A DNA stretch of 64,000 nt from Candidatus Aenigmatarchaeota archaeon. Its GTDB lineage: Archaea; Aenigmatarchaeota; Aenigmatarchaeia; CG10238-14; SCSR01. Within the stretch, counting starts at the first letter, position 1, and each line of letters starts with the position of its first letter. The DNA is taken from positions 23,308-87,307 of the forward strand of contig JAWCSL010000001.1 in assembly GCA_039090665.1 (NCBI GenBank). Reading direction: 5' to 3'. A program made the translations under genes and the position numbers. The notes under the pieces were generated by a model, which was not told the DNA's origin, searched no databases, and saw nothing but the letters and a program-made list of their open reading frames with translations. Positions 1 through 64,000 of this stretch are shown here, one piece after another.

Positions 1-2
1 TG

Positions 3-140
3 ATAAGAGCTTCGATAACAGAACCTGTGGTAAGAATTACGGCAGAAGCAAAAGATGAAAAAAGCTTGGAAAAAATTTTAAATCTTGCCAGAAATCTTTT
101 AAAGAAAGAAATAAATATATGTTCAGCTAAGGTAAAATGA
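3..140 (+). CDS. 3' end of an unidentified CDS (open from window edge, stop TGA 138-140); possibly a ribosomal protein preceding rpoN
   Basis: Frame 3 is open from position 3 to the TGA at 138-140 (…[32 protein letters not shown]…). It lies immediately upstream of rpoN-rpoK, a position usually occupied by rpl13/rps9 in archaea, but the sequence is not recognisable. Confidence 0.3.
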
Positions 141-150
141 AGGGAAGCTT

Positions 151-345
151 ATGATAATCCCAGTTCGGTGTTTCACTTGTGGCAAGCCAATTGGTCACTT
201 GTGGGAAGAATTCAAAAAAAGGAGAGAAGCAGGAGAAGATTGTGGCAAAATCTTGGATGAACTTGGAGTGAAAAGATATTGTTGCAGACAAGTGTTTTTA
301 GGTACTGTAGAGCTTTTAGGAGAAGTTGATAAGTTCAAACCATAA
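151..345 (+). CDS. rpoN: DNA-directed RNA polymerase subunit N (Rpb10 homolog)
   Basis: The 64-aa protein [21 protein letters not shown]…CCRQ has the classic RpoN/Rpb10 zinc-binding CxxC…CC motif and length. Confidence 0.9.
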
Positions 346-414
346 TGTTTTTAACAGTGAAGTGTTAAAAAATATTTACATATAGGTGGTGAAACAATTC
401 TAAAAGATGAGAGG

Positions 415-672
415 ATGATATGGCCAGTTGACAGATTGACAAGATTTGAATTCGCAAGAATACTTGGTGCAAGAGCCTTGCAAATTTCTTTAGGCGCGCC
501 TATCTTGGTGAAGACAGAGGCTACAGAACCTATAGAAATTGCAAAAGCAGAATTCAGGGAGAAAATGGTTCCTATTACGGTAAAAAGGAGGTTGCCGAGT
601 GGGGATGAAATGGTAATTGACATTAAAAAAGCAATAGAAAATTGGATTGAAGAGCATGGTGGGAAGATCTAA
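415..672 (+). CDS. rpoK: DNA-directed RNA polymerase subunit K (Rpb6 homolog)
   Basis: RFEFARILGARALQISLGAP is the signature Rpb6/RpoK core. It is adjacent to rpoN as in archaeal operons. Confidence 0.85.
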   Translation: MIWPVDRLTRFEFARILGARALQISLGAPILVKTEATEPIEIAKAEFREKMVPITVKRRLPSGDEMVIDIKKAIENWIEEHGGKI

Positions 673-755
673 AAAGTAAGTTTTTGGTTGAAGTTATAAT
701 TTTTTCATTCTAACATTAACCTACTCTTGAAAACCCTTCTTGATTTCAAATCTTT

Positions 756-3089
756 CTATTTCATATAGTAGGTCAATCTATTGTTTTTTTCTGAAATTTC
801 TGTTTTGAAAAATGGTAGCAAAGGCTTTAGCCTTTCTCTTAAATATTCTCCATAAAACCTTCCCTCGATTTTGGTTCCAGAATTCTCTGAAAAATCTATC
901 TTTTCACCTTCAATCACATAAAAGTCAATAAAACCTGCCGGATATTTCTGATAAATTTTTCTATATTCCTCGTAGGCCTTTTTAATTATCTCTAGTTTAA
1001 AGATTTTTTTCCTGTATTCTTCTGGCTTCTTGCTTAACTTGCCACTAATTTTGTAATGTTCTCTTGGATATTCCAAGTTTTCTATTTTCTTCAATTCCTC
1101 TTTAAATGTCAAAAAGGCTTTATTCAAACCATACTTTACAAAATCTTCAATTATTTTTTCTTCAGCTTTTCTCACAACTATTGGATCTGACTTACTTGCT
1201 CCCCTCCAACCTATTTTTATTATTCTTCCACTTTCTGTAGCCAACGCATGTTTTTTATCCAGGGGAATAAAAACATCTGTATGCTTATTATAGCCGGCCA
1301 ATAAAGTCTTGTATTTTTCATTTAAATCTTTTGAAAAATTTCCTTGAATTTCAGAAATGAACATTCTTGACTTAAAAGGCGAAGAATAAATTACTTTGCA
1401 GCCATCAAATTCTCTATTCAAATTTTTGTAAATTTCAGAAAAAATTTTTAAAAGTTTATCAGAAATATTTTCATCCGTATAAGTTTTTTTTCCAAAATAA
1501 AGACAAGCGCTCACACAGTTTATAGAAAAAGAATATGGATCGAATATAATATTTTTTCCATCTTCGTCCACACCGTAAACTTCTATTTCTTCTTTAAATT
1601 TAATCATTTTTTCGAAAACAGAAGAAATATATGGCCCAAAGAATTCTTGATTTTCTAAGATTACTTTGGGTGCAAAACCAACAAATGGATAAACCCACTT
1701 TCCTTCTATTCTTTCTCCATAATTTTTTGTGAAAATTTTTTCATACGCTCTTATAATCCTTTCCTTTTCTTTTTTTAAACTAGTGTAAGATTTAGTTATT
1801 TTGGGAAAGATTTTGTTCTGAACAAACTCAGAATTGAGAATAGCTTCACCTATATCTTCCATGACTTTTGAAAAAACGTTTTTAATGTCAATTGAATACA
1901 AAATTGGTAGAGCCAAAAAACCCAAATCAAACAATAAAAATTTACTAAGCTTCAAGTGAGCTTCGGCATCTTGAGAATTGTGAATTATTGTTTCAACAAT
2001 TTCTTCTTTAAAATTATGCACATCTAAAGAATCTCTTATTTTATTGTAAATCTCGAAGTTTTTATAATCAGTTTTTTTAAGGGTTTTTTTATCTCCTAAG
2101 AAAAATTCTAACATATCCTCAAGGCTTCTTATTTCTGGATGCAAAAACTTGCAAGTGTAAAGAGAATCTTCAGAAGGAATTATACCTTCAGATGTCACAA
2201 TTTGTATCGTTGGTATAAATCTGTAATAAACTCTAATATCAAACTTATCTGTTGGTCTTTCTTTTATTGATGGAAATGCTTCGCGATCTTTATGTTTTTC
2301 GAGAATTGAAGAACCATGAATAATTTCTATATCTGCTTTCTTTCTGTATTCATAAATTTTTCTAATCAATGTCTTTTCATCAGGAACTATTTCGATATCA
2401 ATTCCATAAGGTTTTAAAACTTTCTTGAAATCATCCAAGAGTTTTTGATTCTCATTTACTACAAGTGTTTTTGAAAAACCGTCACTACTTTTGACAGTAG
2501 CAATTACTATCTTTCCATTGGAAGTTTCATAATCGACTGTGAATAAAACCAACTCCTTTTCCAATTCTTTAAGTTGTTTAATTACATCTTTCCTATTTTC
2601 TGGAAAATCTTGAGAAAATTTAATTAGCTTTCTATCTTTTCCACATTCCTCATAACATAAGCGTGTTTTTAGATAATAACCAATTTTTTTAGAAAAAACT
2701 TCTTTTTCTAATTTTGAAAGGAAATGTTCTTGTTTTCTTGAATCCGAGACCCTATCTTCTATCCCAATTATTCCTTGAATCGAGTTAAGTTTAAGTTTCA
2801 ACTCTTCCATTTCTCTTCTTTTCCCTTCAAAATAAAAAGATATCAGAGAAGCTTTCTTTGGGTTCATCATGTTGTAAATTACATCATCAATAACTAGCAA
2901 ATCCTCAAAATCTCCTAACTTTCTTATTTTTTCCAAAATTTCCTCCTTTTTTTCAGGATCAACAAAAACTCTAATTCTTTTCTTAAATTCTTCTTTGACC
3001 AAAAGAGGTTCTTTGTTTTTGAAATAAAAACAAACTTCATTTTTTCTTATGGCTATGCCTATCGGCCCATAAACATCAATTTCTTTCAT
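756..3089 (-). CDS. Large (~778 aa) protein with a family-B DNA polymerase-like layout but degenerate exonuclease/polymerase motifs (possibly an inactivated PolB paralog)
   Basis: The start is re-placed at the ATG at 3089 (MKEIDVYGPIG…) to avoid overlap with the divergent gene at 3136. An ExoI-like LFTVDYETSNGKIVIAT resembles FDIET. An ExoII-like region, EKTLIRKIYEYRKKADIEIIHG, lacks YNGxxFD. A motif-A-like EDSLYTC replaces DxxSLYPS, a motif-B-like KVILENQEFFGPY replaces KxxxNSxYG, and a motif-C-like VYGVDEDGKNIIF replaces YGDTDS. The gene certainly codes for protein; the PolB homology is inferred by eye. Confidence 0.4.
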   Translation of the reverse strand: MKEIDVYGPIGIAIRKNEVCFYFKNKEPLLVKEEFKKRIRVFVDPEKKEEILEKIRKLGDFEDLLVIDDVIYNMMNPKKASLISFYFEGKRREMEELKLKLNSIQGIIGIEDRVSDSRKQEHFLSKLEKEVFSKKIGYYLKTRLCYEECGKDRKLIKFSQDFPENRKDVIKQLKELEKELVLFTVDYETSNGKIVIATVKSSDGFSKTLVVNENQKLLDDFKKVLKPYGIDIEIVPDEKTLIRKIYEYRKKADIEIIHGSSILEKHKDREAFPSIKERPTDKFDIRVYYRFIPTIQIVTSEGIIPSEDSLYTCKFLHPEIRSLEDMLEFFLGDKKTLKKTDYKNFEIYNKIRDSLDVHNFKEEIVETIIHNSQDAEAHLKLSKFLLFDLGFLALPILYSIDIKNVFSKVMEDIGEAILNSEFVQNKIFPKITKSYTSLKKEKERIIRAYEKIFTKNYGERIEGKWVYPFVGFAPKVILENQEFFGPYISSVFEKMIKFKEEIEVYGVDEDGKNIIFDPYSFSINCVSACLYFGKKTYTDENISDKLLKIFSEIYKNLNREFDGCKVIYSSPFKSRMFISEIQGNFSKDLNEKYKTLLAGYNKHTDVFIPLDKKHALATESGRIIKIGWRGASKSDPIVVRKAEEKIIEDFVKYGLNKAFLTFKEELKKIENLEYPREHYKISGKLSKKPEEYRKKIFKLEIIKKAYEEYRKIYQKYPAGFIDFYVIEGEKIDFSENSGTKIEGRFYGEYLRERLKPLLPFFKTEISEKNNRLTYYMK

Positions 3090-3135
3090 AAAATCTACAA
3101 AATGACTTAAATATTTAAATTCTATTTGAATTTTT

Positions 3136-5226
3136 ATGCTGAAAATTAGTTTTACTTCGAGCAAAAGAGTGATAAGAAATCTTTTGGAAGTCGAAGGTCC
3201 ACGCTTATATTGTCTTGCAGTTGACACTTTCAAAGGAGAATATGATAAAAATCTTGCTTTATCTACGTTGGAATTCTTAGAAAAAGAGTTATACTCGAGA
3301 AAAGAAAAAGTTGAATTCTTGAGAAATTTGAATGAAGAAATAAAAAAATTTGAACTTAAATCACCAATTGTCTTATACACTGAAAATTCTTATCCTTATT
3401 CATATTACTTTAGAAGAGAAAAAGAAAGAATAGTTCCAATAAAAAACATAAGAGGTGTTCCACTTGAAAATACAGAATGGATACCCAAGACTTATGAAGA
3501 CTTGAGCTCTAGAATTAATCCTTCTCTAGACATTCTTTACAAAATAATAAACTCTTACAGAAAGGGCAATAAGCCACTGAATTCGATCATGACTATAGTC
3601 CTAGTTACACCTATAGGTCTAATTCCATTCAGTTGCAAAAATTTTGAACCATTGATAAAAATTCAACCGTTTTCAATTATTGATGTAACTAATTACGAGG
3701 CTGTAGAAAAATGGAGCAGAAAAATAAGATTAAGATCAGAATTAATGGGTGAAATTCCTCCTAAAGATTCTAATTTAGAGGCCACAGCATTTGAGTTATA
3801 TTATAACGGAAAAACCAAACCAATAACCTGGGGAAAAATTGAAAAAATTTGTAGCAAGATTCTACTTCGATATTTTATAAATCAGGCAGAAGATTTTATA
3901 CAAAAAAATACACAACAAACAGCAATTCTATTTTTCACAGGCAAAAAATATTTGAATGAGTTTAGAAGAGTTCTTGAGGAGTACAGACTTTATAATCCGA
4001 AATTGGACATAACAAAAGAGTTTTTAAAAAAGCATGCTGGAGATAAAGAATATATGTCATGGGGATTAGGCAGTTCAAATTTAATTGGATATTATTCTAC
4101 AGATGTATGTGGTGTGAGAAAATTTTATCCAGGAAAACTAGAAAGAACTATCAGGGATATTGAAGGAATAGAAAGGGGTGAAATTGTTTACAATTCTTCA
4201 TTGCTAGGTACTCCACCAAGAGATAGAAAATTGCTAAGGTTTTTCGAAATTTGGTTTGATGAAGATTTCAACAAAGAAGAAGTTTATGCCAAGCCTGTGG
4301 AATGTAAAAGAGGCAGTATTTTTTTTGATTTCAATGATAAAAATCTTTGCAGTTCTGAAAAATATTTAGAATGGAAAAAAAGACAAAAAGAAGAAGATGT
4401 GCAAGAATTAGAAAGATTCGTAAGAATTACAAATCCTCTGCAGCAATGGACAGGAATTGTCCAATTAATTCAAGAAAAAATAAAAAAAGAAATTTATCCT
4501 CTTGATTTAAATAGTAAAGTAAGAGAAGATGGATCTTATGATTACTCTTTCAGTAAATTTAACAAAACTCCTCTGGAGAATGCTTTAGAAGATTTGGGTT
4601 TAACAAGAGAGAAAGAAACGGAAGAAGTGGTAACAGCCTTAGGAATAAAATCCACACTACAAAAACTCGCCAAAATTGGAAAACTAATCCACGATGCCAG
4701 AAGATTTTGTACGATAAGTAAACAAAACTTAATTAACTCCACAGAAGTACCACTCCTCTTAAGCATTGGAAATTATACCTATGGTGATTTCAAAATATTT
4801 GGGATTGTGGATTTTTTAGGAAGAACAGAAGATGGTAAATGTCATATTTGTGATACAAAATTGGAAGCGTCTTTTTCACCTACTAGAGGTCAAAGATACC
4901 AAGTATTAGCAGCAGGTATGGCAATCGAACAGAATTACAATATACGCTTCGATAGCGGAAGCAATTATTATCATACTAGTGTTTTTAGAGAAGGCATTCT
5001 TTTTACTTATTCCTATTTCCCACAAAAAATTCCGGATATTGTGAATGATATGATAGAACAAGTTTACGACTATCATAGAATCATGGATTGTATAAATTCA
5101 AACAATCTAAATCGTATACCGGAATACTTTAAAAAATATTTTATGAGCAAAAAGAGGATGGTAAAGACAGAAAGGTTAGAAAATGTGAGAAAAATTATAG
5201 AAGAGAAACTTTGTGTCCAAGTTTAA
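3136..5226 (+). CDS. Hypothetical 696-aa protein, divergently transcribed from the PolB-like gene
   Basis: A long open frame with consistent AT-rich codon usage. No motif is recognised. A Cys pair (GKCHICDTK) occurs near the C-terminus. Confidence 0.6.
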   Translation: MLKISFTSSKRVIRNLLEVEGPRLYCLAVDTFKGEYDKNLALSTLEFLEKELYSRKEKVEFLRNLNEEIKKFELKSPIVLYTENSYPYSYYFRREKERIVPIKNIRGVPLENTEWIPKTYEDLSSRINPSLDILYKIINSYRKGNKPLNSIMTIVLVTPIGLIPFSCKNFEPLIKIQPFSIIDVTNYEAVEKWSRKIRLRSELMGEIPPKDSNLEATAFELYYNGKTKPITWGKIEKICSKILLRYFINQAEDFIQKNTQQTAILFFTGKKYLNEFRRVLEEYRLYNPKLDITKEFLKKHAGDKEYMSWGLGSSNLIGYYSTDVCGVRKFYPGKLERTIRDIEGIERGEIVYNSSLLGTPPRDRKLLRFFEIWFDEDFNKEEVYAKPVECKRGSIFFDFNDKNLCSSEKYLEWKKRQKEEDVQELERFVRITNPLQQWTGIVQLIQEKIKKEIYPLDLNSKVREDGSYDYSFSKFNKTPLENALEDLGLTREKETEEVVTALGIKSTLQKLAKIGKLIHDARRFCTISKQNLINSTEVPLLLSIGNYTYGDFKIFGIVDFLGRTEDGKCHICDTKLEASFSPTRGQRYQVLAAGMAIEQNYNIRFDSGSNYYHTSVFREGILFTYSYFPQKIPDIVNDMIEQVYDYHRIMDCINSNNLNRIPEYFKKYFMSKKRMVKTERLENVRKIIEEKLCVQV

Positions 5227-5230
5227 AAAT

Positions 5231-6940
5231 TCACATTTTTTCCAAAGGCTTAATTCCAAGCAATTCAAGAGCTTGACCCAAAACAATTTTTGTTGCTTTC
5301 ACTAGAGTGAGCCTGAAATTTCTCTTCTCTTCACTTTCAGCTTTAAGCACAGGATTTGTTTCATAAAACCTGTCAAAAACATTGGCAAGTTCATAAACAT
5401 AATTGCAAATATAATGTGGTTTTAAATCTCTTCCAGCATCTCCCACTACTTTTTCAAATTTCATCAAAGTTTTTATTAACTCTTTTTCACTTTCACTAAA
5501 TTCCCTTACTTTGAACTTCAGTTTGAATTTCCCAGCTTTCCTCAATATTCCAGCACACCTTGTGTGAGCATATTGTAAGTAGGGGCCAGTGTCTCCTTCA
5601 AGCTTGAGCATTTGTTCCCAATCAAAAGTTATTGTTTTTTCTGGTTCAATTCTCACAATAGCATATTTCAAAGCCCCAATTCCTATAGCTTCAGCAATTT
5701 CTCTCTTTTCCTTTTCCGAAAACTTTCCTTTTCTTTTTTCAATTTCCATGTAAGCCATTTCTACAAGCTTATTGACAACTTCATCCAGCATCACAGCTCT
5801 ACCTTCTCTAGAAGACATTTTTCCTTCAGGCAAGCGAACAAGATCAAAAGAGAAGTGTTTGCAGTTTTTTACCCACTTATAACCGAGTAATTCCAAAATC
5901 TTGAAGAGCTGTTTGAAGTGCAATGTTTGTTCATTTGAAACAACCCACACATGCTTGTCAAGTTTATACTTTTCAAATCTATGAACAGTCATACCTAAAT
6001 CGCTTGTTATATATAGGCCAGTGCCGTCAGATCTCAACAAAATTGTGTCGGGCAATCCAAATTTTTCTAGTCTTGAAACAACAGCACCATCTTCTGTTTT
6101 TCTCATGATCTCTTTCTTTAAACCTTCTTGAATTATTTTCTTTCCTAGATCTCTGAAATCGCTCTCATAAAAGTAAACATCAAAATTTATCCCAAGTCTA
6201 CGATAAGTTTCTTCAAAACCTTTGACACACCAATTCACAATCTCCTTCCATATCTTTTTCAATTTTTTGTCTTTTTCTATTTCAAATTTTCTCAAGTTTT
6301 CCCTTGCTTTTTCTTCTAGGCTTGGATCATTTTTTGCTTCTTCATGGAACTTGACATAAAGATTCCATAACCAAACATCAGGCTTTCCGTTTGGTTTTTC
6401 TCCTTTTGCCCAAGTTAAGTAAGCCGTGACAAGCTTTGCAACTTGAAGACCAACATCATTCATCAAATTAGCTCTTATCACATCATAACCCAAAAATTCT
6501 AGAATTCTTGCAAGCGAATCTCCAAGAAAAGTTCCTCTTGCGTGTCCTATATGCATCGAGTGCACAGGATTGGGTTGTGAAAACTCTATCATTACCCTTT
6601 CTTTTTTCTTTGCTAACTTCTTCTTCTTCATCACTTTCTTCAAAACAAGCTCGGAAATTTTTTGATAATCAAAAAAGAAATTAAGGTATCCAGCTTTAGC
6701 CTCAACTTTTTCAATAAATGAACCTTTCGGGATTTTTATTCTTTTAGCAAGCTCTTCTGCAATTTCGTTTGGATTTCTCCTTTCTTTCTTAGCCAAATCA
6801 AAACAAGGAAAAGCTATGTCACCAAATTCTTTTACTTTTGGTACCTCAAGTCTTATTTCTTTGATTCCTACTTTTTTCAAAATTCTTTCTATCTCTTTTT
6901 CAATCATATAATCAAATTGTTCAAACAAAAATAAAATCAT
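5231..6940 (-). CDS. argS: Arginyl-tRNA synthetase
   Basis: The class I HIGH region SQPNPVHSMHIGHARGTFLGD matches ArgS (PTGPLHIGHAR). The length of about 560 aa and the C-terminal …KM are typical. An alternative start is the ATG at 6907 (MIEKEIERIL). Confidence 0.9.
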   Translation of the reverse strand: MILFLFEQFDYMIEKEIERILKKVGIKEIRLEVPKVKEFGDIAFPCFDLAKKERRNPNEIAEELAKRIKIPKGSFIEKVEAKAGYLNFFFDYQKISELVLKKVMKKKKLAKKKERVMIEFSQPNPVHSMHIGHARGTFLGDSLARILEFLGYDVIRANLMNDVGLQVAKLVTAYLTWAKGEKPNGKPDVWLWNLYVKFHEEAKNDPSLEEKARENLRKFEIEKDKKLKKIWKEIVNWCVKGFEETYRRLGINFDVYFYESDFRDLGKKIIQEGLKKEIMRKTEDGAVVSRLEKFGLPDTILLRSDGTGLYITSDLGMTVHRFEKYKLDKHVWVVSNEQTLHFKQLFKILELLGYKWVKNCKHFSFDLVRLPEGKMSSREGRAVMLDEVVNKLVEMAYMEIEKRKGKFSEKEKREIAEAIGIGALKYAIVRIEPEKTITFDWEQMLKLEGDTGPYLQYAHTRCAGILRKAGKFKLKFKVREFSESEKELIKTLMKFEKVVGDAGRDLKPHYICNYVYELANVFDRFYETNPVLKAESEEKRNFRLTLVKATKIVLGQALELLGIKPLEKM

Positions 6941-7851
6941 TCCAGAAATTCAACATCATCAATTATACCGTCAGCATCTCTATCTATGCCTTTAACAACT
7001 CTAGCAAAGCCACCATTAAGCTTGTTACCTTCAGCAACTTTTTTTGAATATTTGACCATGGCAACTATTGCTGCTCTCGTTCCTTTGAACCTTCTTCCTG
7101 ACAAGACCAATACTTTCTTTCCTTTTGCAAAAGGACTTTCAGTTTTGACTATTATGCCAACATCATCTTCAGTGTAAATGTTTTTTGAAAAAGATGAAAC
7201 TATGTTAAAATCGTGTTTTGTGTCAAAATATATTGGCAACTTATCGTTAATTCTATCTATCAAAATGTTAGCTTTTGGTCCACCAATCAAGATTAAATTT
7301 TTTTGAAGATCTTCTTCCCTGACTTGAGTATCTATCTTGTAATTTAGAGTTGAAGATTCCAAAAAAGTACCCAAGAAAAGAGCCAAGTCTATAGCAGCAC
7401 TACCATCAGAAGCTTGAGCTCCATATTTTCCATGTGGGTCTGGCGAACCAACAACAATAAGAGCATTTAACTTGCCTTTTTGAAGGAAAGGAGTCAAGAA
7501 TTCCAACTCTTTTACCCTTGTTTTCATCTCCAGAGCTTCTGAATCAAACAACTTTACTGCAACATAAGGACAAGGAACAGAATAAATTTTTGCCACTGCT
7601 CCTACCCTTTCAACTCTTTTTTCCAATTTCACTATCCCGGCTTTCTCCAACTTTCTCAAATGATAGTATATTTTTTGCTCATGCTGCTTAAGCTTCCTTG
7701 CTATATCCATCGCACAACTAGGCTTTTTTGAAAGTTCTTGTAAAATCTTCATGGAAAGCTCATTGCTCAAAACTTTCAAATTTTTTGGCTCTACAACTAA
7801 GCTCTTAAAAACCTTTTCTCCCTCTTTTCCTTCCTCCACAAAGTAAGGCAT
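6937..7851 (-). CDS. Winged-helix (ArsR-like) transcriptional regulator with a C-terminal ~200-aa domain of unknown function
   Basis: The N-terminus PSCAMDIARKLKQHEQKIYYHLRKLEKAGIV is a wHTH. The C-terminal domain is unrecognised. Confidence 0.5.
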   Translation of the reverse strand: MPYFVEEGKEGEKVFKSLVVEPKNLKVLSNELSMKILQELSKKPSCAMDIARKLKQHEQKIYYHLRKLEKAGIVKLEKRVERVGAVAKIYSVPCPYVAVKLFDSEALEMKTRVKELEFLTPFLQKGKLNALIVVGSPDPHGKYGAQASDGSAAIDLALFLGTFLESSTLNYKIDTQVREEDLQKNLILIGGPKANILIDRINDKLPIYFDTKHDFNIVSSFSKNIYTEDDVGIIVKTESPFAKGKKVLVLSGRRFKGTRAAIVAMVKYSKKVAEGNKLNGGFARVVKGIDRDADGIIDDVEFLE

Positions 7852-8014
7852 ATTTTTTAATAATTTTTTAATGTTATAAAGTTTTTTATAATGGTTTAAA
7901 GTTTTTAAACCCTTTTTTTCTTCTCGAATTCAAACCATTCAACAAAAAATTTTAGGTTTGTTTTTTATGCTATGCTCTCAATTTATTTTATTGGTTTTTG
8001 AGAGGAGCGAGAAG

Positions 8015-8344
8015 ATGAGAATTCAAGAAATTTTCAAGAAGTACGACATAAGGGGCTTATTTCCAGAAGAAATCAATTCAAGAGTTGCTTTCAAGCTTGG
8101 AAGAGCTTTTGGAAGTTTTCTTGGCAAAGGTAAAAAAATTGTGGTTGGAAGAGACAACAGGAAAAGCAGCGCGCTACTGAAAAATTCTCTTGTTGATGGT
8201 TTGATTTTAAGTGGTTGTGATGTTATTGACATAGGTCTTTCAACACCAGATATGGTCGATTGGGGTACAAAGAGCTTGAAAGCTGACGAGAGAGCTGATT
8301 TTGAAATCAATAAATTCGACGAGATTATTACATTACTTTTTTGA
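8015..8344 (+). pseudogene. Truncated N-terminal fragment (~109 aa) of a phosphoglucosamine/phosphomannomutase (GlmM/ManB family)
   Basis: MRIQEIFKKYDIRGLFPEEINSRVAFKLGRAFGSFLGKGKKIVVGRDNRKSS…ILSGCDVIDIGLSTPDM matches PGM/PMM domain I. The frame stops before the catalytic Ser loop (GIMITASHNP), and glmS begins 12 nt downstream. Confidence 0.5.
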
Positions 8345-8355
8345 TGGTAGATTTT

Positions 8356-10125
8356 ATGTGTGGAATTATTGGATACTTTGGTAAAAAAGAGGCCTCACCC
8401 ATTTTATTCAAGGGGCTAAAAATGCTTGAGTATAGAGGCTATGATTCTGCTGGTATGGCCATTTTGGGTCCTAGTGGAATAAAAATAAAAAAAGGTGTTG
8501 GAAAAGTAGATGAAGTGTTTTTTAATTTTAACTTCAAAGATTTTCCTGGAAATATAGGCATAGCTCATACTAGATGGGCAACACACGGAAAAGTTACAAT
8601 AGAGAATGCACATCCACACTTATCAAATAACAGAAAAATTGCTGTAGTTCACAATGGTATAATTGAGAATTATCAAGAACTTAAAAAATTCCTTGAAATA
8701 AATGGTTTTACTTTTTACAGTGAAACTGATACAGAAGTTATCCCAAACCTCATAGAATATGAAATGAGAAAAAATAAAAATTTTGAAGAAGCATGTAAAG
8801 ATGCTTTCAAAGTTTTGGAAGGGAATTATGCAATTATTGCCATTCATGAAGACGAAAATAAAATCATAGCAGCAAGAAGCGGCTCCCCTTTAGTTATAGG
8901 CGTGGGAAATAATGAATACTTTGTTGCAAGCGATATTCCATCTTTTTTAGAATTCACACCAAATGTTATCTATTTGCATGATAAAGATTTTGTTGTAATT
9001 GGTGAAGAACTCAAATTCTTTAATCTTGTTGAAGGAAAAGAGGTAAAGAGAGAGATCAAAAGTGTTGAATGGAGTATAGAAGAAGTAAAAAAAGGAAATT
9101 TTGAACATTACATGCTTAAGGAAATTTCAGAACAAGTTGAAACTATCCAAAGAGCCATAAATCAAGATGAAAAAATTTTAAGAGAAGTTGCTAAGAAAAT
9201 TAAAGAAGCTGACAGAGTTTTTTTAATTGGGTGTGGAACTTCTTACCATGCATGCCTTACAGGAAGTTACCTTTTTTCTAAGATAGCAAAAATGCATATA
9301 AATCCTGTTTTAGCTTCAGAATTCCCAAATTATGAAAACTTCCTAACAGAAAAAACCCTTGTTATAGCGATTTCACAAAGCGGTGAAACAGCAGATGTTT
9401 TGGAAGCTGTAAAAACTGCGAAGAAGAGGGGAAGCAAAATAATTTCAATTGTCAATGTTATTAATTCTTCATTGCATAGAGATTCGGATCAAGCTCTGTT
9501 GATGAATGCAGGCCCAGAAATTTGTGTTTTATCAACGAAAACTTATACATCTCAACTAGCCATTCTAACACTTCTAGCTTATACCTTAGCCGAAAAATAT
9601 GAAGAAGGTAAGAAAAAACTAAGGTATTTATGGAATTTGATTTATAATCTAACTTCCGAAAGCACAAGAGAACATATAAAGAAGCTTGCTGAAAAATTAA
9701 AAGACAAAGAACATTTGTTTTTGATAGGAAGAGGCTTGCAATATCCCACTGCCTTGGAAGCTGCCTTAAAAATAAAGGAAGTTTCTTACATTCATGCAGA
9801 AGCTTTTTCTGGTGGTGAACTCAAGCATGGAAACATTGCTTTGATAGAAGAAAACACTCCTTGCATAGTTTTTGTTTCAGAAGAAAATGAGAAAGAAATT
9901 CTTTTAAATGCTCACGAAATTAAAGCAAGAGGAGGATATATAATTGGTGTTTCCCCTAAAAACAATGAAATTTTTGATTTTTGGATAAAAGTTCCTGAGG
10001 TAGGAGAAACCAATCCCATATGTCAAATAATACCGATTCAAATCCTTGCTTATCAGTTGGCTGTTTTAAGAGGTTACGATCCTGACCATCCTCGCAACTT
10101 GGCAAAATCTGTGACTGTAAAATGA
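8356..10125 (+). CDS. glmS: Glucosamine-fructose-6-phosphate aminotransferase
   Basis: MCGIIGY gives the N-terminal nucleophile Cys2 of a class II glutamine amidotransferase, and two SIS domains follow. The ATG at 8356 gives Met-Cys. Confidence 0.9.
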   Translation: MCGIIGYFGKKEASPILFKGLKMLEYRGYDSAGMAILGPSGIKIKKGVGKVDEVFFNFNFKDFPGNIGIAHTRWATHGKVTIENAHPHLSNNRKIAVVHNGIIENYQELKKFLEINGFTFYSETDTEVIPNLIEYEMRKNKNFEEACKDAFKVLEGNYAIIAIHEDENKIIAARSGSPLVIGVGNNEYFVASDIPSFLEFTPNVIYLHDKDFVVIGEELKFFNLVEGKEVKREIKSVEWSIEEVKKGNFEHYMLKEISEQVETIQRAINQDEKILREVAKKIKEADRVFLIGCGTSYHACLTGSYLFSKIAKMHINPVLASEFPNYENFLTEKTLVIAISQSGETADVLEAVKTAKKRGSKIISIVNVINSSLHRDSDQALLMNAGPEICVLSTKTYTSQLAILTLLAYTLAEKYEEGKKKLRYLWNLIYNLTSESTREHIKKLAEKLKDKEHLFLIGRGLQYPTALEAALKIKEVSYIHAEAFSGGELKHGNIALIEENTPCIVFVSEENEKEILLNAHEIKARGGYIIGVSPKNNEIFDFWIKVPEVGETNPICQIIPIQILAYQLAVLRGYDPDHPRNLAKSVTVK

Positions 10126-10194
10126 GCCAATTTTAAAAGAACAGCAAAACATTCCATTATTTAAACATAAATCAAAAATAATTAAGTGGTTAGT

Positions 10195-11121
10195 ATGAGG
10201 CCTGTGAAAGATTTTTCAATTGATAGAAAAACTTCTCTGAATGAATTATTCAAACAAATGAAAAGCTCAGGAGGCTTTAGTGCCAAAAATCTTTCAATTT
10301 CAGTAGAAATATTGGAAAGAATGATTAAAGATGAGAAATGTTTAAAATTTCTTTCTTTTCCTGCATGTATAATTGCAACAGGCACAAGAGGAATAATAAA
10401 AGATTTTGTTAAGAGAAAATGGTTTGATGTTGTTATAACAACTTGTGGAACTTTAGATCATGATTTGGCAAGAAGCTACAAAGACTATTACCATGGAACT
10501 TTTTTTGTTGACGACTCTGAGCTACACAAAAAAGGAATTCACAGGCTAGGAAATGTTTTCGTACCAAAAGAATCTTACGGCATGATAATTGAAGAGAAGA
10601 TGAGAGAATTCTTGAAAGAAATCTATTCTCAAAAAAAAGAATTCTCAACACATGAGCTTATTTGGGAATTGGGCAAAAGAATAAACAACAAAAATTCAAT
10701 ACTTTTCTGGGCCTGGAAAAACAAAATTCCTGTCATCGTGCCTGGAATAACAGATGGTGCGGTTGGATACCAGCTTTGGCAATTTTGGCAAGATCACAAA
10801 GATTTTAAGATAAATGAATTGTTTGATGAACAGCTTTTAAGCGATATTGTGTGGAAAGCAAAGAAAACAGGAGCTTTGGTTATAGGAGGAGGAATTTCTA
10901 AGCATCATGTAATTTGGTGGAATCAATTCAAAGAAGGTTTGGATTATGCAGTTTACATCACAACAGCAGTTGAGTGGGACGGAAGCTTAAGTGGAGCAAG
11001 AACAAGAGAAGCAATATCTTGGGGGAAAATTAAAGAGAGAGCAAAACATGTTACTGTAGAAGGAGATGCAACTGTTTACTTGCCTTTAATTTATTCAGCT
11101 CTATTAGAAAGAATTAAATGA
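10195..11121 (+). CDS. dys: Deoxyhypusine synthase
   Basis: LVIGGGISKHH and the overall DHS-like sequence (…TCGTLDHDL…) are present. The ATG at 10195 is chosen because the GTG at 10186 is reported as M by the ORF track. Confidence 0.85.
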   Translation: MRPVKDFSIDRKTSLNELFKQMKSSGGFSAKNLSISVEILERMIKDEKCLKFLSFPACIIATGTRGIIKDFVKRKWFDVVITTCGTLDHDLARSYKDYYHGTFFVDDSELHKKGIHRLGNVFVPKESYGMIIEEKMREFLKEIYSQKKEFSTHELIWELGKRINNKNSILFWAWKNKIPVIVPGITDGAVGYQLWQFWQDHKDFKINELFDEQLLSDIVWKAKKTGALVIGGGISKHHVIWWNQFKEGLDYAVYITTAVEWDGSLSGARTREAISWGKIKERAKHVTVEGDATVYLPLIYSALLERIK

Positions 11122-11797
11122 GGCCAAGATTTTTTAGCTTGTTAACAATTTCTTCAACAATTTCATCAACTGCCTTGTTCATCCAAACTTCTATGAAAGG
11201 AATTTTCTCTTTCTTGTAATATTCTATCAGTGGGAAAGTTTGTTGGTTGTAAATTTTGAGCCTCTCTCTCACAATTTCCGGCTTATCATCATCTCTTTGA
11301 ACAAGAGGAGAGCCACACTTATCGCAAACCATATCATTCTTCGGCAAAAGTGGTGGTAATTTGTATTCTATACCACCTATAACTTTTTGAATGTTTGCTA
11401 TGTTGTAATTTCCATCACATTTAGGGTTTGAACAGATTCTCCTAGCACAAATTTTTTCTACAAGAATTTCTTCATGACAATTGATTAAAATTATGGCATC
11501 TATTTTTACCATTTCTTTCAAGGCTTCAGCTTGTTTTATTGTTCTAGGAAAGCCATCTAAAATGAAATTTTCCTTACCTTCAATTTCTTTTTTAACCACT
11601 TCTATCACAATTTCATCCGGAACTATTTCACCTTTTTTCACATAATTTTCAACCATTTTCCCAAGCAAGCTGCCTTCTTTCATGGCAGCCCTGAAAATTT
11701 CTCCTGTAGAAATTCTTTCTATACCATACCTTTCTTTCAGTCTTGAAGAGTAAGTTCCTTTACCAGAGCCCGGTGGTCCAAAAATTATAAGCTTCAT
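11114..11797 (-). CDS. adk: Adenylate kinase, long type with a zinc-binding LID
   Basis: The P-loop is GPPGSGKGT. The LID carries the Zn motif CSNPKCDGNY…CDKCGSPLVQRDDD. Confidence 0.9.
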   Translation of the reverse strand: MKLIIFGPPGSGKGTYSSRLKERYGIERISTGEIFRAAMKEGSLLGKMVENYVKKGEIVPDEIVIEVVKKEIEGKENFILDGFPRTIKQAEALKEMVKIDAIILINCHEEILVEKICARRICSNPKCDGNYNIANIQKVIGGIEYKLPPLLPKNDMVCDKCGSPLVQRDDDKPEIVRERLKIYNQQTFPLIEYYKKEKIPFIEVWMNKAVDEIVEEIVNKLKNLGLI

Positions 11798-12408
11798 TTC
11801 ATCAATCCCACTAACTTAACTATTTCTTCAGCTCCTTTAATTGCTTGTTCAAATGGTTTTTTCTCTTTAAACCTTAAATCAATTATCTTTACAGGACATT
11901 CAAAAACACTGGCAACATCAAGAGCAACAGTTCTGTTCACAGTTTGATGCTCTTCTATTTCTTGCAAAGTTTCTATGTCTCTTTTTCTGTTTTTATCTTT
12001 TATTCTCCTTTTCAAAACATCTTTTGGATCAAATTCTAACAATATTATCATGTCGGGCTTCATGAGCTTCATAGTCTTTTCAGACAAAGCATGAAAATAA
12101 CCATAAGGAGTTTTAATTGTGACATGTGTGTTTATGAACAAAACCTTATCTTTCATCTTACCAATTTTCTTAGCAACTTTTTCTTGAATTTCTCTTTGTT
12201 GCTCCAAGGTCAATTTTTTTCTAAGCTCGTCTCTATCCCTTATTCCATATTTTTTAGAAGCGATTTCAAGATATAAATCACCAGCCGTTACAATTTTTGC
12301 TTTTGGTAACATTTTCTTAACATATTCTAAAACAGTACTTTTTCCACCACCAGGCACTGCAGTTACAAGTATCTTCATTAAAATCTTAAAAATTATTTTT
12401 GTTTTCAT
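11794..12408 (-). CDS. adkA: Archaeal-type adenylate kinase (AdkA family)
   Basis: MKILVTAVPGGGKST…NTHVTIKTPYGYF…EIEEHQTVNRTVA matches Methanococcus AdkA (DTHSTVSTPKGYLPGL, IEQHQFMNR). An alternative start is MKILV at about 12378. Confidence 0.8.
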   Translation of the reverse strand: MKTKIIFKILMKILVTAVPGGGKSTVLEYVKKMLPKAKIVTAGDLYLEIASKKYGIRDRDELRKKLTLEQQREIQEKVAKKIGKMKDKVLFINTHVTIKTPYGYFHALSEKTMKLMKPDMIILLEFDPKDVLKRRIKDKNRKRDIETLQEIEEHQTVNRTVALDVASVFECPVKIIDLRFKEKKPFEQAIKGAEEIVKLVGLMK

Positions 12409-12437
12409 TTAGATATAATATAACAGGCTAGTAACAA

Positions 12438-12544
12438 GCTGGCGTGGATTAGCCTGGCTAAATCGCGGCGCTCATAGCATCTATGAGCTTTGATAAAGGA
12501 TGAAAGAAACGCCGAGATCGCGGGTTCAAATCCCGCCGCCAGCA
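12438..12544 (+). tRNA. tRNA-Met (anticodon CAT; could also be tRNA-Ile2) with a ~32-nt intron at the canonical 37/38 site
   Basis: The cloverleaf was folded by hand. The acceptor stem is GCTGGCG/CGCCAGC, and the D-arm is GATT…AATC. The anticodon stem-loop is CGGCG-CTCATA[intron GCATCTATGAGCTTTGATAAAGGATGAAAGAA]A-CGCCG. The T-arm is GCGGG-TTCAAAT-CCCGC, the discriminator is A, and no CCA is encoded. Confidence 0.75.
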
Positions 12545-12613
12545 TTAGTTTTCTAAGTATCTCCCTAGTTTAGTTTAGGAACATATATAATCTTTCTCAA
12601 CCAACAGAAAATT

Positions 12614-13759
12614 GTGAAAGAACCTAAAACTAGAATAGGAATATGTGAATACCATTTGTGTAAAAAGAAAACAAAAGTTTTCTTGTGTAAGTATTGTGGA
12701 AAGTATTTTTGCAAAAAACACATACAACCGAAACCTGTTTTAAGTTTGAGACAAGTTTCCACTGCTAAAGAACCTTTAAGAAGTAAGTTGGAAAAAATAT
12801 GGAGAAGTGAAAAAGGACACCCTGATTCTAATTTTACACCAATATTCTGGAGAAGGTTTGAAAAAGAAGAGAAACTCAAACTAGAAATAATGTGGGACAC
12901 ATTAAACAAGTTAAAAGAATTGAAAAAATTGGAAAGAGTTGATCTTATGGAAACCAAATCAGTCAAAGAAACTCGTACACAAACAAACAGTGATATTAAA
13001 ATCAAAAATACTTTGACAGTCCTAACTTTAATAATTGTTTTCATTATTTTGGCTTTGTTTGTCATAAATTTACCCACAGGAAACCTTTCTGAAAATCATA
13101 CGTTCATCTCAGAAAATATAATACAAACTACTTCCACCACATTAAAGATCACATTAGAAAAGGAAGAAAGTAAAAAGTACTTTGTAGATTTAAATTTTTC
13201 TACCCCTTTCCCCAGGCTTAATAAAACTTTTTTAATCAATAACTTTTATTCCGTTTATATTAACGATTCTCTTTTGAAAATAATAGATCCAAATTGTACC
13301 GACTTTTGTAACAAGAGCATAGAAGCTGTCAAAAAAGCATTTAAAATATGGGAAGAAGAAATCAAATTAATCGATTTCGAGTTTGTAGGAGTTGAAAAAA
13401 ATCATACAATCTATGTCGAGATAACAGCAGAAATGCCTATTGATGTAGTAGAAAAAGAATTTGTTTCTTATGCTGTAGGTTATACTATACCTTACGGCTA
13501 CGAATGTGGAAACTATGTGTTTGTAAAGGGAGGGAAGATTTACCTTTCACCTAAGAAAGAACAACACTTACTCAAAATTGCCATGCACGAGATAGGTCAT
13601 ATTTTGAATCTGGCTGATGTTGGGAACAAAGATTCTATAATGTGTAAGTGGAGTGAAGAAGAAATAGTCTCTGAAGAAGAGTTGAGAAAAAGTATAAACC
13701 AGGAAATAAAAGAAACTTTGAAAATGATTGTCAAACCAGAGTATGATTGTGGAGTTTAA
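12614..13759 (+). CDS. Membrane-anchored zincin-like metalloprotease with an N-terminal AN1-type zinc finger
   Basis: The N-terminus C-x4-C-x8-C-x2-C-x4-C-x2-H (CEYHLCKKKTKVFLCKYCGKYFCKKH) is AN1-like. One TM helix (LTVLTLIIVFIILALFVI) follows. The extracellular domain carries HEIGH (HExxH). The start is a GTG at 12614. Confidence 0.6.
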   Translation: MKEPKTRIGICEYHLCKKKTKVFLCKYCGKYFCKKHIQPKPVLSLRQVSTAKEPLRSKLEKIWRSEKGHPDSNFTPIFWRRFEKEEKLKLEIMWDTLNKLKELKKLERVDLMETKSVKETRTQTNSDIKIKNTLTVLTLIIVFIILALFVINLPTGNLSENHTFISENIIQTTSTTLKITLEKEESKKYFVDLNFSTPFPRLNKTFLINNFYSVYINDSLLKIIDPNCTDFCNKSIEAVKKAFKIWEEEIKLIDFEFVGVEKNHTIYVEITAEMPIDVVEKEFVSYAVGYTIPYGYECGNYVFVKGGKIYLSPKKEQHLLKIAMHEIGHILNLADVGNKDSIMCKWSEEEIVSEEELRKSINQEIKETLKMIVKPEYDCGV

Positions 13760-13820
13760 GGAGTGGATCTTAAAAAACAGTTGATTTTTAAAACTTTCAA
13801 AATAAAAATAAATTAAACCG

Positions 13821-14048
13821 GTGTTGAGTATGGTAGAGTTAACACCAGAAGAAACAAAAGTAGTTGAGGCGATGAAATCTTTGAAAGCGATAGCAGAAGA
13901 CAAGATAAAAGATGCAGATCAAATAGCAAAAGCCGCGATGATGCCAAAAGGTAAAGTTGCGAACATTCTTTTGAGTTTGGTCAACAAGAAGGTCGTCAAA
14001 AGAGTTGCAAGAGAAAAGGCAGCAGGCTACTATTTACTTCAATCTTGA
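13821..14048 (+). CDS. Small (75 aa) winged-helix-like protein, possible transcriptional regulator
   Basis: A short basic helical protein (…KGKVANILLSLVNKKVVKRV…). The assignment is weak. Confidence 0.35.
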   Translation: MLSMVELTPEETKVVEAMKSLKAIAEDKIKDADQIAKAAMMPKGKVANILLSLVNKKVVKRVAREKAAGYYLLQS

Positions 14049-14093
14049 CAAAACTTGATTTTTCAATTGAATTTTGTTTAGTGGTATTTCTAG

Positions 14094-14166
14094 GGCCAAG
14101 GTCGGGATTCGAACCCGAACAAAGGGCTCCACAGGCCCTTGTGCTAACCGTTACACCACCTTGGCC
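14094..14166 (-). tRNA. tRNA-His (GTG) with genomically encoded G-1
   Basis: The reverse complement folds as G-1 + GCCAAGG…CCTTGGC-C, with the extra 5' G pairing the discriminator C73. The anticodon loop is CTGTGGA (anticodon GTG). The T-arm is TCGGG-TTCGAAT-CCCGA. Confidence 0.85.
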
Positions 14167-14167
14167 A

Positions 14168-15307
14168 TTAATAAAATTCTATCTCAACTTCTTTTAATGC
14201 TTTTTCTATCATTTCCTTAATATTTAACTTTTCTTCAAATTTTTTCACAAGCTTAAAATTTCCGGCAGCGCTGGCATGTTTTGGTGTGAATAAGGTGCAA
14301 CAATCTTCTTGCGGTTTAATTGAAATATCATAAGTTCCAATTTTTTTCGCCAAATTAATTATTTCTTCTTTATCCATTCCAATCAAAGGTCTCAAAATTG
14401 GCAAGCTCGTAACCTCTTCTATTATTTTCAAATTTTTCAAAGTTTGTGAACTAACTTGAGCTAGACTCTCACCAGTTACTATTCCTTCACAATTTTCTTT
14501 TTCTGCAATCCTTTCTGCAATTCTTAACATCATCCTTCGATAAAGTAAAATTCTGTAGTTTGGTTCAGTGCAAGCCTTAATTTTCATTTGGATTTCATGA
14601 AAAGGAATGAAATAAACTTTAAGTCTAGGTTGATAATTCAAGAAAATTTTTGCCAGCTCTTTAACTTTTTGGATGCTTGAATTTGAAACTAGTGGAAAGC
14701 TGTGGAAATGTAGCCAAATGTTTTCAGAACCACGCTTTGCAATCAAATAGCTTGCTACAGGCGAATCAATTCCACCAGAAATTAAAGCTAGAGCTTTCCC
14801 GCCTGTACCAACAGGCAAACCCCCCTTACCTTTTTTCTTTTTAAAGTAAATAAACCATCCTGTTTTCCTTGCTTCTAAGAACAATTCAACATCCGGCTTT
14901 TCCAAATCAACTTTTCTTTCAATCTTGCTTGCAACTTTTCTGATTATTTCTTCACTACTTTCTTTCAAATTCCCTTTCTTTAGCCTTATTGCAAAAGTTT
15001 GTTTTTTCTCTATCCATTTTTCATAATTTTCTTTAACAAATTCCAAAACCTCTTGTAAATTGCCTTCTAAAAAAATTGCCTTAGCAAACCAAGAAATCCC
15101 AAAAACATTTTTAATGATTTTCTCCGCTTTTTTTGTTTCGCTTGTTTCAACAAAAATTCTCTCTCTTGAAGGAAAAATCTTAAACTTCAATTTTGCTACT
15201 TTAAGTGAAAGGGAAATGTTTTGAATAAGCTTTTGCAGAAAAATGCTCCTAACTCTTTCAGATTTCAAGAAAAGCTCACCAAATGCTATTAGAATTCCTT
15301 CTTTCAT
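14168..15307 (-). CDS. thiI: tRNA 4-thiouridine synthase / sulfurtransferase ThiI (THUMP + PP-loop)
   Basis: The PP-loop SGGIDSPVA and the N-terminal THUMP-like region are present, with overall ThiI-like length. Confidence 0.85.
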   Translation of the reverse strand: MKEGILIAFGELFLKSERVRSIFLQKLIQNISLSLKVAKLKFKIFPSRERIFVETSETKKAEKIIKNVFGISWFAKAIFLEGNLQEVLEFVKENYEKWIEKKQTFAIRLKKGNLKESSEEIIRKVASKIERKVDLEKPDVELFLEARKTGWFIYFKKKKGKGGLPVGTGGKALALISGGIDSPVASYLIAKRGSENIWLHFHSFPLVSNSSIQKVKELAKIFLNYQPRLKVYFIPFHEIQMKIKACTEPNYRILLYRRMMLRIAERIAEKENCEGIVTGESLAQVSSQTLKNLKIIEEVTSLPILRPLIGMDKEEIINLAKKIGTYDISIKPQEDCCTLFTPKHASAAGNFKLVKKFEEKLNIKEMIEKALKEVEIEFY

Positions 15308-15387
15308 TTTCCCAATTTAGATTAGTTTTTCTTAAATTTTAAGGTAAAGAAACCAGAAAATGAAAATTTCATTTACAAAACAAAAAC

Positions 15388-15398
15388 ACTTAAATATA
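15388..15398 (+). promoter_or_regulatory. Candidate TATA box/BRE for the 16S rRNA transcript
   Basis: TTAAATATA lies about 165 nt upstream of the mature 16S 5' end, inside an AT-rich tract and before a GC-rich leader that can pair with the 3' trailer. It is positional only. Confidence 0.25.
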
Positions 15399-15562
15399 CT
15401 GAGTTATATTATTTATTTGCTCATGGGTCTTGGCGTTGGGCTTTTGATCAAGTCAAACAAGACATGAGATGAAATAGCCTATTCTGACTCATGAGATATT
15501 GGCCTGAAGTGAAAGAGCTTCAGGTAGGTTGATTGGTGAAACCTAGAGGTAGGGCCCGCCAA

Positions 15563-17298
15563 TTCTGGTTGATCCCGCCAGAGGCCACTGCTATCCGGCT
15601 TCGACTAAGCCATGCGAGTCGAGAGGGGAAAGCCCTCGGCGCACTGCTCCGTAATACACAGTCAACCTACCCTTAGCTGGGGGATAATCCCGGGAAACTG
15701 GGGCTAATACCCCATAGGTGCTAGGTACTGGAAGGTCCTAGCGCCGAAAGCTCCGGCGGCTAAGGATGGGACTGTGGCCTATCAGCTTGTTGTGGAGGTA
15801 AAGGCTCCACAAGGCGATAACGGGTACGGGCTATGGAAGTAGGAGCCCGGAGATGGACTCTGAGACATGAGTCCAGGTACTACGGTACGCAGCAGGCGCG
15901 AAAACTTCTCAATGCTCGCAAGAGCGAAGAGGGAAGCCGGAGTGCCCTTGCTCTGCAAGGGCTTTTGCGGTCTGAAAACGGGACCGCGAATAAGGGGTGG
16001 GTAAGACGGGTGCCAGCCGCCGCGGTAATACCCGCGCCCCGAGTGGTGGCCACGATTATTGGGCCTAAAGCGTCCGTAGCCGGTCTGGTAAGTCCTCAGT
16101 GAAATCCTCTAGCAAACTAGAGGGCTTGCTGGGGATACTGCCAGACTTGAGACTGGGAGGGGGCAGGGGTACTCCCAGGGTAGGGGTGAAATCCTGTAAT
16201 CCTGGGGGGACCACCTGTGGCGAAGGCGCCTGCCTGGAACAGGTCTGACGGTGAGGGACGAAAGCTAGGGGAGCGATCGGGATTAGATACCCCGGTACAC
16301 GAGGTTGGGTATCTTCTGATTTAAAGATGAAGAAAAATCCCAACTCAAGCTAGGATTTCCTAACTCGTGCGGGAAAGTCCTAGCCGTAAACGATGCCCGC
16401 TTGGTGTTGCAAGCTTCTCGGGAGCTTGCAGTGCCGAAGCGTAGGTGTTAAGCGGGCCGCCTGGGGAGTACGCCCGCAAGGGTGAAACTTAAGGGAATTG
16501 GCGGGGGAGCACACAAGGGGTGGGCGTTGCGGTTCAATTGGATTCAACGCCGGAAATCTTACCAGGGCCGACGGCAGGATGAAGGTCAGTCTGAAGGGCT
16601 TACCAGACGAGCCGAGAGGTGGTGCATGGCCATCGTCAGCTCGTACCGTGAGGCGTGCGCTTAAGTGCGTTAACGAGCGAGACCCACACCCCATGTTGCT
16701 AACTGCTTCTCCGGAAGCAGTGCACTCATGGGGGACCGCTGGCGATAAGCCAGAGGAAGGAGTGGGCGACGGTAGACAGGTAAAAGGCTCAAGACCGATT
16801 CATGTGAAAAAAAGATGAGCATGAATATCGCCCAGAGCCGTACATGTCTTTTACCTGACCGAAGTCCGTATGCCCCGAATGCCCTGGGCCACACGCGACG
16901 CACAATGCGCGCCACAATGGGATGCGACCCCGAAAGGGGAAGCAAAGCCCCTAAAAGCGCGCTCAGTTCGGATCGAGGGCTGTAACTCGTCCTCGTGAAG
17001 CTGGAATCCCTAGTAAGCGAACGTCATCATCGTTCGCTGAATACGTCCCTGCTCCTTGCACACACTGCCCGTCAAGCCAATCGAGCGGAACTCCATCGAG
17101 GCTTGCGATGAGCAAGTCGAGTTGGAGTTCTGTGAGAGGGGCTAATCTTGGGGGTCCAGAAAAAAATAATATGAAAGAATTGGCTTGACTCTGATGTGAT
17201 GATGAGATGGAGGTGAGTTGATTGCTTGTATGGACCTCCCAAGAGCCTAAAGTCGCCACAAGGTAGCCGTACGGGAACGTGCGGCTGGATCACCTCCT
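15563..17298 (+). rRNA. rrs: 16S rRNA (~1736 nt, unusually long; three ~70-90-nt insertions)
   Basis: The 5' end is ATTCTGGTTGATCCCGCCAGAGG and the 3' end is GCGGCTGGATCACCTCCT. The GC-rich block stands out in an AT-rich genome. Insertions relative to the archaeal consensus lie at about 16298-16376, 16776-16863 and 17159-17230. Confidence 0.9.
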
Positions 17299-17525
17299 TA
17301 CGTGCAACCCTACCTCAGGCACCATAAACAACCCTACCTGAAAGAATTTTCCTTTTTATCAGTACCAAAGTAAAAAAAATTAAGCTCGAATCTTTACCAT
17401 TATCCTCAAATTTTTCAATTCTTTTCTTAAACTGTTTTCAAAAAGCTTGTGTTAACTAAAAACTAAAATAAATGAGAGAAAAATAGCTACCGAGCTTATA
17501 AAATAATAAAAATTGGGAAACCATT

Positions 17526-19544
17526 TCAAGCAAGAATAGCATATCTAGCGATCAAAGAAGCAAAGACAGAAGCTGTTAAAGACATGACTGTTATCATTGT
17601 GTTCAAACTTGGTCCTGCTGTGTCCTTGAAAGGATCACCAACAGTATCACCAACAACAGCAGCCTTATGAGCTTCTGAACCTTTTCCACCAAAAGCCCCT
17701 TCTTCTATCAGCTTCTTAGCATTGTCCCAAGCTCCACCAGAATTTGCCATGAAAAGAGCAAAAATTATTCCTGTGATTATACTTCCTGCTAAAAAGCCCG
17801 CTAAAGCCTCTTTTCCCAAAATGAAGCCAACAAGCAAAGGTGCAGCTATAGCAAGCAAACAAGGAAGCATAAGCTCTCTTAAAGCACCTTTAGTTGCTAT
17901 GTCCACGCATTTGGCATAATCAGGTTTAGCTTTTCCTTTCATCAATCCAGGAATTTCTTTAAATTGCCTTCTCACTTCTTCTATCATACGAAAAGCATTT
18001 CTCCCTACTGCCAAAATCAATAAAGCCGAAATCACAGGAGGCATCATGCTACCAATAAAAGTCCCAACTATAACCTTAGGCTCCATCAAGTTTATTGAAA
18101 ACAAACCAGTAGTCAAATCTTTCCTTATTTCAACAACTTCAGCGTAAGCCCCAAGCAAAGCCAAAACTGTTAAAGCTGCAGCACCAATCGCGAAACCTTT
18201 TGTTATTGCTTTTGTTGTATTTCCCAAAGCATCAAGTCTGTCTGTAATTTCCAAGACTTTGCCTTTCAAACCAGCTTGTTCCGCTATTCCTTTTGCATTA
18301 TCGACAATTGGACCATAAGCATCAGAAGAAATTATCATTCCAACTATTGCTAACATACCCACTGCTGCTATAGCCACACCATAAAGATTACTTACACCGA
18401 AAGCCCCTGCAAGATGCCAAGCTGCAAGCATTGCTACACAAATTCCGATGATTGAAGGTACAATGCTCAAGATTCCATAAGAAAAGCCTGAGAGGATGTT
18501 GATAGCAGCTCCTGTTTTTGCAGCTTCTGCTGTTTTTTTCACAGGAGCTTTATCGATTGATGTATAGTAGTTTGTTGTTATTCCTATAATCATGCCAGAT
18601 ATAAGTCCAGCTAAAGTTGGTAAGAGAACACCAAAAGTTTGGTTTCCAAGTTCAAGAGCTTGAATCACAAAAAATGTTAAAATTGCAAAAATAAAACAAG
18701 TGGAAAAGGTTCCAACATTCAACGCAAGATTAGGGTTCTTTTTCTTGGCCAAATTGACGAAAATTAAACCAAGAAGAGAGGAAAAAATCCCAGCAGCTGC
18801 TATCAACAAAGGCAAGAAGATAAAGCTTGGAGCAATTGCTTTCCCAATTATCATGGCAGCTATGATGCTTGCTATGTAAGAATCTATCAAGTCAGCACCC
18901 ATTCCTGCAACATCACCCACATTATCACCCACATTATCAGCAATAACAGCAGGATTTCTTGGGTCATCTTCAGGAATTTCCATTTCCACTTTTCCCACCA
19001 AATCAGCTCCAATATCTGCTGTTTTAGTGTAAATGCCACCACCAGCTTTTGCAAACAAAGCCAAAGCACTTGCACCAAAGCTGAAACCCAAAACAATCTC
19101 AGGATCTTGGTAAATTTGGTATAAAATGCTTATGCCAAGCAAAGCTATGCCAACTATCATTAAACCCATGATGGCCCCACCATAAAAACCAACAGAAAAA
19201 GCTTTTGCTAATCCTTTTCTTGCTGCATTTGTAACCCTAACATTTGTTTTAACTGCTGCCAGCATTCCAAAGTAGCTTGCTATAGCAGTGGAAAAAGAGC
19301 CAAGCAAGTAGGCTAGAGCTATGTCTGGGCTTAAGAAGAGAAAAATAAGAGTTGTCATGATGACAACGAAAATTGCCAAATAAAGATTTTGCCTCTTCAA
19401 GTAAGCTTTTGCTCCCACTTTTATCGCTTCAGAAATTTCTTCCATTTTTTTGGTTCCCGGGCTTTGTTTGCTCACATGGAAATACAAGTAACAAGCTGTG
19501 AAGATCGAAGCTAAGCCTGCGATTGTTGGGATTGAAGCAAACAT
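17526..19544 (-). CDS. hppA: Membrane-bound H+/Na+-translocating pyrophosphatase
   Basis: [36 protein letters not shown] and GGAWDNAKK are H+-PPase signatures, with about 15 TM helices. It lies on the opposite strand between 16S and 23S. Confidence 0.9.
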
Positions 19545-19601
19545 GAAATCACGATATATAAAAATTTTGTTCGATGATAACTTAAATTTTAAACCATAAG
19601 A

Positions 19602-19886
19602 TTAAGTTAAGTAGTGCCTACATATTTCTAAAACTTTCCTACATTTTTCACACAAAAAATTCTCTATCCTTAAGTTAGAAGGATTGATTGACCAAAGATA
19701 TTCGACCAACTCTTCGACCTTACTATAAGGATACATTAAACACTTGTATTTGTAATCTGGCTCATAATGATGAGTCAATCCGAATTTATTTTCAGCTATT
19801 TCATGTAAAAACCCGCAACTCAAAAATCTCTTCTTGATTTCTAAATATTGATTTGAAATAAAGAAAGTAGATAAATAAATTGACAA
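19602..19886 (-). CDS. Hypothetical small Cys/His-rich protein (94 aa)
   Basis: An ORF with CxxC (CEKCRK) and HEIAEN…HH. No family is recognised. Confidence 0.3.
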   Translation of the reverse strand: MSIYLSTFFISNQYLEIKKRFLSCGFLHEIAENKFGLTHHYEPDYKYKCLMYPYSKVEELVEYLWSINPSNLRIENFLCEKCRKVLEICRHYLT

Positions 19887-20040
19887 ATAACTTTCTTTAT
19901 CGATTTCTAATATGTTAGAAGCTGCCCAGCTCTTAAGGCCTCTCTCAAGAAAGTGATACGGAACTTCAGATCCTTCTGTGTAAAAGAATGGGCCGTAAAG
20001 TAATAATTTTCATTCCACACTATTAAGTTATTCTTTTTAT

Positions 20041-20286
20041 TTATGAAAGGTAAAACCAAGTCGAAAATCTCATTAAATTACAGGAGTGTTGATCTTCATA
20101 AGTTTCTTTTGCCAATTTCAGTATTTTTTCTTTTGAATCTAATCCATATTTTCTAAGGATTTTCCAATTTTCTTCAGTTAGATTTCCAATTGAACTTTCT
20201 GTAAGCTGAAGAAAAATTTTCTTTCCTTCTTCAGTTTCTTTGCAATTATCGGAAATTCTAATTTCCAATTGGAAAATTATTTTCAA
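20041..20286 (-). CDS. Hypothetical 81-aa protein
   Basis: An ORF only. Confidence 0.25.
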   Translation of the reverse strand: MKIIFQLEIRISDNCKETEEGKKIFLQLTESSIGNLTEENWKILRKYGLDSKEKILKLAKETYEDQHSCNLMRFSTWFYLS

Positions 20287-20479
20287 GAAGAGTTTTCTTC
20301 AAAATATCTTCTAGTTCTCCATTTCTTTTTTCCACTAATATATCAAACCTTCTCATATTTTATCTGTAATATTTCTTCTGTCAAATCATTTTTTTCAAAA
20401 AATCTATTTAGAGTAAGAAATTTTAAAAAATATAAAGAATTTAGTTTAAGTTCACAATTATTTAATACCAGCTCAAAAC

Positions 20480-20551
20480 GGGCCGGTAGATCAATGGTAG
20501 ATCGCCTCGCTTGCAACGAGGAGGCTCCGGGTTCAAATCCCGGCCGGTCCA
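20480..20551 (+). tRNA. tRNA-Ala (TGC) with G3:U70
   Basis: The acceptor stem is GGGCCGG/CCGGTCC with a G3-U70 wobble, the Ala identity element. The anticodon loop is CTTGCAA. The T-arm is CCGGG-TTCAAAT-CCCGG and the discriminator is A. It sits about 300 nt upstream of the 23S processing stem. Confidence 0.85.
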
Positions 20552-20865
20552 TCAATGAAATTTTATTAAATTTAAATTCGAAATCTTTATAAATACAAAA
20601 TACAACTTATTTATTTGCCGGTGTCAGTATGTCTGCTTAATTCGAGCATCGGCTTTCTTTATTTTAGCGATGAGCTTTGTCTTTCTCTGCTGACAAAAAA
20701 GATGAAGATGTGGACACCTTGTGAGCAAGCTGCATGCAACTCCTTATTGAAAGAATAAGGGGTGAAGAGTGGAGGTTGATGATAACATTTATTCGCCTGA
20801 AAAAAGATGAAGAGCGAACTGTCTATTTGAAACCATAAGATGACACTACCACAGGATCAAGGAGG

Positions 20866-24222
<3,357 letters not shown>

Positions 24223-24321
24223 CTCCTTGATCCTGTGGTAGTGTGAAAAAATTCTGATTCTCCCAAAAATATATACTAGAGTAGAGAAAACTTATTTAAT
24301 TGTCACTACATAGTAGTTATT

Positions 24322-24768
24322 ATGGAAATGGAAGAAGAATTCAATAAAAAACTTCGGGAAATAGGAAGGGCTTGTGGTAAGATAGCTTATGATATAAAAA
24401 ACTTATACAAGGGTGAGGTGGAAAAAATTCTTTTTGTTGTTCCTTTGAGAGGAGGCTGGCCAATCTGGGAAGGTGTTTCTTACGGCTTGTATAAACAGTT
24501 AGGCAGTTTTGAAGCAGATGTTGTTTTTCTTCCTGCCACTTCAATAGTGGAAGAAAGAGACAAATTTATAGAAAATAGTTTGACACACTTGTTCAAAAAA
24601 TTGTATCCTTGAAAGAAATTATAAGGCAGTAATAATTGTTGATGAAGCTGTAAGTGGATCTTCTTCAAAAATGGTTTTTGATAATGTGAAAAATTGTGTG
24701 AAAAATTATAAGCCAGAGTGGAAAAGGTTTTTATTGGAAAGATTTGAGTATTGAGCTTTATTTGGTTG
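24322..24768 (+). pseudogene. Phosphoribosyltransferase-like gene interrupted by a frameshift at an A6 run
   Basis: Frame a reads …ILFVVPLRGGWPIWEGV…LTHLFKKLYP*. The +1 frame continues …NYKAVIIVDEAVSGSSSKMVF…ERFEY*, where IIVDEAVSGSS resembles the PRPP-binding loop VLIVDDVxTGGT. The shift coincides with ttcaaaaaattg. Confidence 0.35.
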
Positions 24769-25043
24769 CAGCAAATAAAGGAGAAAAACTAAATCCAAGA
24801 ATTCGGAAGATGAGAAATGTTTTGATATACCCAATTGAAGATAAAATCATAACAACAGACAATTCTGAAATTTATCCTATGGAGTATGTAACAGAAGTTG
24901 GAAGAAGGGGTAGTGAAGATGATAAAATTTATAGAGTTGTAAAGCCAGATGTTGTTTTTGAGAAAAATGAAGTTTGGAAGGAGATTGTTAAAGAAATAGA
25001 AAGAGGTGTTGATGAATTTTTTGAAGCTCAAAACAAGAGTTAA
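24744..25043 (+). CDS. Hypothetical 99-aa protein (may be a further fragment of the preceding disrupted gene)
   Basis: An ORF only. Confidence 0.2.
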   Translation: MSIELYLVAANKGEKLNPRIRKMRNVLIYPIEDKIITTDNSEIYPMEYVTEVGRRGSEDDKIYRVVKPDVVFEKNEVWKEIVKEIERGVDEFFEAQNKS

Positions 25044-25092
25044 ACAAAAATTCTTCAAAATTTTTATTCTTGGTCATTGAAAGCTATCTCCC

Positions 25093-25806
25093 CTAAAAAA
25101 TCGCAACAAAGCAGAATCCAGAAAGGACAAGCAAATCAATGTGAAAAGGAATAAAAGAAGTTTTTATCAAGATTTGTCTTAAAGCATCGACACCATAAGT
25201 TAGCGGATCTAAAATAGAAGCAGTTTTCAACCAGTTTGGAGCTTGGTCCAAAGGATAGAAAGTAGCACTCAACAACATCAAAGGCATGATCAAAAAGTTC
25301 ATTATCAAGCCAAATACTTCCATTGTTTTGAGAAAAGAAGCTATTATCAGGCCTATGCTCACGAGACCAAGGGAAATTAAAACCATGATAAAAATTGATG
25401 AAAAGAATGTGGGAAAATCAAGATTTATGCCGAAAAAGAAAGACGAACACAAAATCAAAATTCCTTGAATCAAAGCTATTGTACAACCGCCTAAAGCCTT
25501 GCCCAAGAAGATCGAAATCCTGCTCACAGGCGCTACCAAAATTTCTTTCAAAAATCCAAATTCTCTGTCCCAAATCACAGAAATCCCTGTTGCTATAGAA
25601 ATCCCAACTAGCGAGATTGCAACTATCCCAGGAAAAAGAAAAGTTTGGTAGTTTAGATTGCTAATTTTCACAAAGCCAAAACCACTTCCAAGAACTATGA
25701 GAAAAAGAATTGGTTGAAGAAAAGAACTTACCACTCTAACTTTATCTCTTGTATACTTTTTAAGTTCTCTCCACCAAATCCAATAAATCGCTTCAAGCTC
25801 TCTCAT
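25093..25806 (-). CDS. ABC-2 type transporter permease
   Basis: Six predicted TM helices with an ABC-2 permease layout. The start MRELEAIYWIWWRELKK is chosen so that it overlaps the upstream ATPase stop by 14 nt. Confidence 0.8.
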   Translation of the reverse strand: MRELEAIYWIWWRELKKYTRDKVRVVSSFLQPILFLIVLGSGFGFVKISNLNYQTFLFPGIVAISLVGISIATGISVIWDREFGFLKEILVAPVSRISIFLGKALGGCTIALIQGILILCSSFFFGINLDFPTFFSSIFIMVLISLGLVSIGLIIASFLKTMEVFGLIMNFLIMPLMLLSATFYPLDQAPNWLKTASILDPLTYGVDALRQILIKTSFIPFHIDLLVLSGFCFVAIF

Positions 25807-26755
25807 AATTTCTTTCCCTGATTTCTTTACCAGTGTAATGCAAGAAAACATCTTCCAATCTTGGTTTTCTTATGTTTATTGAACTGACTTTTATTCCTTC
25901 CTTTTCGGCAAAGCTGAGAAGTTTGGGAACAAACTTGTCAGCATCTTTAACTGTTATGTGGATTTTTTTCTCGAGAATGTGAAAATTTTTCACTTCTTTC
26001 AACTCTCTTAATTTTCCCAAATTTTCAGTATTTTCGACTTCAAGAGTTATGACATCACCTTCCAAACTTTTCTTTAAATTTTCAGGAGTATCCAAAACTT
26101 TTATTTCTCCTTTGTCGATTATGGCAACCCTGTTGCAAAGGAAGTCAGCTTCTTCCATGTAATGAGTTGTTAAGAAAATTGTTATGTTTTCCTTTTCTAC
26201 AAGCTTCTTTATGTATTCCCAAATATGTTCTCTTGTTTGTGGGTCTAAGCCTAGAGTTGGCTCATCCAAAAATAAAACTTTTGGGTAGTGAATCAAACCT
26301 CTTGCTATCTCAAGCCTTCTCTTCATTCCTCCTGAAAATTTTTTCACGATTTCATTTTGCTTTTCAGCAAGACCAACAAGCTCTAAGACTTCATCTATCC
26401 TTTTCTTTCTCTCAGCTTTAGGTACTCCATACAAGCCCGCGTGCATTTCCAGATTTTCTCTTGCAGTAAGTCTATCTTCCAAGCTAGGATCTTGAAATAC
26501 TATTCCTATTGATTTTCTAACTTGATCTTTTTCCTTAATGATATCAAAACCATTAACTTTTGCTGTCCCGCTTGTTGGCTTCAATATCGTGCAAAGCATG
26601 GAGATGAAAGTTGTCTTGCCTGCACCATTCGGTCCAAGCAAGCCGAAAATTTCACCTTGATTGATTTGTATGCTCACATTGTTTACAGCTCTCAAGCCAT
26701 TGAAATCTTTTGTTAAGTTGAAAGTTTCTATTGCAAACATCTTTCTCACTTTCAA
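25793..26755 (-). CDS. ABC transporter ATP-binding protein
   Basis: Walker A is GPNGAGKTT, the ABC signature is LSGGMKRRLEIARGL, and Walker B is LFLDEPTLGLD. Confidence 0.85.
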   Translation of the reverse strand: MKVRKMFAIETFNLTKDFNGLRAVNNVSIQINQGEIFGLLGPNGAGKTTFISMLCTILKPTSGTAKVNGFDIIKEKDQVRKSIGIVFQDPSLEDRLTARENLEMHAGLYGVPKAERKKRIDEVLELVGLAEKQNEIVKKFSGGMKRRLEIARGLIHYPKVLFLDEPTLGLDPQTREHIWEYIKKLVEKENITIFLTTHYMEEADFLCNRVAIIDKGEIKVLDTPENLKKSLEGDVITLEVENTENLGKLRELKEVKNFHILEKKIHITVKDADKFVPKLLSFAEKEGIKVSSINIRKPRLEDVFLHYTGKEIRERNYERA

Positions 26756-26810
26756 TAGGAATGAATTTTTATTTTATTTAAGTTTAAAAATTGCTTCCCA
26801 AATTTATTTT

Positions 26811-27647
26811 ATGAAAATCATTTTCTCTGAAAAATGTTTAGAATATTCTGACTTTCATATAGAAAGCCCTGAAAGGGTGAGAAAAGCTTACGAAATTTTA
26901 AGAGAAGCGGGATATGAATTTCTTGAACCAGAGCCTGCATCTGAAGAAGACATTTTAAGAGTTCATACTAAGGAACATTTGGAAAGAATTAAAACTGGAA
27001 ATTTTTTTGATCCAGACACTCCTGCTTACAATAACATTTATGAGTATGCGAGATTAGCGGCAGGAGGAGCGATTCTTGCTGCAAAAGTAAAAGGCTTTTC
27101 TTTAATGCGTCCTCCAGGACATCATGCTGGCAAGAATGGAAAAGCCCTGGGTGCTTCAACTTTAGGTTTTTGCTATTTCAACAACATTGCAATTGCTGTA
27201 AGAGCTTTGGGCAAATCAACGCTTATAATTGATATAGATGGCCATCACGGCAATGGTACTCAAGAAATTTTCTTCAAAGACCCAAAAGTTACTTACATTT
27301 CTTTACATTGTTCTCCCCTTTATCCAGGTACAGGTAAATATTCTGAAGAAAATTGCTTTAACTTTCCTTTGTCTGCAGATGTGGGAGAAAAGAAATATTT
27401 ACAAACTCTTAAACTGGCTTTATCCAAAGTTGAAAAAAGAAATTTTGAGGTTATAGCAATCTCTGCGGGTTTTGATTGTCATGCTGGAGACATAGCTTCT
27501 TTGGGTTTGACTTCTAAATCTTTCAGGAAAATTGGAGAAATGATAAAGAAATTGGAGAGACCAGTTTTTGGTGTTTTAGAGGGTGGTTACATAGGAGAAA
27601 ATGTGGGAAAAGATTTAAATGAACTTTTAAAGGGATTGGAAGCTTGA
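26811..27647 (+). CDS. Histone deacetylase-family protein (AcuC / acetylpolyamine amidohydrolase-like)
   Basis: RPPGHHA, IIDIDGHHGNGTQ, FDCHAGD and LEGGY form the complete HDAC catalytic motif set. Confidence 0.85.
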   Translation: MKIIFSEKCLEYSDFHIESPERVRKAYEILREAGYEFLEPEPASEEDILRVHTKEHLERIKTGNFFDPDTPAYNNIYEYARLAAGGAILAAKVKGFSLMRPPGHHAGKNGKALGASTLGFCYFNNIAIAVRALGKSTLIIDIDGHHGNGTQEIFFKDPKVTYISLHCSPLYPGTGKYSEENCFNFPLSADVGEKKYLQTLKLALSKVEKRNFEVIAISAGFDCHAGDIASLGLTSKSFRKIGEMIKKLERPVFGVLEGGYIGENVGKDLNELLKGLEA

Positions 27648-27649
27648 AT

Positions 27650-28042
27650 TCATTTCAATTCCTTTAAAGTTCTTATTCCAACAATTTCAAAATAATCCAC
27701 TTCTTCCCCTTGTTTTATTTTTTCTTTTCTTTCTTCAGGAATCTCGAGCTCAAAAACTTCAAAAGTTGTTAAATCCATGAGCTGAGCCTTTTCACCAAGA
27801 ATTGCAACAACCTGAGCTTTCTTCTTCTCCAGAATTGGAACTTCCACTGTTTCGTCAGCTGGTTTTACTATGCTTCTTCTCTTGTTGTCCAAAAGACCGA
27901 TTGCTTCCACTCTAGCTTTGGCTGCCCCATGCTTGCCAGATTTGCTAACATCAACTCTCTCCACTCTACAAGGAACATCATCTATCAAAATGAAGCCATT
28001 TGGTTTAAGATCTTTTATCACGGCTGTGGTTTTTGCCATCAA
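27650..28042 (-). CDS. Translation initiation factor 5A (aIF5A; hypusine-containing)
   Basis: VSKSGKHGAAKARVEA is the hypusination loop (SKTGKHGHAK consensus). The size of 130 aa fits. Confidence 0.85.
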   Translation of the reverse strand: MMAKTTAVIKDLKPNGFILIDDVPCRVERVDVSKSGKHGAAKARVEAIGLLDNKRRSIVKPADETVEVPILEKKKAQVVAILGEKAQLMDLTTFEVFELEIPEERKEKIKQGEEVDYFEIVGIRTLKELK

Positions 28043-28172
28043 ACTTCACCTTCATAATAATTTGAGCAAAGGAATATAAATTTCTAAGGTCTTAAAAGTT
28101 TAATTCATGATTGGAAAATTTATTGTCGCCTGTTGATAAAAGCATAAATATTTTAATGTTTCACAAATTTTT

Positions 28173-28604
28173 ATGTCAAATGAAGATTTGATTGTTATAC
28201 CTATTGAGATCAATTTCCCAGATTTTTATAATAAATATTTTAGCAGTGTGCCAGATCCTAAAAAGAATGTAAAAAGAGGCCAACCATATATTGCTTATCG
28301 CGATGAAGAGAGAAATTCTTGCGAAATATCATTTACTTACATCATAAAAAAGGAAATGCGCGTGATCTTTACACTTCAGTTTGAAAAAGAAGACAATTCA
28401 TATAAAGGAAGAATTTCTCAAACAGATGTTGCTCTACTTAAAGTAGAAAGAAATAGCTTGGAAAATAAATGGAGAGGAAGCCTGGAAAAAGCAAAAAATA
28501 ATCAAGAGACCAAGGATGCTGTAGAGTCTTTTCTTCATGACATCAATAAAATTAGAGAAGAGTTACAGCGACAATATTCACCTTCAACCAAACATTTATT
28601 CTAA
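28173..28604 (+). CDS. Hypothetical 143-aa protein
   Basis: An ORF with typical composition. No motif is recognised. Confidence 0.4.
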   Translation: MSNEDLIVIPIEINFPDFYNKYFSSVPDPKKNVKRGQPYIAYRDEERNSCEISFTYIIKKEMRVIFTLQFEKEDNSYKGRISQTDVALLKVERNSLENKWRGSLEKAKNNQETKDAVESFLHDINKIREELQRQYSPSTKHLF

Positions 28605-28633
28605 AAATTTTTTGTTAAAAGAAGGATTGCCCT

Positions 28634-28846
28634 CTATCTGATAGCCATTTGCACATCTTCTCTCCTTACAGTAACACGCTTGGCATGTCTTGCTGCAACC
28701 AAAGCATCTAAAGCAATTTTTTCAGCCATCTCAAGCATGATGTTCTTGAGCTCTATCACGGCTGACTCAGAGACCCTATCAGCCCCTACCTCTTTCCCTG
28801 CCTTTTTCAAAATCTTCTCTAATGGGAAGAGTGGAAAATCTTTCAT
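28634..28846 (-). CDS. Archaeal histone (HMf-like histone fold)
   Basis: …FPLEKILKKAGKEVGADRVSESAVIELKNIMLEMAEKIALDALVAARHAKRVTVRREDVQMAIR matches the archaeal histone fold (…AGAERVSDDA…ARHAGRKTI…EDI…A). The start is placed at the second Met, giving 70 aa. Confidence 0.75.
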   Translation of the reverse strand: MKDFPLFPLEKILKKAGKEVGADRVSESAVIELKNIMLEMAEKIALDALVAARHAKRVTVRREDVQMAIR

Positions 28847-28890
28847 ATTAATTCTGTTTATTTTATTTTGCATTTTTATTATTTATTGTT

Positions 28891-29358
28891 ATGAGAGCAG
28901 TGCTAGATACTTCTGCAATAATTTATCTTCAAGATTTTCGAAAGTTTGATGAAATTTTCATCCCCCCTTCAGTGATAGAAGAAGTTAAAGACAAGCTTTC
29001 CACCATGAAACTTGAAGCTATGGAATCAAAAATAGTCGAGCCTGAAGAAAGTTTTGTTGAAGAAGTAAAAAGAGTAGCCAATAAGACAGGGGATTTGGAA
29101 AAGCTTTCTAAAACAGACATTCAAGTTTTGGCTTTGGCCAAGCAAGTTGAAGCTGTTTTAGTTTCTGATGACTACAACATTCAAAATGTGGCAAAAAAGC
29201 TTGGAATAAAATACATCACACTCTTCGGCAAAGGAATCAAAAAACTCTATTTTTGGAAAAAATATTGCCCTGCTTGCAAAAAATATTTCAAAAAAGATTT
29301 GAAAGAGTGTCTTGTTTGTGGAACCAAGCTGAAAAGAGTGCCAAAAAAATCAAACTAA
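28891..29358 (+). CDS. PIN-domain endonuclease with C-terminal zinc ribbon (Nob1-like pre-rRNA processing nuclease)
   Basis: The N-terminal PIN (VLDTSAII…D) plus the C-terminal CPACKK…CLVCG zinc ribbon is the archaeal Nob1 architecture. Confidence 0.6.
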   Translation: MRAVLDTSAIIYLQDFRKFDEIFIPPSVIEEVKDKLSTMKLEAMESKIVEPEESFVEEVKRVANKTGDLEKLSKTDIQVLALAKQVEAVLVSDDYNIQNVAKKLGIKYITLFGKGIKKLYFWKKYCPACKKYFKKDLKECLVCGTKLKRVPKKSN

Positions 29359-29807
29359 ATCAACCAAAAAATCAAACCAATCAAACCCAAAATTATTAGC
29401 AAAATTCCAATAAATTTTGCGAGTTTTGCTACCAGAACCAAAATAATCCCAAAGATTAAAAGCAAAATAGGATTTGGAGCAATGATGCTGAAGAACACGC
29501 TTTTTATTTTATTTATTTTGGGTTGTTCTGCAAAAGCTGTCTTGTTTGAATAACCCCATTGACATTTGTTGTTTATACACTGGCAAGTTAAGTTGTAGTT
29601 CTTTGCTATGTAGCATTCTCTAAATTCACAAGTTGTTATAGTCCCTTCATTTACCCTTTCACAAACTTGTCCGCTACATCCACCCACTTGACAATCAGAA
29701 TCTTTTGAGCAAGAGCTGTAAGTGGACCAGCCGCAAAAAGGTTGAAGAGCTGTGGTTGCTTGAGTTAAAAAAAGTAATGCAATTGTAAGCATTATCAACC
29801 TTTCCAT
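29355..29807 (-). CDS. Secreted Cys-rich protein with C-terminal TM anchor
   Basis: The start is re-placed at the ATG at 29807 (MERLIMLTIALLFLTQATTA is a signal peptide). A 10-Cys module (CGWSTYSSCSKDSDCQVGGCSGQVCE…CEFRECY…CQCINNKCQ) is followed by a hydrophobic C-terminus. Confidence 0.45.
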   Translation of the reverse strand: MERLIMLTIALLFLTQATTALQPFCGWSTYSSCSKDSDCQVGGCSGQVCERVNEGTITTCEFRECYIAKNYNLTCQCINNKCQWGYSNKTAFAEQPKINKIKSVFFSIIAPNPILLLIFGIILVLVAKLAKFIGILLIILGLIGLIFWLI

Positions 29808-29901
29808 AATATTGAATTTAATTTTTTTGGATATAAAGATGGGGTAGAAAAGCTTTAAAAATATAACGCCTAGATTTACTCTAAGCACAAAAAATAAATA
29901 G

Positions 29902-31113
29902 GTGAAAAGTATGAATGTTCTGGTCTTAGGATGTGGTGCTGTAGGTTCTTCAATAATAAGGCTTTTACTTAAAGAGAAATTTATAGATGAAATTTTATGT
30001 GTAGCAAAAGACAAAAAAACAGCAAAAGATTTCTTACTTCAAAACTTCAAGGATATAGAGTTTAAAGTCGCTGATGCTCTTGATTTCAGCGAAATTAAAA
30101 ACCTGTTACAAAAGTCAGATTTTGTGATAAATGCTTTACCAAGCTACTTGGAAGTTGCAGGTAAGAACATACTAGTTAACTTGAAAATTTTGGAATTTTG
30201 TTTGAAAGTTGGTGTCAATTACCTTGATTTTGCTTGCTATGGTGATGAAAAGAGAAAAATTGCAGAGCAACTCTTGATGGCCAAGAAATTTGAAAAAGAG
30301 AAGCTTTTTGCTTTGATAAATGCTGGAATATGCCCGGGCTTGTCCAACCTTCTTGCAAAAGAGAGTAGCGAGGAATTTGAGTACTTGGAAAGTATAAAGA
30401 TAAGGACTTTAGAAGATCAGAGAGGACTAGAATTTGTTTTGCCTTGGTCTAAAGAAGGTCTGTTTGATGTGGCTTCCAAAGTTTTGGTCTACAGAAACTA
30501 CAAGTTCTTCTTTAAAGAACCTTTCACAGAAAGGGAGAATTATGATTATCCTTCTTTCGGAAAAATTTCTTGCTATTTACTTTCGCATGACGAGGTTTAC
30601 ACTTTACCACACTTCATCAAAGTGAGAAATGTGGATGTGAAAGGCGGAGGAAGCGATATAGAAATTTTATTTGCTCTCTACAAGCTTGGAATTTTGGAAG
30701 ATGAGAAAGTTAGAGTTGGAAAGTTCAGGATTTCACCAAAGAAATTCGTTTATTCCATAGTCAAGGGCACACCAACAACAAAAGAGTTTGTGAAGATAAT
30801 TGAAAGTGGAATAATAGAAGATGCTTTTTTTGGTCTATTTGTGGATTGTAAAGGATATAGAAAGAACAACAGAATTTTAGTCAGGAATTATGTCACTTTT
30901 TCTCAAAAGATGATAAACAAAAAGCTTTACGGCACAAACTACATTTCTTATCCTACAGCTCTTTCTTCCGTGATTTTCTTGAAGTCTGTCCACAAAAGAA
31001 GGCTGTATGGAGTTTTGCCACCAGAAGCTTTGCCAAAAGCAGCGAGAAAGAAATTTTTGAATGAATTGGAGAGAAAAGACATAATACTGAATGAAGAATA
31101 CAAGAAATTGTAA
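29902..31113 (+). CDS. Saccharopine dehydrogenase-family NAD(P)-binding oxidoreductase
   Basis: The N-terminal Rossmann VLVLGCGAVGSSI and a length of about 400 aa fit. The overall similarity to the Sacchrp_dh fold (LYS1/LYS9 or carboxynorspermidine dehydrogenase) was judged by eye. Confidence 0.6.
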   Translation: MKSMNVLVLGCGAVGSSIIRLLLKEKFIDEILCVAKDKKTAKDFLLQNFKDIEFKVADALDFSEIKNLLQKSDFVINALPSYLEVAGKNILVNLKILEFCLKVGVNYLDFACYGDEKRKIAEQLLMAKKFEKEKLFALINAGICPGLSNLLAKESSEEFEYLESIKIRTLEDQRGLEFVLPWSKEGLFDVASKVLVYRNYKFFFKEPFTERENYDYPSFGKISCYLLSHDEVYTLPHFIKVRNVDVKGGGSDIEILFALYKLGILEDEKVRVGKFRISPKKFVYSIVKGTPTTKEFVKIIESGIIEDAFFGLFVDCKGYRKNNRILVRNYVTFSQKMINKKLYGTNYISYPTALSSVIFLKSVHKRRLYGVLPPEALPKAARKKFLNELERKDIILNEEYKKL

Positions 31114-31117
31114 AAGA

Positions 31118-31561
31118 TTAAAAGAAGATCTTTGATGATGTTGTTATATCTTTTATTATAGTTGCCGGTTCTCCTTCTTTAATTTTATGTTCTTCAAATA
31201 CAGAATAGCTAAGAAATATCGCGTTTTTTTCTTCTTTTAGTAGATCTCGGTAATACTTGATGATCCGTATGTTCATCCCCACAAGCAGACCTTCAAGCTT
31301 AACTTTGTTTTTATGTGTCAATAATTTACAATTGATAACTGGATGTAAGGATTCTGAAGTAGCTAATTTTTTGAAGAAGTAACTATTAGTTAACATCAAT
31401 TTTTCTCCAAATTCTTCATAAAGTTGTTGAATATTTTCATCTTTGAAAGTTTGGATTATTTTTTCTGTCGATTGGAACACGGAAGCAAGATATATTTGTG
31501 AATTTATCTTGGTCAAATCAAGTCTCATCAACAAAAAATTTGTTATTAAAAATTTTATCAA
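31118..31561 (-). CDS. Hypothetical 147-aa protein
   Basis: An ORF only. Confidence 0.35.
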   Translation of the reverse strand: MIKFLITNFLLMRLDLTKINSQIYLASVFQSTEKIIQTFKDENIQQLYEEFGEKLMLTNSYFFKKLATSESLHPVINCKLLTHKNKVKLEGLLVGMNIRIIKYYRDLLKEEKNAIFLSYSVFEEHKIKEGEPATIIKDITTSSKIFF

Positions 31562-31672
31562 TTTATGTTCTTTCCACTTTTAGGCTAATTTCAAAAACGA
31601 TAACTTTAAATACTTATTGGTACAACATTTTTATAAGTTTTGAATTAAAGTTTCACCAAAGAGTGATAAAAA

Positions 31673-32605
31673 ATGGTAAAAAAAGCAAGAACAGGCTCAA
31701 GATGTCCTGAATGTGGTAGCCCTAACCTTATAGAAGATCCTAATCGTGGAGAAATGATTTGCAAGGATTGTGGACTTGTTTTGAAAGAAGAGCTCATAGA
31801 CACTGGACAAGAATGGAGAGCTTTTGATTCAGAGCAGATGAGCAGGAGAGCAAGAGGTGGGGCTCCTTTAACTTTCACAAAGCATGATAAAGGAATGACT
31901 ACAGAAATAGGAAAAGGTGTTGGTGAGCTTTACAAAGTTCCTTCCAAGAAAAGAGCCCAATATTACAGGCTAACAAAGTGGCATAAGCGCTTGATAAAAT
32001 CAAAAGACAGAAACTTGAGCTTTGCTTTGAGCGAATTGCAAAGAATTGTTTCTTTCTTGAATTTGTCCAAAAGCATTCATGAAAGGATAGCAAGGTATTA
32101 TGAAGAAGCTGTTAATAAAGGGCTTGTAAGAGGAAGAAGCATAGAATCGGTCATAGCAGCTTTAACTTATGCTGTTTCAAGAGAATTTGGATCTCCCCGC
32201 ACGCTTGATGAAATTTCAGAAGCTTCTGGTGTTGAAAAAAGGGAAATTGGAAGAACTTACCGCTACATAGCTAGAGAACTTGATCTCAGGATCTTACCTG
32301 CAGATCCGATAACTTTTGTTCCTCGTTTCTGCTCAATGCTTGGGTTAAGCGATAAAGTGCAAGCAAAAGCAATTGAAATTTTGAAGAAAGCAAAGAAATC
32401 AGAAATAACTTCTGGTAAAGGACCAACTGGAGTGGCAGCAGCTGCGATTTACATTGCTTCTGTTCTTGTTGGGGAAAAGAGGACACAAAGAGAAGTTGCT
32501 GACATTGTGGGTGTGACAGAAGTGACCATAAGAAACAGACAAAAAGAGCTTGTAGAGAAGCTTGGGATTGAAGAGGAAGTGGAAAAGAAAGCTAGGGAAG
32601 AGTAG
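31673..32605 (+). CDS. tfb: Transcription initiation factor TFIIB (TFB)
   Basis: The N-terminal Zn ribbon CPECGS…CKDCG and two cyclin-fold repeats are present. A TATA-like TTTTATAAG lies about 35 nt upstream. Confidence 0.9.
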   Translation: MVKKARTGSRCPECGSPNLIEDPNRGEMICKDCGLVLKEELIDTGQEWRAFDSEQMSRRARGGAPLTFTKHDKGMTTEIGKGVGELYKVPSKKRAQYYRLTKWHKRLIKSKDRNLSFALSELQRIVSFLNLSKSIHERIARYYEEAVNKGLVRGRSIESVIAALTYAVSREFGSPRTLDEISEASGVEKREIGRTYRYIARELDLRILPADPITFVPRFCSMLGLSDKVQAKAIEILKKAKKSEITSGKGPTGVAAAAIYIASVLVGEKRTQREVADIVGVTEVTIRNRQKELVEKLGIEEEVEKKAREE

Positions 32606-33707
32606 GCGATTTTGATCTTAGCTTTTCAAGGACATTTTCACCTTTAAGCAAATTCAATCCCTTTTCCGTGATTTTCCATAGTCTTGTTTTGCTAGTAATT
32701 TCTCCCCTTTCTACCAAGCCTTGTTTTTCTAAAATATAAAGAGCTTCTGTTTTTACTGTATCTGGAGATCTATTCAACAATTTGCCCAATTCTTGCCTTG
32801 TTCTAGGCTTTTCAGAGAGAAGTTGCAAAACTTTTAATCTCAATTCACCTTTTCTTGATTGCACAACTTTAAAATTTGAAATACCTTTTTTGAAATCATT
32901 TTGTTTTTCGGGTTGCAAAACACACAAATTCCATTTTTCAATAAGTTTAAAGTTGGACAAGCCTGTGATTAAGACGCATTCTTGTCCAGGTATTTCTTTA
33001 TCTTTATCTGGAATGATTTTTAATTTGAATAATAGTTGTCGAATAAAATCTCTTTTCGATTTTTCTTTTCCAGCTATGGTTATTTCTCTTAGTTTATTTT
33101 GGACTGGTAAAAGACTTACGTTTGCTTCAGAAGCAATTATACCTCTTAATATGCCAGCACAAAAAAGTTCATTTGAAAATAACAGTGGTTGCAAATTATC
33201 AAATAACAAATTCAAAATTAAACCAAGCAACGTGGAATTTATTTTAATATCTATTATCGGTTTATTCCTTCTTTCTAAAATTCTAGTTTTATAGAAATTT
33301 TTCCTAGGAATACTCAATTCTCTTGAGATGTTAGATTCAATTTCTTCCAATTTGCTGGATAAGCTTGGTGGCATTGTTATGGCGACTCTAAATTCTTTTG
33401 GCTCAATCCCAAAACTTTCTTTAGTAAATTTCAGAAAATACTTTATAAGCTCTAAGTTGGTATTGGAGAATCCATATACTTTGGGTAACCCAGCTTGCAA
33501 TTTTATTCCATCCCCAAATCTTAGTCCCAAACCCTCGAAAAGCAATTCATTTATTTCAATAAATCTCTTGATCACAATCGGCTCAGCATTACCACCTCTT
33601 GCTGAATTTTTGTCCACATAAACTTCAATTCTCTCAGGATCGACTTGCTTCCAAAGAATTTTCTTCCCACTAGGTAAAGCAGGAGGAAGCAATTTAACAA
33701 CATCCAC
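32592..33707 (-). CDS. LAGLIDADG-like (two degenerate motifs) protein with a C-terminal winged helix, free-standing
   Basis: LGLRFGDGIK and GILRGIIASEAN resemble the two LAGLIDADG helices of homing endonucleases or maturases. The C-terminus …LLSEKPRTRQELGKLL…LYILEKQGLVER is a wHTH. The gene is not inside an intron or intein. Confidence 0.35.
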   Translation of the reverse strand: MDVVKLLPPALPSGKKILWKQVDPERIEVYVDKNSARGGNAEPIVIKRFIEINELLFEGLGLRFGDGIKLQAGLPKVYGFSNTNLELIKYFLKFTKESFGIEPKEFRVAITMPPSLSSKLEEIESNISRELSIPRKNFYKTRILERRNKPIIDIKINSTLLGLILNLLFDNLQPLLFSNELFCAGILRGIIASEANVSLLPVQNKLREITIAGKEKSKRDFIRQLLFKLKIIPDKDKEIPGQECVLITGLSNFKLIEKWNLCVLQPEKQNDFKKGISNFKVVQSRKGELRLKVLQLLSEKPRTRQELGKLLNRSPDTVKTEALYILEKQGLVERGEITSKTRLWKITEKGLNLLKGENVLEKLRSKSPTLP

Positions 33708-33795
33708 AAATTTCTTCCCATCTCGAATGAACTATCACACCTTTCACATTTTTTAGAATTGCAAGAAATGTATATGTAGATTTAGAACTCACTCA

Positions 33796-34137
33796 GTGAG
33801 TGAAAAAATCAAAAAGTTTTTATCTTATCTTTTGTTAAACTTTTTTATGGGATTGTTTGATGTTGTGTCAGCAAATTTCAAATGTCCTTATTGTGAATAC
33901 AAAGAAAAAGAGCACGATTGGCAAACAAAATCTTTGCAGCGCGCTCTCAAAACTTATAGGGTTGGTGAAGTTCTTTCTCTTGAAGATTTTGAAAGCAAGC
34001 TGTTGATAAAAGAAGGTTATTTTGAAATTCACACTGTTTGCAAAAATTGTAAAAAGCCCGTAAGCGCAATGATAGAAGTTAAAGATTCTAGAATAACTGG
34101 AAAGATAAAATATGAAAAGTTAAAACACAAAAGCTAA
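33796..34137 (+). CDS. Small zinc-ribbon protein (CxxC…CxxC)
   Basis: CPYCEY…CKNCKK is present. A hydrophobic N-terminus may be an artefact of an upstream start. Confidence 0.3.
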   Translation: MSEKIKKFLSYLLLNFFMGLFDVVSANFKCPYCEYKEKEHDWQTKSLQRALKTYRVGEVLSLEDFESKLLIKEGYFEIHTVCKNCKKPVSAMIEVKDSRITGKIKYEKLKHKS

Positions 34138-34866
34138 AGAATAAATTAGCAAAATTCCAAGCAAGAAAACACCAAACTCCACTAAAGATCTTTTAATACT
34201 GGCTTCCTTTCTTATCTCTGGTATCAAATCGCTAGCTGCTATGTAAATGAAGTTGCCAGCAGCAAAGGGAAGCAAAATCTTCAAAAAATATTCAGAAGGG
34301 ATGAAATAGCTTATCAAGCCACCAAAAATAGCAATCAAGGCTGAAAGGAAATTGAAAAATAAAGCTTTTCTTTTGCTGAAGCCTGAATAGACTAAAACAC
34401 CAAAATCACCAATTTCTTGAGGAATCTCATGCAGAATTACAGCCAAGCTTGTGGTCAAGCCTAGCTTGAAACTTGATATAAAACTTGCAGCTATTATTAA
34501 ACCGTCAATAAAGTTGTGGATTCCATCTCCAATTAAATTGATATAGCCAAAACTGTGAAATTTGCATTTTGCTTCATGACAGTGACGCCAATGGATTATT
34601 TTTTCCAAAAAGAACAAAATTATGAATCCCAACAAAGTGAAAAAAGAAATTTCTCCATAAGATAAAAATTCTGAAGCTTCTGGAAGCAAATGGAAGAAAG
34701 AATTTCCCATCAAAACTCCTGCTGAAAGTGCGATAAGAACCAAAAGAACCTTTTTCACTAATTGCTTTTCCATCAAAAAAGTTAAGATGCCAATGAAAGC
34801 TATTAAGCTTACAAAAAAAGTTGAAAGCAAGATTAAGAACAAAGTAAACATGTTAATATTTTTCAC
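34120..34866 (-). CDS. ZIP-family metal cation transporter (ZupT-like)
   Basis: HNFIDGLIIAASF and HEIPQEIGDFGVL are ZIP signature TM motifs. Confidence 0.8.
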   Translation of the reverse strand: MKNINMFTLFLILLSTFFVSLIAFIGILTFLMEKQLVKKVLLVLIALSAGVLMGNSFFHLLPEASEFLSYGEISFFTLLGFIILFFLEKIIHWRHCHEAKCKFHSFGYINLIGDGIHNFIDGLIIAASFISSFKLGLTTSLAVILHEIPQEIGDFGVLVYSGFSKRKALFFNFLSALIAIFGGLISYFIPSEYFLKILLPFAAGNFIYIAASDLIPEIRKEASIKRSLVEFGVFLLGILLIYSLAFVF

Positions 34867-35372
34867 TCGTGAGATATATTTTCTTTTAGCTTTTTTGCCT
34901 TTTTATCACACCAAAGCTTGAGTTTCATCTTTTTCTCAATTTCTTCATCTTTAAGTTTGTGGTGTTGAATTCTTTCTTTGTCAAAAATGTGAAACACTTC
35001 AAAATCATTCTCTGCTAAAACATTTGCTATGTATCTTCTATGACAACGCCACCACAAGAGTTCAGCGCAAAGTATTGCTACTGTCTTTTCTTTTGCAATT
35101 TCTACCAACTTTTCTATTGCTTCAGAAAATTCTTTGCTCTTGCTGAAATTTTCATAACCTTCTTTTCTATATCCACCAAGCTCAGGAAAATGAATATATT
35201 CTATTTCATTTTTTTCTAATTCTCTTTCCAAATTTTCTTTGTTGAAATGAGGAAATTTTTTACTAGAAGGAAATTTGCGCACATCAACTACACACTTGAT
35301 CTTGAAGCTCAAGAGGATTTCCAAAAATTCTTCCAAGCTTCTGGTGCTATGACCCAAAGTGAAAATTTTCAT
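34863..35372 (-). CDS. DUF488-family protein
   Basis: MKIFTLGHSTRSLEEFLEILLSFKIKCVVDVRKFPSS matches the conserved DUF488 N-terminus. Its stop overlaps the ZIP start (ATGA). Confidence 0.6.
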   Translation of the reverse strand: MKIFTLGHSTRSLEEFLEILLSFKIKCVVDVRKFPSSKKFPHFNKENLERELEKNEIEYIHFPELGGYRKEGYENFSKSKEFSEAIEKLVEIAKEKTVAILCAELLWWRCHRRYIANVLAENDFEVFHIFDKERIQHHKLKDEEIEKKMKLKLWCDKKAKKLKENISHE

Positions 35373-35382
35373 GAATAATTTT

Positions 35383-35892
35383 TTAGTTTAGTCCATAAAA
35401 TGTGTTGATTATTTCATTTCTATAACTTGGGTCAAAAACTTTATTCCCGAGTTTATGGTAAACACCTTCAAATCTTGCCCTTAAATTGCCGTAAGCATCT
35501 TTAGCATACCCGGTTAATTTTTTTGTTAACCAAGAAACATAACCCTCTTCCACATCTTTTGGAAGATTAAATCTTTCTAAGAATTTGTGCACTAATTCGT
35601 GATAAATAAGCGGAATTCTTTCGCTTCTTTCTCTTATTTTGTCTATGTTTAAGTAAATTCTGTTTTTCAATTTATCAAATGCTCCGCCTATTTCAGCAAC
35701 AACTTTATATACAATTCCTCTCAAAGGATCAATGATATAGCTTAAAATTTTTGGAAACTTTGTTAGCTTTATTTCAGGCATGTTTGGAGAATATTTGAAA
35801 ATTTTTGAAAGATTCTCGTGAGCTTCATTCAATTCTTTATTCAAATCAAAAGGGCTTGTATCATAAAGCCTTGATAGCAAACTTTCAAACAT
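35383..35892 (-). CDS. Hypothetical protein with an HExxH motif (possible metallopeptidase-like)
   Basis: HELVHKF is present. No other signature is seen. Confidence 0.35.
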   Translation of the reverse strand: MFESLLSRLYDTSPFDLNKELNEAHENLSKIFKYSPNMPEIKLTKFPKILSYIIDPLRGIVYKVVAEIGGAFDKLKNRIYLNIDKIRERSERIPLIYHELVHKFLERFNLPKDVEEGYVSWLTKKLTGYAKDAYGNLRARFEGVYHKLGNKVFDPSYRNEIINTFYGLN

Positions 35893-35939
35893 TTGATTGA
35901 ATTTGAGTTTTTTATAGATTTAAGCTTTATTAAATCAAT

Positions 35940-36500
35940 ATGGAGCTTTCAGCTTGTCCTGTTTGCAAAAACCAAAGTTTAGTGTTTTCAAGCACAACAA
36001 CAGAAATCCCTTACTTTGGAAAGATTTTGATTTTAAGTTTAAAATGCGAAAGTTGTGGTTTCAAGCACAACGATGTTTTAAATTTGGAGATAAAAGATCC
36101 TTTGAGCTATAGAATCGAGATTGAAGAAGAGAAAGATTTAACTGCAAAAGTCGTGAGGGCTTCTTCAGGCACAATCATAATTCCTGAGCTTGGTGTTAAA
36201 ATCGAGCCAGGATCCCAAGCAGAGGGCTTTATAACCAATGTTGAAGGAGTTTTGGAAAGAATTGAAAGAGTTTTGAAATCACAAATAGAAGTACAAAAAG
36301 ACAAGAAATTGGAAAAAGTGAAAGAACTTTTAGAGAAAATTGGAAAGATGAGAGAAGGAAAAGAAAAGTTCACTTTGATCTTGAAAGACCCTTTTGGAAA
36401 TTCAGCAATAATTTCTCCAAAAGCTAAGAAGAGAAAATTGAGCGAAAAAGAGTTGAAAAAACTTAAAACAGGAATGGTAATTCTCGAGTTGAAAAAATAG
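35940..36500 (+). CDS. ZPR1-type zinc-finger protein
   Basis: CPVCKNQ…EIPYFGKILILSLKCESCGFK is the ZPR1 zinc-finger module, followed by the ZPR1 β-domain. Confidence 0.7.
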   Translation: MELSACPVCKNQSLVFSSTTTEIPYFGKILILSLKCESCGFKHNDVLNLEIKDPLSYRIEIEEEKDLTAKVVRASSGTIIIPELGVKIEPGSQAEGFITNVEGVLERIERVLKSQIEVQKDKKLEKVKELLEKIGKMREGKEKFTLILKDPFGNSAIISPKAKKRKLSEKELKKLKTGMVILELKK

Positions 36501-36531
36501 CCTTTATTTTTTATTTTTATGAATTTAAATT

Positions 36532-37110
36532 ATGTTGAGCTTAGTTCAAGGAGAAAAACTCGTAAGACTTGCAAGGAAAGCTGTTGAAAAGAGAAAAGTT
36601 GAAAAGGAGTTTGATGAAGATCTAAAAGTCAAGAAAGGAGTTTTTGTGACAATAGAAACTTATCCTGATAAAGAGTTGAGAGGATGTATAGGCTTTCCTT
36701 ATCCAATTTATCCTTTAGGCGAAGCAGTGCAAAAAGCTGCAATAGCGGCAGCTTTTGAAGACCCCAGATTTTCACCTCTAGAAAAAGAAGAATTGAGCAA
36801 AATTGTTTTTGAAGTTTCAATTTTAACTGAACCTGAGCTCATTCAAGTTAAAGAACCGAAAGAATATTTCAAAAAGATTGAAGCTGGTAAAGATGGTTTG
36901 ATTTTGAAGAATGGGCCTTTTTCTGGTTTATTCTTGCCACAAGTTTGGAATTACTTCAAGACAAAACAAGAATTTTTGGAAAACCTTTGCTTTAAAGCTG
37001 GACTTACCCCCGATTATATTTATGATAAGAATACAAAAATTTTCAAGTTTAGAGCGCAAATTTTTGCTGAAGAGAAGCCGAATGGAAAAATTGTTGAAGT
37101 TAAGCTTTAG
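36532..37110 (+). CDS. AMMECR1-domain protein
   Basis: RGCIGFP and LPQVW are AMMECR1 hallmarks. Confidence 0.8.
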   Translation: MLSLVQGEKLVRLARKAVEKRKVEKEFDEDLKVKKGVFVTIETYPDKELRGCIGFPYPIYPLGEAVQKAAIAAAFEDPRFSPLEKEELSKIVFEVSILTEPELIQVKEPKEYFKKIEAGKDGLILKNGPFSGLFLPQVWNYFKTKQEFLENLCFKAGLTPDYIYDKNTKIFKFRAQIFAEEKPNGKIVEVKL

Positions 37111-37139
37111 CTTTCTCTTCTTATCATCAAGTTTAAACA

Positions 37140-37495
37140 CTTAATTTCAATCTGTATCTTTTTTCTATTTCTTGAAATCCAAAAGATTCTAGCATCTTTT
37201 TAGAAATTTCATTAAAAGGTGAGATTACTGTTTCTATGATTTCCACTTTGTTTTTCTTTACCCCATGCAATAAATTTGTTTAGCAACTTCTTACCAATTC
37301 CTCTATTTCTGTAAGATTCTTCCACGTGGATGAGCCAAATAAAGCCATATTTTTTCTGAGCATAAATTGGGGGATATTTTTCAATTTTTCCGTTTATAAA
37401 TCCAACTAATTTACCATCACTCTCTGCACATAATACTTCCATCTCTTACTTCTAAAAGTTCTATCTACAAATCGCCTTCCCCATTCTCTTGCTTT
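37140..37495 (-). pseudogene. GNAT-family N-acetyltransferase fragment, apparently frameshifted at both ends
   Basis: The central ORF is …LIHVEESYRNRGIGKKLLNKFIAWGKEK (GNAT motif A Q/RxxGxG/A). The expected C-terminus …ESFGFQEIEK and an N-terminal MKRVRKQ… lie in other frames. Confidence 0.35.
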
Positions 37496-37662
37496 CTCAC
37501 TCTTTTCATCAAGTCATCAAATTTGTTTTTTAAATAAAAATTGAAGAACTTCCAATTCATCTCTTTTATTTAGTTTAAGTCTTTTTTAGTAGCTTCTCTT
37601 ATTTTGAGCATAATTTATTTATTTTCCTATAAATTTTTATTAAAAAGGAAGTGGAACAATTT

Positions 37663-38829
37663 TTATTTTTCTTCTTCCACTCCTTTTTCCTTCAAAACTC
37701 TAGCCAAATCATGAATAAGCCTTCTCACATGCTCCCTCATCTCATAAACATCCTTATCAGGAATTTCCGTTATTTTCTTCTCGTCAGCAAGCTTCTTCAT
37801 GTTCACGATTTTAGACCACACTTCAGCATAGTAGGGATCTATTAACTTAGAATCAATAAACTCTCTCTTAAAAGCTAAAGCAACTTCTTCCTCTTTTTCA
37901 GGCATTTTATTCAAACTCTTTAATGCAGTTATTGCAGCTTTGTGCATGACTTCATAAGTTCTTTCCAAAATCTTTTCTCTCTTTCTTATCTCCAAAGCAT
38001 TTAATAAGCTAAACATTTTGTTGACAAATTTTTCCGCTTTTTCAATCCACTCGTCCACAAACTTTCCTTCAACATCCATAAGTTCTTTGTGCTCTATTTT
38101 CTTCCTTATTTCAATTATTTCTTTCAGCCATTCAGCATATTCCGGTTCAAGAATCCCAGGTTCAACCAAAAACTTTTTCACATCATCATAAGCTTTACTT
38201 GGTACAGGAGGAGCCAAGCCCATGAACATCAAAACAGCTTGAGCTGTGTTGAGCATAGCATAATAACAATCTTCTGCAAGCATTAGCAACTTTACAGTTT
38301 TTGCTCTCATTAGCTTCTTGGGGGCACCTTCCATATAACTTTCTATTGCTTCTCTTGTTGCAGGTATTTTTCCCATTTCAAGAAGTCTTTTGATTGGCAA
38401 GAAGAAACCTGTATCATAAATAGCTATACCTTCTTTAATGAAGTTGTATATTATTGGGTGACAAACTCTTGCATAGTCCCAGAATTCAGTTAAAGTGTAG
38501 CTTGGTTGGATCGAAAGCTTGTCAGAAATCTTTTCAGCAATTTTTTCTAAATCCTCATCAATTTTTTCTTGAAGTTCTGTAGTGATTTCATGAGTTGTGT
38601 CGTCCAAAACAACAAAAATATCAATATCACTTTTTGGCTTGAATTCGTCCCTTGCTACAGAGCCCATCATGACTATGCATTTTATGTATTTTCCATATTT
38701 TTCCAAAACCTGCTTTGCAAATTCTTCCACTTCTTTAAGCCTTTGCTCCCTAGTTTCTGGCTTTTCTTCTTTTTTTGCTTCATCTTCCATTTTTCCCACC
38801 ATTCTTTTTCTCTTCAACAACTTTAGCAA
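37663..38829 (-). CDS. Pol-β-superfamily nucleotidyltransferase fused to a HEPN-like helical domain (paralog 1, 388 aa)
   Basis: GSVARDEFKPKSDIDIFVVLDD is the hG[GS]x9-13Dh[DE]h NTase motif. The C-terminal helical domain carries a HEPN-like YYAMLNTAQAVLMF segment and RTYEVMH (Rx5H). Confidence 0.55.
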   Translation of the reverse strand: MLKLLKRKRMVGKMEDEAKKEEKPETREQRLKEVEEFAKQVLEKYGKYIKCIVMMGSVARDEFKPKSDIDIFVVLDDTTHEITTELQEKIDEDLEKIAEKISDKLSIQPSYTLTEFWDYARVCHPIIYNFIKEGIAIYDTGFFLPIKRLLEMGKIPATREAIESYMEGAPKKLMRAKTVKLLMLAEDCYYAMLNTAQAVLMFMGLAPPVPSKAYDDVKKFLVEPGILEPEYAEWLKEIIEIRKKIEHKELMDVEGKFVDEWIEKAEKFVNKMFSLLNALEIRKREKILERTYEVMHKAAITALKSLNKMPEKEEEVALAFKREFIDSKLIDPYYAEVWSKIVNMKKLADEKKITEIPDKDVYEMREHVRRLIHDLARVLKEKGVEEEK

Positions 38830-39265
38830 TTTCTTTCTTTATATAATAAAGTGATTCAATGGGTAAGTTGGAAACCAGGGAAGAATAAGATGAGCTTATT
38901 TCGATAAAAATGGCATCGGGATCACGAATACCTCTTTTATAAATTTTTTCTATTTCACTCCTTAAATCCAATGGTTTGTAAGAATCTTTTTTTTTTGGAG
39001 TTTGTAAAAACAACTCAACTAACTTACTTGAATTGTTTGAAGTTGGCAAAGCTTCATACTCTGAAATTTTTTCCAAAAAAATTTCTCTAGCTCTTTTTTC
39101 TTCTTCAGCCAGTTTTTCAACAATTTCTTCCAAATTTAAGTTCTTTGCTTTTTCATTTTCCAACTCTTCTCGTAATTTATTATATCGCTTTTTTGTATCT
39201 TCCAAATCTTTTTGAAATTTTTCAGCAGCTTCAACTTTCTTTAAAAATTCTTCTACTAAACTCAT
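38780..39265 (-). CDS. Coiled-coil protein (162 aa) between the two NTase paralogs
   Basis: Highly charged heptad-rich sequence (EEFLKKVEAAEKFQKDLEDTKKRYNKLREELENEKAK…). The start is placed at the ATG at 39265 and abuts the upstream stop. It overlaps the downstream gene by about 50 nt. Confidence 0.4.
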   Translation of the reverse strand: MSLVEEFLKKVEAAEKFQKDLEDTKKRYNKLREELENEKAKNLNLEEIVEKLAEEEKRAREIFLEKISEYEALPTSNNSSKLVELFLQTPKKKDSYKPLDLRSEIEKIYKRGIRDPDAIFIEISSSYSSLVSNLPIESLYYIKKEIAKVVEEKKNGGKNGR

Positions 39266-39266
39266 T

Positions 39267-40121
39267 TCACTCAACCTCTGGCAATTCCTCACTCTTTAAT
39301 TCTTCTGGAAGCAACTGCTTAAATCTATCTATTATTTCTTTTGTCAACTTGAGAGCCCTCTCAAGATAAGCAGCATCCACTTCTTTCACAATCTTGTGAT
39401 CAATATCTTTCCAAAGCTTGTCAAGCTCTTTGAATTTCTCTATGTATTCTTTCTCCAGTTTTTTCTCTTCCACCAGCTTTTCCAAAAATTCTGGTATTGC
39501 CTTTTGGTCTGGTTGGGCTTTGTAGTAGTGCATGACAACAGCTTGAATGATATCAGTGGCAGCATATCTCAGCTCGAAGATCATGCTCTTCAAGTCAGCT
39601 TTTATTTTTCTATACCTCACTTCTCCTGCTTTTGCTTTCAGTTTTATGGTTTCTTCGCTTGGTGGCAGCAATCCCATTTGAAGCATTCTCTGAACAGGTT
39701 TGATGAAACCAGTATCGTAAATCGGCAAACCATACCTCAAGAAGTTAACAAGCTCAGGCGAGCCAGCCCTAACCCATTGCCAGAATTCCGTCAACAAAGT
39801 GATTTGAATGTGAAGATCCTTGAGCTCATGAGCTATCAAATAAAGCTGAGAGCTTACTTTGTCCAAATCTTCTGAGCTTTTTGTTGCTGTGTCGTCAAGT
39901 ATAACCCAAACATCAGCATCACTACCCTTTTTCATAGTTCCTTTCACAACAGACCCGAAAATTAGCACTGATTTAATCAAATTACCATACTGTTTCCTAG
40001 CTTCATTAGTGAATTTCACAACTTTTTCTATAACTTTTCTTTGTAATTCTGCCTGTTCTTGGTCTTCTTTCTTTGCTAACTCAACATCTTCCAATTCATC
40101 TTCCAAATTTTTTATGTCCAT
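39267..40121 (-). CDS. Pol-β-superfamily nucleotidyltransferase with HEPN-like C-terminal domain (paralog 2, 284 aa)
   Basis: GSVVKGTMKKGSDADVWVILDD is the NTase motif. It is colinear with paralog 1 (WQWVRAGSPELVNFLRYGLPIYDTGF vs WDYARVCHPIIYNFIKEGIAIYDTGF; ELRYAATDIIQAVVMHYY vs EDCYYAMLNTAQAVLMF). Confidence 0.55.
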   Translation of the reverse strand: MDIKNLEDELEDVELAKKEDQEQAELQRKVIEKVVKFTNEARKQYGNLIKSVLIFGSVVKGTMKKGSDADVWVILDDTATKSSEDLDKVSSQLYLIAHELKDLHIQITLLTEFWQWVRAGSPELVNFLRYGLPIYDTGFIKPVQRMLQMGLLPPSEETIKLKAKAGEVRYRKIKADLKSMIFELRYAATDIIQAVVMHYYKAQPDQKAIPEFLEKLVEEKKLEKEYIEKFKELDKLWKDIDHKIVKEVDAAYLERALKLTKEIIDRFKQLLPEELKSEELPEVE

Positions 40122-40166
40122 ACTTATTTATCTCCTTACTATAATACTTATATTGTAGTATTCTTT

Positions 40167-41984
40167 CTACCTAAACTTTTCTCTTTTCCACTCTTCTATT
40201 TTTCCCTTCTCCACTGCAGCTCTTCCAAGGAAGCCATGTGTTTCTTCTGGAACCATTAACAATCCTCTTAAAGGATCGTAAGCGTGTTCTTTTATCACAG
40301 TTCTCTGTCTTTCTTCTGATGCTACTTCCTTTACATCTATACCGAAAAATTCAGGGTATTCAATTAGTTTTTCTGGAGGTATATCTTTTTCCAAAAACTT
40401 GATAATCAATTGCAATGAAATCACTGATTGTTGAAAACTTTCTGGTCCACCTCTTTCAAAAATTATGTAACAATCTTTATCTTTACCAAAACCTTTTTGC
40501 CTTAGTTTGTAGTACATTTCATACAAGTATTTTTGTTGGTCTGAACCAACTTCTATTGGTAAGTGGGCTGGGGCTAAAGTTGAAGGCCAACCTGCGTGTA
40601 TTACTCTAACATATTTGCCTCCGTCTTCCGGAAGCAATTCTATAACTTTTCCCGGATCTATTCTTAAGCTAAGCATGTGTTCAAAATCCATAGCAATTGC
40701 AAAAATATTTTTTCCTGCTTGTTTATTTGCTTCTTCAACCAAAAAGTAATACTGATAAGGATTAGCCAACCTAAGCCACTCTTCTATTCCTCTTCCTCCC
40801 ATTGGTGATTCTAAAGCGAAAATCATTCCATCTTCGTCCAAATATTTTTTCGGATCTTCATACTCTTTTCTTGTTGGGAAAAAATGGCCATAAATGTATC
40901 TTGCAGAAACAGCAGGAACCCAAATCTCATAAACTGTCCTAAAGTTGCCATCTTCTATCGTAAGCCTTTCTGGGCTTATCCCTTTTTTCTTCATCCATTC
41001 CTCTACGCTTATACCATCCCTTTTAGCAAAAAATCTTATGCTAGCATTCACTATTTTTTCCCACAAAGGATCTTTGTTTTCTTCCATCCATTTTGCAACG
41101 AAATAGTAAGCCCATCTCTCTGGGCCATAATGCAAATCTCTCGATTGAACCAGCGAAACAACATAATCCACAATATCAACAAAAGTTATTTCCAAAGATC
41201 TTCTTATTCCTTCATCAATCATATTTTTCAAAGCTTCTTCAGCTTCAACATACTTTTTCCCTCTGGATATTTCTTCACTTTGCACCCTGTTCATTATCCT
41301 ATCTTGCAAATATTCTTCAAAAGTTCTTCCTCTCAAGAGCTCGAGCCAGAAAAAATTTTGCGGTTTTATTCCTTTTTCCCTGAAAGCATTTTCTATATCT
41401 TTTTTGTCTATTTGTCCTGTCTCTTTCCCTTTTTCTTTCCAAATATTCATCAAAATCTCAATCATTTCTTTTGATTTGTTTTCTTTGTTTCCGCTAATCA
41501 ACCAATTTAAAAGCCAATTATTTTGAGTTAGAAATTCCCTGAAAGGATTTCCTTGAGGATCGACCAAATCACAAGACTGTAGAGTTCTTTCTAAAAGCCT
41601 GAAAGGTTCTGATTCAGAAGAATGAACTAAAACATATTTTGCTCCTATATCTTTTGAATGTTTCAAAATCAAAATGAGTCTTTCATGAGCCCTCTCATAT
41701 TCCATCTTTATCGCAGAATCGAGCTCAGCAGCTTCAACACCAAAAGCTCTTGTTTCGCTATGAATTCCAAATTCTATTCCAAGTTTTTCCTTAATATCTT
41801 TTTTCATCTTCTTTTCCAGCTCGGGCTCTTCAAATTCCGAAAGCGACTCTAAATCAAGCTGAACAAACTTCACACCTTTCGTTATTCCTGCTTGAGCTTT
41901 CTTGAACAATCCAGCTAGTTGAGGCTTTTCTTCCCCACCAGCAACCCCAAAAGCTCCGGTTGAAACCCCTAAGATATAACCCAT
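40167..41984 (-). CDS. Large hypothetical protein (605 aa), second gene of the cluster
   Basis: A long ORF with no recognisable motif. It begins MGYILGVSTGAFGVAGGEEKP. Confidence 0.55.
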   Translation of the reverse strand: MGYILGVSTGAFGVAGGEEKPQLAGLFKKAQAGITKGVKFVQLDLESLSEFEEPELEKKMKKDIKEKLGIEFGIHSETRAFGVEAAELDSAIKMEYERAHERLILILKHSKDIGAKYVLVHSSESEPFRLLERTLQSCDLVDPQGNPFREFLTQNNWLLNWLISGNKENKSKEMIEILMNIWKEKGKETGQIDKKDIENAFREKGIKPQNFFWLELLRGRTFEEYLQDRIMNRVQSEEISRGKKYVEAEEALKNMIDEGIRRSLEITFVDIVDYVVSLVQSRDLHYGPERWAYYFVAKWMEENKDPLWEKIVNASIRFFAKRDGISVEEWMKKKGISPERLTIEDGNFRTVYEIWVPAVSARYIYGHFFPTRKEYEDPKKYLDEDGMIFALESPMGGRGIEEWLRLANPYQYYFLVEEANKQAGKNIFAIAMDFEHMLSLRIDPGKVIELLPEDGGKYVRVIHAGWPSTLAPAHLPIEVGSDQQKYLYEMYYKLRQKGFGKDKDCYIIFERGGPESFQQSVISLQLIIKFLEKDIPPEKLIEYPEFFGIDVKEVASEERQRTVIKEHAYDPLRGLLMVPEETHGFLGRAAVEKGKIEEWKREKFR

Positions 41985-41994
41985 TTATTCACCT

Positions 41995-43725
41995 CTATGG
42001 AGCACCAAATGAAGATTTTATGAAGTTTACTATCATACCCCAGGCCGCTGCTACTTCACGTAAATAGTATTTTGTTATTCTCTCTTTGAGAGCAAATTCA
42101 TAAGGAATTTTATAAGGAACTTTTGCTCTGAAGAAATTCAATTCTAAACCAAAGAACTCGAAAAATTTTTCAAAAATTTTAGTTATCCTTTCAACAGGAT
42201 TCTCTCCTTTCTCCTTTACTTTTTCCTTTCTTTCTTCTTCAAACTTTTTTGTATACTCTTTCACAAGCTCATCGATATCAACAATTTCTATTCTCTTCTT
42301 TCCCCCATCTTCTTTTTCCAAAACTCCAGCCTCACCTAACATTTGTTTCAAATAAAGTTCAATCTTTTTGTCTTTTACTTCAAGCTCTATCAATCTACCT
42401 ATTATTATATTTTGAGTTTCAAGCCAAGCCGTTAGTCTATCAAACATTAAATCTTCAATTTCAGTTCCATTTGGCAAGCGAATAACAGCTCTTATTACAG
42501 GAATTTCAAAGAACATGAAGTACGGACTAAACACCCAAGCTTCATAGTCTGTAAGACCTGAAACAGATTTTTCAAATCTATTGACAAGTCTTTCTCTTGC
42601 TTTAAAAATCTCTTTAGCAGTAATTTTTATTCCTTTATACTCACTAGAGTTTTCTATAGCTTTAATTATTTTCCTTACAACCTCATCTATAGAAGGCTCT
42701 ACAGGTAAAGCTTTAACCATCCCATCTTTATCTAACAATCCTTCTTCTTTCAATTCTTCTATTTCTTCTGGCGTGAATCCTGCCTCTTCAGCAGGAATTT
42801 TGTCTAAAGGAGTTTCTCTCACAGCTTTGTACTTATCTGGAGCTGCAAAAGGTTTCCAGGCCCAAATGGTAGCAATATCTAAAGACATCGCTTGAGATTC
42901 AGGCTTCCAGAAAGCAGCTCTCTCAAGAAGAGAAGCTATTGCAGGATCGCTAAGTCCATCAACTATGGATTTATATCTTCTTAATGTAGGTTTAAGCATC
43001 TCTTTATATTCTTCATAAGATTTTTTTCTCGCTTCAACTAATCCGATCAAGCTTTTAAACCTTTCTTCCACAGCTTTCTTGAAAAGCTCGTCTCTCCATT
43101 CCTTATAAAGTTTGTTTTTTGTTGCTAGGATTACAGCTTCTGCTTCAGAAACTTTGTGTTTTTCTGCTATTTTCTTTGGTTCAACATCTTCATCATCAAG
43201 CTTCATGAAATCTGCAATAATTGTCGGCCATCTTGCAGCTATAGACCTCAAAGCAATTGGCTGGTTTGGTAAGTCTGTATGAGCATCAACTTGATCTATG
43301 AAAATTGCTTTGAGAGATTGCTCACCTTGTAATCTAAGCTTATCATCTTTCTTTTTCTTACCAACTTCTATCATCTTGTAATAATCCATGAACTCCTTGT
43401 ATTTTCTCAAATCATGTCTCAAGAGCTCTAAGTCCGAAAAAGCTGTGGCTATACTTGCCAAACCAGCTTTTATTATTGCTTCCAACTCTTCTTTTTGTTT
43501 CAGCGTTAGTTGGTAGTATTGTTGAAAAACTGGGCTCACTACTATTTTTTCATCAATTTTTACTCTTTCAAATCCCCACTTTGGAAGCTGGAAAATTAAA
43601 GCCAGAAGAACTCCAGAAGCTTTACCAAGATTTGAGTCTATATCAAGAAAAATGTTACAATCTTTTAGTTGAATGTTAAGGCCGCATCCTGGAGGAATTT
43701 TATCATCTTTCGGATATTCAACCAT
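41995..43725 (-). CDS. Large hypothetical protein (576 aa), first large gene of the cluster
   Basis: A long ORF with no recognisable motif. It lies 10 nt upstream of the next gene. Confidence 0.55.
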   Translation of the reverse strand: MVEYPKDDKIPPGCGLNIQLKDCNIFLDIDSNLGKASGVLLALIFQLPKWGFERVKIDEKIVVSPVFQQYYQLTLKQKEELEAIIKAGLASIATAFSDLELLRHDLRKYKEFMDYYKMIEVGKKKKDDKLRLQGEQSLKAIFIDQVDAHTDLPNQPIALRSIAARWPTIIADFMKLDDEDVEPKKIAEKHKVSEAEAVILATKNKLYKEWRDELFKKAVEERFKSLIGLVEARKKSYEEYKEMLKPTLRRYKSIVDGLSDPAIASLLERAAFWKPESQAMSLDIATIWAWKPFAAPDKYKAVRETPLDKIPAEEAGFTPEEIEELKEEGLLDKDGMVKALPVEPSIDEVVRKIIKAIENSSEYKGIKITAKEIFKARERLVNRFEKSVSGLTDYEAWVFSPYFMFFEIPVIRAVIRLPNGTEIEDLMFDRLTAWLETQNIIIGRLIELEVKDKKIELYLKQMLGEAGVLEKEDGGKKRIEIVDIDELVKEYTKKFEEERKEKVKEKGENPVERITKIFEKFFEFFGLELNFFRAKVPYKIPYEFALKERITKYYLREVAAAWGMIVNFIKSSFGAP

Positions 43726-43750
43726 AATTTAAATTAATTTTTTTTCTGTA

Positions 43751-43912
43751 TTAAGTTTTCAACAAGTAAATCCCAACAGCAATCAAACCAAAGCCTAAGA
43801 TAACTCCAGTGAAGCTAATTTGTTCTGGTTGGTAATCTTTTATTTCAGGAAAGAACATAACTGTCAAAATTCCTCCAAGTAGACAAACTGCACCCAAAAT
43901 TTTGTTTAACAT
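43751..43912 (-). CDS. Small 2-TM membrane peptide (53 aa)
   Basis: The hand translation is MLNKILGAVCLLGGILTVMFFPEIKDYQPEQISFTGVILGFGLIAVGIYLLKT. It is shorter than the 60-aa cut-off of the ORF track. Confidence 0.35.
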   Translation of the reverse strand: MLNKILGAVCLLGGILTVMFFPEIKDYQPEQISFTGVILGFGLIAVGIYLLKT

Positions 43913-44056
43913 CTATTTAATTAATTGAATTCCCAATCCTAAAAAAATTGGACCAAGCAATAGCTGTACTAAAAAAGAATCGTAATCTTCCACCCTACCA
44001 CAATTAAAAGTAAAAACTAAACCAAGAAATATCAAAACCGCACCCAAAACTTTCAT
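43913..44056 (-). CDS. Small 2-TM membrane peptide (47 aa), tandem paralog of the preceding one
   Basis: The hand translation is MKVLGAVLIFLGLVFTFNCGRVEDYDSFLVQLLLGPIFLGLGIQLIK. Its TAG abuts the ATG of the next peptide. It shares the pattern M(K/L)xxLGAV…DY…G(I/L)xLGxGxI. Confidence 0.35.
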   Translation of the reverse strand: MKVLGAVLIFLGLVFTFNCGRVEDYDSFLVQLLLGPIFLGLGIQLIK

Positions 44057-44125
44057 GTTTATTCTTTAAGACAAAGGATTTTAAATCTTTTTATTTTCTA
44101 CCCATTAAATAAATTATGTGGTTGA

Positions 44126-44659
44126 ATGCCGGTTTTTGCTAGAACAAAGCTTGTAATTCAAGATGATTGTTTGGTCCCACAAGCTTCTTTTGCCACAATA
44201 GAATACAAGGGCCCAAATCCCCAAAACCTTTACAATAAAATTAAAGAATTGCTTGTCACAATTTGGAGAGTAGATCCTGGGGATGTTCAAGAGAGAGAAT
44301 TCAGCTGGGATAGAAGCTCAGGAACTGAAAAATTCAGGGTTAGGTTTGAAGCTGTTAAAGACCTTGATACTTTCAGTTTTTTCTTCATAAGGATAAATTT
44401 AAGTGGAGAAGCAAAGCATAGTAGAGAATTTGGAAGAGAAGGAAGTGCAAAAATCGAGCTCGACACTTGTCTTAGAACAGAATATCCTCAAGACACGATT
44501 TGGCAAAGAAGCTTGATTTATGAAATGTTTAGGATGCTTTGGCATAAAGCAATTTATCAGAACACAAGGCTAAGATACTTACAAGAGTGTAGGGAGCTCT
44601 CACATAAGTTTTTAGAAGAAATAAAATCTTTTCTTAACGCTTTACCAAAAAGTTATTAG
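44126..44659 (+). CDS. Hypothetical protein, tandem paralog 1 (177 aa)
   Basis: It is clearly related to the next ORF (IEYKGPNPQNLYNKIKELL vs INYKGLNPIQFYKKLDSNY; REFSWDRSSGTEKFRVRF vs RDFRWSADSEPHPFFIRVF; LRTEYPQDTIWQRSLIYEMF vs LRTEFKLKTGFQQTPLYKAL). Confidence 0.5.
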   Translation: MPVFARTKLVIQDDCLVPQASFATIEYKGPNPQNLYNKIKELLVTIWRVDPGDVQEREFSWDRSSGTEKFRVRFEAVKDLDTFSFFFIRINLSGEAKHSREFGREGSAKIELDTCLRTEYPQDTIWQRSLIYEMFRMLWHKAIYQNTRLRYLQECRELSHKFLEEIKSFLNALPKSY

Positions 44660-44667
44660 TGTAAATT

Positions 44668-45183
44668 ATGCCGAGTTGGATTGTTGAAGACGATATTCTT
44701 GCACCAAGGAATAAGATTGAAATAAATTACAAAGGATTGAACCCAATTCAATTTTACAAGAAACTTGATAGCAATTATTTTCAAACAAGATTTGAAGTTG
44801 GAGGTACAGACTATATGGAAAGGGATTTCAGATGGAGTGCTGATAGCGAACCACACCCTTTTTTCATAAGAGTTTTTGTTCACAAAGGCTATGATAACTA
44901 CACTGAAGCGTGGTTCGAAATTCTATTTCAAGGAGTTCAACCTTCTGATCCAACAAAAGAGGGAAACGTGAAGATAACAATAGGCGGGAACTTGAGGACA
45001 GAATTCAAACTTAAAACAGGCTTCCAGCAAACTCCTTTGTACAAAGCTTTGCTTTGGCTTTACATAAAAATTTTCTATGCAAATGTGAGGAGAAGCTATT
45101 TGAAAGATGCACAAAAAAGGATTGAGTTGCTTGTGAAAGAAATAAGAGAATGGGCAGGAATGCCGGAGGTTGTTTATGTTTAG
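44668..45183 (+). CDS. Hypothetical protein, tandem paralog 2 (171 aa)
   Basis: See paralog 1. The two genes are 8 nt apart. Confidence 0.5.
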   Translation: MPSWIVEDDILAPRNKIEINYKGLNPIQFYKKLDSNYFQTRFEVGGTDYMERDFRWSADSEPHPFFIRVFVHKGYDNYTEAWFEILFQGVQPSDPTKEGNVKITIGGNLRTEFKLKTGFQQTPLYKALLWLYIKIFYANVRRSYLKDAQKRIELLVKEIREWAGMPEVVYV

Positions 45184-45391
45184 TTGGTTCAAGAAAAAAG
45201 AGAAGCCTTTGCCACCAGAATCTCTTAAGCCCTTGGAGCCTTTAGAACCTTTAGAACCTAAACCTGAAGTAAATAAAATCCCGACAGAGCAAAAAATTGA
45301 ATTGCTTTTAGCGCAAATTGAAGCGATGAATGAAAGATTGAAGAATATTGAAAGAATGGTGGAAGAAATTTATAAAATAGCAAAGGGTTAA
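45170..45391 (+). CDS. Small protein with PLEPLEPLEP repeat and C-terminal coiled coil
   Basis: An ORF of 73 aa. Its first 14 nt overlap the previous gene. Confidence 0.3.
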   Translation: MFMFSWFKKKEKPLPPESLKPLEPLEPLEPKPEVNKIPTEQKIELLLAQIEAMNERLKNIERMVEEIYKIAKG

Positions 45392-45416
45392 TTCTCTGTC
45401 TTTTCAATATAGAATT

Positions 45417-46571
45417 ATGATAATTGGCATTTGTGGAAAAACAAATGTGGGTAAATCAAGCTTTTTCAAGGCAGCCACTTTAATTGATGTTGAAATTGCA
45501 AATAGGCGCTTTGTTACAATAAAACCAAATTTTGGAATAGGTTATGTTATAACCGATTGTGTTTGCAAAGAGTTTGGAGTAAAGTGCAATCCGAAAAATA
45601 GCATTTGTAAAAATGGGAAAAGGTTCATTCCAATACAGCTTGTAGATGTTGCTGGTTTAATTCCAGGAGCTCATGAAGGAAAAGGTCTTGGGAACAAATT
45701 TCTTGACGATCTGAGACAAGCTTCTGCTTTCATTCATATAGTTGATGCTTCTGGCTTGACAGACCAAGAAGGGAATCCAACTAAAGGTTATGATCCGAGC
45801 TTTGATGTAAAATTTGTTAAGGAAGAGATAGAATTGTGGTTTGCTGATGTAATAAAAAGAGCTTTGAGTAAAATTGTGAAAGCTCAATCTAGAACTGAGC
45901 TAGTTCAGCTTTTGACAGAACAGCTTAGCGGGCTTGAAATCAGAAAAGAGCATATAGAAGCAGCTTTGGAAAAAGTTTGGATAAGTGATGTTGAGAAGTT
46001 TGCAAAGGAAATAAGGAAGATTTCTAAACCAATGCTAATAGCTGCCAACAAGATTGATTTACCGGAAGCTCAAGAAAATTTGGAAAAATTGAAAAAAGAA
46101 TTTCCAGACTTGATGATAATTCCAACTTCAGCTGACTATGAGATTGCTTTGAGGAAGGCTGCTGAAGCTGGGCTGATAGATTATTTGCCTGGTAATGGTT
46201 TTAAGGTTCTTGATGAAACCAAGCTGAGCGAAACACAAAAGAAAGCTTTGGAAAAGATAAAGGCTTTGATTGAAAAGTATGGTTCTACAGGAGTACAAGA
46301 TTGTTTGAATAAAGCTGTTTTTGATTTGCTTGGCTACATTGTGGTTTATCCTGTTGAAGATGAGAACAAGCTTTGCGATAAGCATGGCAATGTTTTGCCT
46401 GATGCTTTGTTGATGCCAAAGGGTTCTACTGCTTTGGATTTGGCTTTCAAAATTCATACAGAAATTGGTGAGAAATTCATTTGTGCGATAGATGCTAGGA
46501 GCAAGAGAAGGCTTGGAAAAGATTATGTTCTTAAGGATAAAGATGTGATAAGGATAATGGTGGCAAAGTAG
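45417..46571 (+). CDS. Obg/YchF-family GTPase with C-terminal TGS domain
   Basis: G1 is GICGKTNVGKSSFF and G3 is DVAGLIPGAHEGKGLG. The C-terminal …DYVLKDKDVIRIMV is TGS-like. A Cys cluster insertion is present (CVCKEFGVKCNPKNSICKNGK). Confidence 0.7.
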   Translation: MIIGICGKTNVGKSSFFKAATLIDVEIANRRFVTIKPNFGIGYVITDCVCKEFGVKCNPKNSICKNGKRFIPIQLVDVAGLIPGAHEGKGLGNKFLDDLRQASAFIHIVDASGLTDQEGNPTKGYDPSFDVKFVKEEIELWFADVIKRALSKIVKAQSRTELVQLLTEQLSGLEIRKEHIEAALEKVWISDVEKFAKEIRKISKPMLIAANKIDLPEAQENLEKLKKEFPDLMIIPTSADYEIALRKAAEAGLIDYLPGNGFKVLDETKLSETQKKALEKIKALIEKYGSTGVQDCLNKAVFDLLGYIVVYPVEDENKLCDKHGNVLPDALLMPKGSTALDLAFKIHTEIGEKFICAIDARSKRRLGKDYVLKDKDVIRIMVAK

Positions 46572-46765
46572 ACTTTTGCCTATTGTGAATCAATAGAAGT
46601 GTAAGAAGAACCTAAAGGTAAATAATTTCTAAAATCCAAATTACTTATTGAATGGTTGTACTCAAGAAAAGGTTTCGTGGCGTTAGACAAAGCTTAAAAA
46701 GAGCAAGAGCTTACTTGGATAGAAAAATTTACAACAAGTTTTGGAGGTACTTGAGGAGGAAGTGA

Positions 46766-47560
46766 ATGCCGAGGGCAATCTTCACGGGAGCAATTTCTTT
46801 CGGCCTCGTTCATATTCCGATCAGAATTTACACTGCTACTGAATCAAAAGAAATAGAGTTTCACAATTTGTGTCCTGAATGTCTTTCGCCTTTGGAATAC
46901 AAGAGATGGTGTCCAAAATGTCAGAAAGAAGTTGCTTGGCAAGATGTAAAGAAAGGGTTCAAGATTTCAAAAGAAAGATGGGTTGTTCTTGATAAAGAAG
47001 AAATAGAAAAGCTCAAGCTACCAAGCACGAAAGCCTTAGAAATTCAAAGCTTTATTGATGTTTCTCAAATAGACCCAATTTTCTTCCAGAAAGCTTACTA
47101 TGTTGTTCCTGAGGAGGGAGGAGAAAAACCTTATTCTCTGCTTGTAGAAGCTCTAAGGCTTGCGAACAAAGCAGCAATTGGCAAAGTGGTTTTGAAGAAT
47201 AAGGAATACTTAGTTTGCTTGAGGCCTTTTAAGAAAGGGTTGGTCATGCACTTGCTTTACTTCTTGCGTGAAATTAAAGATATAGAAGAGTTGCCCGAAC
47301 TTAAGAATTTGGTCGTTGTTAGCAAAGAAGAGCTCGAGTTGGCAAAAGCTTTGATAAGCAAGCTTACAGAAGAAGAGTTTGATGCCAGCAAGTTTAAAGA
47401 TGAGTATACTGAAAAACTGAAAGAACTGATAAAAGCTAAGGCTGAAGGTAAGGAAGTTGAAATCAAAGCTGAAGAGAGAGTAGCGGAAGCTAAAAGTCTT
47501 ATGGAAGCCTTGAAAGCAAGCGTTGAACAAGCGAAGAAGAAAAAAGTTGAAGAGAAATAA
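46766..47560 (+). CDS. ku: Ku DNA end-binding protein with an inserted zinc-ribbon
   Basis: IFTGAISFGLVHIPIRIY is the Ku core N-terminal β-strand motif. A CPECLS…CPKCQ insertion follows. The C-terminus is K/E-rich. Confidence 0.8.
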   Translation: MPRAIFTGAISFGLVHIPIRIYTATESKEIEFHNLCPECLSPLEYKRWCPKCQKEVAWQDVKKGFKISKERWVVLDKEEIEKLKLPSTKALEIQSFIDVSQIDPIFFQKAYYVVPEEGGEKPYSLLVEALRLANKAAIGKVVLKNKEYLVCLRPFKKGLVMHLLYFLREIKDIEELPELKNLVVVSKEELELAKALISKLTEEEFDASKFKDEYTEKLKELIKAKAEGKEVEIKAEERVAEAKSLMEALKASVEQAKKKKVEEK

Positions 47561-47562
47561 TT

Positions 47563-48534
47563 ATGAGCCTTTGGAATAAAACGATAAAACCAATGCTTGC
47601 TGAAATTGCTAAGCCTTTTAGTGATGAGAAATTCTGCTTTGAGATAAAGTTTGATGGTACTAGAACAATAGCTTACATAGACAAGCAGAAAAAAGAAGTA
47701 AGGTTTTTAAATAGGCGTGGCATATGGTTTCAAGACCGCTACCCCGAGATGAAAGAGCTTTGGAAAGATGTGGAAGCAGAGCAAGTAATTCTTGATGGTG
47801 AGCTTGTTGTTTTTAATCAAGGAAAGCCTGATTTTTACCTTTTGGCTGAAAGGGAGCATGTTGGAAGCAAAGCTAGAGCTGAAATTTTATCAAGGCTTAA
47901 TCCTGCCACGCTTGTTGTTTTTGATGTTTTGCATTTGGATGGAAAAGATTTAGTTGATCTTCCTTTGATTGAAAGAAAGAAGATTTTGGAGAAAATTGTG
48001 AAAGAGAGTGAAAGAGTTTTGATTTCAGCTTATGTTATTGGTGAAGGTGAAAAATTTTTTGAAGAAGTTAAGGCTAAAGGTTTTGAGGGTGTGATGGCAA
48101 AGAGGCTTGATTCAAAGTATGAAATTGGAAGAAGAAGCAAGAATTGGCTGAAGATCAAAGCTTTAAACAGCTTGGATGCAATAATTTGTGGTTATACTTT
48201 AGGTGAAGGTAAGCGCGAGAAATACTTTGGGGCTTTGTTGCTCGGAGCGATACATGAAGGCAAGCTTAGGTACATTGGACGCGTGGGCACAGGCTGGCAG
48301 GAAAAAGATTTGGAAGAGCTAACTCAAAAACTTAAAAAAATTGAAATTGAGAAAAATCCTTTTGATGTTTTTGAAGAAGAGCCTTCTATTCTTGAAAAAG
48401 TTAAGTGGGTAAAACCAAAGCTTGTTTGTGAAGTTCAGTTTTTAGAGCTAACAGAAGATTTGAAGCTGAGAGCACCAAGCTTCAAGAGGTTGAGGGAAGA
48501 TAAAGCTGCAGAAGAATGTAGCTTAGAAGTTTAA
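47563..48534 (+). CDS. ATP-dependent DNA ligase (LigD ligase-domain-like, 323 aa)
   Basis: Motif I is EIKFDGTR (KxDG), motif IV is EGVMAK and motif V is NWLKIK, with an OB domain following. It starts 2 nt after the ku stop. Confidence 0.85.
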   Translation: MSLWNKTIKPMLAEIAKPFSDEKFCFEIKFDGTRTIAYIDKQKKEVRFLNRRGIWFQDRYPEMKELWKDVEAEQVILDGELVVFNQGKPDFYLLAEREHVGSKARAEILSRLNPATLVVFDVLHLDGKDLVDLPLIERKKILEKIVKESERVLISAYVIGEGEKFFEEVKAKGFEGVMAKRLDSKYEIGRRSKNWLKIKALNSLDAIICGYTLGEGKREKYFGALLLGAIHEGKLRYIGRVGTGWQEKDLEELTQKLKKIEIEKNPFDVFEEEPSILEKVKWVKPKLVCEVQFLELTEDLKLRAPSFKRLREDKAAEECSLEV

Positions 48535-48613
48535 AAAAATAATTAATTTACTTCGTTAGGTTTGTAGAGAAAATAGCCTATATGCTTTTAAATTCAGAAA
48601 AGAAAAATATCAC

Positions 48614-49102
48614 TTAAGATTTTTTCAGTTTTTTGAAAATCAGGAAAACCACAACTATACAAATTGCTATACTCGCAATCAAAATTACATATTGGTATAA
48701 AGGAATACTTTTTGTGGGACATCTTAACCTTCTATCAACTACACACTGGAAAGAGTTTCCATTAGGGTATGTTATGCTTATATTCCATGTATAGTTAGCA
48801 TCAGAACTTACAGAAGCTTCAGCAAAACTAAAGCTTCCTGTAAAATTACATTCAAATTCTTTTCCAACGTCCCATCGATCAACTAAATAATTGCAAGTGT
48901 AGTTTTTAGTTTCCCACCAATTCTTATCAAGTGGTTTGTTTACACCTATTCCAAGCCATCTTAAGTAGGGGTCGTCAGTACCTAGAATTTTAACTTTTAC
49001 ACTAGAAGCTGTGGTTGATCCATTAACTAAAGAAAGAGGTAAAACAATTAGAAGAAAAATAATGATACTTATAACAACTTTATTTTTTATCTTTTTTATC
49101 AT
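48614..49102 (-). CDS. Membrane-anchored extracellular protein (signal/TM at N-terminus, TM at C-terminus)
   Basis: Hydrophobic termini. Cys-containing N-glyco-like sequons are present (NYT, NFT, NIS). Confidence 0.4.
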   Translation of the reverse strand: MIKKIKNKVVISIIIFLLIVLPLSLVNGSTTASSVKVKILGTDDPYLRWLGIGVNKPLDKNWWETKNYTCNYLVDRWDVGKEFECNFTGSFSFAEASVSSDANYTWNISITYPNGNSFQCVVDRRLRCPTKSIPLYQYVILIASIAICIVVVFLIFKKLKKS

Positions 49103-49236
49103 TAATTATTAATTATGTTCAGCCCAATAAATAATAAATAATTTACTTCACAAGGAAGCCGCTTTTTTATAGCATCAACCCAATCTTTTTTACTCATCCA
49201 GTGTTTGAATTCAAATTCAATTTTTTCTTCTTTCCC

Positions 49237-49545
49237 CTATGACAAATAAGTTACAACAATCTTTTGCCATGAGAGCAGTTTCGTGCCTATATGTTCTACA
49301 TTTCTAATATTTTCAAGTGGTATAGAAACACTGTCTTTTGTTTCTCTTATCAATTTTTCCATCTCTTCTAGTGAAATTTTTCCTCTAGCTAAAAGTCTGT
49401 GAGCAAGTTCACCTCTACCGAAGAAAAACATTTGTGCTTCTTTGTGAGGGGCTACCCACACTAGCCTTTTATTTGTCAAAATCAAGTGACCTGGTCTTAA
49501 AGTTAGCGCACCAATTCTTTCTAATAATTTCTCCTTCTATTTTCA
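49237..49545 (-). pseudogene. Bacterial-PH/GRAM-like domain protein with apparent frameshift
   Basis: GHLILTNKRLVWVAPHK… resembles the bPH_2 core. A likely N-terminus MKIEGEIIRKNWCANFKTR is in another frame just upstream. Confidence 0.3.
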
Positions 49546-49576
49546 TCACCCTATTCAAGCGATTAAAGTAGTGATA

Positions 49577-49930
49577 TTATAATTTTTTTTTCAAGATCAT
49601 TGGAAGAAAAACTATTCCGATTACTGCCCCAATTACTATTCCGACTAGTGTTGCAACTACAATTATTCCCAACGCTTTCCCCATGGAGACTTTATGTAAG
49701 ATTGAGATGCCTATGAGCATTATGTAAATCCCATACAAAATTCCTACTATGTTGACAAAAGGTATCCATCCCAGTAGGAATGAAGGAGTAGAAGAAATAG
49801 CAACTGCTGTCATGGTAGAAGGAAAATTTCCCTCCCCACCAAATATTTTGATAAATATATGGAGGTAAAGAGCTCCTATAATAAAGCTTATCAATAAAAT
49901 AAGGATTACTCCCAAAAAAGAAAAATACAC
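49577..49930 (-). CDS. Small polytopic membrane protein (Yip1/DUF-like)
   Basis: 117 aa with 3-4 TM helices. A possible upstream extension is in another frame. Confidence 0.35.
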   Translation of the reverse strand: MYFSFLGVILILLISFIIGALYLHIFIKIFGGEGNFPSTMTAVAISSTPSFLLGWIPFVNIVGILYGIYIMLIGISILHKVSMGKALGIIVVATLVGIVIGAVIGIVFLPMILKKKL

Positions 49931-50263
49931 CTAATCCCATCAAAATTTGTAAGAACCTAAATCCTAATAATCCTCCTATAGCCATATTGGTAAGGATTGG
50001 TTAATAAAACTGTGTATATAAGAGAAAAGATGGTAATGTATACCAAAGCCAAAGAGTCTACTATAGAAGGTTTAATTCGACTAAATAGTTGTGAAGGAGA
50101 AAGAATAGCATCCCTTACAGTTGAAACAAAATTCTCTAAGATGTTGTCTCAAAATTAACTCATTCTAAACACAAATTATAAGTCTAGACAGGTGTGTAGA
50201 GGAGGTATCCACTATGGTACTAGATGGAATTTTGTAATTTCTACCTTGATTACATTATCAGTA

Positions 50264-51031
50264 TCATTCACTCACAGTTGATGGTAGTTCAAATTCGGTA
50301 TCCGGTGGCGCCTCTAAAATAAACTTAGTTGTACTTGCTGTTACTTTGCTTGTGACCAAACTTTCTTTACCCTCTTCTATCAGTTTGACAGAAATTTCTG
50401 CTATTGTTTCCAAAACTAGACTGAATTCTTTATCCACACATTCTGTGACAAGATATTTTTCATACTTTACCTGATTTCCAGTAATTTCAAACACCTTGAG
50501 TAAGGAATTTACAACGTTCGTGAAATCCATTTTATGACAAACACAATTTCTTTTTGACACTTCTTTTTCCCAAGTATTAGTTATTGGAATTTTCTCCACA
50601 TATTTTTCTAAGAAAGTTTCTGGAATTTTGTTAACTTTCTCTATTGTTTTTTCAATACCTTCCGACATTCCCACGAATTTACAAGACCAAACTTCCTCTA
50701 TTTTCTCACACTTATAAATCTTGTTGCCAATCCAAAAAGAGCAACTCTCACTCATATCTGGTAATATTTCGCATATTTTAAGTTTATCACCATTTCTAAT
50801 GATTTTCTTTTTCACATTTAAGTAATTGAAGCTGAAAAGATTCCAATACAATTCTTCCTTTCCACCTACATCACCTTCAATTTTTTCTTCTGTCTCCCAC
50901 TGAAATTTTTCAGGAAAATTTACTTTTTTCATCAATCCTTCTGAGAAAATGTGAGGTTTAGTTAAGACAATATATGTAGCCAAACCTGTTACCAAAAGAA
51001 GCCCAATTATTATCAATAGTACTATTCTCAT
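50264..51031 (-). CDS. N-terminally anchored extracellular hypothetical protein
   Basis: A TM helix MRIVLLIIIGLLLVTGLATYIVL is followed by a 230-aa domain with 8 Cys. Confidence 0.45.
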   Translation of the reverse strand: MRIVLLIIIGLLLVTGLATYIVLTKPHIFSEGLMKKVNFPEKFQWETEEKIEGDVGGKEELYWNLFSFNYLNVKKKIIRNGDKLKICEILPDMSESCSFWIGNKIYKCEKIEEVWSCKFVGMSEGIEKTIEKVNKIPETFLEKYVEKIPITNTWEKEVSKRNCVCHKMDFTNVVNSLLKVFEITGNQVKYEKYLVTECVDKEFSLVLETIAEISVKLIEEGKESLVTSKVTASTTKFILEAPPDTEFELPSTVSE

Positions 51032-51619
51032 TGTTTATTTAATTTATTTTTGATTTGAATAAATAAATACTAACATTAGTTCCAAATTAGAACGAAAAAT
51101 TCAAATGTTCTTATATAGAACTTATCTGGAAATCTTAAAACTTCTTAATAAGTTGGTGGGAAAGTGGTGAAAATCAAAGGAAAAAGCACGTGAGTACAAG
51201 AGAAAGGTCTTCGAGAGTGCGAAAAAGACATTTTTCAATTACAGACAAATTCTCCTTTTGAATGGATTACGCAGAAGAGGAAAGACTACTATCATTTTTC
51301 AATTAATAGAAGAGATCGACTTCTTGAAGTTGAATGATAAGTTTTGCCAATAGAAGTAAAGGAAAAAGAGACTATAAACAAAAAAGATATTGCAACATTG
51401 CTTTATTTCATGAAAAAATTCGAAGTAAGTAAAGGAGTAGTTGTATAATGGAAAAGAAGAAACTATAGAGATAAATAAAAGAAAAATAATACTTTTGCCG
51501 ATACACAAACTTCTTTTCAATTTCAGCTTGGCAACTTCGAAAAAAATTGTGGAGCTTTTTGACAATTTTCGATAAGCAGTGGTCAAAAGAATTTTATTGT
51601 AAAAATTCAATTAATAAAT

Positions 51620-52489
51620 ATGAAGACAAAACACTTAATTCTTTTACCAATTGTTTTGCTGCTTTTAAGTCCTGTTGTTGCTCAAACCGAAATAGCTATT
51701 CCGATTGAAGCGATCAAAACAAGAACGGAAGAAATTCCAACACAAGCAACAAAGCCAATAGAAATTGATATAAGAAAAGCAGAAGAAATTAAATCCTTGC
51801 CAGCTGGTTGTAAAAATTTGTGTGGTGATGGAACATGTCAAGAAATAGTTTGTCTTGCAATTGGTTGCCCTTGTCCAGAAACTAAAGAAAGTTGTCCTCA
51901 AGATTGTGGAGCTATAGAAAAAACAGCTCAGCCTATAATAACATTGCCAACGGAAGCTAGCATCAAGATCTCTCCTGTTGCCGAAAAACCTGTGCTGATT
52001 GAAGATAGGCCAGTTGAATTCAAGGGTGTGGAAGAAATTCCTTTGATCTCAATTGAAGTTAAGCCTGTTTTGCTTGCCTTGCCTTCCCAAGTTTCAAGCT
52101 TAGCAAGACCAGAAGTTAGTGTTAAAGTTGATATTGATGAAAAAGAAAAAATAACAAAATTGGAAGTTGGAGGTGTAGTTGCAGTGACAAAAGAAACTTT
52201 GAAGTTTGAAAATTCTTCCTTGAAAATTGAAACTCCGAAAAAAGAAGTTTTTGTCAACATCATGCCAAATTTAGCCGAACAAATCACACTCTTCAATGAA
52301 AAACAAAAAATAGAAAAAATGGAATTAAAAAGCGAGGAAGATAAAGCAGTTTATGAAATTGAGGGTAAGAAAGAGGCCAAGTTGCTTTGGATAATTCCGG
52401 TAACAATTCCCATCAAAACTGAAGTTAATGCTGAGAATGGAAAGATAGAGGGAATTGAAAAGCCTTGGTGGAGCTTTTTAGCAATTTAA
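51620..52489 (+). CDS. Secreted protein with signal peptide and a compact Cys-rich module
   Basis: The signal peptide is MKTKHLILLPIVLLLLSPVVAQ. The Cys-rich module is CKNLCGDGTCQEIVCLAIGCPCPETKESCPQDCG. Confidence 0.5.
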   Translation: MKTKHLILLPIVLLLLSPVVAQTEIAIPIEAIKTRTEEIPTQATKPIEIDIRKAEEIKSLPAGCKNLCGDGTCQEIVCLAIGCPCPETKESCPQDCGAIEKTAQPIITLPTEASIKISPVAEKPVLIEDRPVEFKGVEEIPLISIEVKPVLLALPSQVSSLARPEVSVKVDIDEKEKITKLEVGGVVAVTKETLKFENSSLKIETPKKEVFVNIMPNLAEQITLFNEKQKIEKMELKSEEDKAVYEIEGKKEAKLLWIIPVTIPIKTEVNAENGKIEGIEKPWWSFLAI

Positions 52490-52797
52490 TCCATGCCTTT
52501 TAATTTTTGTTCTTTGTAAGTTGGCTTTTGAAGAACAAAAACAGACTTTAAAGCTTTTTTGAATCTGTATAGTGTAATTGGGTCTGTGATAATAACACCA
52601 TCAACTTCAAATTCTCCTCCCACAACTTTTTCACCTTTTTGATAAAGTGTTTTATCAACTATGTAGAACAAATTTGTCCCTTTTGACCTAAACCATTTTC
52701 TCTCTCTACAATAAACAAAATTTATTGATCCAGATTTTTTGGGCATAATTTCTTGAATTTTTTCCGCATCTTCAGGAATGTAACTTTCTAATCCCAA
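52486..52797 (-). CDS. Hypothetical 103-aa protein
   Basis: An ORF only. Confidence 0.35.
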   Translation of the reverse strand: MGLESYIPEDAEKIQEIMPKKSGSINFVYCRERKWFRSKGTNLFYIVDKTLYQKGEKVVGGEFEVDGVIITDPITLYRFKKALKSVFVLQKPTYKEQKLKGMD

Positions 52798-53230
52798 TTC
52801 TTTATTCTTCTTTCAAATTCACCAAAAAGTTTATTTAAGTCAGAATATATTTCTAGCTCTTTTAATCCAAAAACAGTTTTGCCAGAAAAAGAGAATTCTG
52901 CTTTAATTGGTCTCAAAAAGTAAAAGGAAGTTTTTCATTTTGTTGATCATATAAAATTAGAAGAAGTTTAAATGTTTAAGCTTTTTGAGTTAAAGATTTA
53001 AATTCAAACTCTGGCTATTGTATTAGGAAAAACAGAGTTCAAAACCTTAACCAATTTCCTAGCTTTTCTTCTGTTTTTTGTGGAAATAGTTCCTTCCAGC
53101 TTAAATTCTTCACATCTAAGCTTTCCGTCTTTTTTACACAATTTCCTTTAATTTTATACGACTTCCGCATCTTTTGATTTAAGCCAATACCTATTGATTT
53201 GATAAACAACAGAAGGATCTTCTGATGGTA

Positions 53231-53743
53231 TTAATCTTTAATTTCTAAAACAGCTTCTTCAAAACTTTTCACCTTCTTCTTTGCAGGCTTTTCATCTGGA
53301 AAACCCAAGCCTATATTAGCTAAAACTCTGTACTTGCTAGGAATTCCTAAAAGCTTCCTAACATAATCTTCCCTCTTTTGGTCTTCTGGTGAGTAAACAG
53401 CATTCCAGCATGTGCCTAGGCCAAGCTCTGTTGCTTTAAGCATTAGCAGCATTATTGCGCAGCTCAAATCTTCTACCCAGTGTCTTGGGCTTTTGCTTTC
53501 TTCTGCCAGTGCTACTATCACCACAGGAGCATTAGCCAAAAAAGCCGACCAAGGCTGGGTCTTGCTCAAAGCCAGAATTTTCTCTTTATCTTTTACAACA
53601 ACAAACTTCCATGGCTGAGAATTGTGAGCAGAAGGGGCAAAGCAAGCAGCTTCTATGCATTTCTTGATCAAATCATCACTTGGCACTTCTTTCTTATACT
53701 TCCTTATGCTTCTTCTTTTCTCAATAGCTTCAGAAAGTTCCAT
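53231..53743 (-). CDS. Nitroreductase-family protein
   Basis: RRSIRKY…PSAHNSQPW is the nitroreductase FMN-binding N-terminal signature. Confidence 0.8.
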   Translation of the reverse strand: MELSEAIEKRRSIRKYKKEVPSDDLIKKCIEAACFAPSAHNSQPWKFVVVKDKEKILALSKTQPWSAFLANAPVVIVALAEESKSPRHWVEDLSCAIMLLMLKATELGLGTCWNAVYSPEDQKREDYVRKLLGIPSKYRVLANIGLGFPDEKPAKKKVKSFEEAVLEIKD

Positions 53744-53766
53744 AATTCTTCTTTTAAATTTTGACT

Positions 53767-54801
53767 TTAAAGCTTTTCCAAAACAAAAACATGTGGATAC
53801 AAACCACCAGACTCTATTACTCTTTCTTCCACAACTTTAAACTTTTTTGTTCTGCAAACAAAAGTTCTGAAAGAGTCAGCTCTTAAAGTTAAAGCTACAA
53901 TCCTTCCAGAATCTTTCAAGACTTCATAAGAAGAAGTCAAAAATTTCTCGTAAAGAGATTTCAAGTTTTTTCTCTTCATCCTTACCCCATAAGGTAAGTC
54001 TGTGATTATTTTATCAATTGAATTTTTGGGGAAAGCTTCTTCAAGCTTTGTTGCATCAGCAACTTTGAACTCTATGAATTTTTTCAAACCATTAGCCTTA
54101 GCATTTTTAATTGCACCTTCAACAAACTTTTTGTTTATATCGCTTCCAAAAATCTTTACTTTGTTTTTGAACAAGTCAGCTAACTCCAAAAGGATTGTTC
54201 CACCACCACACATCGGATCAAGGACCATTTCTTCTTCTTTCACATCAGCTATCCTTATTAAACCATAAGCTATAGTTGACTTTATTGCCGCTGGATGAAC
54301 AAATGGAAGTTTAAATCTCTTGTACAAAGATTCTTTTGTTAATTGAGATGAAACTAAAACATCTTTTCCGAAAACATCAACTCTCAAGTTAACATCAAAA
54401 TTTTCAAGATCAACTTTCAACTCGTATTTTTCTTTTATAACTTGGCCAACAACTTTTTGGATTTCAATTGAAGTGAAGGAATGCAAGCCTATCCTTTGTG
54501 AAGTAATTCTGAAGCTTTTTTTGTTTCTGAAAATCTCTGAAAGGTTTATTTTTTCAATTTTTAAGGCTATCTCTTCCAGAGCATTTTTATCAAGACTTGA
54601 AATTTGGAAAGAAGATATAAGCTTTGCTATGTGGTGAATTGATCTGAAAGAAAACAATTTTCTTGAAGATTCAGCTTCGATTAAAACTTTTCCCGGCAAA
54701 TTTTTGAATTTACCCAAAAATTTTGCGCTTTTTATTTTTTCATTTAGCTCTAGCTTTACTATATCTTCAAAACCTGGGTCGCAAGTAAGGATGAACTTCA
54801 T
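53767..54801 (-). CDS. THUMP-domain tRNA (guanine-N2) methyltransferase (Trm11/Trm14 family)
   Basis: An N-terminal THUMP region is followed by SAM motif I LDPMCGGGTILLE and motif IV DLPYG. Confidence 0.8.
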   Translation of the reverse strand: MKFILTCDPGFEDIVKLELNEKIKSAKFLGKFKNLPGKVLIEAESSRKLFSFRSIHHIAKLISSFQISSLDKNALEEIALKIEKINLSEIFRNKKSFRITSQRIGLHSFTSIEIQKVVGQVIKEKYELKVDLENFDVNLRVDVFGKDVLVSSQLTKESLYKRFKLPFVHPAAIKSTIAYGLIRIADVKEEEMVLDPMCGGGTILLELADLFKNKVKIFGSDINKKFVEGAIKNAKANGLKKFIEFKVADATKLEEAFPKNSIDKIITDLPYGVRMKRKNLKSLYEKFLTSSYEVLKDSGRIVALTLRADSFRTFVCRTKKFKVVEERVIESGGLYPHVFVLEKL

Positions 54802-55022
54802 GTTTTTCTCTGATTAAATTCATTTCCTTGAGGAGTTATAAAGCTGAAGAATTTGAGAATTTTTTTTGGTTTTGCTATTAATGTAGCAAGAAAAATGAAA
54901 AGAATTATCTTGTGGAAAAATTCAAAGAAAGTTGTTATAAACCATAATTTTTGTGTTTTTTTCCCATCAATTAGGTTCTTAGAAGAGAAACGGTATTAAT
55001 TTTAAAAACTTTAATAATAATC

Positions 55023-55784
55023 ATGTTCCAAATAGAAAGAGTTAAAACTTTGATTCCTGGATTTGATGAGTTAGTGAAAGGAGGAATCCCAAAAAGAAAT
55101 ATAGTACTGCTTTCAGGAGGTCCGGGAACAGGAAAAAGTATATTTGCACAGCAATTTATCTTCAATGGCTTAAAACAAGGTGAAAGAGGTGTTCTAGTAA
55201 CTTTAGAAGAACATCCTGTACAATTGAGGAGGAACATGCTTGCTTTTGGTTGGGATGTAAAAAAGTTTGAAGAAGAAAACAAGTTTGCTATTGTCGATGC
55301 TTTCACAGGAGGAGTGGGAGAAACAGCGAAAAAGGAAAAATATGTGGTAAGAAGCACTGATGATATACCTGAGCTATTAGATGTTATAAGACAATCCATT
55401 AAAGATATAGGAGCAGAAAGAATTGTAATAGATTCTATTTCAACCCTCTACCTTACAAAACCTGTTCTGGCTAGAGGTGTTTTAATGCAGCTTAAAAGAG
55501 TTATTTCAGGTTTAGGTGCAACAGCCATTTTTGTTTCTCAAGTGAGTGTAACTGAGAGAGGATTTGGTGGGCCTGGAGTTGAGCATGCTGTCGATGGAAT
55601 AATAAGATTAGATTTAGATGAAATTAATGGAGAGCTTGTTAGATCTTTGATAATATGGAAGATGAGAGGCACTGCTCATGATATGCACAGAAGACCTTTT
55701 GAAATAACAGACAAAGGTATAATTGTTGATTCAAAAAAGATTGTGAAGATGAGAGGAGAATTTTCAAAAATTTTGGAGGGATGA
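55023..55784 (+). CDS. KaiC-like RecA-superfamily ATPase
   Basis: [29 protein letters not shown] is the KaiC/RadA-like N-terminus with Walker A. Walker B is RIVIDSIS. Confidence 0.75.
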
Positions 55785-56185
55785 ATATGGATGAAATACC
55801 TTTAAAGCCTGCAGGAAAGGAAGAAATAAGAAAGCTGGAATTATCTTTGATTTTAGGTACTTTATTCAGGCCAGATGTTCTTGAAAGTATAAGAATGGCA
55901 AGCGATAAGGTAACTTGGTTAGATTCTTTAATAGTTGCTGCAGGAGCTTTGGCAAGAGAAAGGGCTGGAATGACTGCATCTAAAATAGCTGAAGAATTGG
56001 GAAGAACAGAACAAACTATAAGAAATCATTTGAATGAGAAAACAGAAGCAGGAAAACTTGTTAAAGCAACTTATAAAAGTTTCTTGAAAGGAGAAAAGTT
56101 AGAAGTTCTAATAACTTCAGAGGCAGAAGAAAAGTTGAAAAAAGTGAAACAAAAGCTTGAAGAAATACTCAAGGAAATTTCTTGA
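55781..56185 (+). CDS. Small HTH-containing protein translationally coupled to the KaiC-like ATPase
   Basis: The ATGA overlap indicates coupling. [20 protein letters not shown] is HTH-like. Confidence 0.4.
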
Positions 56186-56401
56186 ATTGGCTTTTCAATT
56201 TTTGCATTTTTTAAGTTTAGCTTGGTCACATTTTTTAAAACTTGAGTTGCAGTAAGGATGAACTTTAGGCTCATTATTCAAATTTTTCTTCAGTTTAAGG
56301 TCTAGAGTTTCAGAAAGCTCCTGGTTTAGTTCTAAAAAATATAAATAGTTTTTTAGGAAGAAAAATTCATAAGGAAGTTATTGCAATCATAATTTTTGTG
56401 C

Positions 56402-56786
56402 TTAAATGGATTTTTTCAATTCACAAATTTCTTTCTCCTTTTTCCTCAAGAGATCTTTGAGTATGTAGTTCAGGTTGTAATCTTTTGGCACTTTACCTAT
56501 AACGCGGTTTCCTTTTGGTTCAGCTATGTTAACTATCAATGTTTCTATATCTTTTAAGTACCTAATTTTTTTAATTTCGAAATATAACAAACTTATCCCA
56601 TTTTCCAGCATGTCTATCTCTTAAGTGCCATCTTATTCTCCCATGGAGATTTTTGGTTAATCCAACATAGTAAAGTTCATCCCCCTTGTAAAGAGCATAG
56701 ATCCCAGAATATCCTTTCATCAATTCTTTTAATTTTTCTTCAAATATAGGATCTTCGAGAATACTGCTTGGTAATTTTTTAGACAT
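56402..56786 (-). pseudogene. GIY-YIG nuclease-domain gene split by a frameshift
   Basis: SGIYALYKGDELYYVGLTKNLHGRIRWH is a GIY-YIG motif with the downstream Arg. The C-terminal part …LIVNIAEPKGN (Glu, Asn) continues in the -1 frame. The overlap is near an A7 run. Confidence 0.5.
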
Positions 56787-56924
56787 TCCTTTTATTAGAG
56801 CACCTTTTGTGCTCTTTTTGTTTTCTTTTTCCCATCAATTAAAATTAATTCCAAAATAAATATCAATTTTTACTACTCTCAAGAGTTCTAAAGTTTAATT
56901 TTTCTCCTTTGCTAGGTTTGAAGT

Positions 56925-57509
56925 ATGTTTATAAAAGATTTTAGGAAAGAGGATAAACCTTTAGAAAGACTTGTAGAAAAAGGACCGGAAGCTTTAAGCA
57001 ACACTGAACTTTTAGCTATAGCTTTATGGAAGCTTAATAATTGTTCTGTTTTTGAAAAAGCGAGCGAAATTTTAAAGAAGCAAAATGTTAAAAGACTTTT
57101 TGAATGTTCTGTTGGTGAGTTGGAAAATTTGATTGGAGACAAAATTAAAGCTTGTCAAATTGCTTCATGTTTTGAATTGGCTAAAAGAGCTTTCTCTTAT
57201 GTTGAAGAAAAGCCTTTGATTGAAAGTCCAGAAGATGTTTATAGAATTTTAGGCCCGGAAATGCAAGGGTTAAAGCAAGAAGTGGTTAAAGTTGTTTTGT
57301 TGGATTCAAGAAATAGGTTAATTAAAATTGAAACTGTTTCGGTAGGAAGCTTGAATGAAAACTTGGTTCATCCTAGAGATGTTTTTAGAAAAGCTATAGA
57401 AAACAATGCTGCTTCTATTATTTTAGTTCATAATCATCATTCAGGAGATGTTGAAGAGAGCGAAGAGGATATAAAAGTTACTAAAAACATAATAAAAGCT
57501 GCATACTAG
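56925..57509 (+). CDS. radC: RadC-like JAB/MPN-domain protein
   Basis: LSNTELLAIAL is a helix-hairpin-helix-like N-terminus. HNHHSGDVEESEEDIKVTK is the JAMM motif (HNHPSGxxxPSxxD). The protein ends shortly after the motif and is slightly short for RadC. Confidence 0.7.
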   Translation: MFIKDFRKEDKPLERLVEKGPEALSNTELLAIALWKLNNCSVFEKASEILKKQNVKRLFECSVGELENLIGDKIKACQIASCFELAKRAFSYVEEKPLIESPEDVYRILGPEMQGLKQEVVKVVLLDSRNRLIKIETVSVGSLNENLVHPRDVFRKAIENNAASIILVHNHHSGDVEESEEDIKVTKNIIKAAY

Positions 57510-57705
57510 GAATAGAAGTAAAGGATCATATTGTAATATGAGGTAATAGTTTTGTGTTTTTCAAAAGATTACGAATATAATTTTTTCTAAGGAGAATATT
57601 AGTGAAATATCACTCAAAAGAAATAAAAATGATACGAAAATACTGGAAAAATAATCTCGACTTAAATTTTGATAAGTTTTTTAATTTTAACTTATCCACA
57701 TAATC

Positions 57706-59727
57706 CTTTCAATCCTACATTAATCTGATTTTAACGAAAAAACAGTTATATCACTGTTGCGATGACAAAAATCTTTCAATCCTACATTAGTCTGATTTTA
57801 ACATTTTGATATTATTGAAATTTTTGATGAAAAGGAAGTCTTTCAATCCTACATTAGTCTGATTTTAACTCACAACTGCAGCAACTGCCACGAAAGCAAG
57901 TGGATCTTTCAATCCTACATTAGTCTGATTTTAACTACTGATTGGCAAACAGGAGAACTTTTAGGAAAGTACTTTCAATCCTACATTAGTCTGATTTTAA
58001 CCGTTCAAGTCTCCAGCCTCTGCTTTCACCGCATTCTCATCTACTTTCAATCCTACATTAGTCTGATTTTAACTAATCTATAAAAAGTGGTAAAAATAAC
58101 TCTAGGTCTCTAGATCTTTCAATCCTACATTAGTCTGATTTTAACATAAATCTCATGCTTTGGTCCAAGTCAAAACGAAAGATCTTTCAATCCTACATTA
58201 GTCTGATTTTAACTGGCTTTTCTGTTTAAGAATATAATTTGGCTTGCAATAGCTTTCAATCCTACATTAGTCTGATTTTAACTAGTAAAATTGGCGAGAG
58301 AAATGCTTTATGAAGAAAATTCTTTCAATCCTACATTAGTCTGATTTTAACAATATATCTGGAGAGGAAGGCCTGCTTATGCAATCAGCTTTCAATCCTA
58401 CATTAGTCTGATTTTAACCTTTTTATCCTATTGCTAAGCAGCTTTTAAATTGGGTCTTTCAATCCTACATTAGTCTGATTTTAACAAGCAATGTGAATGT
58501 CACGCCAATATTCACTTTAACAGCCTTTCAATCCTACATTAGTCTGATTTTAACTATTTCACAATTAAGTGCGGAATGGAAATTGAAGTTTTCTTTCAAT
58601 CCTACATTAGTCTGATTTTAACAAGTATTTCTTTGCGGGTTTTCATCCCGCAAAACTACTCTTTCAATCCTACATTAGTCTGATTTTAACTAAAGTGACA
58701 AAGCAATGGTGGCTGGGTGATTGGTAAACTTTCAATCCTACATTAGTCTGATTTTAACACTGTTTTTTGGAAGTAGACTGGCGACAACTTTGTCTCTTTC
58801 AATCCTACATTAGTCTGATTTTAACCACATCAGACTGATTGGTTCATCATGAAGATAATAAACTTTCAATCCTACATTAGTCTGATTTTAACCTATGTTT
58901 TTCTTTCCAACTTTTCTGACCCAATCTTGCATGACTTTTTCTTTCAATCCTACATTAGTCTGATTTTAACCCTTTGTAAGTTCAGCTCTTTTGCCAGCTC
59001 ATCTAACTTGCTTTCAATCCTACATTAGTCTGATTTTAACTGGCAGTATGGAGAGAGAAATGAAAGTGAAAACTATAAACTTTCAATCCTACATTAGTCT
59101 GATTTTAACTTTGGATTTGGATACCACATTCATCACACCTTCCATTCTTTCAATCCTACATTAGTCTGATTTTAACAAAAATCATACTGGAGATTGATGA
59201 ATTACTTGCAACATATTGCTTTCAATCCTACATTAGTCTGATTTTAACGTTGTATTTTAGGTTTCCAACTTCTGCAATCAAATTATCTTTCAATCCTACA
59301 TTAGTCTGATTTTAACTAATCAAGAGATGAATATGCTATTCCAACCACATGTGGTCTTTCAATCCTACATTAGTCTGATTTTAACTGTGGAAGGAGATTT
59401 AGATTCTGATGCAGAACTTGATAACTTTCAATCCTACATTAGTCTGATTTTAACTTGTTTGGTGTTTATTATGTGTGTAGAATTCTTGACTCTTTCAATC
59501 CTACATTAGTCTGATTTTAACCTTTGATACAAACAAACAACACGCAAATACAGTTTAAGTTCTTTCAATCCTACATTAGTCTGATTTTAACAAAACTCGA
59601 ACAAGGCCTATTCTCTTACTGCTATAAACTTTCAATCCTACATTAGTCTGATTTTAACTTGAAAAAATCCATCATTGTGTATAATAAAGTTTAAATACTT
59701 TCAATCCTACATTAGTCTGATTTTAAC
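57706..59727 (-). CRISPR. CRISPR array, 30 repeats of 30 nt and 29 spacers of 36-42 nt; the repeat on the transcribed strand is GTTAAAATCAGACTAATGTAGGATTGAAAG
   Basis: The perfect direct repeat CTTTCAATCCTACATTAGTCTGATTTTAAC (plus strand) was counted by hand at 57773, 57840, 57906 … 59698. The distal repeat at 57706 has one mismatch (TAATCTG). The leader side is adjacent to cas2, and the reverse complement ends in ATTGAAAG, typical of type I repeats. Confidence 0.95.
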
Positions 59728-59825
59728 CCAGCCCGAAAGCCAAAATTTTTTCGATTAAAGCCGATTCCTTATATTTAAATCATCATGGATTTATAAAAAG
59801 CTATTTGTTTATAAAGATCCACAAC
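59728..59825 (-). promoter_or_regulatory. Putative CRISPR leader
   Basis: A 98-nt AT-rich segment lies between cas2 and the first full repeat. The degenerate repeat is at the opposite end of the array. Confidence 0.4.
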
Positions 59826-60089
59826 TTAGATAACCAAAGAAGGCTCTGCCTTTTTTATGCCTATATGTTCTTTTTGTAATACCTTGTCTGTTTGAAGTTG
59901 ATAGATAATAACTGAATCCTCATTTGCGTCTATTCTTTCTTTAATTCCAATTTCAACTTTCTTTAGTTCACTTTCAGTCAATTCTCCTTCAAAAACAGAA
60001 TTTTGAATCCAATTCAAATATTGTCTTAGAAATTGACACACTTTATTAACTCTTTCCACCGAAACATCATAAACTATGATTACATACAC
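59826..60089 (-). CDS. cas2: CRISPR-associated endoribonuclease Cas2
   Basis: 87 aa. MYVIIVYDVSVERVNKV… carries the conserved Cas2 N-terminal β-strand with Asp. It is adjacent to cas1. Confidence 0.85.
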   Translation of the reverse strand: MYVIIVYDVSVERVNKVCQFLRQYLNWIQNSVFEGELTESELKKVEIGIKERIDANEDSVIIYQLQTDKVLQKEHIGIKKAEPSLVI

Positions 60090-60090
60090 T

Positions 60091-61098
60091 CTACCACCAA
60101 ATTACAAATGGTTCATATTTTTTAACTCCAAGCAAATGTTTTATGAGCTTATAACACTCTAGTCTAATTAATCTTTGAAAAGATACACTTCTTCCCAAAT
60201 CTCTGTGTTTTATAGTAGTTTTAAGTTTTTCGTCATAGTGCTGTAAAAAAATCTTCTTTCCATTATTGTTAAGAAGAGTGTAGTTCAATTCCTTCATAAA
60301 ATGTTTTTCTTCAATTATTCGTTTGTTAATTAGCTTGAAGATAACCCTATCCGCTAATAAAGGTTTGAAAATTTCACTTAAATCTAAAGCTAAAGAAAAT
60401 CTCCTTTCGAATGGTTCATGTAAATAACTTATGGTTGGATTTAATTGTGTGTTGTAAATTTCTGTTAATATTGTGGAGTAAACCAAAGAATTGCCAAAGC
60501 TAATTAAGCAATTTATCATATTTTCCGGTGGCCTTTTTGTTCTTTTATCAAAATGGAACTTTTCAGGAAAAATTTTGTTAAAGCTTTGGTAATATGTATC
60601 CCAAATATTTCCTTCTATTGCCATAATTGCTGGAATATCATTCTGTTTTTCCAGTTCATTTAAAAGAAATTTAATTTTTTCTATTTCATCTTGCAATTCT
60701 CCTTTTGTTCTTTCATAATATTGTAAATTTTTCACAATATTCTGCCCGCAACCCTCAACAAATTTCTTTGCTAACTCTAACCTTTTCTCCTTGTTTAAAT
60801 AATACTCAACTTGTTTTACTAGTAAATATCCCGAAACCAAAGTTTCTCTTGGATATAAACTACCTTCATAAAAGCCATATTTATTAAAGAAATGAATCGG
60901 CACACCATACTTTGAAAGATAAGAAACTACGCCAGAAGAGAAAGTTACTCTTCCGTGAGCAAAAATTGCATAAATCTTGTTTATCGGCAAAATTTTCTTT
61001 TCTACCTCACCATTTTCATTCTTTTTAATAAAATAAACTGTGTTTTGTTTTCTTTTTAAAATTCCATTGCTAGTAATATAGTAATTTACCTTTCCCAT
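60091..61098 (-). CDS. cas1: CRISPR-associated integrase Cas1
   Basis: 335 aa. It has a Cas1-like layout with conserved E/H/E region candidates (…AIEGNIWDTYY…, …YLHEP…), and its stop abuts the cas2 start. Confidence 0.85.
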   Translation of the reverse strand: MGKVNYYITSNGILKRKQNTVYFIKKNENGEVEKKILPINKIYAIFAHGRVTFSSGVVSYLSKYGVPIHFFNKYGFYEGSLYPRETLVSGYLLVKQVEYYLNKEKRLELAKKFVEGCGQNIVKNLQYYERTKGELQDEIEKIKFLLNELEKQNDIPAIMAIEGNIWDTYYQSFNKIFPEKFHFDKRTKRPPENMINCLISFGNSLVYSTILTEIYNTQLNPTISYLHEPFERRFSLALDLSEIFKPLLADRVIFKLINKRIIEEKHFMKELNYTLLNNNGKKIFLQHYDEKLKTTIKHRDLGRSVSFQRLIRLECYKLIKHLLGVKKYEPFVIWW

Positions 61099-61121
61099 TT
61101 AATTGTTTATAAGTTTGTTAA

Positions 61122-61715
61122 CTATTTATTAATCCAGCATAATTCAAAGTAGCTACATTTTCTACAATACTTTTTCTTTTCTGGTTTTGGTGGTTTAGGT
61201 AAACAAACTATTCTTTTAATTTCTTGAAAAAGTTTTTGTAATTCATTTTCTTTCTCCGGAGTTAGCTTGACTTCAACAATTTTTCTTTTAGATGGATAAT
61301 TGATTATTCCTTCTGCGTTTTCGATCCCTTTCTCATGCTTAAGGTAGTAAAGATAATAAAGCATTTGATAATAGTGAGCCTCTTGAAATTTATCAGATTT
61401 TTTAATGTCATGAAGAATAAGTTTATCTCCCTTTTTGATAAAATCTATAGATATCTTCTGATCTATAAGTATGTCTTTCTCTATATCTTTAAATGCAATT
61501 TCATGTAATATTTTACCTAAAATTACAAGCTCAGATTCATGTTCCTGTGTAACATAATGAGAAAAATACCAAAGTTGTGTTTTACAATGAATGAAATAAC
61601 TCACCTGAACTCCTGTAAACAAAGCCTCTTCTTCAAATATTTTCTGAGAGTTTTGAGAAAAATTGTCTTGCTTCACTAAATCCATACACTTTTCTTGTTT
61701 TTTCTTTAAGCTCAT
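61122..61715 (-). CDS. cas4: CRISPR-associated exonuclease Cas4 (RecB-like nuclease with Fe-S Cys cluster)
   Basis: An N-terminal Cys (FIHCKTQLWY), a D…ILHDIKKSDK (D/ExK-like) motif, QEAHYYQMLYY (QxxxY) and the C-terminal CRKCSYFELC are present. The real start may be MDLVKQ at 61685. Confidence 0.8.
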   Translation of the reverse strand: MSLKKKQEKCMDLVKQDNFSQNSQKIFEEEALFTGVQVSYFIHCKTQLWYFSHYVTQEHESELVILGKILHEIAFKDIEKDILIDQKISIDFIKKGDKLILHDIKKSDKFQEAHYYQMLYYLYYLKHEKGIENAEGIINYPSKRKIVEVKLTPEKENELQKLFQEIKRIVCLPKPPKPEKKKYCRKCSYFELCWINK

Positions 61716-62643
61716 ATGATATTTTTAAATTTACAAGTTTATCTAGTAGTTCTCCGTTTACATATCCATTGAGAAAATAATATAAAAACTTATTCAAAAG
61801 AGAAGATGACAATTCCCTGTATTGTTTATCTTGAATATATGTAGAAAAAATGAATTTTACAATGAAAGGGTAATCTTCTCTTCCAGTTAAATAACCTCCA
61901 TACCATTTTGAAATAAAACTTTTCAATTTTGGAATAAAATACATTTCTTTTTTCTGTTTTGGAAGGTAACAAATTACTAATGTAACATCATCTCTTATGC
62001 CAATTTTTTCGAGTAAGGAGGGTATTCCCAGTTCTTCAACTTGTTTTTTCCAATTTTCTATTCCAAGAGATTCTTTTTTTATCCATGTAACAAATGATGA
62101 AATAAGAATGAAGGAATAAATAAATTCGTTAAGAAGAGGCAAAACCTTTATGCCAATATTGTTCATTATTTTTTTTAAATCAATACCCCCTTTTTCTTTA
62201 CCACTTGGAAAAATTAATAGTTCTTCATTAATTAGATATTCTCTAAATTTACTCCTTATTCTTTCATCCACATTATCTAAATTTACTATGTATTCACCGC
62301 TATAAATTCCAGAAATTATAAGATATAAAAATCTATAAATTTCGTCTTCACTCGGATTTTCTTTTCCAAGGTAGAAATTTGGTGCTTGGTCTGGAGATAT
62401 TATTGTTGGTATGAGCGACGCATCATATTTTTTATCTTCCTTTACACACTTTTCTATCAGTGATTTAAAAATATTTAGCATATTCTTTTCTAATTCACTC
62501 TCATGAACTTTCATTTTCCCTTTAATAATGTAATAACCTTTTCTTAATCTCTGTTGTAATAATCTTCTGACTATTGGTAGAGCATAACTTCTATTACTTT
62601 TTTCCTTTAAGAAATTTTCTAAAAGTTCTTTATAGTTTGTCAT
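61633..62643 (-). CDS. Uncharacterised 336-aa protein encoded between cas3 and cas4
   Basis: An ORF overlapping the cas3 stop by 4 nt (ATGA) and the cas4 5' end. It has no HD, RecA, RAMP or nuclease motif that I can recognise. Confidence 0.5.
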   Translation of the reverse strand: MTNYKELLENFLKEKSNRSYALPIVRRLLQQRLRKGYYIIKGKMKVHESELEKNMLNIFKSLIEKCVKEDKKYDASLIPTIISPDQAPNFYLGKENPSEDEIYRFLYLIISGIYSGEYIVNLDNVDERIRSKFREYLINEELLIFPSGKEKGGIDLKKIMNNIGIKVLPLLNEFIYSFILISSFVTWIKKESLGIENWKKQVEELGIPSLLEKIGIRDDVTLVICYLPKQKKEMYFIPKLKSFISKWYGGYLTGREDYPFIVKFIFSTYIQDKQYRELSSSLLNKFLYYFLNGYVNGELLDKLVNLKISYELKEKTRKVYGFSEARQFFSKLSENI

Positions 62644-64000
62644 ATTATTTCACTCCCTACTTCTCTAAAACCATAAAAACTATTGTAAATTTTGTCTTTT
62701 AAATCTACTATTGGAAGAGCTTTTCTTTCTTCGTCTCTTAAGTATTTGCGAACCCACCATATTGGAACCGGAACACTAACTTCTTTAAATTCTGCTAATA
62801 ATTTTCTTCTTTCATTAAAATTTTTATTTTTGAAGTCCTGACATAGAAGCTCTTCTATACATTTTTTAACTTCTTCGTCCTCTACACATTCAGGAGAAGG
62901 TATGATTAAAGTAGTGAAGCTATCCCTGTAACTTAATATTTTCGCCAATTCTTCTTCTGAAATATCAAGCGAAAAGAAAAATTGAAGGAGTTCTTCAAAT
63001 TGCTCCAAATTAACTTTTTTAGTCTCTCTTTGCAAAATTTCCAATAATTTATCATAAGTATATATTTCATCAAGATTTTTTAAAAGGTCAAACTCACTTT
63101 TTAAGTTATTACTTAATTCTTCAACTATTTTCTTAGCAATACATAATTCATCAGATGTATATGGATAGTATCGCTCATTCTCAATTTTTGGCTTAAAAAT
63201 TTTCACATTTACTTCTTCTGTTTTCACACCTCTTCTATTTACCCTTCCAAATCGTTGAATTAAAGAGGGAAGAGGGGCTAATTCTGTAAACATAAAATCA
63301 TAAGAAACATCTAATGAGACTTCGCATACTTGAGTTGTTATAAGTATGTGGGGTTTTTCTTTTAATTTTTCTATCTCATCCTCTTTTCTTTTTCTATCTT
63401 TATACATAAACCTTGCATGCAAAAGTAAAACATTTTCTTTTCCCACTTCTTTCACCAATTTTTCTGCAATTTCAATGGATTTTTCAACTGTATTTACAAC
63501 AACGATTACTTTCTTACCATCTTTAAAATTCTTAACTATATCATCAATATGGAGATCTAAGTCTTCGTCCAAATACTCGAACAATGCTCTCCTTTTTGCT
63601 TTATATCCATAGGAGAAATCTAGAAAAGAATTCTGAGTTAAATTTAGCTCACTTGCTAAGTATTTTTCTAAACCTTTCGAAAGAGTTGCAGACATAAATA
63701 GAACTTTGAAACTGTATATATTTTGAAATTTCTTAAGAAAGTACGTTAGAAGACTTAACATTAGTGGATTTAATAAATGTACTTCATCTAACACTATACC
63801 TGAATTTCTAAACATTACACGCTTTGTATAATATTTTCCAACCTGTAAAAATGATAGGAGAAATTGATCTACGGTAGTTATTACAAAGGGTTTTATGAAA
63901 TTTTCTATGAAAAACATGTTTTGTAAAAGATCTAAATCTTCTTTTACTTCAGTATCATAGAAATAGAAGTATTTTATCACATTCCTCCCAAAAACGTTTT
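62640..64000 (-). CDS. cas3: Cas3 helicase (partial; N-terminus beyond window edge)
   Basis: Motif Ia is TTVDQ, motif II is LDEVH (DExH), motif III is MSATL and motif VI is LIQRFGRVNRRG, followed by a C-terminal domain. The reading frame remains open to position 64000, and the track's 'M' at 63980 is a GTG. Confidence 0.8.
   Translation of the reverse strand, partial: NVFGRNVIKYFYFYDTEVKEDLDLLQNMFFIENFIKPFVITTVDQFLLSFLQVGKYYTKRVMFRNSGIVLDEVHLLNPLMLSLLTYFLKKFQNIYSFKVLFMSATLSKGLEKYLASELNLTQNSFLDFSYGYKAKRRALFEYLDEDLDLHIDDIVKNFKDGKKVIVVVNTVEKSIEIAEKLVKEVGKENVLLLHARFMYKDRKRKEDEIEKLKEKPHILITTQVCEVSLDVSYDFMFTELAPLPSLIQRFGRVNRRGVKTEEVNVKIFKPKIENERYYPYTSDELCIAKKIVEELSNNLKSEFDLLKNLDEIYTYDKLLEILQRETKKVNLEQFEELLQFFFSLDISEEELAKILSYRDSFTTLIIPSPECVEDEEVKKCIEELLCQDFKNKNFNERRKLLAEFKEVSVPVPIWWVRKYLRDEERKALPIVDLKDKIYNSFYGFREVGSEII

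Follow-up and report, generated by a model that had tools for sequence, protein, structure and literature searches.

The gene at positions 756..3089 (minus strand) of the window, as we call the whole 64-kb stretch of DNA analyzed here, encodes a genuine homologue of family-B DNA polymerases (PolB), and its head-to-head neighbor at 3136..5226 (plus strand) encodes a protein with a nuclease domain. The combination of a polymerase-dead PolB scaffold with a Cas4/RecB-type nuclease suggests a new DNA-processing module. Our preferred explanation of the whole, held with moderate confidence, is a non-polymerizing PolB paralogue that would act together with the neighboring nuclease in DNA processing. 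Hereafter, the two genes are called gene 1 and gene 2. The gene 1 product (NCBI label, "hypothetical protein QXR09_01075") has 777 aa plus a stop codon at 756-758; the first-pass annotation had the strand and the end right and gave the length as 778 aa. The mechanical open reading frame starts at an upstream GTG at 3380, but the true start is the ATG at 3087-3089, and an identical start Met was found across all gene 1 homologues. The gene 2 product has 696 aa and is labeled "hypothetical protein QXR09_01080"; its coordinates and the 46-nt shared gap are as first annotated.

The homology of gene 1 was examined by profile and fold searches. None of the Pfam and NCBIfam PolB models matched the gene 1 protein or the proteins P0014 and P0015, even at E <= 1, and gene 1 did not reach the gathering threshold of PF00136 or PF03104. 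In the Foldseek search, the best 50 matches were all PolBs (E = 1.5e-15), with a structure-based identity of ~12-15%. Among the fold matches, DEDD exonucleases ranked next after PolBs. When the gene 1 family was compared with an archaeal PolB alignment by hhalign, the two were collinear across residues 184-743 (probability 94.5%, E = 8.3e-8), while reversed and shuffled controls gave E = 0.1-0.8. The family profile matched 24 Thermococcales PolBs among PDB sequences (E = 1e-5 to 7e-3), and the sole match outside the family among 1.84e9 representative proteins was a bona fide PolB (E = 4.5e-4). Reciprocally, a PolB HMM matched gene 1 alone among the open reading frames of the window, so that no other PolB was found in these 64 kb by this model. 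The protein shows the collinear layout of the family B fold, namely an N-terminal domain (residues 1-180; 2550..3089, minus) that is beta-alpha-beta-rich like those of PolBs, a 3'-5' exonuclease-like domain (residues 181-400; 1890..2549, minus), palm-fingers and thumb. Fold and domain order are the same as in archaeal replicative PolBs (PolB3 type; Pyrococcus/Thermococcus Pol and Nanohaloarchaeal PolB), and sequence-level matches were limited to PolB3-type enzymes. Gene 1 is thus probably a highly diverged paralogue of archaeal replicative PolB, nearest by sequence to the PolB3 type. The first-pass annotation had proposed just such a very diverged, catalytically degenerate paralogue, and the searches support it; of the two observations that it named as counting against it, a lack of PolB homology and an intact catalytic triad, neither was made. 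Orthologues are full-length down to 28% identity and share many invariant residues, indicating, as far as conservation tells, that gene 1 is functional rather than decaying.

We mapped the polymerase motifs with HMMER against PDB PolBs, hhalign and MAFFT, and all three were concordant. The motif A equivalent, RIEGKWVYPFV (1680..1712, minus; RIEGKWVYPF being residues 460-469), aligns to LDFRSLYPTV; the catalytic Asp of DxxSLYPS is missing, and its place (462) is occupied by E, K, Q or T, depending on the family member. For motif B, the equivalent FDPYSFSINCVSACLYFG (1491..1544, minus; core FDPYSFSINCVSA, residues 516-528) aligns to KILANSFYGYLGY, and the Lys of KxxxNSxYG is replaced by S520 in gene 1 and by E in distant members, while Asn524 is retained in the close subgroup only. 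The motif C equivalent, CKVIYSSPFKSRMFI (1356..1400, minus; core VIYSSPFKSRMF, residues 566-577), aligns to VVYGDTDSLF. Both Asp residues of the metal-binding pair in YxDTDS are substituted (Y568-S-S-P-F-K-S), and no conserved acid was found nearby in the family alignments. In the KxY-motif region, IPLDKKHALATESGRIIKIGWRGASKSDP (1170..1268, minus), aligned to AKKKYALxxEDGxMKITGFEQVRRDWSP, both Lys are retained and the Tyr is changed to His/Gln; the thumb that follows is the part of gene 1 best conserved relative to PolB. Furthermore, motifs A and B are closer together than in the PolBs used for comparison, by about 27-34 residues; the MAFFT alignment shows ~34 residues missing after motif A. 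Gene 1 and archaeal PolBs have in common ExoI (DxE), the exonuclease element SLE..LG..K, the motif A YP, GF.P..L, the KxY Lys-Lys, the thumb and a PIP-like tail at the C-terminus. Gene 1 differs in the replacement of the motif A Asp, the motif C Asp pair, the Lys/Tyr/Gly of motif B and the Tyr of KxY. The substitution of the motif A Asp, the motif C Asp pair and the motif B Lys is best explained by a protein that cannot polymerize DNA.

These positions differ from those first proposed. EDSLYTC (307-313), taken for motif A, is present but lies in the exonuclease domain; the aligners place it only between ExoII and ExoIII, and we ourselves read it as the PolB "hDLY" element, which would be common to gene 1 and archaeal PolBs. 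KVILENQEFFGPY (475-487), taken for motif B, lies just past motif A at the PolB "GF(F/I)PxL" element, and YGVDEDG (505-511), taken for motif C, belongs to the fingers region. The headline of the first-pass annotation was correct, although the matches behind it were mostly coincidental.

In the exonuclease domain, ExoI (FTVDYETS; 2520..2543, minus) is homologous to PolB FDLE; here the earlier assignment of DYET (186-189) had picked the same site. D186 and E188 are invariant in 10/10 family members, including those of 28% identity. ExoII had been called absent, and the canonical Asp of Nx2-3(F/Y)D, the DEDDy ExoII pattern, is indeed not conserved, but a degenerate region exists, DIEIIHGSSILEKHKDRE (2280..2333, minus), in which HGSSILEKHKD (258-268) aligns to GYNTDEFDF. 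The canonical Asp aligns with the variable position 266, which is flanked by a conserved E/D264 and an invariant D268, each no more than 2 residues away. An invariant helix motif, H370-x3-D374-x3-H378 (IIHNSQDAEAHLKLS; 1944..1988, minus), could be the genuine ExoIII or else a metal site peculiar to this family.

These features bear on the strongest alternative, that gene 1 encodes a PolB-derived stand-alone 3'-5' exonuclease whose polymerase site is dead and whose exonuclease site (D186, E188, E/D264 or D268, H370, D374) is live; with a 5'-3' Cas4-type nuclease, it would make a two-polarity machine for processing DNA ends. We regard this as possible, though less probable than a non-polymerizing partner of the nuclease. 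The invariance of ExoI and of the helix motif and the conserved acids beside the ExoII position speak for it, as do the invariant polar residues of the family, which are most dense in the exonuclease domain, and the rank of DEDD exonucleases among the fold matches. On the other hand, the canonical ExoII site is variable; hhalign and MAFFT put ExoIII (Yx3D) at Y348, whose Asp is not conserved, leaving H370-x3-D374 inside an alignment gap relative to PolB ExoIII. In addition, the profile of the exonuclease domain by itself matched no exonuclease in the PDB, and the structural model is of low confidence at residues 259-340.

Gene 2 had been described as entirely uncharacterized, but its C-terminal ~170 aa form a RecB/Cas4/Exo5-type PD-(D/E)XK nuclease domain (residues ~505-670; 4648..5145, plus), with both the fold and the D...(D/E)xK...QxxxY motifs. 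The catalytic motifs are intact (E537, D559, D573-T-K575 and Q589). For the N-terminal ~500 aa, no homologues were found, and pLDDT is < 50. Compared with the RecB/Cas4/Exo5/Dna2/MGME1 PD-(D/E)XK exonucleases, gene 2 lacks a helicase domain and the C-terminal 3-Cys Fe-S motif, and the ~500-aa N-terminal region is unique to it. A genuine CRISPR Cas4 (TIGR00372/PF01930) was considered and rejected. Specifically, the TIGR00372 score was 16 bits against a cut-off of 65, the 4-Cys Fe-S cluster is missing (one Cys, C525, is conserved, and there is no C-terminal CxxCx5C), and there are no cas neighbors. A Cas4 model of PADLOC matched weakly (E = 0.002), and similarity to the CRISPR Cas4 of the same genome was weak (E = 0.12). 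Note that a CRISPR-Cas locus lies within the same 64-kb window, with genuine cas4 and cas1 genes at 60-62 kb, 57 kb from the gene pair.

At every locus that covers the gene 1 start (the window, L001-L009, L011-L014, L016 and L017), gene 1 and gene 2 have a head-to-head arrangement, and the pairing is kept even in lineages 25-29% identical. The pair is flanked by ArgRS on one side and by RpoK, RpoN, PGM and S9 on the other, and an AEP-like gene is near it in most lineages. The family is small (6 matches among 1.84 billion representative proteins), and its hosts are a few hot-spring DPANN archaea (Aenigmatarchaeota).

The non-polymerizing reading can be set out as follows. The gene 1 protein would be a module recognizing DNA or a primer terminus, and it retains the DNA-contacting Lys-Lys of KxY, the conserved thumb and the invariant ExoI Asp/Glu. 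It may also be tethered to PCNA: the C-terminal tail SEKNNRLTYYMK (759..794, minus), with the close-family consensus K(N/D)xx(L/I)TxY(F/M), sits where PolBs of the comparison alignment finish in QSGLGRF and appears to resemble a PCNA-binding (PIP) box, a peptide present in close relatives. The two products would form a complex in which the C-terminal nuclease domain of gene 2 supplies catalysis, although divergent neighbors need not be complex partners. The likely setting would be a replication-associated or repair reaction of the host, e.g., the processing of flaps or ends, or the restart of forks.

Whether the pair is instead a mobile-element or anti-virus defense module, e.g., casposon-like or Cas4-associated, was also considered. 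The Cas4-like nuclease, the narrow phyletic distribution, the CRISPR-Cas locus in the window and the PolB genes commonly carried by archaeal mobile elements (PMC4104785) would fit, but we judge it improbable, since the ArgRS - RpoK/RpoN position is unchanged in lineages ~50% identical and the pair adjoins RpoN/S9 even in a ~28-30% identical lineage. No integrase or Cas1 gene was found nearby, no PADLOC or PHROG family was found at the pair besides the weak Cas4 match, and no relatives were found in IMG/VR viral contigs. A casposon or mobile-element PolB was rejected on this fixed, housekeeping synteny, the lack of adjacent Cas1 or integrase and the lack of IMG/VR relatives.

PolB2/Dpo2, the "inactivated archaeal B-family polymerases" presumed to be non-catalytic in replication or repair (Rogozin et al. 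2008, PMC2527604; Makarova et al. 2014, PMC4104785), resemble gene 1 as conserved PolB paralogues with a disrupted polymerase center and an adjacent conserved partner gene. However, PolB2 has no clear ExoI and conserves the distal motif C Asp (PMC2527604), whereas the gene 1 family has an invariant ExoI and neither Asp of motif C. The operon partners of PolB2 are arCOG07300 (~90 aa) and an inactivated RadA (PMC4104785); gene 1 has the 696-aa Cas4-type nuclease protein, plus ArgRS and RpoK/RpoN as neighbors. PolB2 is also widespread and recognizable by sequence, whereas the gene 1 family is limited to a few Aenigmatarchaeota and escapes the Pfam models. By these published features, the gene 1 family is distinct from PolB2, and the sequences point to a new inactivated-PolB family with a new nuclease partner. 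Another precedent is the C-terminal module of eukaryotic Pol epsilon, a polymerase-dead PolB fold kept as a structural element within the replication machinery (Tahirov et al. 2009, PMC2669801). Gene 1 is like it in having a PolB fold with a dead polymerase, but the Pol epsilon module is part of a fusion with an active PolB and a Zn-finger C-terminal domain, whereas gene 1 is free-standing with no Cys-rich tail. No such module was among the PDB profile or fold matches of gene 1, and a Pol epsilon C-type module was rejected for want of the fusion and the C-terminal Cys motif.

It is very unlikely that gene 1 is a still-active DNA polymerase, perhaps the replicase of this lineage, with non-canonical catalytic residues. 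The window contains no second PolB, and Kazlauskas et al. (PMC7544198) warn that PolB2, which has one motif C Asp, is not necessarily a truly inactive enzyme. Conserved acids are present in palm and fingers (e.g., E509 and D517), and the palm region of the model is of low confidence, so that substitute catalytic residues are structurally possible. Against this, none of the three canonical carboxylates is left, nor is the Lys of motif B, with E/K/Q/T at the motif A site, no conserved acid in the motif C hairpin and a shortened motif A-B interval. The family is also confined to a handful of species, whereas Aenigmatarchaeota as a phylum have a PolB-DP2CTD fusion with DP1 (PMC12680538); an active replicative PolB in the genome of the window is presumed from literature on the phylum (PMC7544198, PMC12680538). 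Finally, chance motif matches in an unrelated or decaying gene can be dismissed as scarcely credible, for although no Pfam or NCBIfam model matches and 3/4 of the motif strings first noted are at non-homologous positions, the fold and profile evidence is strong and survives the controls, and the reading frame is intact in at least 8 lineages.

The two genes share a region (3090..3135) that measures 46 nt in the window and in L001, L003 and L016, which make four lineages, and, by our count, 45 nt in a fifth (L008/L017). Co-regulation of the divergent partners, as first suggested, is supported by the pairing across lineages and by a centered palindrome in the five closer ones. This perfect 12-nt palindrome, TTAAATATTTAA (3107..3118), lies mid-gap, 17 nt from either start codon in the window. 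It was missing from the two most distant lineages, where the gaps are 39-40 nt. It occurs once in the window against 0.06 expected, and as a single copy at the matching place in 9 related loci, plus L016 and L017. TTAAATATTTAA reads as putative back-to-back TATA boxes, of the TTTAAATA type in each direction. One compact promoter with two overlapping, opposed TATA boxes would drive divergent transcription of both genes, and the distance of about 26.5 nt from each box to its ATG predicts two co-ordinately controlled mRNAs that would be leaderless.

Gene 1, which encodes the diverged PolB-like protein (777 aa), lies on the minus strand, starting at an ATG at 3087-3089 and ending at 756. Its mechanical ORF extends to a GTG at 3380, and the ATG is the start of all homologues. 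Gene 2, the partner, is located head-to-head on the plus strand at 3136..5226 and encodes 696 aa, so that an intergenic gap of 46 nt (3090..3135) separates the two. The window is part of a metagenome-assembled genome (MAG) of Candidatus Aenigmatarchaeota (DPANN), and NCBI lists the two proteins, at 100% identity, as the 'hypothetical proteins' QXR09_01075 and QXR09_01080, respectively. Note that all coordinates and strings quoted in the first-pass annotation were found in the window sequence.

As a single sequence, gene 1 had neither a Pfam nor an NCBIfam match at E <= 1, nor any relevant match among PDB sequences. A word-indexed homologue search gave 8 clusters of close relatives, and the family was very small: when 1.84 billion representative proteins were searched exhaustively with a profile, only 6 matches were obtained, namely two of the close group, two distant full-length homologues (P0014 and P0015, ~28% identity), one fragment and one PolB. 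The last, which is the non-family match (E = 4.5e-4), was an intein-containing bona fide archaeal PolB (Pfam PF00136, 5.7e-65). When a 10-sequence gene 1 profile was compared with PDB sequences, 24 Thermococcales PolBs came out on top (E = 1e-5 to 7e-3), with collinear alignments that placed profile positions ~530-711 on Pfu 496-686. Furthermore, a comparison by hhalign with 24 aligned Nanohaloarchaeal PolBs gave a probability of 94.5% and E = 8.3e-8 over gene 1 positions 184-743 and PolB positions 200-775, as compared with E = 0.1-0.8 in controls with the gene 1 profile reversed or column-shuffled. In the reciprocal search with a PolB HMM, the gene 1 ORF was the sole match among all window ORFs, and no other PolB was found within the 64 kb. 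The profile matches to PDB, the hhalign result with its controls and the reciprocal search thus bore out the initial description of gene 1 as PolB-like. A pseudogene was ruled out, because intact ORFs are kept down to 28% identity.

We next compared the residues of gene 1 with those of PolB by HMMER, hhalign and MAFFT, which gave concordant maps. PolB ExoI (FDLE) aligned with VD186-Y-E188, which is invariant in all 10 members; this was the sole motif placed correctly in the first-pass annotation. ExoII (GYNTDEFDF) aligned with G259-SSILEKHKD268, where the canonical Asp falls on the variable position 266 and E/D264 and D268 are conserved alongside, and the exonuclease element TLDLDSVAEEMLG aligned with RSLEDMLEFFLG. 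ExoIII (YxxxD) was placed by the aligners at Y348, where the Asp is not conserved, and the invariant H370-x3-D374-x3-H378 falls in a gap of that alignment. Spacing arguments favour the latter as the real ExoIII; hhalign on this sub-region did not decide between the two candidates, and a profile of the exonuclease domain only matched no PolB or exonuclease in PDB. Judging from the sequence, exonuclease competence is possible, and a live exonuclease site would be a strong sub-alternative in the interpretation of gene 1.

In the polymerase domain, motif A (LDFRSLYP) corresponds to I-E462-GKWVYP, with E/K/Q/T at the Asp position; motif B (KILANSFYG) to S520-FSINCVSA, with the Lys lost; and motif C (VYGDTDS) to IY568-SSPFKS, with both Asp lost and no conserved acid near. 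The KxY motif (KKKYA) appears as DK612-K613-HA, in which Lys-Lys is kept and Tyr is replaced by His/Gln. Relative to PolBs, gene 1 is without ~34 residues after motif A in the MAFFT alignment, and its motif A-to-B distance is ~27 residues shorter by hhalign. Since the canonical motif residues are replaced, gene 1 is predicted to be polymerase-dead by every canonical criterion. The strings previously taken as degenerate motifs A, B and C were found elsewhere in the protein: EDSLYTC belongs to the exonuclease domain, where it falls between ExoII and ExoIII, and is by our own reading the PolB hDLY element; KVILENQEFFGPY is located at the GF(F/I)PxL element directly after motif A; and YGVDEDG lies in the fingers region. 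Two candidates picked by eye were also ruled out by the alignments, which put IIFDPYSF (as motif A) in the motif B region and YNKHTDV (as motif C) in the segment preceding KxY. At the C-terminus, the close subgroup of the family ends in K(N/D)xx(L/I)TxY(F/M), a candidate PCNA-binding box that resembles the QxGLxxF PCNA-binding tail ending the PolBs of alignment A5.

For gene 2, the word-indexed search gave 5 close relatives, and single-sequence searches of Pfam, NCBIfam and PDB gave a weak Cas4 hint only. The C-terminal ~170 residues matched the Cas4 model weakly and repeatedly, in 3 of the 5 members (best E = 7.7e-6). E537, D559, D573-x-K575 and Q589 are conserved, including in a ~25%-identical partner that covers them, and the C-terminal three-Cys Fe-S motif is absent. 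Profile searches found no relatives of the N-terminal ~500 aa in PDB or Pfam, even with the distant partners added; the AF2 model was poor (pLDDT 49), with no confident fold for this part. Similarity between gene 2 and the genuine CRISPR cas4 of the window (61122..61715, minus strand) was marginal. The latter gene belongs to a complete-looking CRISPR-Cas adaptation and interference locus (57706-63980), which contains an array of 30 repeats (CTTTCAATCCTACATTAGTCTGATTTTAAC; 57706-59727) and, likewise on the minus strand, cas1 (60091..61098), a 335-aa ORF with no Pfam match (61633..62643) and a Cas3-type helicase gene that reaches the window end (62640..63980). A RadC-like gene is located at 56925..57509.

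To place the pair in its genomic context, we examined related loci from other contigs and MAGs. In all loci that include the gene 1 homologue at its 5' end, a gene 2 homologue lay head-to-head with it. These are the window, L001/L002/L009, L003-L007, L008/L017, L014/L015 and L016, as well as L011/L012 and L013 from distant lineages, with only 24-30% identity to the window in both proteins. The pair is flanked by ArgRS and RpoK-RpoN-PGM in the closer genomes, and adjoins RpoN/S9 in L013. No integrases were found in its surroundings, PADLOC and PHROGs gave nothing meaningful at the pair beyond a weak Cas4 match to gene 2, and IMG/VR viral contigs held no relatives of it. A mobile-element or defence origin was rejected because the housekeeping synteny is fixed. 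A search of 185,579 species genomes gave only six loci, each from an Aenigmatarchaeota MAG with the label 'JZ-1'. One MAG, JZ-1_201803_bins_66, carries two diverged copies of the whole pair, L008 (scaffold 9) and L009 (scaffold 4), whose gene 1 products share 49% and 52% identity with that of the window; the two copies reflect either genuine paralogy of the module or a mixed bin. With regard to PGM, a short ORF at 7958-8344, directly upstream of glmS, contains an N-terminal PGM_PMM_I fragment only and is possibly a gene remnant; the full-length phosphoglucomutase is encoded on the far side of RpoN, outside the window, as seen in L014.

In 6 of 8 lineages, a third gene of 501-522 aa with AEP primase-polymerase motifs ((D/E)xD, SGxxxH and hD) is located immediately downstream of gene 1 (L001:10307-11812, L016:5200-6681, L010:1193-2704, L011:4938-6506 and L013:4490-6037), and its match to PF21686 (E = 3.6e-6) falls slightly short of the cut-off. 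The window and the L003 group lack this gene, and gene 1 is followed directly by RpoK there. No relationship was found between the third gene and gene 2. Ancestrally, the module may have comprised three genes.

Five lineages, whose proteins are only ~50% identical, have an intergenic gap of 45-46 nt. Within it, a perfect palindrome of 12 nt, TTAAATATTTAA, is flanked on each side by 16-17 nt that have diverged. This palindrome occurs once in the 64-kb window (3107-3118; 0.06 expected) and once per related locus, always at the same spot. In either reading direction, it yields a TTTAAATA/CTTAAATA box whose centre lies ~26.5 nt from the first base of the ATG, which is the canonical archaeal TATA-to-start distance. 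From this spacing, we infer two overlapping, opposed putative TATA boxes that would drive two leaderless mRNAs. Distant lineages have gaps of 39-40 nt without the palindrome.

Taken as a whole, gene 1 is best supported as a polymerase-dead PolB paralogue that is specific to its lineage, was inherited vertically and derives from a PolB3-like ancestor. It would be functionally coupled to the RecB/Cas4-type nuclease protein encoded by gene 2 in host DNA replication or repair, with its PolB scaffold supplying DNA-terminus recognition and perhaps PCNA binding. According to published work, Aenigmatarchaeota are without DP2, and a PolB-DP2CTD fusion pairs with DP1 (PMC7544198, PMC12680538); this replicase fits an accessory role for gene 1. 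The nearest concept is PolB2/Dpo2, which has no ExoI, retains the distal motif C Asp and is partnered by arCOG07300 and an inactive RadA (PMC2527604, PMC4104785). None of these three features was found in the gene 1 family, whose loss pattern is reversed, the polymerase site being gone and ExoI kept. The Pol epsilon C-terminal module is alike in concept as an inactivated PolB; however, it is fused, has a Zn-finger tail and was not among the gene 1 matches. By published features, gene 1 is therefore a separate inactivated-PolB family, set apart from PolB2 and with a new partner.

A more far-reaching proposal, which we regard as improbable, is an undescribed archaeal DNA-end/fork-processing machine, in which a dead PolB, its DEDDh-like 3'-5' exonuclease site still functional and its tail binding PCNA, would recruit a 5'-3' nuclease of Cas4 type together with, in most lineages, the AEP primase-polymerase encoded downstream, all expressed from a palindromic bidirectional leaderless promoter. 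Given that Aenigmatarchaeota have a eukaryote-like PolB-DP2CTD/DP1 as their replicase already, such a machine, if real, would exemplify, independently of Pol epsilon, the 'inactivated PolB as replisome organiser' solution known from there. PolB2 and the Pol epsilon C-terminal half, whose functions are largely unknown, feature in discussions of archaeal and eukaryotic replisome evolution. The gene 1 family has diverged to the point of being labelled 'hypothetical' by standard annotation, and the phylum in which it is found already has an unusual replicase; the obligate nuclease partner of the family provides a concrete, testable biochemical hypothesis. The family's confinement to a few uncultured hot-spring species limits its general importance.

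Several other features of the window were also observed. The rRNA genes (15562-24215) are unlinked and oversized: the SSU rRNA (15562-17298) is 1737 nt against a 1478-nt model and the LSU rRNA (20872-24215) is 3344 nt (model, 2987 nt). The surplus of ~260 and ~360 nt, respectively, suggests insertions or introns. An H+-pyrophosphatase gene (671 aa, 17526..19544, opposite strand) lies between the SSU rRNA and tRNA-Ala (20480-20551). A 107-nt tRNA at 12438-12544, called by Rfam (53 bits) and not reported by ARAGORN, probably represents an archaeal tRNA with an intron. At 40167-43725, two large ORFs of 604 and 575 aa lie side by side on the minus strand and matched no Pfam family at E <= 0.001. 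Finally, a 387-aa protein (37663-38829) combines an MNT-like nucleotidyltransferase domain with a weak HepT-like C-terminal match, and could be a fused toxin-antitoxin-type module.

Follow-up and report, generated by a model that had tools for sequence, protein, structure and literature searches.

Probable bulge-helix-bulge introns interrupting the 16S rRNA gene of an Aenigmatarchaeota archaeon and a candidate box C/D guide RNA in the decoding-site intron

Three inserts in the conserved core of the 16S rRNA gene

A 16S rRNA gene occupies positions 15562..17298 of the window (the whole 64-kb stretch of DNA analysed; all features described here lie on its forward strand) and matches the Rfam model of archaeal small-subunit rRNA (RF01959 SSU_rRNA_archaea, 1297 bits, model positions 1-1478). 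It is 1737 nt long compared with the 1478 positions of the model. In the cmscan alignment the excess appears as three large insertions (80 nt after GAUUAGAUA, ~85 nt after model position 1114, and a helix 44 of 137 rather than 34 nt) and the exact inserts, referred to below as introns 1 to 3, are 16297-16375 (79 nt), 16776-16863 (88 nt) and 17145-17250 (106 nt). They sum to 273 nt; their removal by in-silico splicing leaves a mature 16S rRNA of 1464 nt, and the exons fit the archaeal model throughout. A preliminary description of this DNA had reported a 16S rRNA ~250 nt too long with three inserts; the three inserts are real, with corrections to their extents. The bounds given there for the first two (~16298-16376 and ~16776-16863) are near the exact ones, but the third had been placed at ~17159-17230 (~72 nt) at the tip of h44, which is wrong in both size and position as the h44 hairpin is complete upstream and the insert sits at the base of h44, on its 3' strand.

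The interiors had also been described as AT-rich, and the GC content of the three inserts is indeed 0.33-0.43 compared with ~0.55-0.65 in the exons. All three are predicted to fold stably (z-scores -2.6 to -4.5), and the flanking inverted repeats noted previously are present at each: CACGAG (16298-16303) with CTCGTG (16364-16369) for insert 1, CAGGTAAAAG (16777-16786) with CTTTTACCTG (16848-16857) for insert 2, and TCTTGGGGGTCCA (17146-17158) with TGGACCTCCCAAGA (17231-17244) for insert 3. The insertion sites correspond to E. coli 801/802, 1197/1198 and 1492/1493 (the slash marks the point of insertion; numbering was verified against E. coli rrsH). All three are functional-core positions of 16S rRNA, beside the 790 loop, in helix 34 and at the decoding adenines.

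Splicing motifs and their distribution

The bulge-helix-bulge (BHB) motif has the shape that the tRNA/rRNA splicing endonuclease takes as its substrate. Folding of the flanks, the check proposed in the preliminary description, gives a canonical BHB at all three inserts in a single layout, with two 3-nt bulges on opposite strands and a 4-bp helix between them, the helix being formed by the four exon nucleotides that precede the insert and the four intron nucleotides that precede the 3-nt bulge. The inner intron helix beyond the second bulge is 6, 10-12 and 13 bp in introns 1, 2 and 3, respectively, and the outer exon-exon helix is weak at only 2, 2 and 0 bp; some types of endonuclease accept such relaxed outer helices (PMC5829648). 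When dinucleotide shuffles were screened for a 3-4-3 BHB lying no more than ±8 nt from either end of the insert and having 6 bp or more in its inner helix, such a motif was found in 38, 15 and 73 of 2000 shuffles for sites 1 to 3 (0.0075-0.037 per site), giving a joint chance probability of ~5 × 10−6 for its occurrence at all three. The ligated junctions predicted from these motifs are exactly the uninterrupted sequences of intron-less relatives. Slid controls for the inner-helix pairing were only 13-64% paired, a range against which the values for the individual introns can be read.

Intron 1 (16297..16375, E. coli 801/802) interrupts the 3' strand of h24 just past the 790 loop, and with it the 785F/806R primer site. 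The 5' half of its BHB consists of CCCG (16291-16294), the bulge GUA (16295-16297) and CACGAG (16298-16303), and the 3' half of CUCGUG (16364-16369), CGGG (16370-16373) and the bulge AAA (16374-16376). Its inner helix is paired in 100% of alignment cells with one compensatory pair, and the junction GGU/AGUCC is the empty site of relatives. Sequence reading and the MFE fold define a core at 16307..16330 that is kept in 6 homologues and has no match in Rfam; it contains 8 nt, GGGUAUCU (16307-16314), that are antisense to the exon sequence AGAUACCC (16285-16292) of the 790 loop, and a K-loop with a D'-like CUGA (16316-16319) and a C'-like AAGAUGA (16324-16330) closed by UCUUC/GAAGA. Intron 2 (16776..16863, E. 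coli 1197/1198) lies in the 3' strand of h34 and is framed by CGGU (16770-16773), the bulge AGA (16774-16776) and CAGGUAAAAG (16777-16786) on the 5' side and by CUUUUACCUG (16848-16857), ACCG (16858-16861) and the bulge AAG (16862-16864) on the 3' side, its junction GGUAG/GUCCGUAUG again being the empty site of relatives. Here 97.9% of inner-helix cells are paired and there are two compensatory pairs. The MFE fold shows an internal K-loop-like hairpin with tandem G.A/A.G (UUCAUG-UGAAAAAAAGAUGAG-CAUGAA, 16799..16825), which in relatives L094 and L080 has the stem UCUAUAG/CUAUAGA with the tandem GA retained. The idea that intron 1 or intron 2 is a complete C/D RNA is not supported, as they have only half motifs of the D'/C' K-loop type and no Rfam match.

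Intron 3 (17145..17250) separates the decoding nucleotides A1492 and A1493 at the base of h44 and interrupts the 1492R primer site. Its BHB is made up of GGGC (17139-17142), the bulge UAA (17143-17145) and UCUUGGGGGUCCA (17146-17158) in the 5' half and UGGACCUCCCAAGA (17231-17244), GCCU (17245-17248) and the bulge AAA (17249-17251) in the 3' half. Over 35 relatives have the junction GGGGCUA/AGUCGCC as an uninterrupted site. The inner helix, aligned over 17 pairs, is 95% paired with five compensatory pairs, a covariation score reached by 0/500 shuffles.

Among relatives the three introns come and go independently. At 81-85% identity several have no 16S intron at all, L038 has introns 1 and 3 and lacks 2, and L078 and L094 (94-97% identity) have introns 1 and 2 and lack 3. 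Contigs L075, L083, L095 and L100 represent Aenigmatarchaeota free of introns. In other Aenigmatarchaeota BHB inserts were found at 15 or more 16S loci, among them 1363/1364 and 1513/1514. Long versions of the introns, of 826 nt in L049 and 610 nt in L001, contain ORFs of 253 and 178 aa, respectively; as homing endonucleases these were rejected, since they gave only sub-threshold DUF559/HTH matches and no LAGLIDADG.

The 23S rRNA gene of the same organism (20872..24215; Rfam RF02540, 2578 bits) is also intron-rich, being 3344 nt long against a model of 2987 positions, and has four BHB mini-introns at insert points confirmed by cmscan. In the closest relatives only, the pyrophosphatase gene lies between the 16S and 23S genes; a pyrophosphatase with 100% identity, annotated as Candidatus Aenigmatarchaeota, identifies the organism. 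The first 23S intron (22875..22924, 50 nt) has a canonical BHB with an inner helix of 11 bp, and the fourth (23613..23666, 54 nt), also with a canonical BHB, lies within GGGGAUAA in the peptidyl-transferase region. The second (23239..23324, 86 nt) and third (23380..23468, 89 nt) each combine a canonical BHB with a C/D-type RNA inside, and share the architecture of 16S intron 3 described below. That of the second reads AUGAGGA-GUCCCUUAAGUU-AUGA-...-AUGAUUA-AGGGCAUACGAA-CCGA, has guides complementary to 16S 908-918 (11 nt) and 1201-1209 (9 nt), and is kept in L002, there with the canonical D box CUGA. That of the third reads AUGAUUG-12 nt-AUGA-5 nt-AUGAUUU-12 nt-AUGA, has a D guide complementary to 23S AGCUACCUC, and is kept in L002, L048 and L099.

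From these results we conclude that the three 16S inserts are very probably introns spliced at BHB motifs. Of the two options raised in the preliminary description, the mini-intron removed by the BHB endonuclease is thus supported by motif geometry, exact restoration of the empty site, covariation, and presence or absence in close relatives. In each bulge EndA would be expected to cut behind nucleotide two, and RtcB to join the exons into a 1464-nt 16S rRNA with normal GGUAGUCC, GACGGUAGGUCC and GGGGCUAAGUCG, releasing introns that are probably circular. The splicing and C/D RNP machinery is assumed in this scheme: genes for EndA, RtcB, fibrillarin, Nop5 and L7Ae were found neither in the 64-kb window nor in the retrieved loci, a Pfam scan of ~45 window ORFs gave no splicing or C/D RNP gene, and tblastn of fibrillarin, EndA and L7Ae against all retrieved DNA gave no match (a weak test). 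A scan of metagenomes for the predicted exon-3 junction yielded 30 contigs, each from a relative at no more than 97% identity, and the best match of a stop-free frame across junction 2 to a protein collection had 83% identity; both results are uninformative on splicing, and none of the contigs or predicted proteins matched represents the organism's own 16S in spliced form. By-eye inspection resolved neither a BHB in the 16S processing stem nor the exact BHB of the tRNA intron.

Other origins for the inserts were weighed against the same evidence. They might be retained in the mature 16S as expansion segments, as in Asgard or eukaryotic rRNA, which was the second option of the preliminary description and would suit both the stable folds and the unusual rRNA lengths for which DPANN and Asgard archaea are known. 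Expansion segments, however, would not be expected in the invariant core, and all three sites are in universally conserved positions with none in the tip of a variable peripheral helix; nor would they explain a precise BHB around each insert whose excision restores the consensus, or an all-or-none distribution in which relatives at 94-97% identity cleanly lack single inserts. From established ribosome structure an insert between the decoding adenines would also be expected to disrupt A-site geometry, and we regard retention as very improbable. Cleavage at the identical BHBs but with no re-ligation, leaving a fragmented 16S rRNA, has parallels in bacteria and some eukaryotes, where fragmented rRNAs exist, and is scarcely more credible, as bacterial intervening sequences are located at helix tips and, in archaea, the known products of BHB cleavage in rRNA and in tRNA are ligated by RtcB (PMC4496867). 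We know of no precedent for a 16S rRNA split into four pieces by breaks within h24, h34 and the decoding site. A metagenome-assembled genome may of course contain assembly artefacts, chimeras or decaying pseudogene copies. Three NCBI assemblies, however, contain the identical 1737-nt gene and a JGI contig contains its 3' part, and since one of these (L004) is a strain variant with four differences within intron 2 they are not copies of one another; with exons that fit the archaeal model throughout and homologous introns with compensatory changes in several other species, the probability of an artefact is close to negligible. Group I or group II introns were rejected in view of the absence of any Rfam match at gathering or E-value thresholds and a size of 79-106 nt rather than several hundred. 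BHB introns in the single 16S gene of a DPANN Aenigmatarchaeota genome, the third of them with a candidate guide RNA, are very probably the best explanation of the whole. Assemblies of the JZ-1/DRTY series (GCA_039000055.1, GCA_044343605.1, GCA_038855655.1) represent the hot-spring samples of origin.

A candidate box C/D guide RNA in intron 3

The core of intron 3 (17171..17221) has the layout of a box C/D sRNA, as judged from the box order, an Rfam E-value scan and the homologues. The preliminary description did not mention this RNA. The boxes are C (AUGAAAG, 17171-17177), D' (CUGA, 17191-17194), C' (AUGAUGA, 17199-17205) and D (UUGA, 17218-17221), with the D' guide at 17178-17190 and the D guide at 17206-17217, so that the spacing is AUGAAAG-13 nt-CUGA-4 nt-AUGAUGA-12 nt-UUGA; compared with RUGAUGA/CUGA, D' and C' are canonical and C and D are variant. 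In every homologue the boxes follow one another as C-D'-C'-D and the guide spacers measure 12-14 nt; the layout is kept in 25-29 variants. The variant boxes show compensation, as position 6 of the C box is A in all reliably called variants and position 1 of the D box is always U, and the GA dinucleotides of the K-turn are retained. Among variants the terminal stem takes many different sequences and its median length is 8 bp; in the window copy, where the inner helix of the BHB closes it, it is weak at only ~3 bp. In the E-value scan, whose matches fell on 17167-17223 or parts of it, the best was sR18 (RF01141, 24 bits, E = 7 × 10−4) over the full model length, followed by weaker matches to sR20, sR33, snoPyro_CD, sR11 and sR2, three of them across the same span and two across part of it. 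It should be noted that the sR18 score is below the gathering threshold (24 compared with 45 bits) and that the other C/D families score lower still. The RNA therefore resembles the C/D class but lies outside every curated Rfam family.

The D' guide is an exact 11-nt complement of 16S GUCAAGCCAAU (17071..17081, E. coli 1405-1415), a match with P ~4 × 10−4 for a random 12-mer, and the N+5 rule points to A1408 (window 17074) as the predicted target nucleotide. Across 25 variants the pair at 1410 is GC in 19, AU in 4, GU in 2 and mismatched in none, although with nearly invariant targets this guide-target covariation rests on that single position. The D guide has an 8-nt complement in the 3'-terminal UCACCUCC (17290..17297, E. 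coli 1532-1539), in the anti-Shine-Dalgarno region, with C1535 at N+5. This match is only weakly significant on its own (P ~0.05); it is kept in 24/28 tabulated variants, the other four having a substitution in the guide core. The same cassette is present in introns at two loci, 1492/1493 and, in other Aenigmatarchaeota, 1513/1514, which argues for selection on the cassette itself. A1408 is also a predicted C/D-guided site in Sulfolobus acidocaldarius and Nanoarchaeum equitans (PMC4644070).

We considered whether the introns might be BHB-spliced but the intron 3 core serve merely as an L7Ae-binding or folding platform that presents the BHB or chaperones pre-rRNA folding, the complementarity to 1405-1415 being for pairing only. 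The non-consensus boxes and sub-threshold Rfam scores would agree with this, as would the K-loop-like motifs, and nothing more, in introns 1 and 2 and the pairing of the D guide with the anti-Shine-Dalgarno tail, where methylation has no known role. It would leave unexplained the full C-D'-C'-D order with 12-14 nt spacers, the compensated K-turn and covarying terminal stem, the covariation of guide and target, and an N+5 nucleotide that was independently predicted for free-standing C/D sRNAs of two other archaea, and we consider a platform role unlikely. On its sequence features the core is probably a genuine box C/D RNA, and it more likely than not directs 2'-O-methylation of A1408. In this predicted function the D' guide would pair with 1405-1415, the strand facing the insertion point in the mature ribosome, and steer fibrillarin to A1408, and the D guide would pair with the 3'-terminal UCACCUCC. 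Both strands at the base of h44 would then be held in the precursor by the intron, the guide binding 1405-1415 and the intron's 3' end, within the BHB, binding 1487-1490, so that the decoding site would form only after guide release and intron excision. An intron at A1492/A1493, or one at 1513/1514, would hold both strands of the decoding helix together with the anti-Shine-Dalgarno tail until splicing. Such a clamp or checkpoint, with an ordering of guide release and splicing, is a speculative possibility. With slightly more confidence, though still tentatively, we suggest that Aenigmatarchaeota rRNA introns may have been domesticated as cis-acting carriers of C/D guides and as a maturation checkpoint of the decoding centre, including methylation of A1408.

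Significance and comparison with known systems

Archaeal rRNA introns are usually seen as selfish homing elements or their remnants. A short, ORF-less intron whose predicted guide shows phylum-wide conservation and covariation with its target is evidence that such introns can be kept for function, and provides a testable prokaryotic analogue, located in the decoding centre, of intron-encoded snoRNAs and the cis-acting tRNA-Trp intron. If the checkpoint reading is true it would be an intron-based maturation checkpoint and the prokaryotic counterpart of intron-encoded snoRNAs, which at least two guide-bearing 23S introns would extend from cis guiding to cross-talk between the subunits. There is also a practical consequence: the 785F/806R and 1492R primer sites are split and relatives have introns at 15 or more loci, and therefore amplicon surveys and automated rRNA callers will under-count or mis-size Aenigmatarchaeota. 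In our literature search, outside which most subscription journals lay, we found no report linking box C/D sRNAs to rRNA introns and none on rRNA introns in Aenigmatarchaeota.

The closest parallels to the introns themselves are the 16S BHB introns of Thermoproteales, Desulfurococcales and Aigarchaeota, for which 13 loci have been catalogued (Jay & Inskeep, 2015; PMC4496867). Both sets have the BHB splicing motif, interrupt 16S where it is most conserved, have a GC content below that of the exons, occur sporadically among relatives and break 'universal' primer sites, and short ORF-less forms exist in both. Intron 1 is within 1-2 nt of their locus 803 (Desulfurococcales) and locus 978 is the site of an extra intron in relative L001, but 1197/1198 and 1492/1493, together with 1363/1364 and 1513/1514 of relatives, are outside the 13 loci and are thus new to the catalogued Crenarchaeota set. 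The present introns also differ in their DPANN host phylum, in a size of 79-106 nt that falls outside the published classes (hairpins of <50 nt and introns encoding homing endonucleases; ORF-less remnants are closest), and in their conserved K-turn/C-D modules. The group I introns of rRNA genes in uncultured lineages with small genomes likewise interrupt conserved sites, and BHB introns have been noted beside them in archaeal metagenomic rRNA genes, but the inserts described here have no ribozyme fold and the window copies are 79-106 nt long and ORF-less.

As to the guide RNA, it resembles the free-standing archaeal C/D sRNAs (Pyrococcus sR; PMC4644070) in its length of ~55 nt, C-D'-C'-D order, 12-nt guides and adherence to the N+5 rule, and shares its target nucleotide with the predicted A1408 guides of S. 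acidocaldarius and N. equitans; it differs in being inside an rRNA intron rather than intergenic, and in its AUGAnAn C box and UUGA D box with the compensating A-U. Eukaryotic intron-encoded snoRNAs similarly supply an rRNA methylation guide from an intron whose host gene serves translation, but by way of the spliceosome rather than an endonuclease and ligase, and from a host gene other than the target rRNA itself. The nearest relative in design is the archaeal pre-tRNA-Trp intron with its box C/D guide, an established precedent (Clouet d'Orval, 2001; Singh, 2004; cited in PMC7994747). This too is a BHB intron with a complete C/D RNA in which both guides are directed against host-RNA nucleotides adjacent to the insertion point, and in which the exon nucleotides bound in the guide duplex are also those needed for the splicing motif, so that the two compete. 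What sets intron 3 apart from the pre-tRNA-Trp intron is that its host is an rRNA, that its predicted targets are A1408 in the decoding centre and the 16S 3' tail, and that its cassette occurs at two alternative loci.

BHB inserts in the 16S rRNA gene

Rfam placed the archaeal small-subunit rRNA at 15562–17298 on the plus strand (1737 nt vs 1478 model positions) and the archaeal 23S at 20872–24215 (3344 nt vs 2987 model positions). In the 16S model alignment there are three large insertions, the first of 80 nt 3' of GAUUAGAUA, the second of about 85 nt past model position 1114, and the third in the helix 44 segment, which is 137 nt long as against 34 in the model. GC content drops in each, to 0.33–0.43 compared with about 0.55–0.65 in the adjoining rRNA. 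As the inverted repeats named in the preliminary description were also found, being the intron-proximal helices of bulge-helix-bulge (BHB) motifs, its observation of an overlong 16S with three inserts is real. Its account of the third insert, as about 72 nt at the tip of h44, needs correction: the true size is 106 nt, and the position is the helix base, on the 3' strand, downstream of a complete h44 hairpin.

A motif scan for the 3-4-3 BHB, the shape recognised by the archaeal splicing endonuclease, gave one layout at all three inserts: four exon nucleotides, a 3-nt bulge and a long intron helix, with the 3' half made up of four intron nucleotides complementary to the four exon nucleotides and then a 3-nt bulge. 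The 5' and 3' sides read CCCG GUA CACGAG and CUCGUG CGGG AAA in intron 1, CGGU AGA CAGGUAAAAG(GC) and (GU)CUUUUACCUG ACCG AAG in intron 2, and GGGC UAA UCUUGGGGGUCCA and UGGACCUCCCAAGA GCCU AAA in intron 3. With the cut predicted after the second nucleotide of each bulge, the segments removed are 16297–16375 (79 nt), 16776–16863 (88 nt) and 17145–17250 (106 nt), giving an in-silico mature 16S of 1464 nt with the junctions GGU/AGUCC, GGUAG/GUCCG and GGCUA/AGUCG. A BHB near both ends of an insert arises by chance in 0.75–3.7% of dinucleotide shuffles per site, and the outer BHB helices of these 16S introns are weak. As read from the sequence, the three inserts are BHB introns. No spliced version of the organism's own rRNA turned up in the metagenome and protein collections searched, nor were splicing and methylation proteins found within the 64-kb window.

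Alignment to E. coli rrsH put the insertion sites at 801/802, 1197/1198 and 1492/1493, which from established ribosome structure we take to be the 3' strand of h24 adjoining the 790 loop, the h34 strand lining the A site, and the two decoding adenines, respectively. Because extra RNA would hardly be tolerable at these functional positions, they argue strongly against the inserts being expansion segments retained in the mature rRNA. A chimeric assembly is ruled out by the presence of the same 16S in separate assemblies, recovered as contigs encoding the 672-aa membrane pyrophosphatase that lies between the 16S and the 23S: the 1737-nt gene itself occurs in three NCBI assemblies, and its 3' part in a JGI contig. 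Within intron 2, one of these contigs (L004) departs from the window's sequence at four positions, so these are independent strains and not copies of a single assembly.

The pyrophosphatase is 100% identical to an NCBI protein annotated as Candidatus Aenigmatarchaeota, a DPANN lineage. The 16S–23S spacing is 3.5 kb (17299–20871) and holds this H+/Na+ pyrophosphatase gene, which runs in the other orientation (17526–19544), and tRNA-Ala (20480–20551), an order kept in the closest relatives (contigs L001, L003 and L004) and not in more distant Aenigmatarchaeota. Elsewhere the window carries a Ku and ATP-dependent DNA ligase pair in its middle (46766–48534) and CRISPR-associated genes (cas1, cas4 and a cas3-like helicase) at its right end (60091–63980).

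Distribution and covariation among relatives

Relatives were collected by a signature scan with the 3'-terminal AGTCGCCACAAGGTAGCCGTA over one genome per species (63 DPANN contigs) and by a metagenome scan with the predicted intron-3 exon junction (30 contigs), and the in-silico mature 16S was compared with all contigs of both scans by BLAST. Site 1 has a homologous intron in five further sequence variants, site 2 in six (one of 826 nt with an ORF) and site 3 in six. Many Aenigmatarchaeota are without one, two or all three introns, and their empty sites match the predicted ligated junctions exactly. Whether an intron is present varies independently from site to site: contig L038 carries only introns 1 and 3, and contigs L078 and L094, 94–97% identical to the window, have introns 1 and 2 without intron 3. 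The intron 3 helix (17 pairs) is 95% paired with compensatory double changes at five pairs, a covariation score equalled in none of 500 shuffles, and control structures slid by 1–3 columns pair at only 25–64%; the helices of introns 2 and 1 show two and one compensatory pairs, respectively.

Across the phylum BHB-framed inserts are present at 15 or more 16S loci, nearly all of the same layout. Contig L001 has a 610-nt intron at E. coli 978/979 (8140–8749, minus strand) with a 178-aa ORF, and the 826-nt version of intron 2 (L049, 5966–6821, minus strand) has a 253-aa ORF; neither ORF matched LAGLIDADG, both giving sub-threshold DUF559/HTH only. In L006 there is a 228-nt intron at mature 16S position 931, and in L037 a second mini-intron precedes intron 1 by about 12 nt. 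Many other Aenigmatarchaeota, among them L014, L022, L028, L043, L052 and L063, have the h43 loop interrupted by a BHB intron at mature 16S position 1301 (E. coli 1363/1364). The C/D-like module in this intron is a different one, and its guide, AUGCAC[CU]ACU-CUGA, is the complement of 16S GU[GA]GUGCAU (h34 5' strand). From the sequences compared this guide appears to change along with its target; the match to its own 16S is exact in L043, and in L028 the target was inferred, not extracted.

Box C/D modules in the introns

The best-conserved part of intron 3 is its interior, where 17171–17221 reads AUGAAAG - AAUUGGCUUGACU - CUGA - UGUG - AUGAUGA - GAUGGAGGUGAG - UUGA, that is, boxes in the order C, D', C', D with guide spacers of 12–14 nt, like archaeal C/D sRNAs. 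In an Rfam E-value scan of intron 3 alone the best match, over the full length of the model, was to sR18, a C/D family of Pyrococcus (24 bits, E = 7e-4), and five more archaeal C/D families matched the same span or part of it more weakly, all of these falling below gathering scores. The window's C and D boxes are non-consensus; position 6 of the C box is A and position 1 of the D box is U in every reliably called homologue, and thus A-U replaces the usual G-C of kink-turn stem II. The terminal stem around the boxes, which occurs in many differing sequence versions, has a median length of 8 bp. Over 11 nt the D' guide is exactly complementary to 16S GUCAAGCCAAU (17071–17081; E. coli 1405–1415), with a chance of about 4e-4 for a random 12-mer, and this placement gives A1408 as target by the N+5 rule. 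Among 25 distinct variants the eight core guide–target pairs are 92–100% paired, and the covariation rests on the single variable position, 1410 (G-C in 19, A-U in four, G-U in two and no mismatch). In both S. acidocaldarius and N. equitans an independent prediction makes A1408 a C/D-guided site (PMC4644070). The D guide GGAGGUGA matches the 3'-terminal UCACCUCC (17290–17297) in antisense over 8 nt, a complementarity that is by itself only weakly significant. Intron 3 is thus read as carrying a box C/D guide RNA with A1408 as its predicted target. In 22 other variants, including L078 and L094, this cassette and its two guides are found in another BHB intron, at 1513/1514, 21 nt downstream of the intron 3 site; its presence at both sites suggests that selection acts on the cassette and not on any one intron. 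The cassette is also present in L053 (NZ_JBMFOX010000069.1), a 3.1-kb contig labelled Candidatus Hadarchaeum, whose 16S in places reaches 97% identity with that of the window and which is probably a mis-binned Aenigmatarchaeota contig.

Motif geometry, exact junctions, covariation, box and guide architecture and guide–target covariation are read directly from sequence. In the working proposed, the splicing endonuclease EndA would cleave and the ligase RtcB would join the exons, L7Ae, Nop5 and fibrillarin would assemble on intron 3, and A1408 would be methylated. In the precursor the D' guide would hold 1405–1415 and the intron 3' end (GCCU) would hold 1487–1490 in the BHB, and therefore the h44 base could form only after guide release and intron removal.

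Intron 1 has only a D'/C'-type K-loop, together with an 8-nt antisense to the adjoining 790-loop exon, and intron 2 only the K-loop; we make no claim that these two act as guides. Four canonical BHB mini-introns in the 23S, at 22875–22924, 23239–23324, 23380–23468 and 23613–23666 (50, 86, 89 and 54 nt), coincide exactly with the insert points from cmscan. The second and third share with intron 3 the full C-12-D'-n-C'-12-D architecture and are conserved in relatives; both guides of 23239–23324 are complementary to 16S (908–918 and 1201–1209), and the D guide of 23380–23468 is complementary to 23S (AGCUACCUC). Directly after the fourth, about 80 extra nucleotides (23667–23745) lie between GGGGAUAA and helix 89, for which no canonical BHB framing was obtained. 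Rfam found, and ARAGORN missed, a tRNA gene of 107 nt (12438–12544) whose anticodon is CAU. It has an intron of about 32 nt in which an antisense to the anticodon arm (12479–12489), whose N+5 position would be C34, is followed by UUGA...AUGAAAG (12490–12506), the same variant box pair as in intron 3.

Comparison with known introns and guides

In the open-access literature we found no paper joining box C/D sRNAs with rRNA introns and none on Aenigmatarchaeota rRNA introns. BHB introns of 16S are well documented at 13 loci, in Thermoproteales and in a few further lineages of TACK archaea (PMC4496867), and metagenomic archaea of various phyla have been noted to carry them in their rRNA genes beside group I introns (PMC6125680). 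Locus 803 of the 13-locus catalogue is essentially the site of intron 1 and locus 978 matches the extra intron of L001; 1197, 1492, 1363 and 1513 are absent from the catalogue (PMC4496867). A C/D guide within an intron is known for tRNA-Trp, and a review from 2021 on the C/D sRNAs of archaea names introns of tRNA and none of rRNA (PMC7994747); the ordering in pre-tRNA-Trp with its box C/D intron is similar to that proposed for intron 3 (PMC7994747). We therefore class the three inserts as new instances of an already known type, the 16S BHB intron, and the rRNA guide borne by an intron as a new form of a known type.

Follow-up and report, generated by a model that had tools for sequence, protein, structure and literature searches.

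Does the Ku gene that lies next to an ATP-dependent DNA ligase gene in an uncultivated hot-spring-type archaeon (Aenigmatarchaeota) belong to a system for joining DNA ends, and if so, to a known type of system or to a new one? We addressed this for a 64-kb stretch of DNA (hereafter, the window), which is assigned to archaea on the basis of its SSU and LSU rRNA, both of which are archaeal. An earlier note on this DNA had proposed that an archaeon here pairs Ku with a ligase-only protein of the LigD type, and this identification holds, as both proteins score above the curated equivalog cut-offs of NCBI. The evidence presented below argues with good confidence that the locus, in the chromosome of a DPANN archaeon, is a probably co-transcribed two-gene NHEJ module of the prokaryotic Ku/LigD type. 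As such the pair is an ordinary member of a known system type, prokaryotic Ku/LigD-type end joining, and not a new kind of system. The positions of the relevant features are given in Table 1.

Table 1. Positions in the window of the gene pair and its associated elements.
Feature	Position	Strand	Description
Ku gene	46766..47560	+	264 aa: core beta-barrel, bridge region, C-terminal helix, Lys-rich tail
Stand-alone LigD-type ATP-dependent DNA ligase	47563..48534	+	323 aa; nucleotidyltransferase and OB domains only
Putative zinc-ribbon ligand segment of Ku bridge	46871..46921	+	C36-P-E-C39 ... C49-P-K-C52 (CxxC-x9-CxxC)
Intergenic stretch 5' of Ku	46572..46765	+	sequence read directly

In agreement with the earlier note, the two genes are adjacent and 2 nt apart, the stop codon TAA of the Ku gene being followed by TT and then by the ATG of the ligase gene. 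This 2-nt gap suggests that Ku and ligase are co-transcribed and translationally coupled. A strong Shine-Dalgarno-like site (GAGGAGG, positions 46753-46759) is present upstream of Ku, whose ATG begins 6 nt later, and a possible TATA-like sequence (CTTAAAAA) is located about 70 nt 5' of the Ku gene. No second Ku or ligase was found in the 64-kb window.

The Ku ORF holds GAISFGLVHIPIRIY and CPECLSPLEYKRWCPKCQ. It matches the Pfam Ku family PF02735 with an E-value of 8.4e-47 and a score of 160 bits (cut-off 25), residues 11-191 covering positions 1-189 of the 190 in the profile, and with model TIGR02772 (Ku_bact) it reaches 280.7 bits, the cut-off being 150, in this case with residues 3-253 aligned to profile positions 1-259 of 259. 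The protein is 100% identical to a GenBank entry named Ku protein of Ca. Aenigmatarchaeota archaeon. Using phmmer, solved bacterial Ku proteins were matched with E-values of 3.6e-44 (9vnq) and 2.3e-36 (8v53). The AlphaFold monomer model of Ku has a mean pLDDT of 79, and the top Foldseek matches of this model were 9vnq, 9ig8, 9i91 and 8v53, covering 225-269 columns with a probability of 1.00; the best of them are the Ku proteins of B. subtilis and M. tuberculosis, matched over their whole length. The high rmsd between the model and solved Ku is attributable to the pose that the bridge arm takes in the predicted monomer. With B. subtilis YkoV (9vnq) and M. tuberculosis Rv0937c (8v53/9i91) the protein shares its length class and domain order, 29-35% identity, a bridge that aligns without gaps, a full-length fold match and a conserved C-terminal helix (here SLMEALKASVE). 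It differs from them in that the Lys-rich, basic C-terminal tail following this helix is very short, and in that its host is archaeal.

The earlier note had interpreted the CxxC...CxxC stretch of this Ku as an insertion that bacterial Ku lacks. This interpretation has to be abandoned. In phmmer alignments Ku residues 30-62 align gaplessly both to B. subtilis Ku 9vnq (HKEDHAPIKYEKVCTNC) and to M. tuberculosis Ku 8v53 (HAKDNGRIRYKRVCEAC), and the segment, which thus has the same length as in bacterial Ku, consists of 33 residues in 134 of a diverse set of 142 Ku representatives. The absence of gaps from the alignments and the statistics on segment length together rule out that the zinc ribbon is an inserted domain. 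Four Cys/His residues are present at the same four positions in 78 of these 142 representatives (55%), and 23 of them (16%) have the Cys4 form. Among close homologues, 106 of the 107 that could be scored have the four Cys/His residues (80 CCCC and 26 HCCC), and W48, C49 and P50 are invariant among 34 DPANN Ku proteins. Two zinc knuckles are thus present in sequence, with C36, C39, C49 and C52 as the four putative ligands, and in the Ku model both CxxC motifs are in turns that are flanked by short strands (pLDDT 78-82). Judged by these alignments, the CPEC...CPKC stretch is the universal Ku bridge region, here in its full Cys4 form; it represents the ancestral bridge of Ku, fully liganded, and no new structural feature. 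One Zn2+ would probably be bound per Ku subunit at this bridge.

The atypical zinc ribbon of Ku is reportedly placed between early strands of the barrel, and the CxxC...CxxC found here is at exactly that place, without structural difference. All ligand positions are Cys in the present protein, whereas B. subtilis Ku has H and H/D-type residues plus a CxxC, and M. tuberculosis Ku has kept the second CxxC only. We know of no demonstration that a prokaryotic Ku binds zinc. Published papers on bacterial Ku structures do not mention zinc, and a recent cryo-EM paper on Ku from B. subtilis mentions no metal. Krishna & Aravind (2010, J Struct Biol 172:294) described the Ku bridge region as an atypical zinc ribbon, and compared with that ribbon this Ku is simply one in which all four cysteines have been kept.

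The ligase ORF, which holds EIKFDGTR, matches PF01068 (DNA_ligase_A_M; 3.1e-40, residues 10-199) and PF04679 (DNA_ligase_A_C; 3.3e-29, residues 218-314), and its score of 293.4 bits with model TIGR02779 (NHEJ_ligase_lig) is over the cut-off of 227.75. The models for full-length LigD (TIGR02776, PRK09632, PRK09633 and PRK05972) all remained under their cut-offs, for example with 233 versus 373 bits. PF01068 and PF04679 are the only domains of this 323-aa ligase; no Pol (PF21686) or PE (PF13298) domain is fused to it. Nucleotidyltransferase motifs I, III, IIIa, IV and V and the OB motif VI are intact, motif I being K29-F-D-G, motif III DGE, motif IV EGVMAK, motif V WLKIK and motif VI LRAPSFKRLREDK. 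The closest solved relative is the ligase domain of M. tuberculosis LigD (1vs0, 7e-44), and with this domain and with LigC-type stand-alone ligases the protein shares an architecture of nucleotidyltransferase and OB domains only.

These features bear on the possibility that the genes act mainly outside the joining of double-strand breaks, for example with the ligase functioning in nick sealing, base-excision repair or back-up replication, and Ku as an AP/dRP-lyase end-protection factor. In archaea, LIG-only proteins are indeed often present without Ku (230 of 243 genomes), the missing Pol and PE domains limit the repair scope of NHEJ by the pair alone, and bacterial Ku is reported to process abasic sites (PMC4245934). 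However, the ligase is over the cut-off of the NHEJ-ligase equivalog and under those of other ligase families, and it lacks the N-terminal DNA-binding domain of the replicative archaeal ligases, its alignment being limited to residues ~220-540 of these 560-aa proteins. In addition, throughout the clade this ligase subtype is without exception encoded next to Ku. We therefore consider a role mainly outside end joining unlikely.

The set had been described as minimal in the earlier note, and a domain search for Pol and PE near the pair bears this out: none was found in the window, which leaves Ku and a ligase-only protein. The HMMs used were derived from bacterial comparison loci retrieved with the same Ku query (18 Pol and 18 PE domains), and their best E-values in the 64-kb window were 3 and 5; these HMMs are bacterial-only, and very divergent archaeal versions could escape them. 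Pfam scans of 40 window proteins and of called genes within ~10 kb revealed no LigD_N or LigD_Prim-Pol. Pol and PE were also absent from the window together with 15 related DPANN loci (±10 kb around Ku, 239 kb in total); in nearly all bacterial comparison loci with sufficiently long contigs, Pol and PE adjoin Ku. The genome outside the 64-kb window may still harbour genes for Pol, PE, PolX or another ligase. Two upstream NTP_transf_2/'Polbeta' proteins (37663-38829 and 39267-40121) were rejected as a substitute polymerase, being minimal nucleotidyltransferase matches, one of them with a HepT-like C-terminus; they are of the toxin-antitoxin type, not PolX.

Returning to the two-gene NHEJ module, its mechanism can be outlined from the solved bacterial homologues. 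As a homodimer Ku would form a ring, threaded onto the end of the broken DNA, and the ring would be closed by the bridge carrying CPEC...CPKC, which the metal ion of each subunit would probably stabilise in a zinc-ribbon-like manner. Ku would hold or synapse the ends and recruit the adjacent stand-alone ligase, which would self-adenylate on K29 and seal the break. Because no Pol or PE is present beside the pair, here or in related DPANN, the module alone would join only directly ligatable ends (blunt or cohesive, with 3'-OH and 5'-P). Gap filling and end cleaning might, speculatively, be provided by enzymes encoded elsewhere, such as the replicative primase PriSL. Both the interaction between Ku and ligase and end joining in vivo are predicted by analogy with the bacterial systems. 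Mycobacterial Ku reportedly contacts LigD partly via domains that are absent from the present ligase.

Throughout Aenigmatarchaeota and Micrarchaeota the two genes stay together as a cassette, whose housekeeping surroundings vary. In all related DPANN loci on contigs of adequate length (L002-L006 and L008-L014) the ligase gene adjoins Ku, the related DPANN ligases are ~320 aa wherever the ORF is complete, and ligase domains only are present in 120 of the 120 closest ligase clusters. The same gene order was found in independent assemblies from NCBI, JGI, Logan and ENA, and synteny around the pair is kept in five related MAGs. A gene for a YchF-type GTPase adjoins the pair, and the window also contains rRNA, ArgRS, GlmS and TFB genes; in distant relatives the cassette adjoins a radical-SAM gene or PheRS-beta. 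All-against-all neighbour clustering of 10 DPANN loci revealed no conserved third partner of Ku and ligase. Only two neighbours recur in these loci, radical-SAM in three from Aenigmatarchaeota and PheRS-beta in Micrarchaeota, and as neither is plausibly linked to repair, both were discarded as a third repair partner of the polymerase, nuclease or Mre11/Rad50 kind. The radical-SAM neighbour is NrdG/PflA-activase-like, though below all cut-offs, and not spore-photoproduct-lyase-like. Away from the pair, the window also contains a CRISPR-Cas locus and genes of the MNT/HEPN type.

Among loci of Aenigmatarchaeota and Micrarchaeota and clusters labelled Parvarchaeota/Jingweiarchaeum, Ku identity is 53-96%, and no representative from outside this DPANN clade exceeds 47%; the Ku bit score falls from 376 to 247 at 50% clustering. 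The ligase displays the same identity pattern and is present on the same contigs. In a rough NJ tree, for which euryarchaeal Ku (Methanocella, Archaeoglobus) was outside the comparison set, the DPANN Ku proteins form one clade. The nearest outgroups include candidate bacterial phyla (Stahlbacteria and the WOR-3 label), and the labels Bathyarchaeia and Theionarchaea are also found on nearby branches. The nearest non-DPANN Ku clusters are mostly metagenomic proteins and hence the sister group of DPANN Ku is only loosely defined.

It is very improbable, in light of these data, that this particular genome recently acquired the genes horizontally from bacteria. The family models that they match are bacterial-type, the outgroups just mentioned include candidate bacterial phyla, and published analyses infer that transfer of Ku and LigD-LIG between bacteria and archaea was frequent; against this stand the gap between the identities within and outside the clade with the accompanying drop in score, the single DPANN clade in the tree, and a ligase that mirrors the Ku pattern and co-occurs with it. 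Since this pattern of Ku and ligase is clade-wide, any transfer, in whichever direction, would have been ancient and clade-wide. Slightly less probable still is an origin of the pair from a virus, plasmid or other mobile element instead of from host repair. In favour of it, Ku turns up in phages (53 records) and plasmids (700 records), and the CRISPR-Cas and MNT/HEPN-type genes show that accessory genes do occur in this region. Against it, identity is at most 33% to phage Ku (mycobacteriophages) and 38% to plasmid Ku, values that do not exceed those for Ku from bacterial chromosomes, IMG/VR yielded no relative, neither an integrase nor a capsid or replication-initiator gene was seen within 10 kb, the GC content of 0.37 is inside the protein-coding range of the window, and the pair has housekeeping neighbours in the order kept in the five MAGs. 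The grouping with phage or plasmid Ku/Lig that the earlier note had held out as a reason to reinterpret the locus was therefore not observed. A precedent for Ku on such elements is that of mycobacteriophages, which use it for genome circularisation.

The rarity of NHEJ in archaea, also claimed in the earlier note, applies to surveys of isolate genomes, which counted 10-19 archaeal Ku genes, all in Euryarchaeota; it does not extend to DPANN, in which the Ku-ligase operon is common (>100 clusters at 90% identity). The literature searched yielded no account of NHEJ in DPANN. Ku plus LIG without POL/PE is an explicitly defined bacterial category, the 'nonconventional NHEJ' of Sharda et al. 2020; the difference here is that the LIG-only state is fixed clade-wide and that the ligase always adjoins Ku. 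Methanocella paludicola resembles the present case in its archaeal host and in having Ku and ligase as separate polypeptides, but it has Ku, Lig, Pol and PE as separate proteins, whereas the search around the present pair revealed neither Pol nor PE. The few archaea with all four NHEJ genes are described as having them dispersed and not in operons, in contrast to the 2 nt that separate Ku and Lig here.

With belief and doubt nearly in balance, and doubt slightly ahead, we raise the possibility that DPANN share a long-maintained, clade-specific form of operonic two-gene end joining, consisting of a Cys4-zinc-ribbon Ku and a LIG-only ligase without Pol/PE. This would cover at least Aenigmatarchaeota, Micrarchaeota and Parvarchaeota/Jingweiarchaeum, the ligase being found also in Nanoarchaeia-labelled MAGs. 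If so, surveys that call archaeal NHEJ rare and non-operonic missed a DPANN system that was outside their coverage, a mildly notable point, and this system may be the NHEJ machinery in its minimal natural form, with the replicative primase possibly enlisted to process ends. A thermophile-derived Cys4 Ku and a 323-aa ligase would be well suited as a minimal system, with which zinc binding by prokaryotic Ku and recruitment of a ligase without Pol domain could be addressed. The DPANN system would also oppose the bacterial trend that ties NHEJ to large, GC-rich genomes (median genome of bacteria with NHEJ, 5.4 Mb), the small, low-GC genomes here being the opposite of that pattern. DPANN genomes are presumably small in general; the window has a GC content of ~0.33, and the contigs bearing homologues reach only 0.6-0.9 Mb.

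The mechanical ORF listing returned a 264-aa Ku ORF and a 323-aa ligase ORF, and the strings GAISFGLVHIPIRIY, CPECLSPLEYKRWCPKCQ and EIKFDGTR, from which the earlier note had recognized a Ku-ligase pair, were all found in these two ORFs. The genes are 2 nt apart (junction ...AAA TAA TT ATG...), and a Shine-Dalgarno-like sequence, GAGGAGG, is located 6 nt upstream of the Ku ATG. Pfam assigned PF02735 (Ku) to the 264-aa ORF (8.4e-47), and PF01068 and PF04679, the adenylation and OB domains of ATP-dependent ligases, to the 323-aa ORF. In NCBIfam, Ku scored 280.7 bits with TIGR02772 (Ku_bact) and the ligase 293.4 bits with TIGR02779 (NHEJ_ligase_lig), exceeding the curated equivalog cut-offs of 150 and 227.75, respectively; no full-length LigD model reached its own cut-off with the ligase. 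The window also contains archaeal SSU and LSU rRNA genes. In GenBank, the entries 'Ku protein [Candidatus Aenigmatarchaeota archaeon]' match its Ku with 100% identity, and the annotation there already calls these same two proteins 'Ku protein' and 'non-homologous end-joining DNA ligase'. Together these results confirm the genes, their coordinates, their adjacency and the archaeal host.

Positions of features in the window
Feature	Position	Strand	Remark
605-aa protein	40167-41984	-	no Pfam/NCBIfam match
576-aa protein	41995-43725	-	no Pfam/NCBIfam match
177-aa protein	44126-44659		no Pfam/NCBIfam match
171-aa protein	44668-45183		no Pfam/NCBIfam match
73-aa protein	within 40167-45391		no Pfam/NCBIfam match
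Ku gene	46766-47560	+	264-aa ORF
Ligase gene	47563-48534	+	323-aa ORF
KaiC/RadA-like ATPase	55023-55784		PF06745; precomputed Pfam on identical contig
RadC/JAB-domain protein	56925-57509		precomputed Pfam on identical contig
CRISPR array	57701-59728		30 repeats, core CTTTCAATCCTACATTAGTCTGATTTTAAC, spacing 66-78 nt
Cas1	60091-61098	-
Cas4	61122-61715	-
336-aa protein	61633-62643	-	no Pfam match
Cas3-like helicase	62640-63980	-	within 20 nt of window end
H+-pyrophosphatase gene	17526-19544	opposite to rRNA	between SSU and LSU
tRNA-Ala	20480-20551		between SSU and LSU
tRNA match	12438-12544	+	107 nt; Rfam, 53 bits; uncalled by ARAGORN

The proposal that Ku carries a zinc-ribbon insertion lacking in bacterial Ku did not hold. 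The phmmer alignments with the solved Ku of Bacillus subtilis (9vnq, 3.6e-44) and Mycobacterium tuberculosis (8v53, 2.3e-36) contain no gaps in Ku residues 1-100, and HKEDHAPIKYEKVCTNC and HAKDNGRIRYKRVCEAC of these two proteins lie opposite CPECLSPLEYKRWCPKC. Moreover, residues 11-191 cover positions 1-189 of the 190-position Pfam Ku profile, which leaves no space for an insert. A search of all proteins in a 1.84-billion-protein representative library gave 13,455 Ku relatives, and the segment was counted in the best 148, of which 142 were scorable. The equivalent of residues 30-62 was 33 residues long in 134 of these 142; 78 (55%) had Cys or His at all four ligand columns and 23 had four cysteines. 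Among the 120 closest Ku clusters (107 scorable), CCCC (80) and HCCC (26) together accounted for 106. The ligands are reportedly lost in eukaryotic Ku and retained in many prokaryotic Ku. W48-C49-P50 was invariant in an alignment of 34 sequences, and in the AlphaFold model built from it (mean pLDDT 79; 78-82 for residues 31-60) short strands adjoin the turns that hold the two CxxC motifs. In Foldseek, this model matches B. subtilis and M. tuberculosis Ku across its whole length. An inserted zinc-ribbon domain is thus ruled out by gapless alignment and nearly constant segment length, and the alignments, segment length, ligand counts and model together identify the CxxC...CxxC segment as the normal Ku bridge region. 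The window Ku is a fully liganded (Cys4) example of this bridge, with predicted zinc ligands, and no structural novelty. The bridge has been in print as a zinc ribbon since 2010 (Krishna & Aravind 2010); recent cryo-EM papers on bacterial Ku make no mention of zinc.

The nearest match of the ligase was the M. tuberculosis LigD ligase domain (1vs0, 7e-44), and motifs I (K29FDG), III, IIIa, IV, V and VI are all intact. With the 560-aa archaeal replicative ligases it aligned only over the catalytic core (residues ~220-540), and we consider it improbable that the enzyme acts mainly in replication or another role outside double-strand break (DSB) repair. HMMs for the LigD polymerase (Pol, PF21686) and 3'-phosphoesterase (PE, PF13298) domains, built from Pfam-verified domains of bacterial comparison loci and enriched to 18 sequences each, were run against all stop-to-stop frames (40 aa or longer) in the 239 kb comprising the window and 15 related DPANN loci. 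These HMMs of bacterial sequences gave no E-value below 0.12, and inside the window the lowest were 3 and 5. In addition, LigD_N and LigD_Prim-Pol were absent from Pfam scans of 40 window proteins and from the precomputed Pfam of called genes within ±10 kb. Within the window, the set is as minimal as had been supposed. Nearly all bacterial loci retrieved with the same Ku query on sufficiently long contigs have Pol and PE beside Ku, fused or separate.

With each GTDB species represented by one genome, the scan gave 36 Ku loci. Fifteen belong to DPANN MAGs (53-96% identity) labelled Aenigmatarchaeota, Micrarchaeota or, in some cases, just 'archaeon' or 'uncultured archaeon'; the others are bacterial (33-40%). 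Wherever the contig of a DPANN locus runs on beyond Ku, a ligase gene comes directly after it on the same strand; the ligase is ~320 aa long where its ORF is complete. The closest 120 ligase clusters (55-93% identity; labelled Aenigmatarchaeota, Micrarchaeia and Nanoarchaeia) all have a ligase-only architecture, and several share contig sizes with Ku clusters (e.g. 622,054, 387,120 and 89,809 bp). At 50% clustering the DPANN Ku clade was reduced to two representatives, beyond which scores dropped from 376 to 247 bits and identity to at most 47%. As to the choice between bacterial transfer and an archaeal clade, the DPANN set formed one clade in a rough NJ tree (no support values), and the neighbouring branches carry bacterial as well as archaeal labels (Stahlbacteria, WOR-3/Bathyarchaeia, Theionarchaea). 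We regard a recent acquisition of the pair from bacteria as unlikely. Origin from a mobile element likewise has little probability: the pair has a GC content (0.37) inside the local range, Ku of phages (mycobacteriophages, at most 33% identity) and of plasmids (at most 38%) is no more similar than Ku from bacterial chromosomes, IMG/VR contains no relative, and the grouping with mobile-element Ku that the earlier note had considered was not found.

The same arrangement is present in 12 independently assembled contigs from NCBI, JGI, Logan and ENA and hence is no assembly artefact. Five close relatives, all Aenigmatarchaeota MAGs, share in synteny the genes for the 576-, 177-, 171- and 73-aa proteins and a YchF-type GTPase, followed by Ku and the ligase. 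The conserved proteins of this upstream block (40167-45391) match no Pfam or NCBIfam model; the 177- and 171-aa proteins are tandem paralogues (27-31% mutual identity), and the 605-aa gene, outside this comparison, recurs on contigs with identical Ku. In distant relatives a radical-SAM gene or PheRS-beta adjoins the cassette, and no conserved third partner was found in the related DPANN loci. The radical-SAM protein (~360 aa), which ends just before the Ku start in three distantly related Aenigmatarchaeota loci (L006:422-1501, L008:8899-9996, L009:1676-2767), is NrdG/PflA-activase-like, scores below all NCBIfam cut-offs and has no evident repair link. The remainder of the window is housekeeping (ArgRS, GlmS, deoxyhypusine synthase, adenylate kinase, ThiI, TFB, H+-PPase, rRNA). 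The KaiC/RadA-like ATPase and RadC/JAB protein, 6-9 kb downstream of the ligase, are neither adjoining nor conserved with the pair. At 37663-40121 (minus strand), two minimal nucleotidyltransferases (NTP_transf_2/'Polbeta') surround a 161-170-aa ORF, and the C-terminus of one (388 aa) weakly matches HepT; instead of a DNA polymerase, these genes look like an MNT/HEPN toxin-antitoxin-type arrangement.

The best-supported reading is that Ku and ligase form a two-component, prokaryotic-type NHEJ module. The Ku homodimer would form a ring whose closing segment is the bridge, probably stabilised by zinc; this ring would thread onto DNA ends and keep them together, as described for the B. subtilis and M. 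tuberculosis structures. The ligase, probably co-translated, would be recruited by Ku and seal 3'-OH/5'-P ends in vivo. Having no Pol or PE, the module by itself cannot fill gaps or clear 3' blocks. Because PriSL, the replicative primase, promotes microhomology-mediated DSB repair in a Saccharolobus study, it is, speculatively, a candidate helper.

Bacteria have the same combination of Ku and ligase domain without Pol and PE, classed as 'nonconventional NHEJ' (Sharda et al. 2020). Archaeal NHEJ has been established in Methanocella paludicola, where Ku, Lig, Pol and PE each form a protein of their own. Isolate-genome surveys reported Ku in 10 of 243 archaeal genomes or in 19 OrthoDB entries, all euryarchaeal; one denied an operon arrangement of archaeal NHEJ genes. 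DPANN lineages are not mentioned in the archaeal-Ku surveys, and no study of DPANN NHEJ turned up in our search. What is new, modestly, is a DPANN-wide, tightly operonic, ligase-only cassette in small, low-GC genomes, in contrast to bacterial NHEJ, which is associated with large, GC-rich genomes. It is at most a clade-level extension and no new kind of system. The initial observation is confirmed in part, the genes being present and the insertion absent, and the interpretation first offered is supported in part.

The CRISPR array adjoins four minus-strand genes (60091-63980), and this CRISPR-Cas locus, ~9 kb from the Ku-ligase operon, is type I-like. In the rRNA region (15562-24215), SSU (1737 nt) and LSU (3344 nt) are ~3.5 kb apart and longer than their Rfam models (1478 and 2987 nt), which implies insertions or introns, without an ORF of at least 150 aa. 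The Rfam tRNA match is probably an intron-containing archaeal tRNA.

Follow-up and report, generated by a model that had tools for sequence, protein, structure and literature searches.

A type I CRISPR-Cas locus with a short, oddly placed large-subunit gene in an Aenigmatarchaeota archaeon

Which type I system serves a CRISPR array when the visible cas genes break off within cas3, and the gene that follows cas3 goes by no known name? We analyzed this question in the window, a 64,000-nucleotide stretch of DNA from a small hot-spring archaeon, at the end of which lies a locus that is ordinary except for its short, oddly placed large-subunit gene. We read it as a chromosomal, apparently functional type I CRISPR-Cas locus of Aenigmatarchaeota (DPANN), I-B by its protein families and belonging to a lineage with a split large subunit, and we put the probability of this reading at about 85%. 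On the minus strand, the layout would be (beyond the window: cas6 - cas11-like - cas7 - cas5 -) cas3 - cas8b (short) - cas4 - cas1 - cas2 - leader - 30-repeat array, where the genes in parentheses are predicted. The features within the window are listed in Table 1.

Table 1. Coordinates of the locus features in the window
Feature	Position	Strand	Description
CRISPR array	57706..59727	(-)	30 repeats of 30 nt, 29 unique spacers
Leader	59728..59825	(-)	AT-rich; aligns with the leaders of 4 related loci
cas2	59826..60089	(-)	87 aa, GTG start; PF09827 E=4.4e-22
cas1	60091..61098	(-)	335 aa; PF01867 E=8e-94
cas4	61122..61685	(-)	187 aa; PF01930 E=9e-54
cas8b, short form	61633..62643	(-)	336 aa, between cas3 and cas4
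cas3, 3' part	62640..64000	(-)	last 452 codons; frame open to window edge (63998-64000)

The array, its leader and the adaptation genes

The array consists of copies of CTTTCAATCCTACATTAGTCTGATTTTAAC (plus strand), 29 of them identical, which in crRNA sense read GTTAAAATCAGACTAATGTAGGATTGAAAG. This is the make-up that defines a CRISPR array, with near-identical direct repeats of 23-50 nt and unique spacers of similar length, and 29 identical 30-mers at 66-78 nt spacing rule out a chance origin. We thus confirmed the 30 repeats and the end at 57706 that a first-pass annotation had reported, along with its single degenerate repeat at the trailer end: the copy at 57706-57735, farthest from the cas genes, carries one G-to-A mismatch. 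Its count of 29 spacers also stood, while its length range of 36-42 nt has to be widened, since one spacer (58893-58940) is 48 nt long (range, 36-48 nt; mean, 38.7). In related loci that share this repeat, the spacers measure 35-45 nt, with a single 64-nt interval in addition; the spread in length is a trait of the lineage.

Allowing up to 7 mismatches, we found no further repeat copy in the window, on the plus or the minus strand, and no second tandem array within positions 1-57600. The repeat has weak structure (-3.6 kcal/mol, z = -1.35), and in an Rfam scan by E-value the array region gave a chance snoRNA match alone (E=0.84). Long-period TRF rows (136-140) had raised the possibility of similar spacers; the spacers share words of at most 10 nt by spacer-versus-spacer BLAST, which makes the rows an artefact arising from the repeats together with a few GGAGAG...ATG-like stretches. 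Searches with blastn-short likewise gave no similarity among spacers or between spacers and the rest of the window. A RadC pseudogene adjoins the array trailer. Its in-frame stop suggested TGA recoding, which we rejected; the other window genes keep long open reading frames under the standard code, so RadC is a pseudogene.

The leader abuts cas2 directly, as previously annotated. It bears the marks expected of a leader, being AT-rich, conserved among related loci, and opposite the end with the degenerate repeat. TTTATAA TATA-like boxes lie inside an imperfect inverted repeat (GTTGTGGAT ... ATCCATGA), and the leader terminates in GG at its junction with the first repeat. An alignment of five loci (the window and four relatives) showed a conserved block, AGTYGTGRAT-TTTATAA-...-ATYCACGA. 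On the minus strand, the repeat ends at its 3' end in ATTGAAAG. In one related locus (L011), the only variant repeat is likewise at the distal end. These sequence features point to minus-strand transcription of the array, with the conserved leader beside cas2 as its putative promoter. A sigma-70 promoter scan was set aside because the host is an archaeon.

Adjoining the array is an I-B-type cas4-cas1-cas2 module, with all three genes intact on the minus strand, in agreement with the earlier view that the adaptation side is complete. Cas2 matched TIGR01573 (53 bits) and the PADLOC Cas2b profile (E=8e-34). Cas1 matched TIGR03641, the type I-B Cas1b family, at 474 bits (cutoff, 304), and PADLOC Cas1b (E=1e-141). 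Cas4 matched TIGR00372 (93 bits) and PADLOC Cas4b, and has a C-terminal CX2CX5C motif plus an N-terminal Cys. We placed the start of cas4 at 61685, following the gene calls in two related loci (L001 and L003); the longest open reading frame reaches 61715. The gene shares ~53 nt with the 3' end of cas8b.

cas3 and a short cas8b

That cas3 runs off the window, as first described, is borne out by its frame, which is open to position 64000. The part in the window covers helicase motifs Ic to VI (DEVH, SAT, QRFGRVNR) followed by the C-terminal domain, and it matched PF22590, PF00271, PF00270, and TIGR01587 (cas3_core, 198 bits; cutoff, 102), the last from profile position 80. The presence of this SF2 helicase supports the initial assignment to type I. 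The visible part aligns at 90% identity with residues 249-700 in the 700-aa Cas3 of a close relative (L003), and since the alignment starts at residue 249, ~248 codons with the HD domain and helicase motif I lie outside the window. The corresponding 248 N-terminal residues in L003 include a ...KYHDFGK... motif. In another relative (L006), an N-terminal HD domain is fused to the helicase (TIGR01596, 45.7 bits; cutoff, 43.45), and relatives have a single cas3 open reading frame of 695-730 aa.

The first-pass annotation had overlooked the gene that follows, which is separate from cas3 and overlaps its stop by 4 nt at the start codon. The 336-aa product matched the PADLOC Cas8b profile (E=1.4e-61), the subtype signature, and stops where the profile stops. 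Pfam and NCBIfam gave no match for this protein, nor did Foldseek for its model; a Cas8 fold is nevertheless supported. Public records that name the gene call its product 'hypothetical protein'. On the profile match, we assign it as cas8b, predicted to encode the Cascade large subunit without a Cas11-like C-terminal domain. The effector module had been expected beyond 64 kb; this large-subunit gene lies inside the window. A profile search of 1.84 billion representative proteins recovered only 73 clusters at 50% identity, mostly from DPANN archaea, with others from Bathyarchaeota and Archaeoglobi metagenome-assembled genomes.

Related loci and a candidate stand-alone cas11

An exact-protein look-up returned two short Logan contigs reaching ~100 nt beyond the window, and a genome-contig scan returned two loci. 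The order in L003, a 91% relative, is cas7-cas5-cas3-cas8b-cas4-cas1-cas2-array. All related loci with enough sequence on the upstream side (L004, L006-L008, and L010-L014) have a gene of ~100 aa followed by cas7, cas5, cas3, and a ~330-aa cas8b. The Cas7 of L006 matched the type I-B family TIGR02585 (111 bits; cutoff, 72.75), and in the relatives PADLOC profiles identified Cas5 (CAS-I-B; effector_G5; E=1.8e-20) and Cas6b (E=4.6e-56), and existing profiles also call Cas7b and Cas3b. Beyond 64 kb, the window's locus therefore probably continues with cas5, cas7, a 100-aa stand-alone cas11-like gene, and cas6, a prediction from relatives whose Cas8b is 30-91% identical. The lower end of this range is L011, in which Cas1 is 88% identical and the repeat identical to that of the window, yet Cas8b shares 30% identity. 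By this comparison, effector and adaptation modules appear to have been exchanged independently.

The 100-aa gene was not recognized by Pfam, NCBIfam, or PADLOC, and profile searches of PDB sequences gave nothing meaningful for its product or for the 336-aa protein. The 100-aa protein is modeled as all-helical (pLDDT 93), and its sequence can be aligned with the last 100 aa of a longer Cas8b, P0149 from locus L015 (hhalign probability 99.2%, E=1.3e-19; BLASTP 37% identity, E=9e-15). The genes for P0149 and P0157 (L018) occupy the canonical cas8b position, directly upstream of cas7. Over their first ~300 aa, P0149, P0157, and P0148 match (E = 4e-55 to 4e-72) the PADLOC Cas8b profile that the window protein also matches, and it is the ~100-aa C-terminal domain of these three proteins that the window Cas8b does not have.

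Given this homology between the 100-aa gene and the C-terminal domain of Cas8b, we read the lineage as a split-Cas8b variant of I-B with an I-A-like layout. Tentatively, and at slightly less than even odds, we suggest that the I-B large subunit was naturally split in a small archaeal lineage, leaving the Cas11 domain as a stand-alone gene at the old cas8b position while a ~330-aa Cas8b moved downstream of cas3. Fused and fused-plus-duplicated Cas8b-Cas11 forms are still extant. If the proposal is correct, these loci form a living series connecting I-B, with its internal Cas11b, to the separate small subunit of I-A and I-E. A natural split would also provide independent genomic support for the Cas8b C terminus as a Cas11 module. 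For annotation, the 336-aa gene would become cas8b and the conserved 100-aa gene of the relatives cas11; left uncalled, they make these loci appear to miss both the large and the small subunit.

Activity, subtype and comparison with known systems

In the predicted mechanism, TATA-like boxes in the leader would drive array transcription, and Cas6 would cleave each repeat to leave an 8-nt ATTGAAAG 5' handle at a putative processing site. The crRNA would assemble with Cas7, Cas5, the short Cas8b, and the separately encoded Cas11 into Cascade. Cas8b would read the PAM, and R-loop formation would recruit the HD-helicase Cas3 to degrade target DNA. Cas1-Cas2, together with Cas4, would insert new spacers of ~36-42 nt at the leader-proximal repeat. 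The accepted working of type I systems is unchanged by this; what the locus adds is a DPANN archaeon with a complete adaptation module, very probably a complete type I system, and rapid spacer turnover.

We searched for spacer targets and a PAM, as the first-pass annotation had advised, and found no protospacer in INPHARED, in PLSDB, or for the spacers searched in IMG/VR and JGI data. With the whole array as query, blastn against INPHARED phages and PLSDB plasmids returned chance-level matches only (E >= 0.6). One match, to a Methanothermobacter plasmid, was in four pieces scattered through the array, all falling on a single ~50-nt site that is probably a similar repeat. Exact 22-27-nt words from seven spacers and the array repeat itself were absent from IMG/VR, and two more spacers had no counterpart among JGI metagenome contigs. 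Compared by blastn-short with the remainder of the window and with every retrieved locus, the spacers gave only chance matches of 12-20 nt, so there is no self-targeting. In these searches, then, no spacer had a protospacer, and neither targets nor a PAM support activity. The comparison with L003 does bear on it: the repeat and the chromosomal neighbour (a THUMP methyltransferase, 89% identity) are the same and Cas1 is 98% identical, yet none of its 28 spacers is shared with the window, indicating complete spacer turnover. Judged by this turnover, the locus is apparently active.

The absence of spacer targets would also suit a decaying or incomplete remnant, in which the array, adaptation genes, cas3, and cas8b are left with no Cascade backbone beyond the window and no interference. 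Effector backbone genes are not visible in the window, a Bathyarchaeota relative (L004/L005) has fragmented cas4 and cas1, and the pseudogene sits next to the trailer. We consider decay very unlikely: all five window cas genes are intact with catalytic motifs kept (cas3 as far as the window shows), overlaps join cas3 to cas8b and cas8b to cas4, 29 of 30 repeats are identical, and L003 retains cas7 and cas5 immediately before cas3, and none of its spacers is the same. In many archaea, type I and type III repeats alike end in ATTGAAAG, which leaves room for an array that depends chiefly on a type III effector with genes at another site, an alternative raised in the first-pass annotation. To this we give almost no credence, as the window gave no sign of Cas10, Csm, or Cmr, its large open reading frames without Pfam matches also had no PADLOC match, and none of the related loci contains a type III gene.

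The subtype calls for more care. A I-A-type Cascade with a separate small subunit and a short large subunit after cas3, as in Thermoproteus and Pyrococcus I-A operons, resembles the layout proposed here; a separate cas11 gene has been described in I-A and I-E only (PMC11899642), and in two Archaeoglobi loci (L013 and L014) this effector module occurs together with Csa1, a I-A marker, and an AF_1859-like gene. We nonetheless regard assignment to I-A as unlikely. Neither protein matched the I-A signatures Cas8a (Csa4/Csx8/Csx13) and Csa5 in Pfam, NCBIfam, or PADLOC, Cas8b alone being matched, and all components match I-B profiles (Cas8b, Cas7b, Cas5b, Cas3b, Cas6b, and Cas1b). In relatives, Cas3 is a fused HD-helicase; the split into cas3' and cas3'', typical of I-A though not universal, is not seen there. 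Finally, the stand-alone cas11 is homologous in sequence to the C-terminal domain of canonical-position Cas8b of the same family, so its layout would be derived within I-B. The original I-B label therefore holds for the profiles (Cas1b, Cas2b, Cas4b, and Cas8b) and fails for the canonical layout.

Compared with I-A systems (csa5/cas11a-cas7-cas5-cas3'-cas3''-cas8a; PDB structures 7r2k/7r21 and 9cro), in which cas3 is split, the relatives have a fused cas3, and the likeness to Csa5, Csa4, and Cas8a is at the level of fold, without sequence or profile similarity. Canonical I-B loci are ordered cas6-cas8b-cas7-cas5-cas3-cas4-cas1-cas2 (Haloferax volcanii; Synechocystis Cascade, PDB 8ip0), an order that is usual for the subtype but does not define it, and their Cas11b is translated from within cas8b (PMC11899642). 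In the window, as in every close relative, cas8b is flanked by cas3 and cas4, whereas its canonical place is immediately upstream of cas7; the window gene is short and lacks the Cas11-like C terminus, which the relatives encode separately, as a 100-aa gene upstream of cas7. The fused Cas8b-Cas11 relatives (P0149, P0157, and P0148 of L016/L017) instead have one protein of 411-443 aa, the last ~100 aa of which are homologous to the stand-alone gene, whereas the window form is split. L016/L017 carry the fused gene plus a separate cas11-like gene, which from the sequences looks like an intermediate state.

The CRISPR array and its leader

The array comprises 30 copies of the 30-nt repeat CTTTCAATCCTACATTAGTCTGATTTTAAC and 29 spacers, as the first-pass annotation had read it. 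Twenty-nine of the repeats are identical, and the copy at 57706 differs by a single G-to-A change. We found no extra repeat copies at ≤7 mismatches on either strand of the window and no second tandem array in its first 57.6 kb. The spacers are all different, with a longest word in common of 10 nt, and their G+C content equals that of the window (34.1% and 34.8%). Their mean length is 38.7 nt; the range of 36 to 42 nt reported earlier holds for all but one, which is 48 nt. Related loci have spacers of 35 to 45 nt, plus one 64-nt interval, and the spread of spacer length is a trait of the lineage. The 64-nt interval, against 36 to 45 nt elsewhere in that array (L003, the closest related locus, 6446-8433), may be an extra-long spacer or conceal a badly degenerate repeat. 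Spacer 16 contains a perfect 8-bp hairpin, TTTGCGGG-ATGAAAA-CCCGCAAA, scored as terminator-like by the scan, and had no match among JGI metagenome contigs.

Four signals point to transcription of the array on the minus strand, from the cas2 side. On this strand the repeat reads GTTAAAATCAGACTAATGTAGGATTGAAAG and has the 3' end ATTGAAAG, the 8-nt 5'-handle sequence typical for Cas6-processed repeats of types I-A, I-B, and III. The sole variant repeat is at the cas2-distal end, as it is in the related locus L011. From the cas2 stop to the first repeat runs a 98-nt stretch that can be aligned with the counterpart in four related loci; these leaders have in common the block AGTYGTGRAT-TTTATAA-...-ATYCACGA, an inverted repeat flanking a TATA-like box, and GG are the final bases ahead of the first repeat. 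The repeat RNA is weakly structured (-3.6 kcal/mol, z = -1.35). Thus, the leader adjoins cas2 and the trailer, with its degenerate repeat, lies at 57706, in agreement with the earlier placement.

The inverted repeat (GTYGTGRAT ... ATYCACGA around TTTATAA) directly follows the cas2 stop in five loci: the window, L003 (6345-6395), L006, L010, and L011. Its arms vary by locus yet remain largely complementary (GTGAAG/CTTCAC in L010 versus GTGGAT/ATCCAC in L011), and the element may bind a regulator or be related to integration.

cas genes in the window, including a short cas8b

Positions of the locus and of other features in the window
Feature	Position	Strand	Remark
Large ORFs (four, 576-874 aa)	756-3380; 3136-5226; 40167-41984; 41995-43725		No Pfam match at E ≤ 1e-5, no PADLOC match at E ≤ 1e-3
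tRNA-like	12438-12544		107-nt Rfam tRNA match, 53 bits; no ARAGORN call
Archaeal 16S rRNA	15562-17298		1737 nt; Rfam model 1478 nt
H+-pyrophosphatase	17526-19544	opposite to rRNA
tRNA-Ala	20480-20551
Archaeal 23S rRNA	20872-24215		3344 nt; model 2987 nt
KaiC-like ATPase with small HTH protein, GIY-YIG fragment nearby	55023-56185 and 56571-56786		PF06745, 290 bits (ATPase); ATPase translationally coupled to the HTH protein
RadC/JAB-like	56925-57580		Pfam RadC match to positions 1-95 of 121 only
CRISPR array	57706-59727
Spacer 16	58623-58660
48-nt spacer	58893-58940
Leader	59728-59825
Leader inverted repeat	59780-59825
cas2	59826-60089	minus	PF09827, PADLOC Cas2b
cas1	60091-61098	minus	TIGR03641 type I-B Cas1b, 474 bits (cutoff 304)
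cas4	61122-61685	minus	PF01930, E=9e-54; four cysteines seen in sequence
cas8b (336-aa ORF)	61633-62643	minus	PADLOC PDLC01548
cas3, partial	from 62640	minus	TIGR01587, 198 bits; DEVH, SAT, QRFGRVNR motifs

As noted at first pass, cas3 runs off the window. Its frame is stop-free as far as the edge, and the 452 codons give a gap-free alignment (90% identity) with residues 249-700 of the 700-aa L003 Cas3. By this alignment, about 744 nt of cas3, with the HD domain and helicase motif I, should lie beyond the window.

At its two ends the 336-aa ORF overlaps its neighbours, by 4 nt at the cas3 stop and by ~53 nt at the cas4 start. It had no match in Pfam or NCBIfam but matched the PADLOC profile 'Cas8b; CAS-I-B; effector_LS' end to end (E=1.4e-61). 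An AlphaFold model based on 51 homologues was confident (pLDDT 89.4, pTM 0.90), and Foldseek returned nothing from the PDB. This gene is the Cascade large subunit, cas8b, and therefore one effector gene lies within the window. The effector module had been expected past 64 kb; cas8b was overlooked, and we infer the remainder from relatives. The exact Cas8b sequence occurs in two short Logan contigs only. Homologues are present in MAGs of Aenigmatarchaeota, Pacearchaeota, and Bathyarchaeota. A profile of the family drew only 73 clusters from 1.84 billion representative proteins. PADLOC matched no Cas proteins among the other large ORFs of the window.

Related loci and a predicted stand-alone cas11

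The closest locus, L003 (Aenigmatarchaeota MAG JZ-1_201709_bins_53; Cas8b 91% and Cas1 98% identical), has the order cas7-cas5-cas3-cas8b-cas4-cas1-cas2-array. More distant loci that extend further upstream (L004, L006-L008, L010-L014) all have a gene of ~100 aa, then cas7, cas5, cas3 (695-730 aa), and cas8b (~330 aa), and in L006, L011, and L012 these are preceded, at some distance, by cas6. The window genome probably has similar content past 64 kb. The L006 Cas7 scores above the cutoff of the I-B Cst2/DevR model (111 bits, cutoff 72.75), Cas5 of this locus matches I-B Cas5 models, an HD domain is present at the N terminus of its Cas3 (TIGR01596, 45.7 bits, cutoff 43.45), and its Cas6 matches Cas6b. 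The related loci compared contained no type III genes.

Homologues of the 100-aa gene additionally occur in Nanoarchaeota and Archaeoglobi MAGs. Its product matched nothing in Pfam, NCBIfam, or PADLOC and is modelled as a confident helical bundle (pLDDT 93). Some members of the Cas8b clusters are longer: P0148 (428 aa), P0149 (411 aa), and P0157 (443 aa) all match the PADLOC Cas8b model over their first ~300 residues (E = 4e-55 to 4e-72). Over its last ~100 residues, P0149 is homologous to the stand-alone protein (hhalign probability 99.2%, E=1.3e-19; BLASTP 37% identity, E=9e-15), and the P0149 and P0157 genes lie immediately upstream of cas7, where canonical I-B loci have cas8b. On sequence evidence, which outweighs that from the fold, we assign the 100-aa gene as a predicted Cas11. 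The homology and position of the fused genes suggest that the lineage of the window encodes its Cas11 module separately, at the place that cas8b used to occupy; its truncated cas8b follows cas3. In L016 and L017, a separate cas11-like gene (hhalign 98.9%) is present in addition to a fused Cas8b. In canonical I-B, I-C, and I-D systems, Cas11 arises by internal translation within the large-subunit gene, and a separate cas11 gene has been described for I-A and I-E only (PMC11899642).

Elsewhere in these loci, L011 (11897-16794; Aenigmatarchaeota GCA_039000875.1) has an identical repeat and similar Cas1 (88%), Cas4 (89%), and Cas2 (78%), but its Cas8b and Cas3 are only 30% and 44% identical to those of the window. 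This looks like a module swap, with an apparent recombination boundary between cas8b and cas4. Nucleotidyltransferase (NTP_transf_2/Polbeta) genes recur in or beside cas loci (L006 5264-5931, L003 9183-9830, L004 4832-5248, L016 11426-12010, L018 1969-2568); that of L006 has a HEPN partner, the pair lying between cas6 and cas11.

Chromosomal setting and subtype

The window also contains archaeal 16S and 23S rRNA and housekeeping genes, and the locus is therefore chromosomal. In L003 the repeat is identical and a THUMP methyltransferase (89% identity) is likewise the downstream neighbour, in the same orientation, whereas none of the 28 L003 spacers is found in the window array. This pattern implies that the locus was inherited vertically while its spacers turned over completely, and it argues for active adaptation. 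For the 9 spacers scanned, a search for targets and the PAM yielded no protospacers in phage or plasmid sequences, IMG/VR, or JGI metagenomes, nor did the window itself contain any.

Several neighbouring features were recorded. The interval from trailer to THUMP methyltransferase is 2.9 kb, versus a dissimilar 1.5 kb in L003. Beside the trailer, the RadC/JAB-like gene is disrupted and likely a pseudogene; its C terminus resumes in another frame (LGIEVKDHIVI), followed by TGA and GNSFVFFKRLRI. The small HTH protein weakly resembles the Csa3 wHTH domain (E=9e-5), and a GIY-YIG fragment lies near the KaiC-like/HTH pair. The excess of both rRNAs over their models suggests insertions or introns; the pyrophosphatase and tRNA-Ala genes occupy the 3.5 kb between them. 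The tRNA-like match reads like a tRNA in which a ~35-nt intron comes after a CAT anticodon. One of the first two large ORFs may be spurious, since they overlap on opposite strands.

The first-pass reading was of a real locus and essentially correct, subject to three corrections: the 48-nt spacer, the presence of cas8b in the window, and the layout, atypical for I-B, with its split Cas8b. As a locus of adaptive immunity it is ordinary, although its host is uncommon and it comes from a modestly unusual variant lineage; the kind is already known, since its Cas8b profile exists in a public library. By protein families we would class it under I-B, in an atypical lineage with a split Cas8b. Its operon logic, with a separate small subunit and a short large subunit after cas3, resembles I-A, and the Archaeoglobi relatives even combine this effector module with an adaptation module containing Csa1. 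Unlike I-A, however, it lacks the Cas8a and Csa5 sequence signatures and its Cas3 is fused; unlike canonical I-B, its Cas8b is split and its gene layout atypical.
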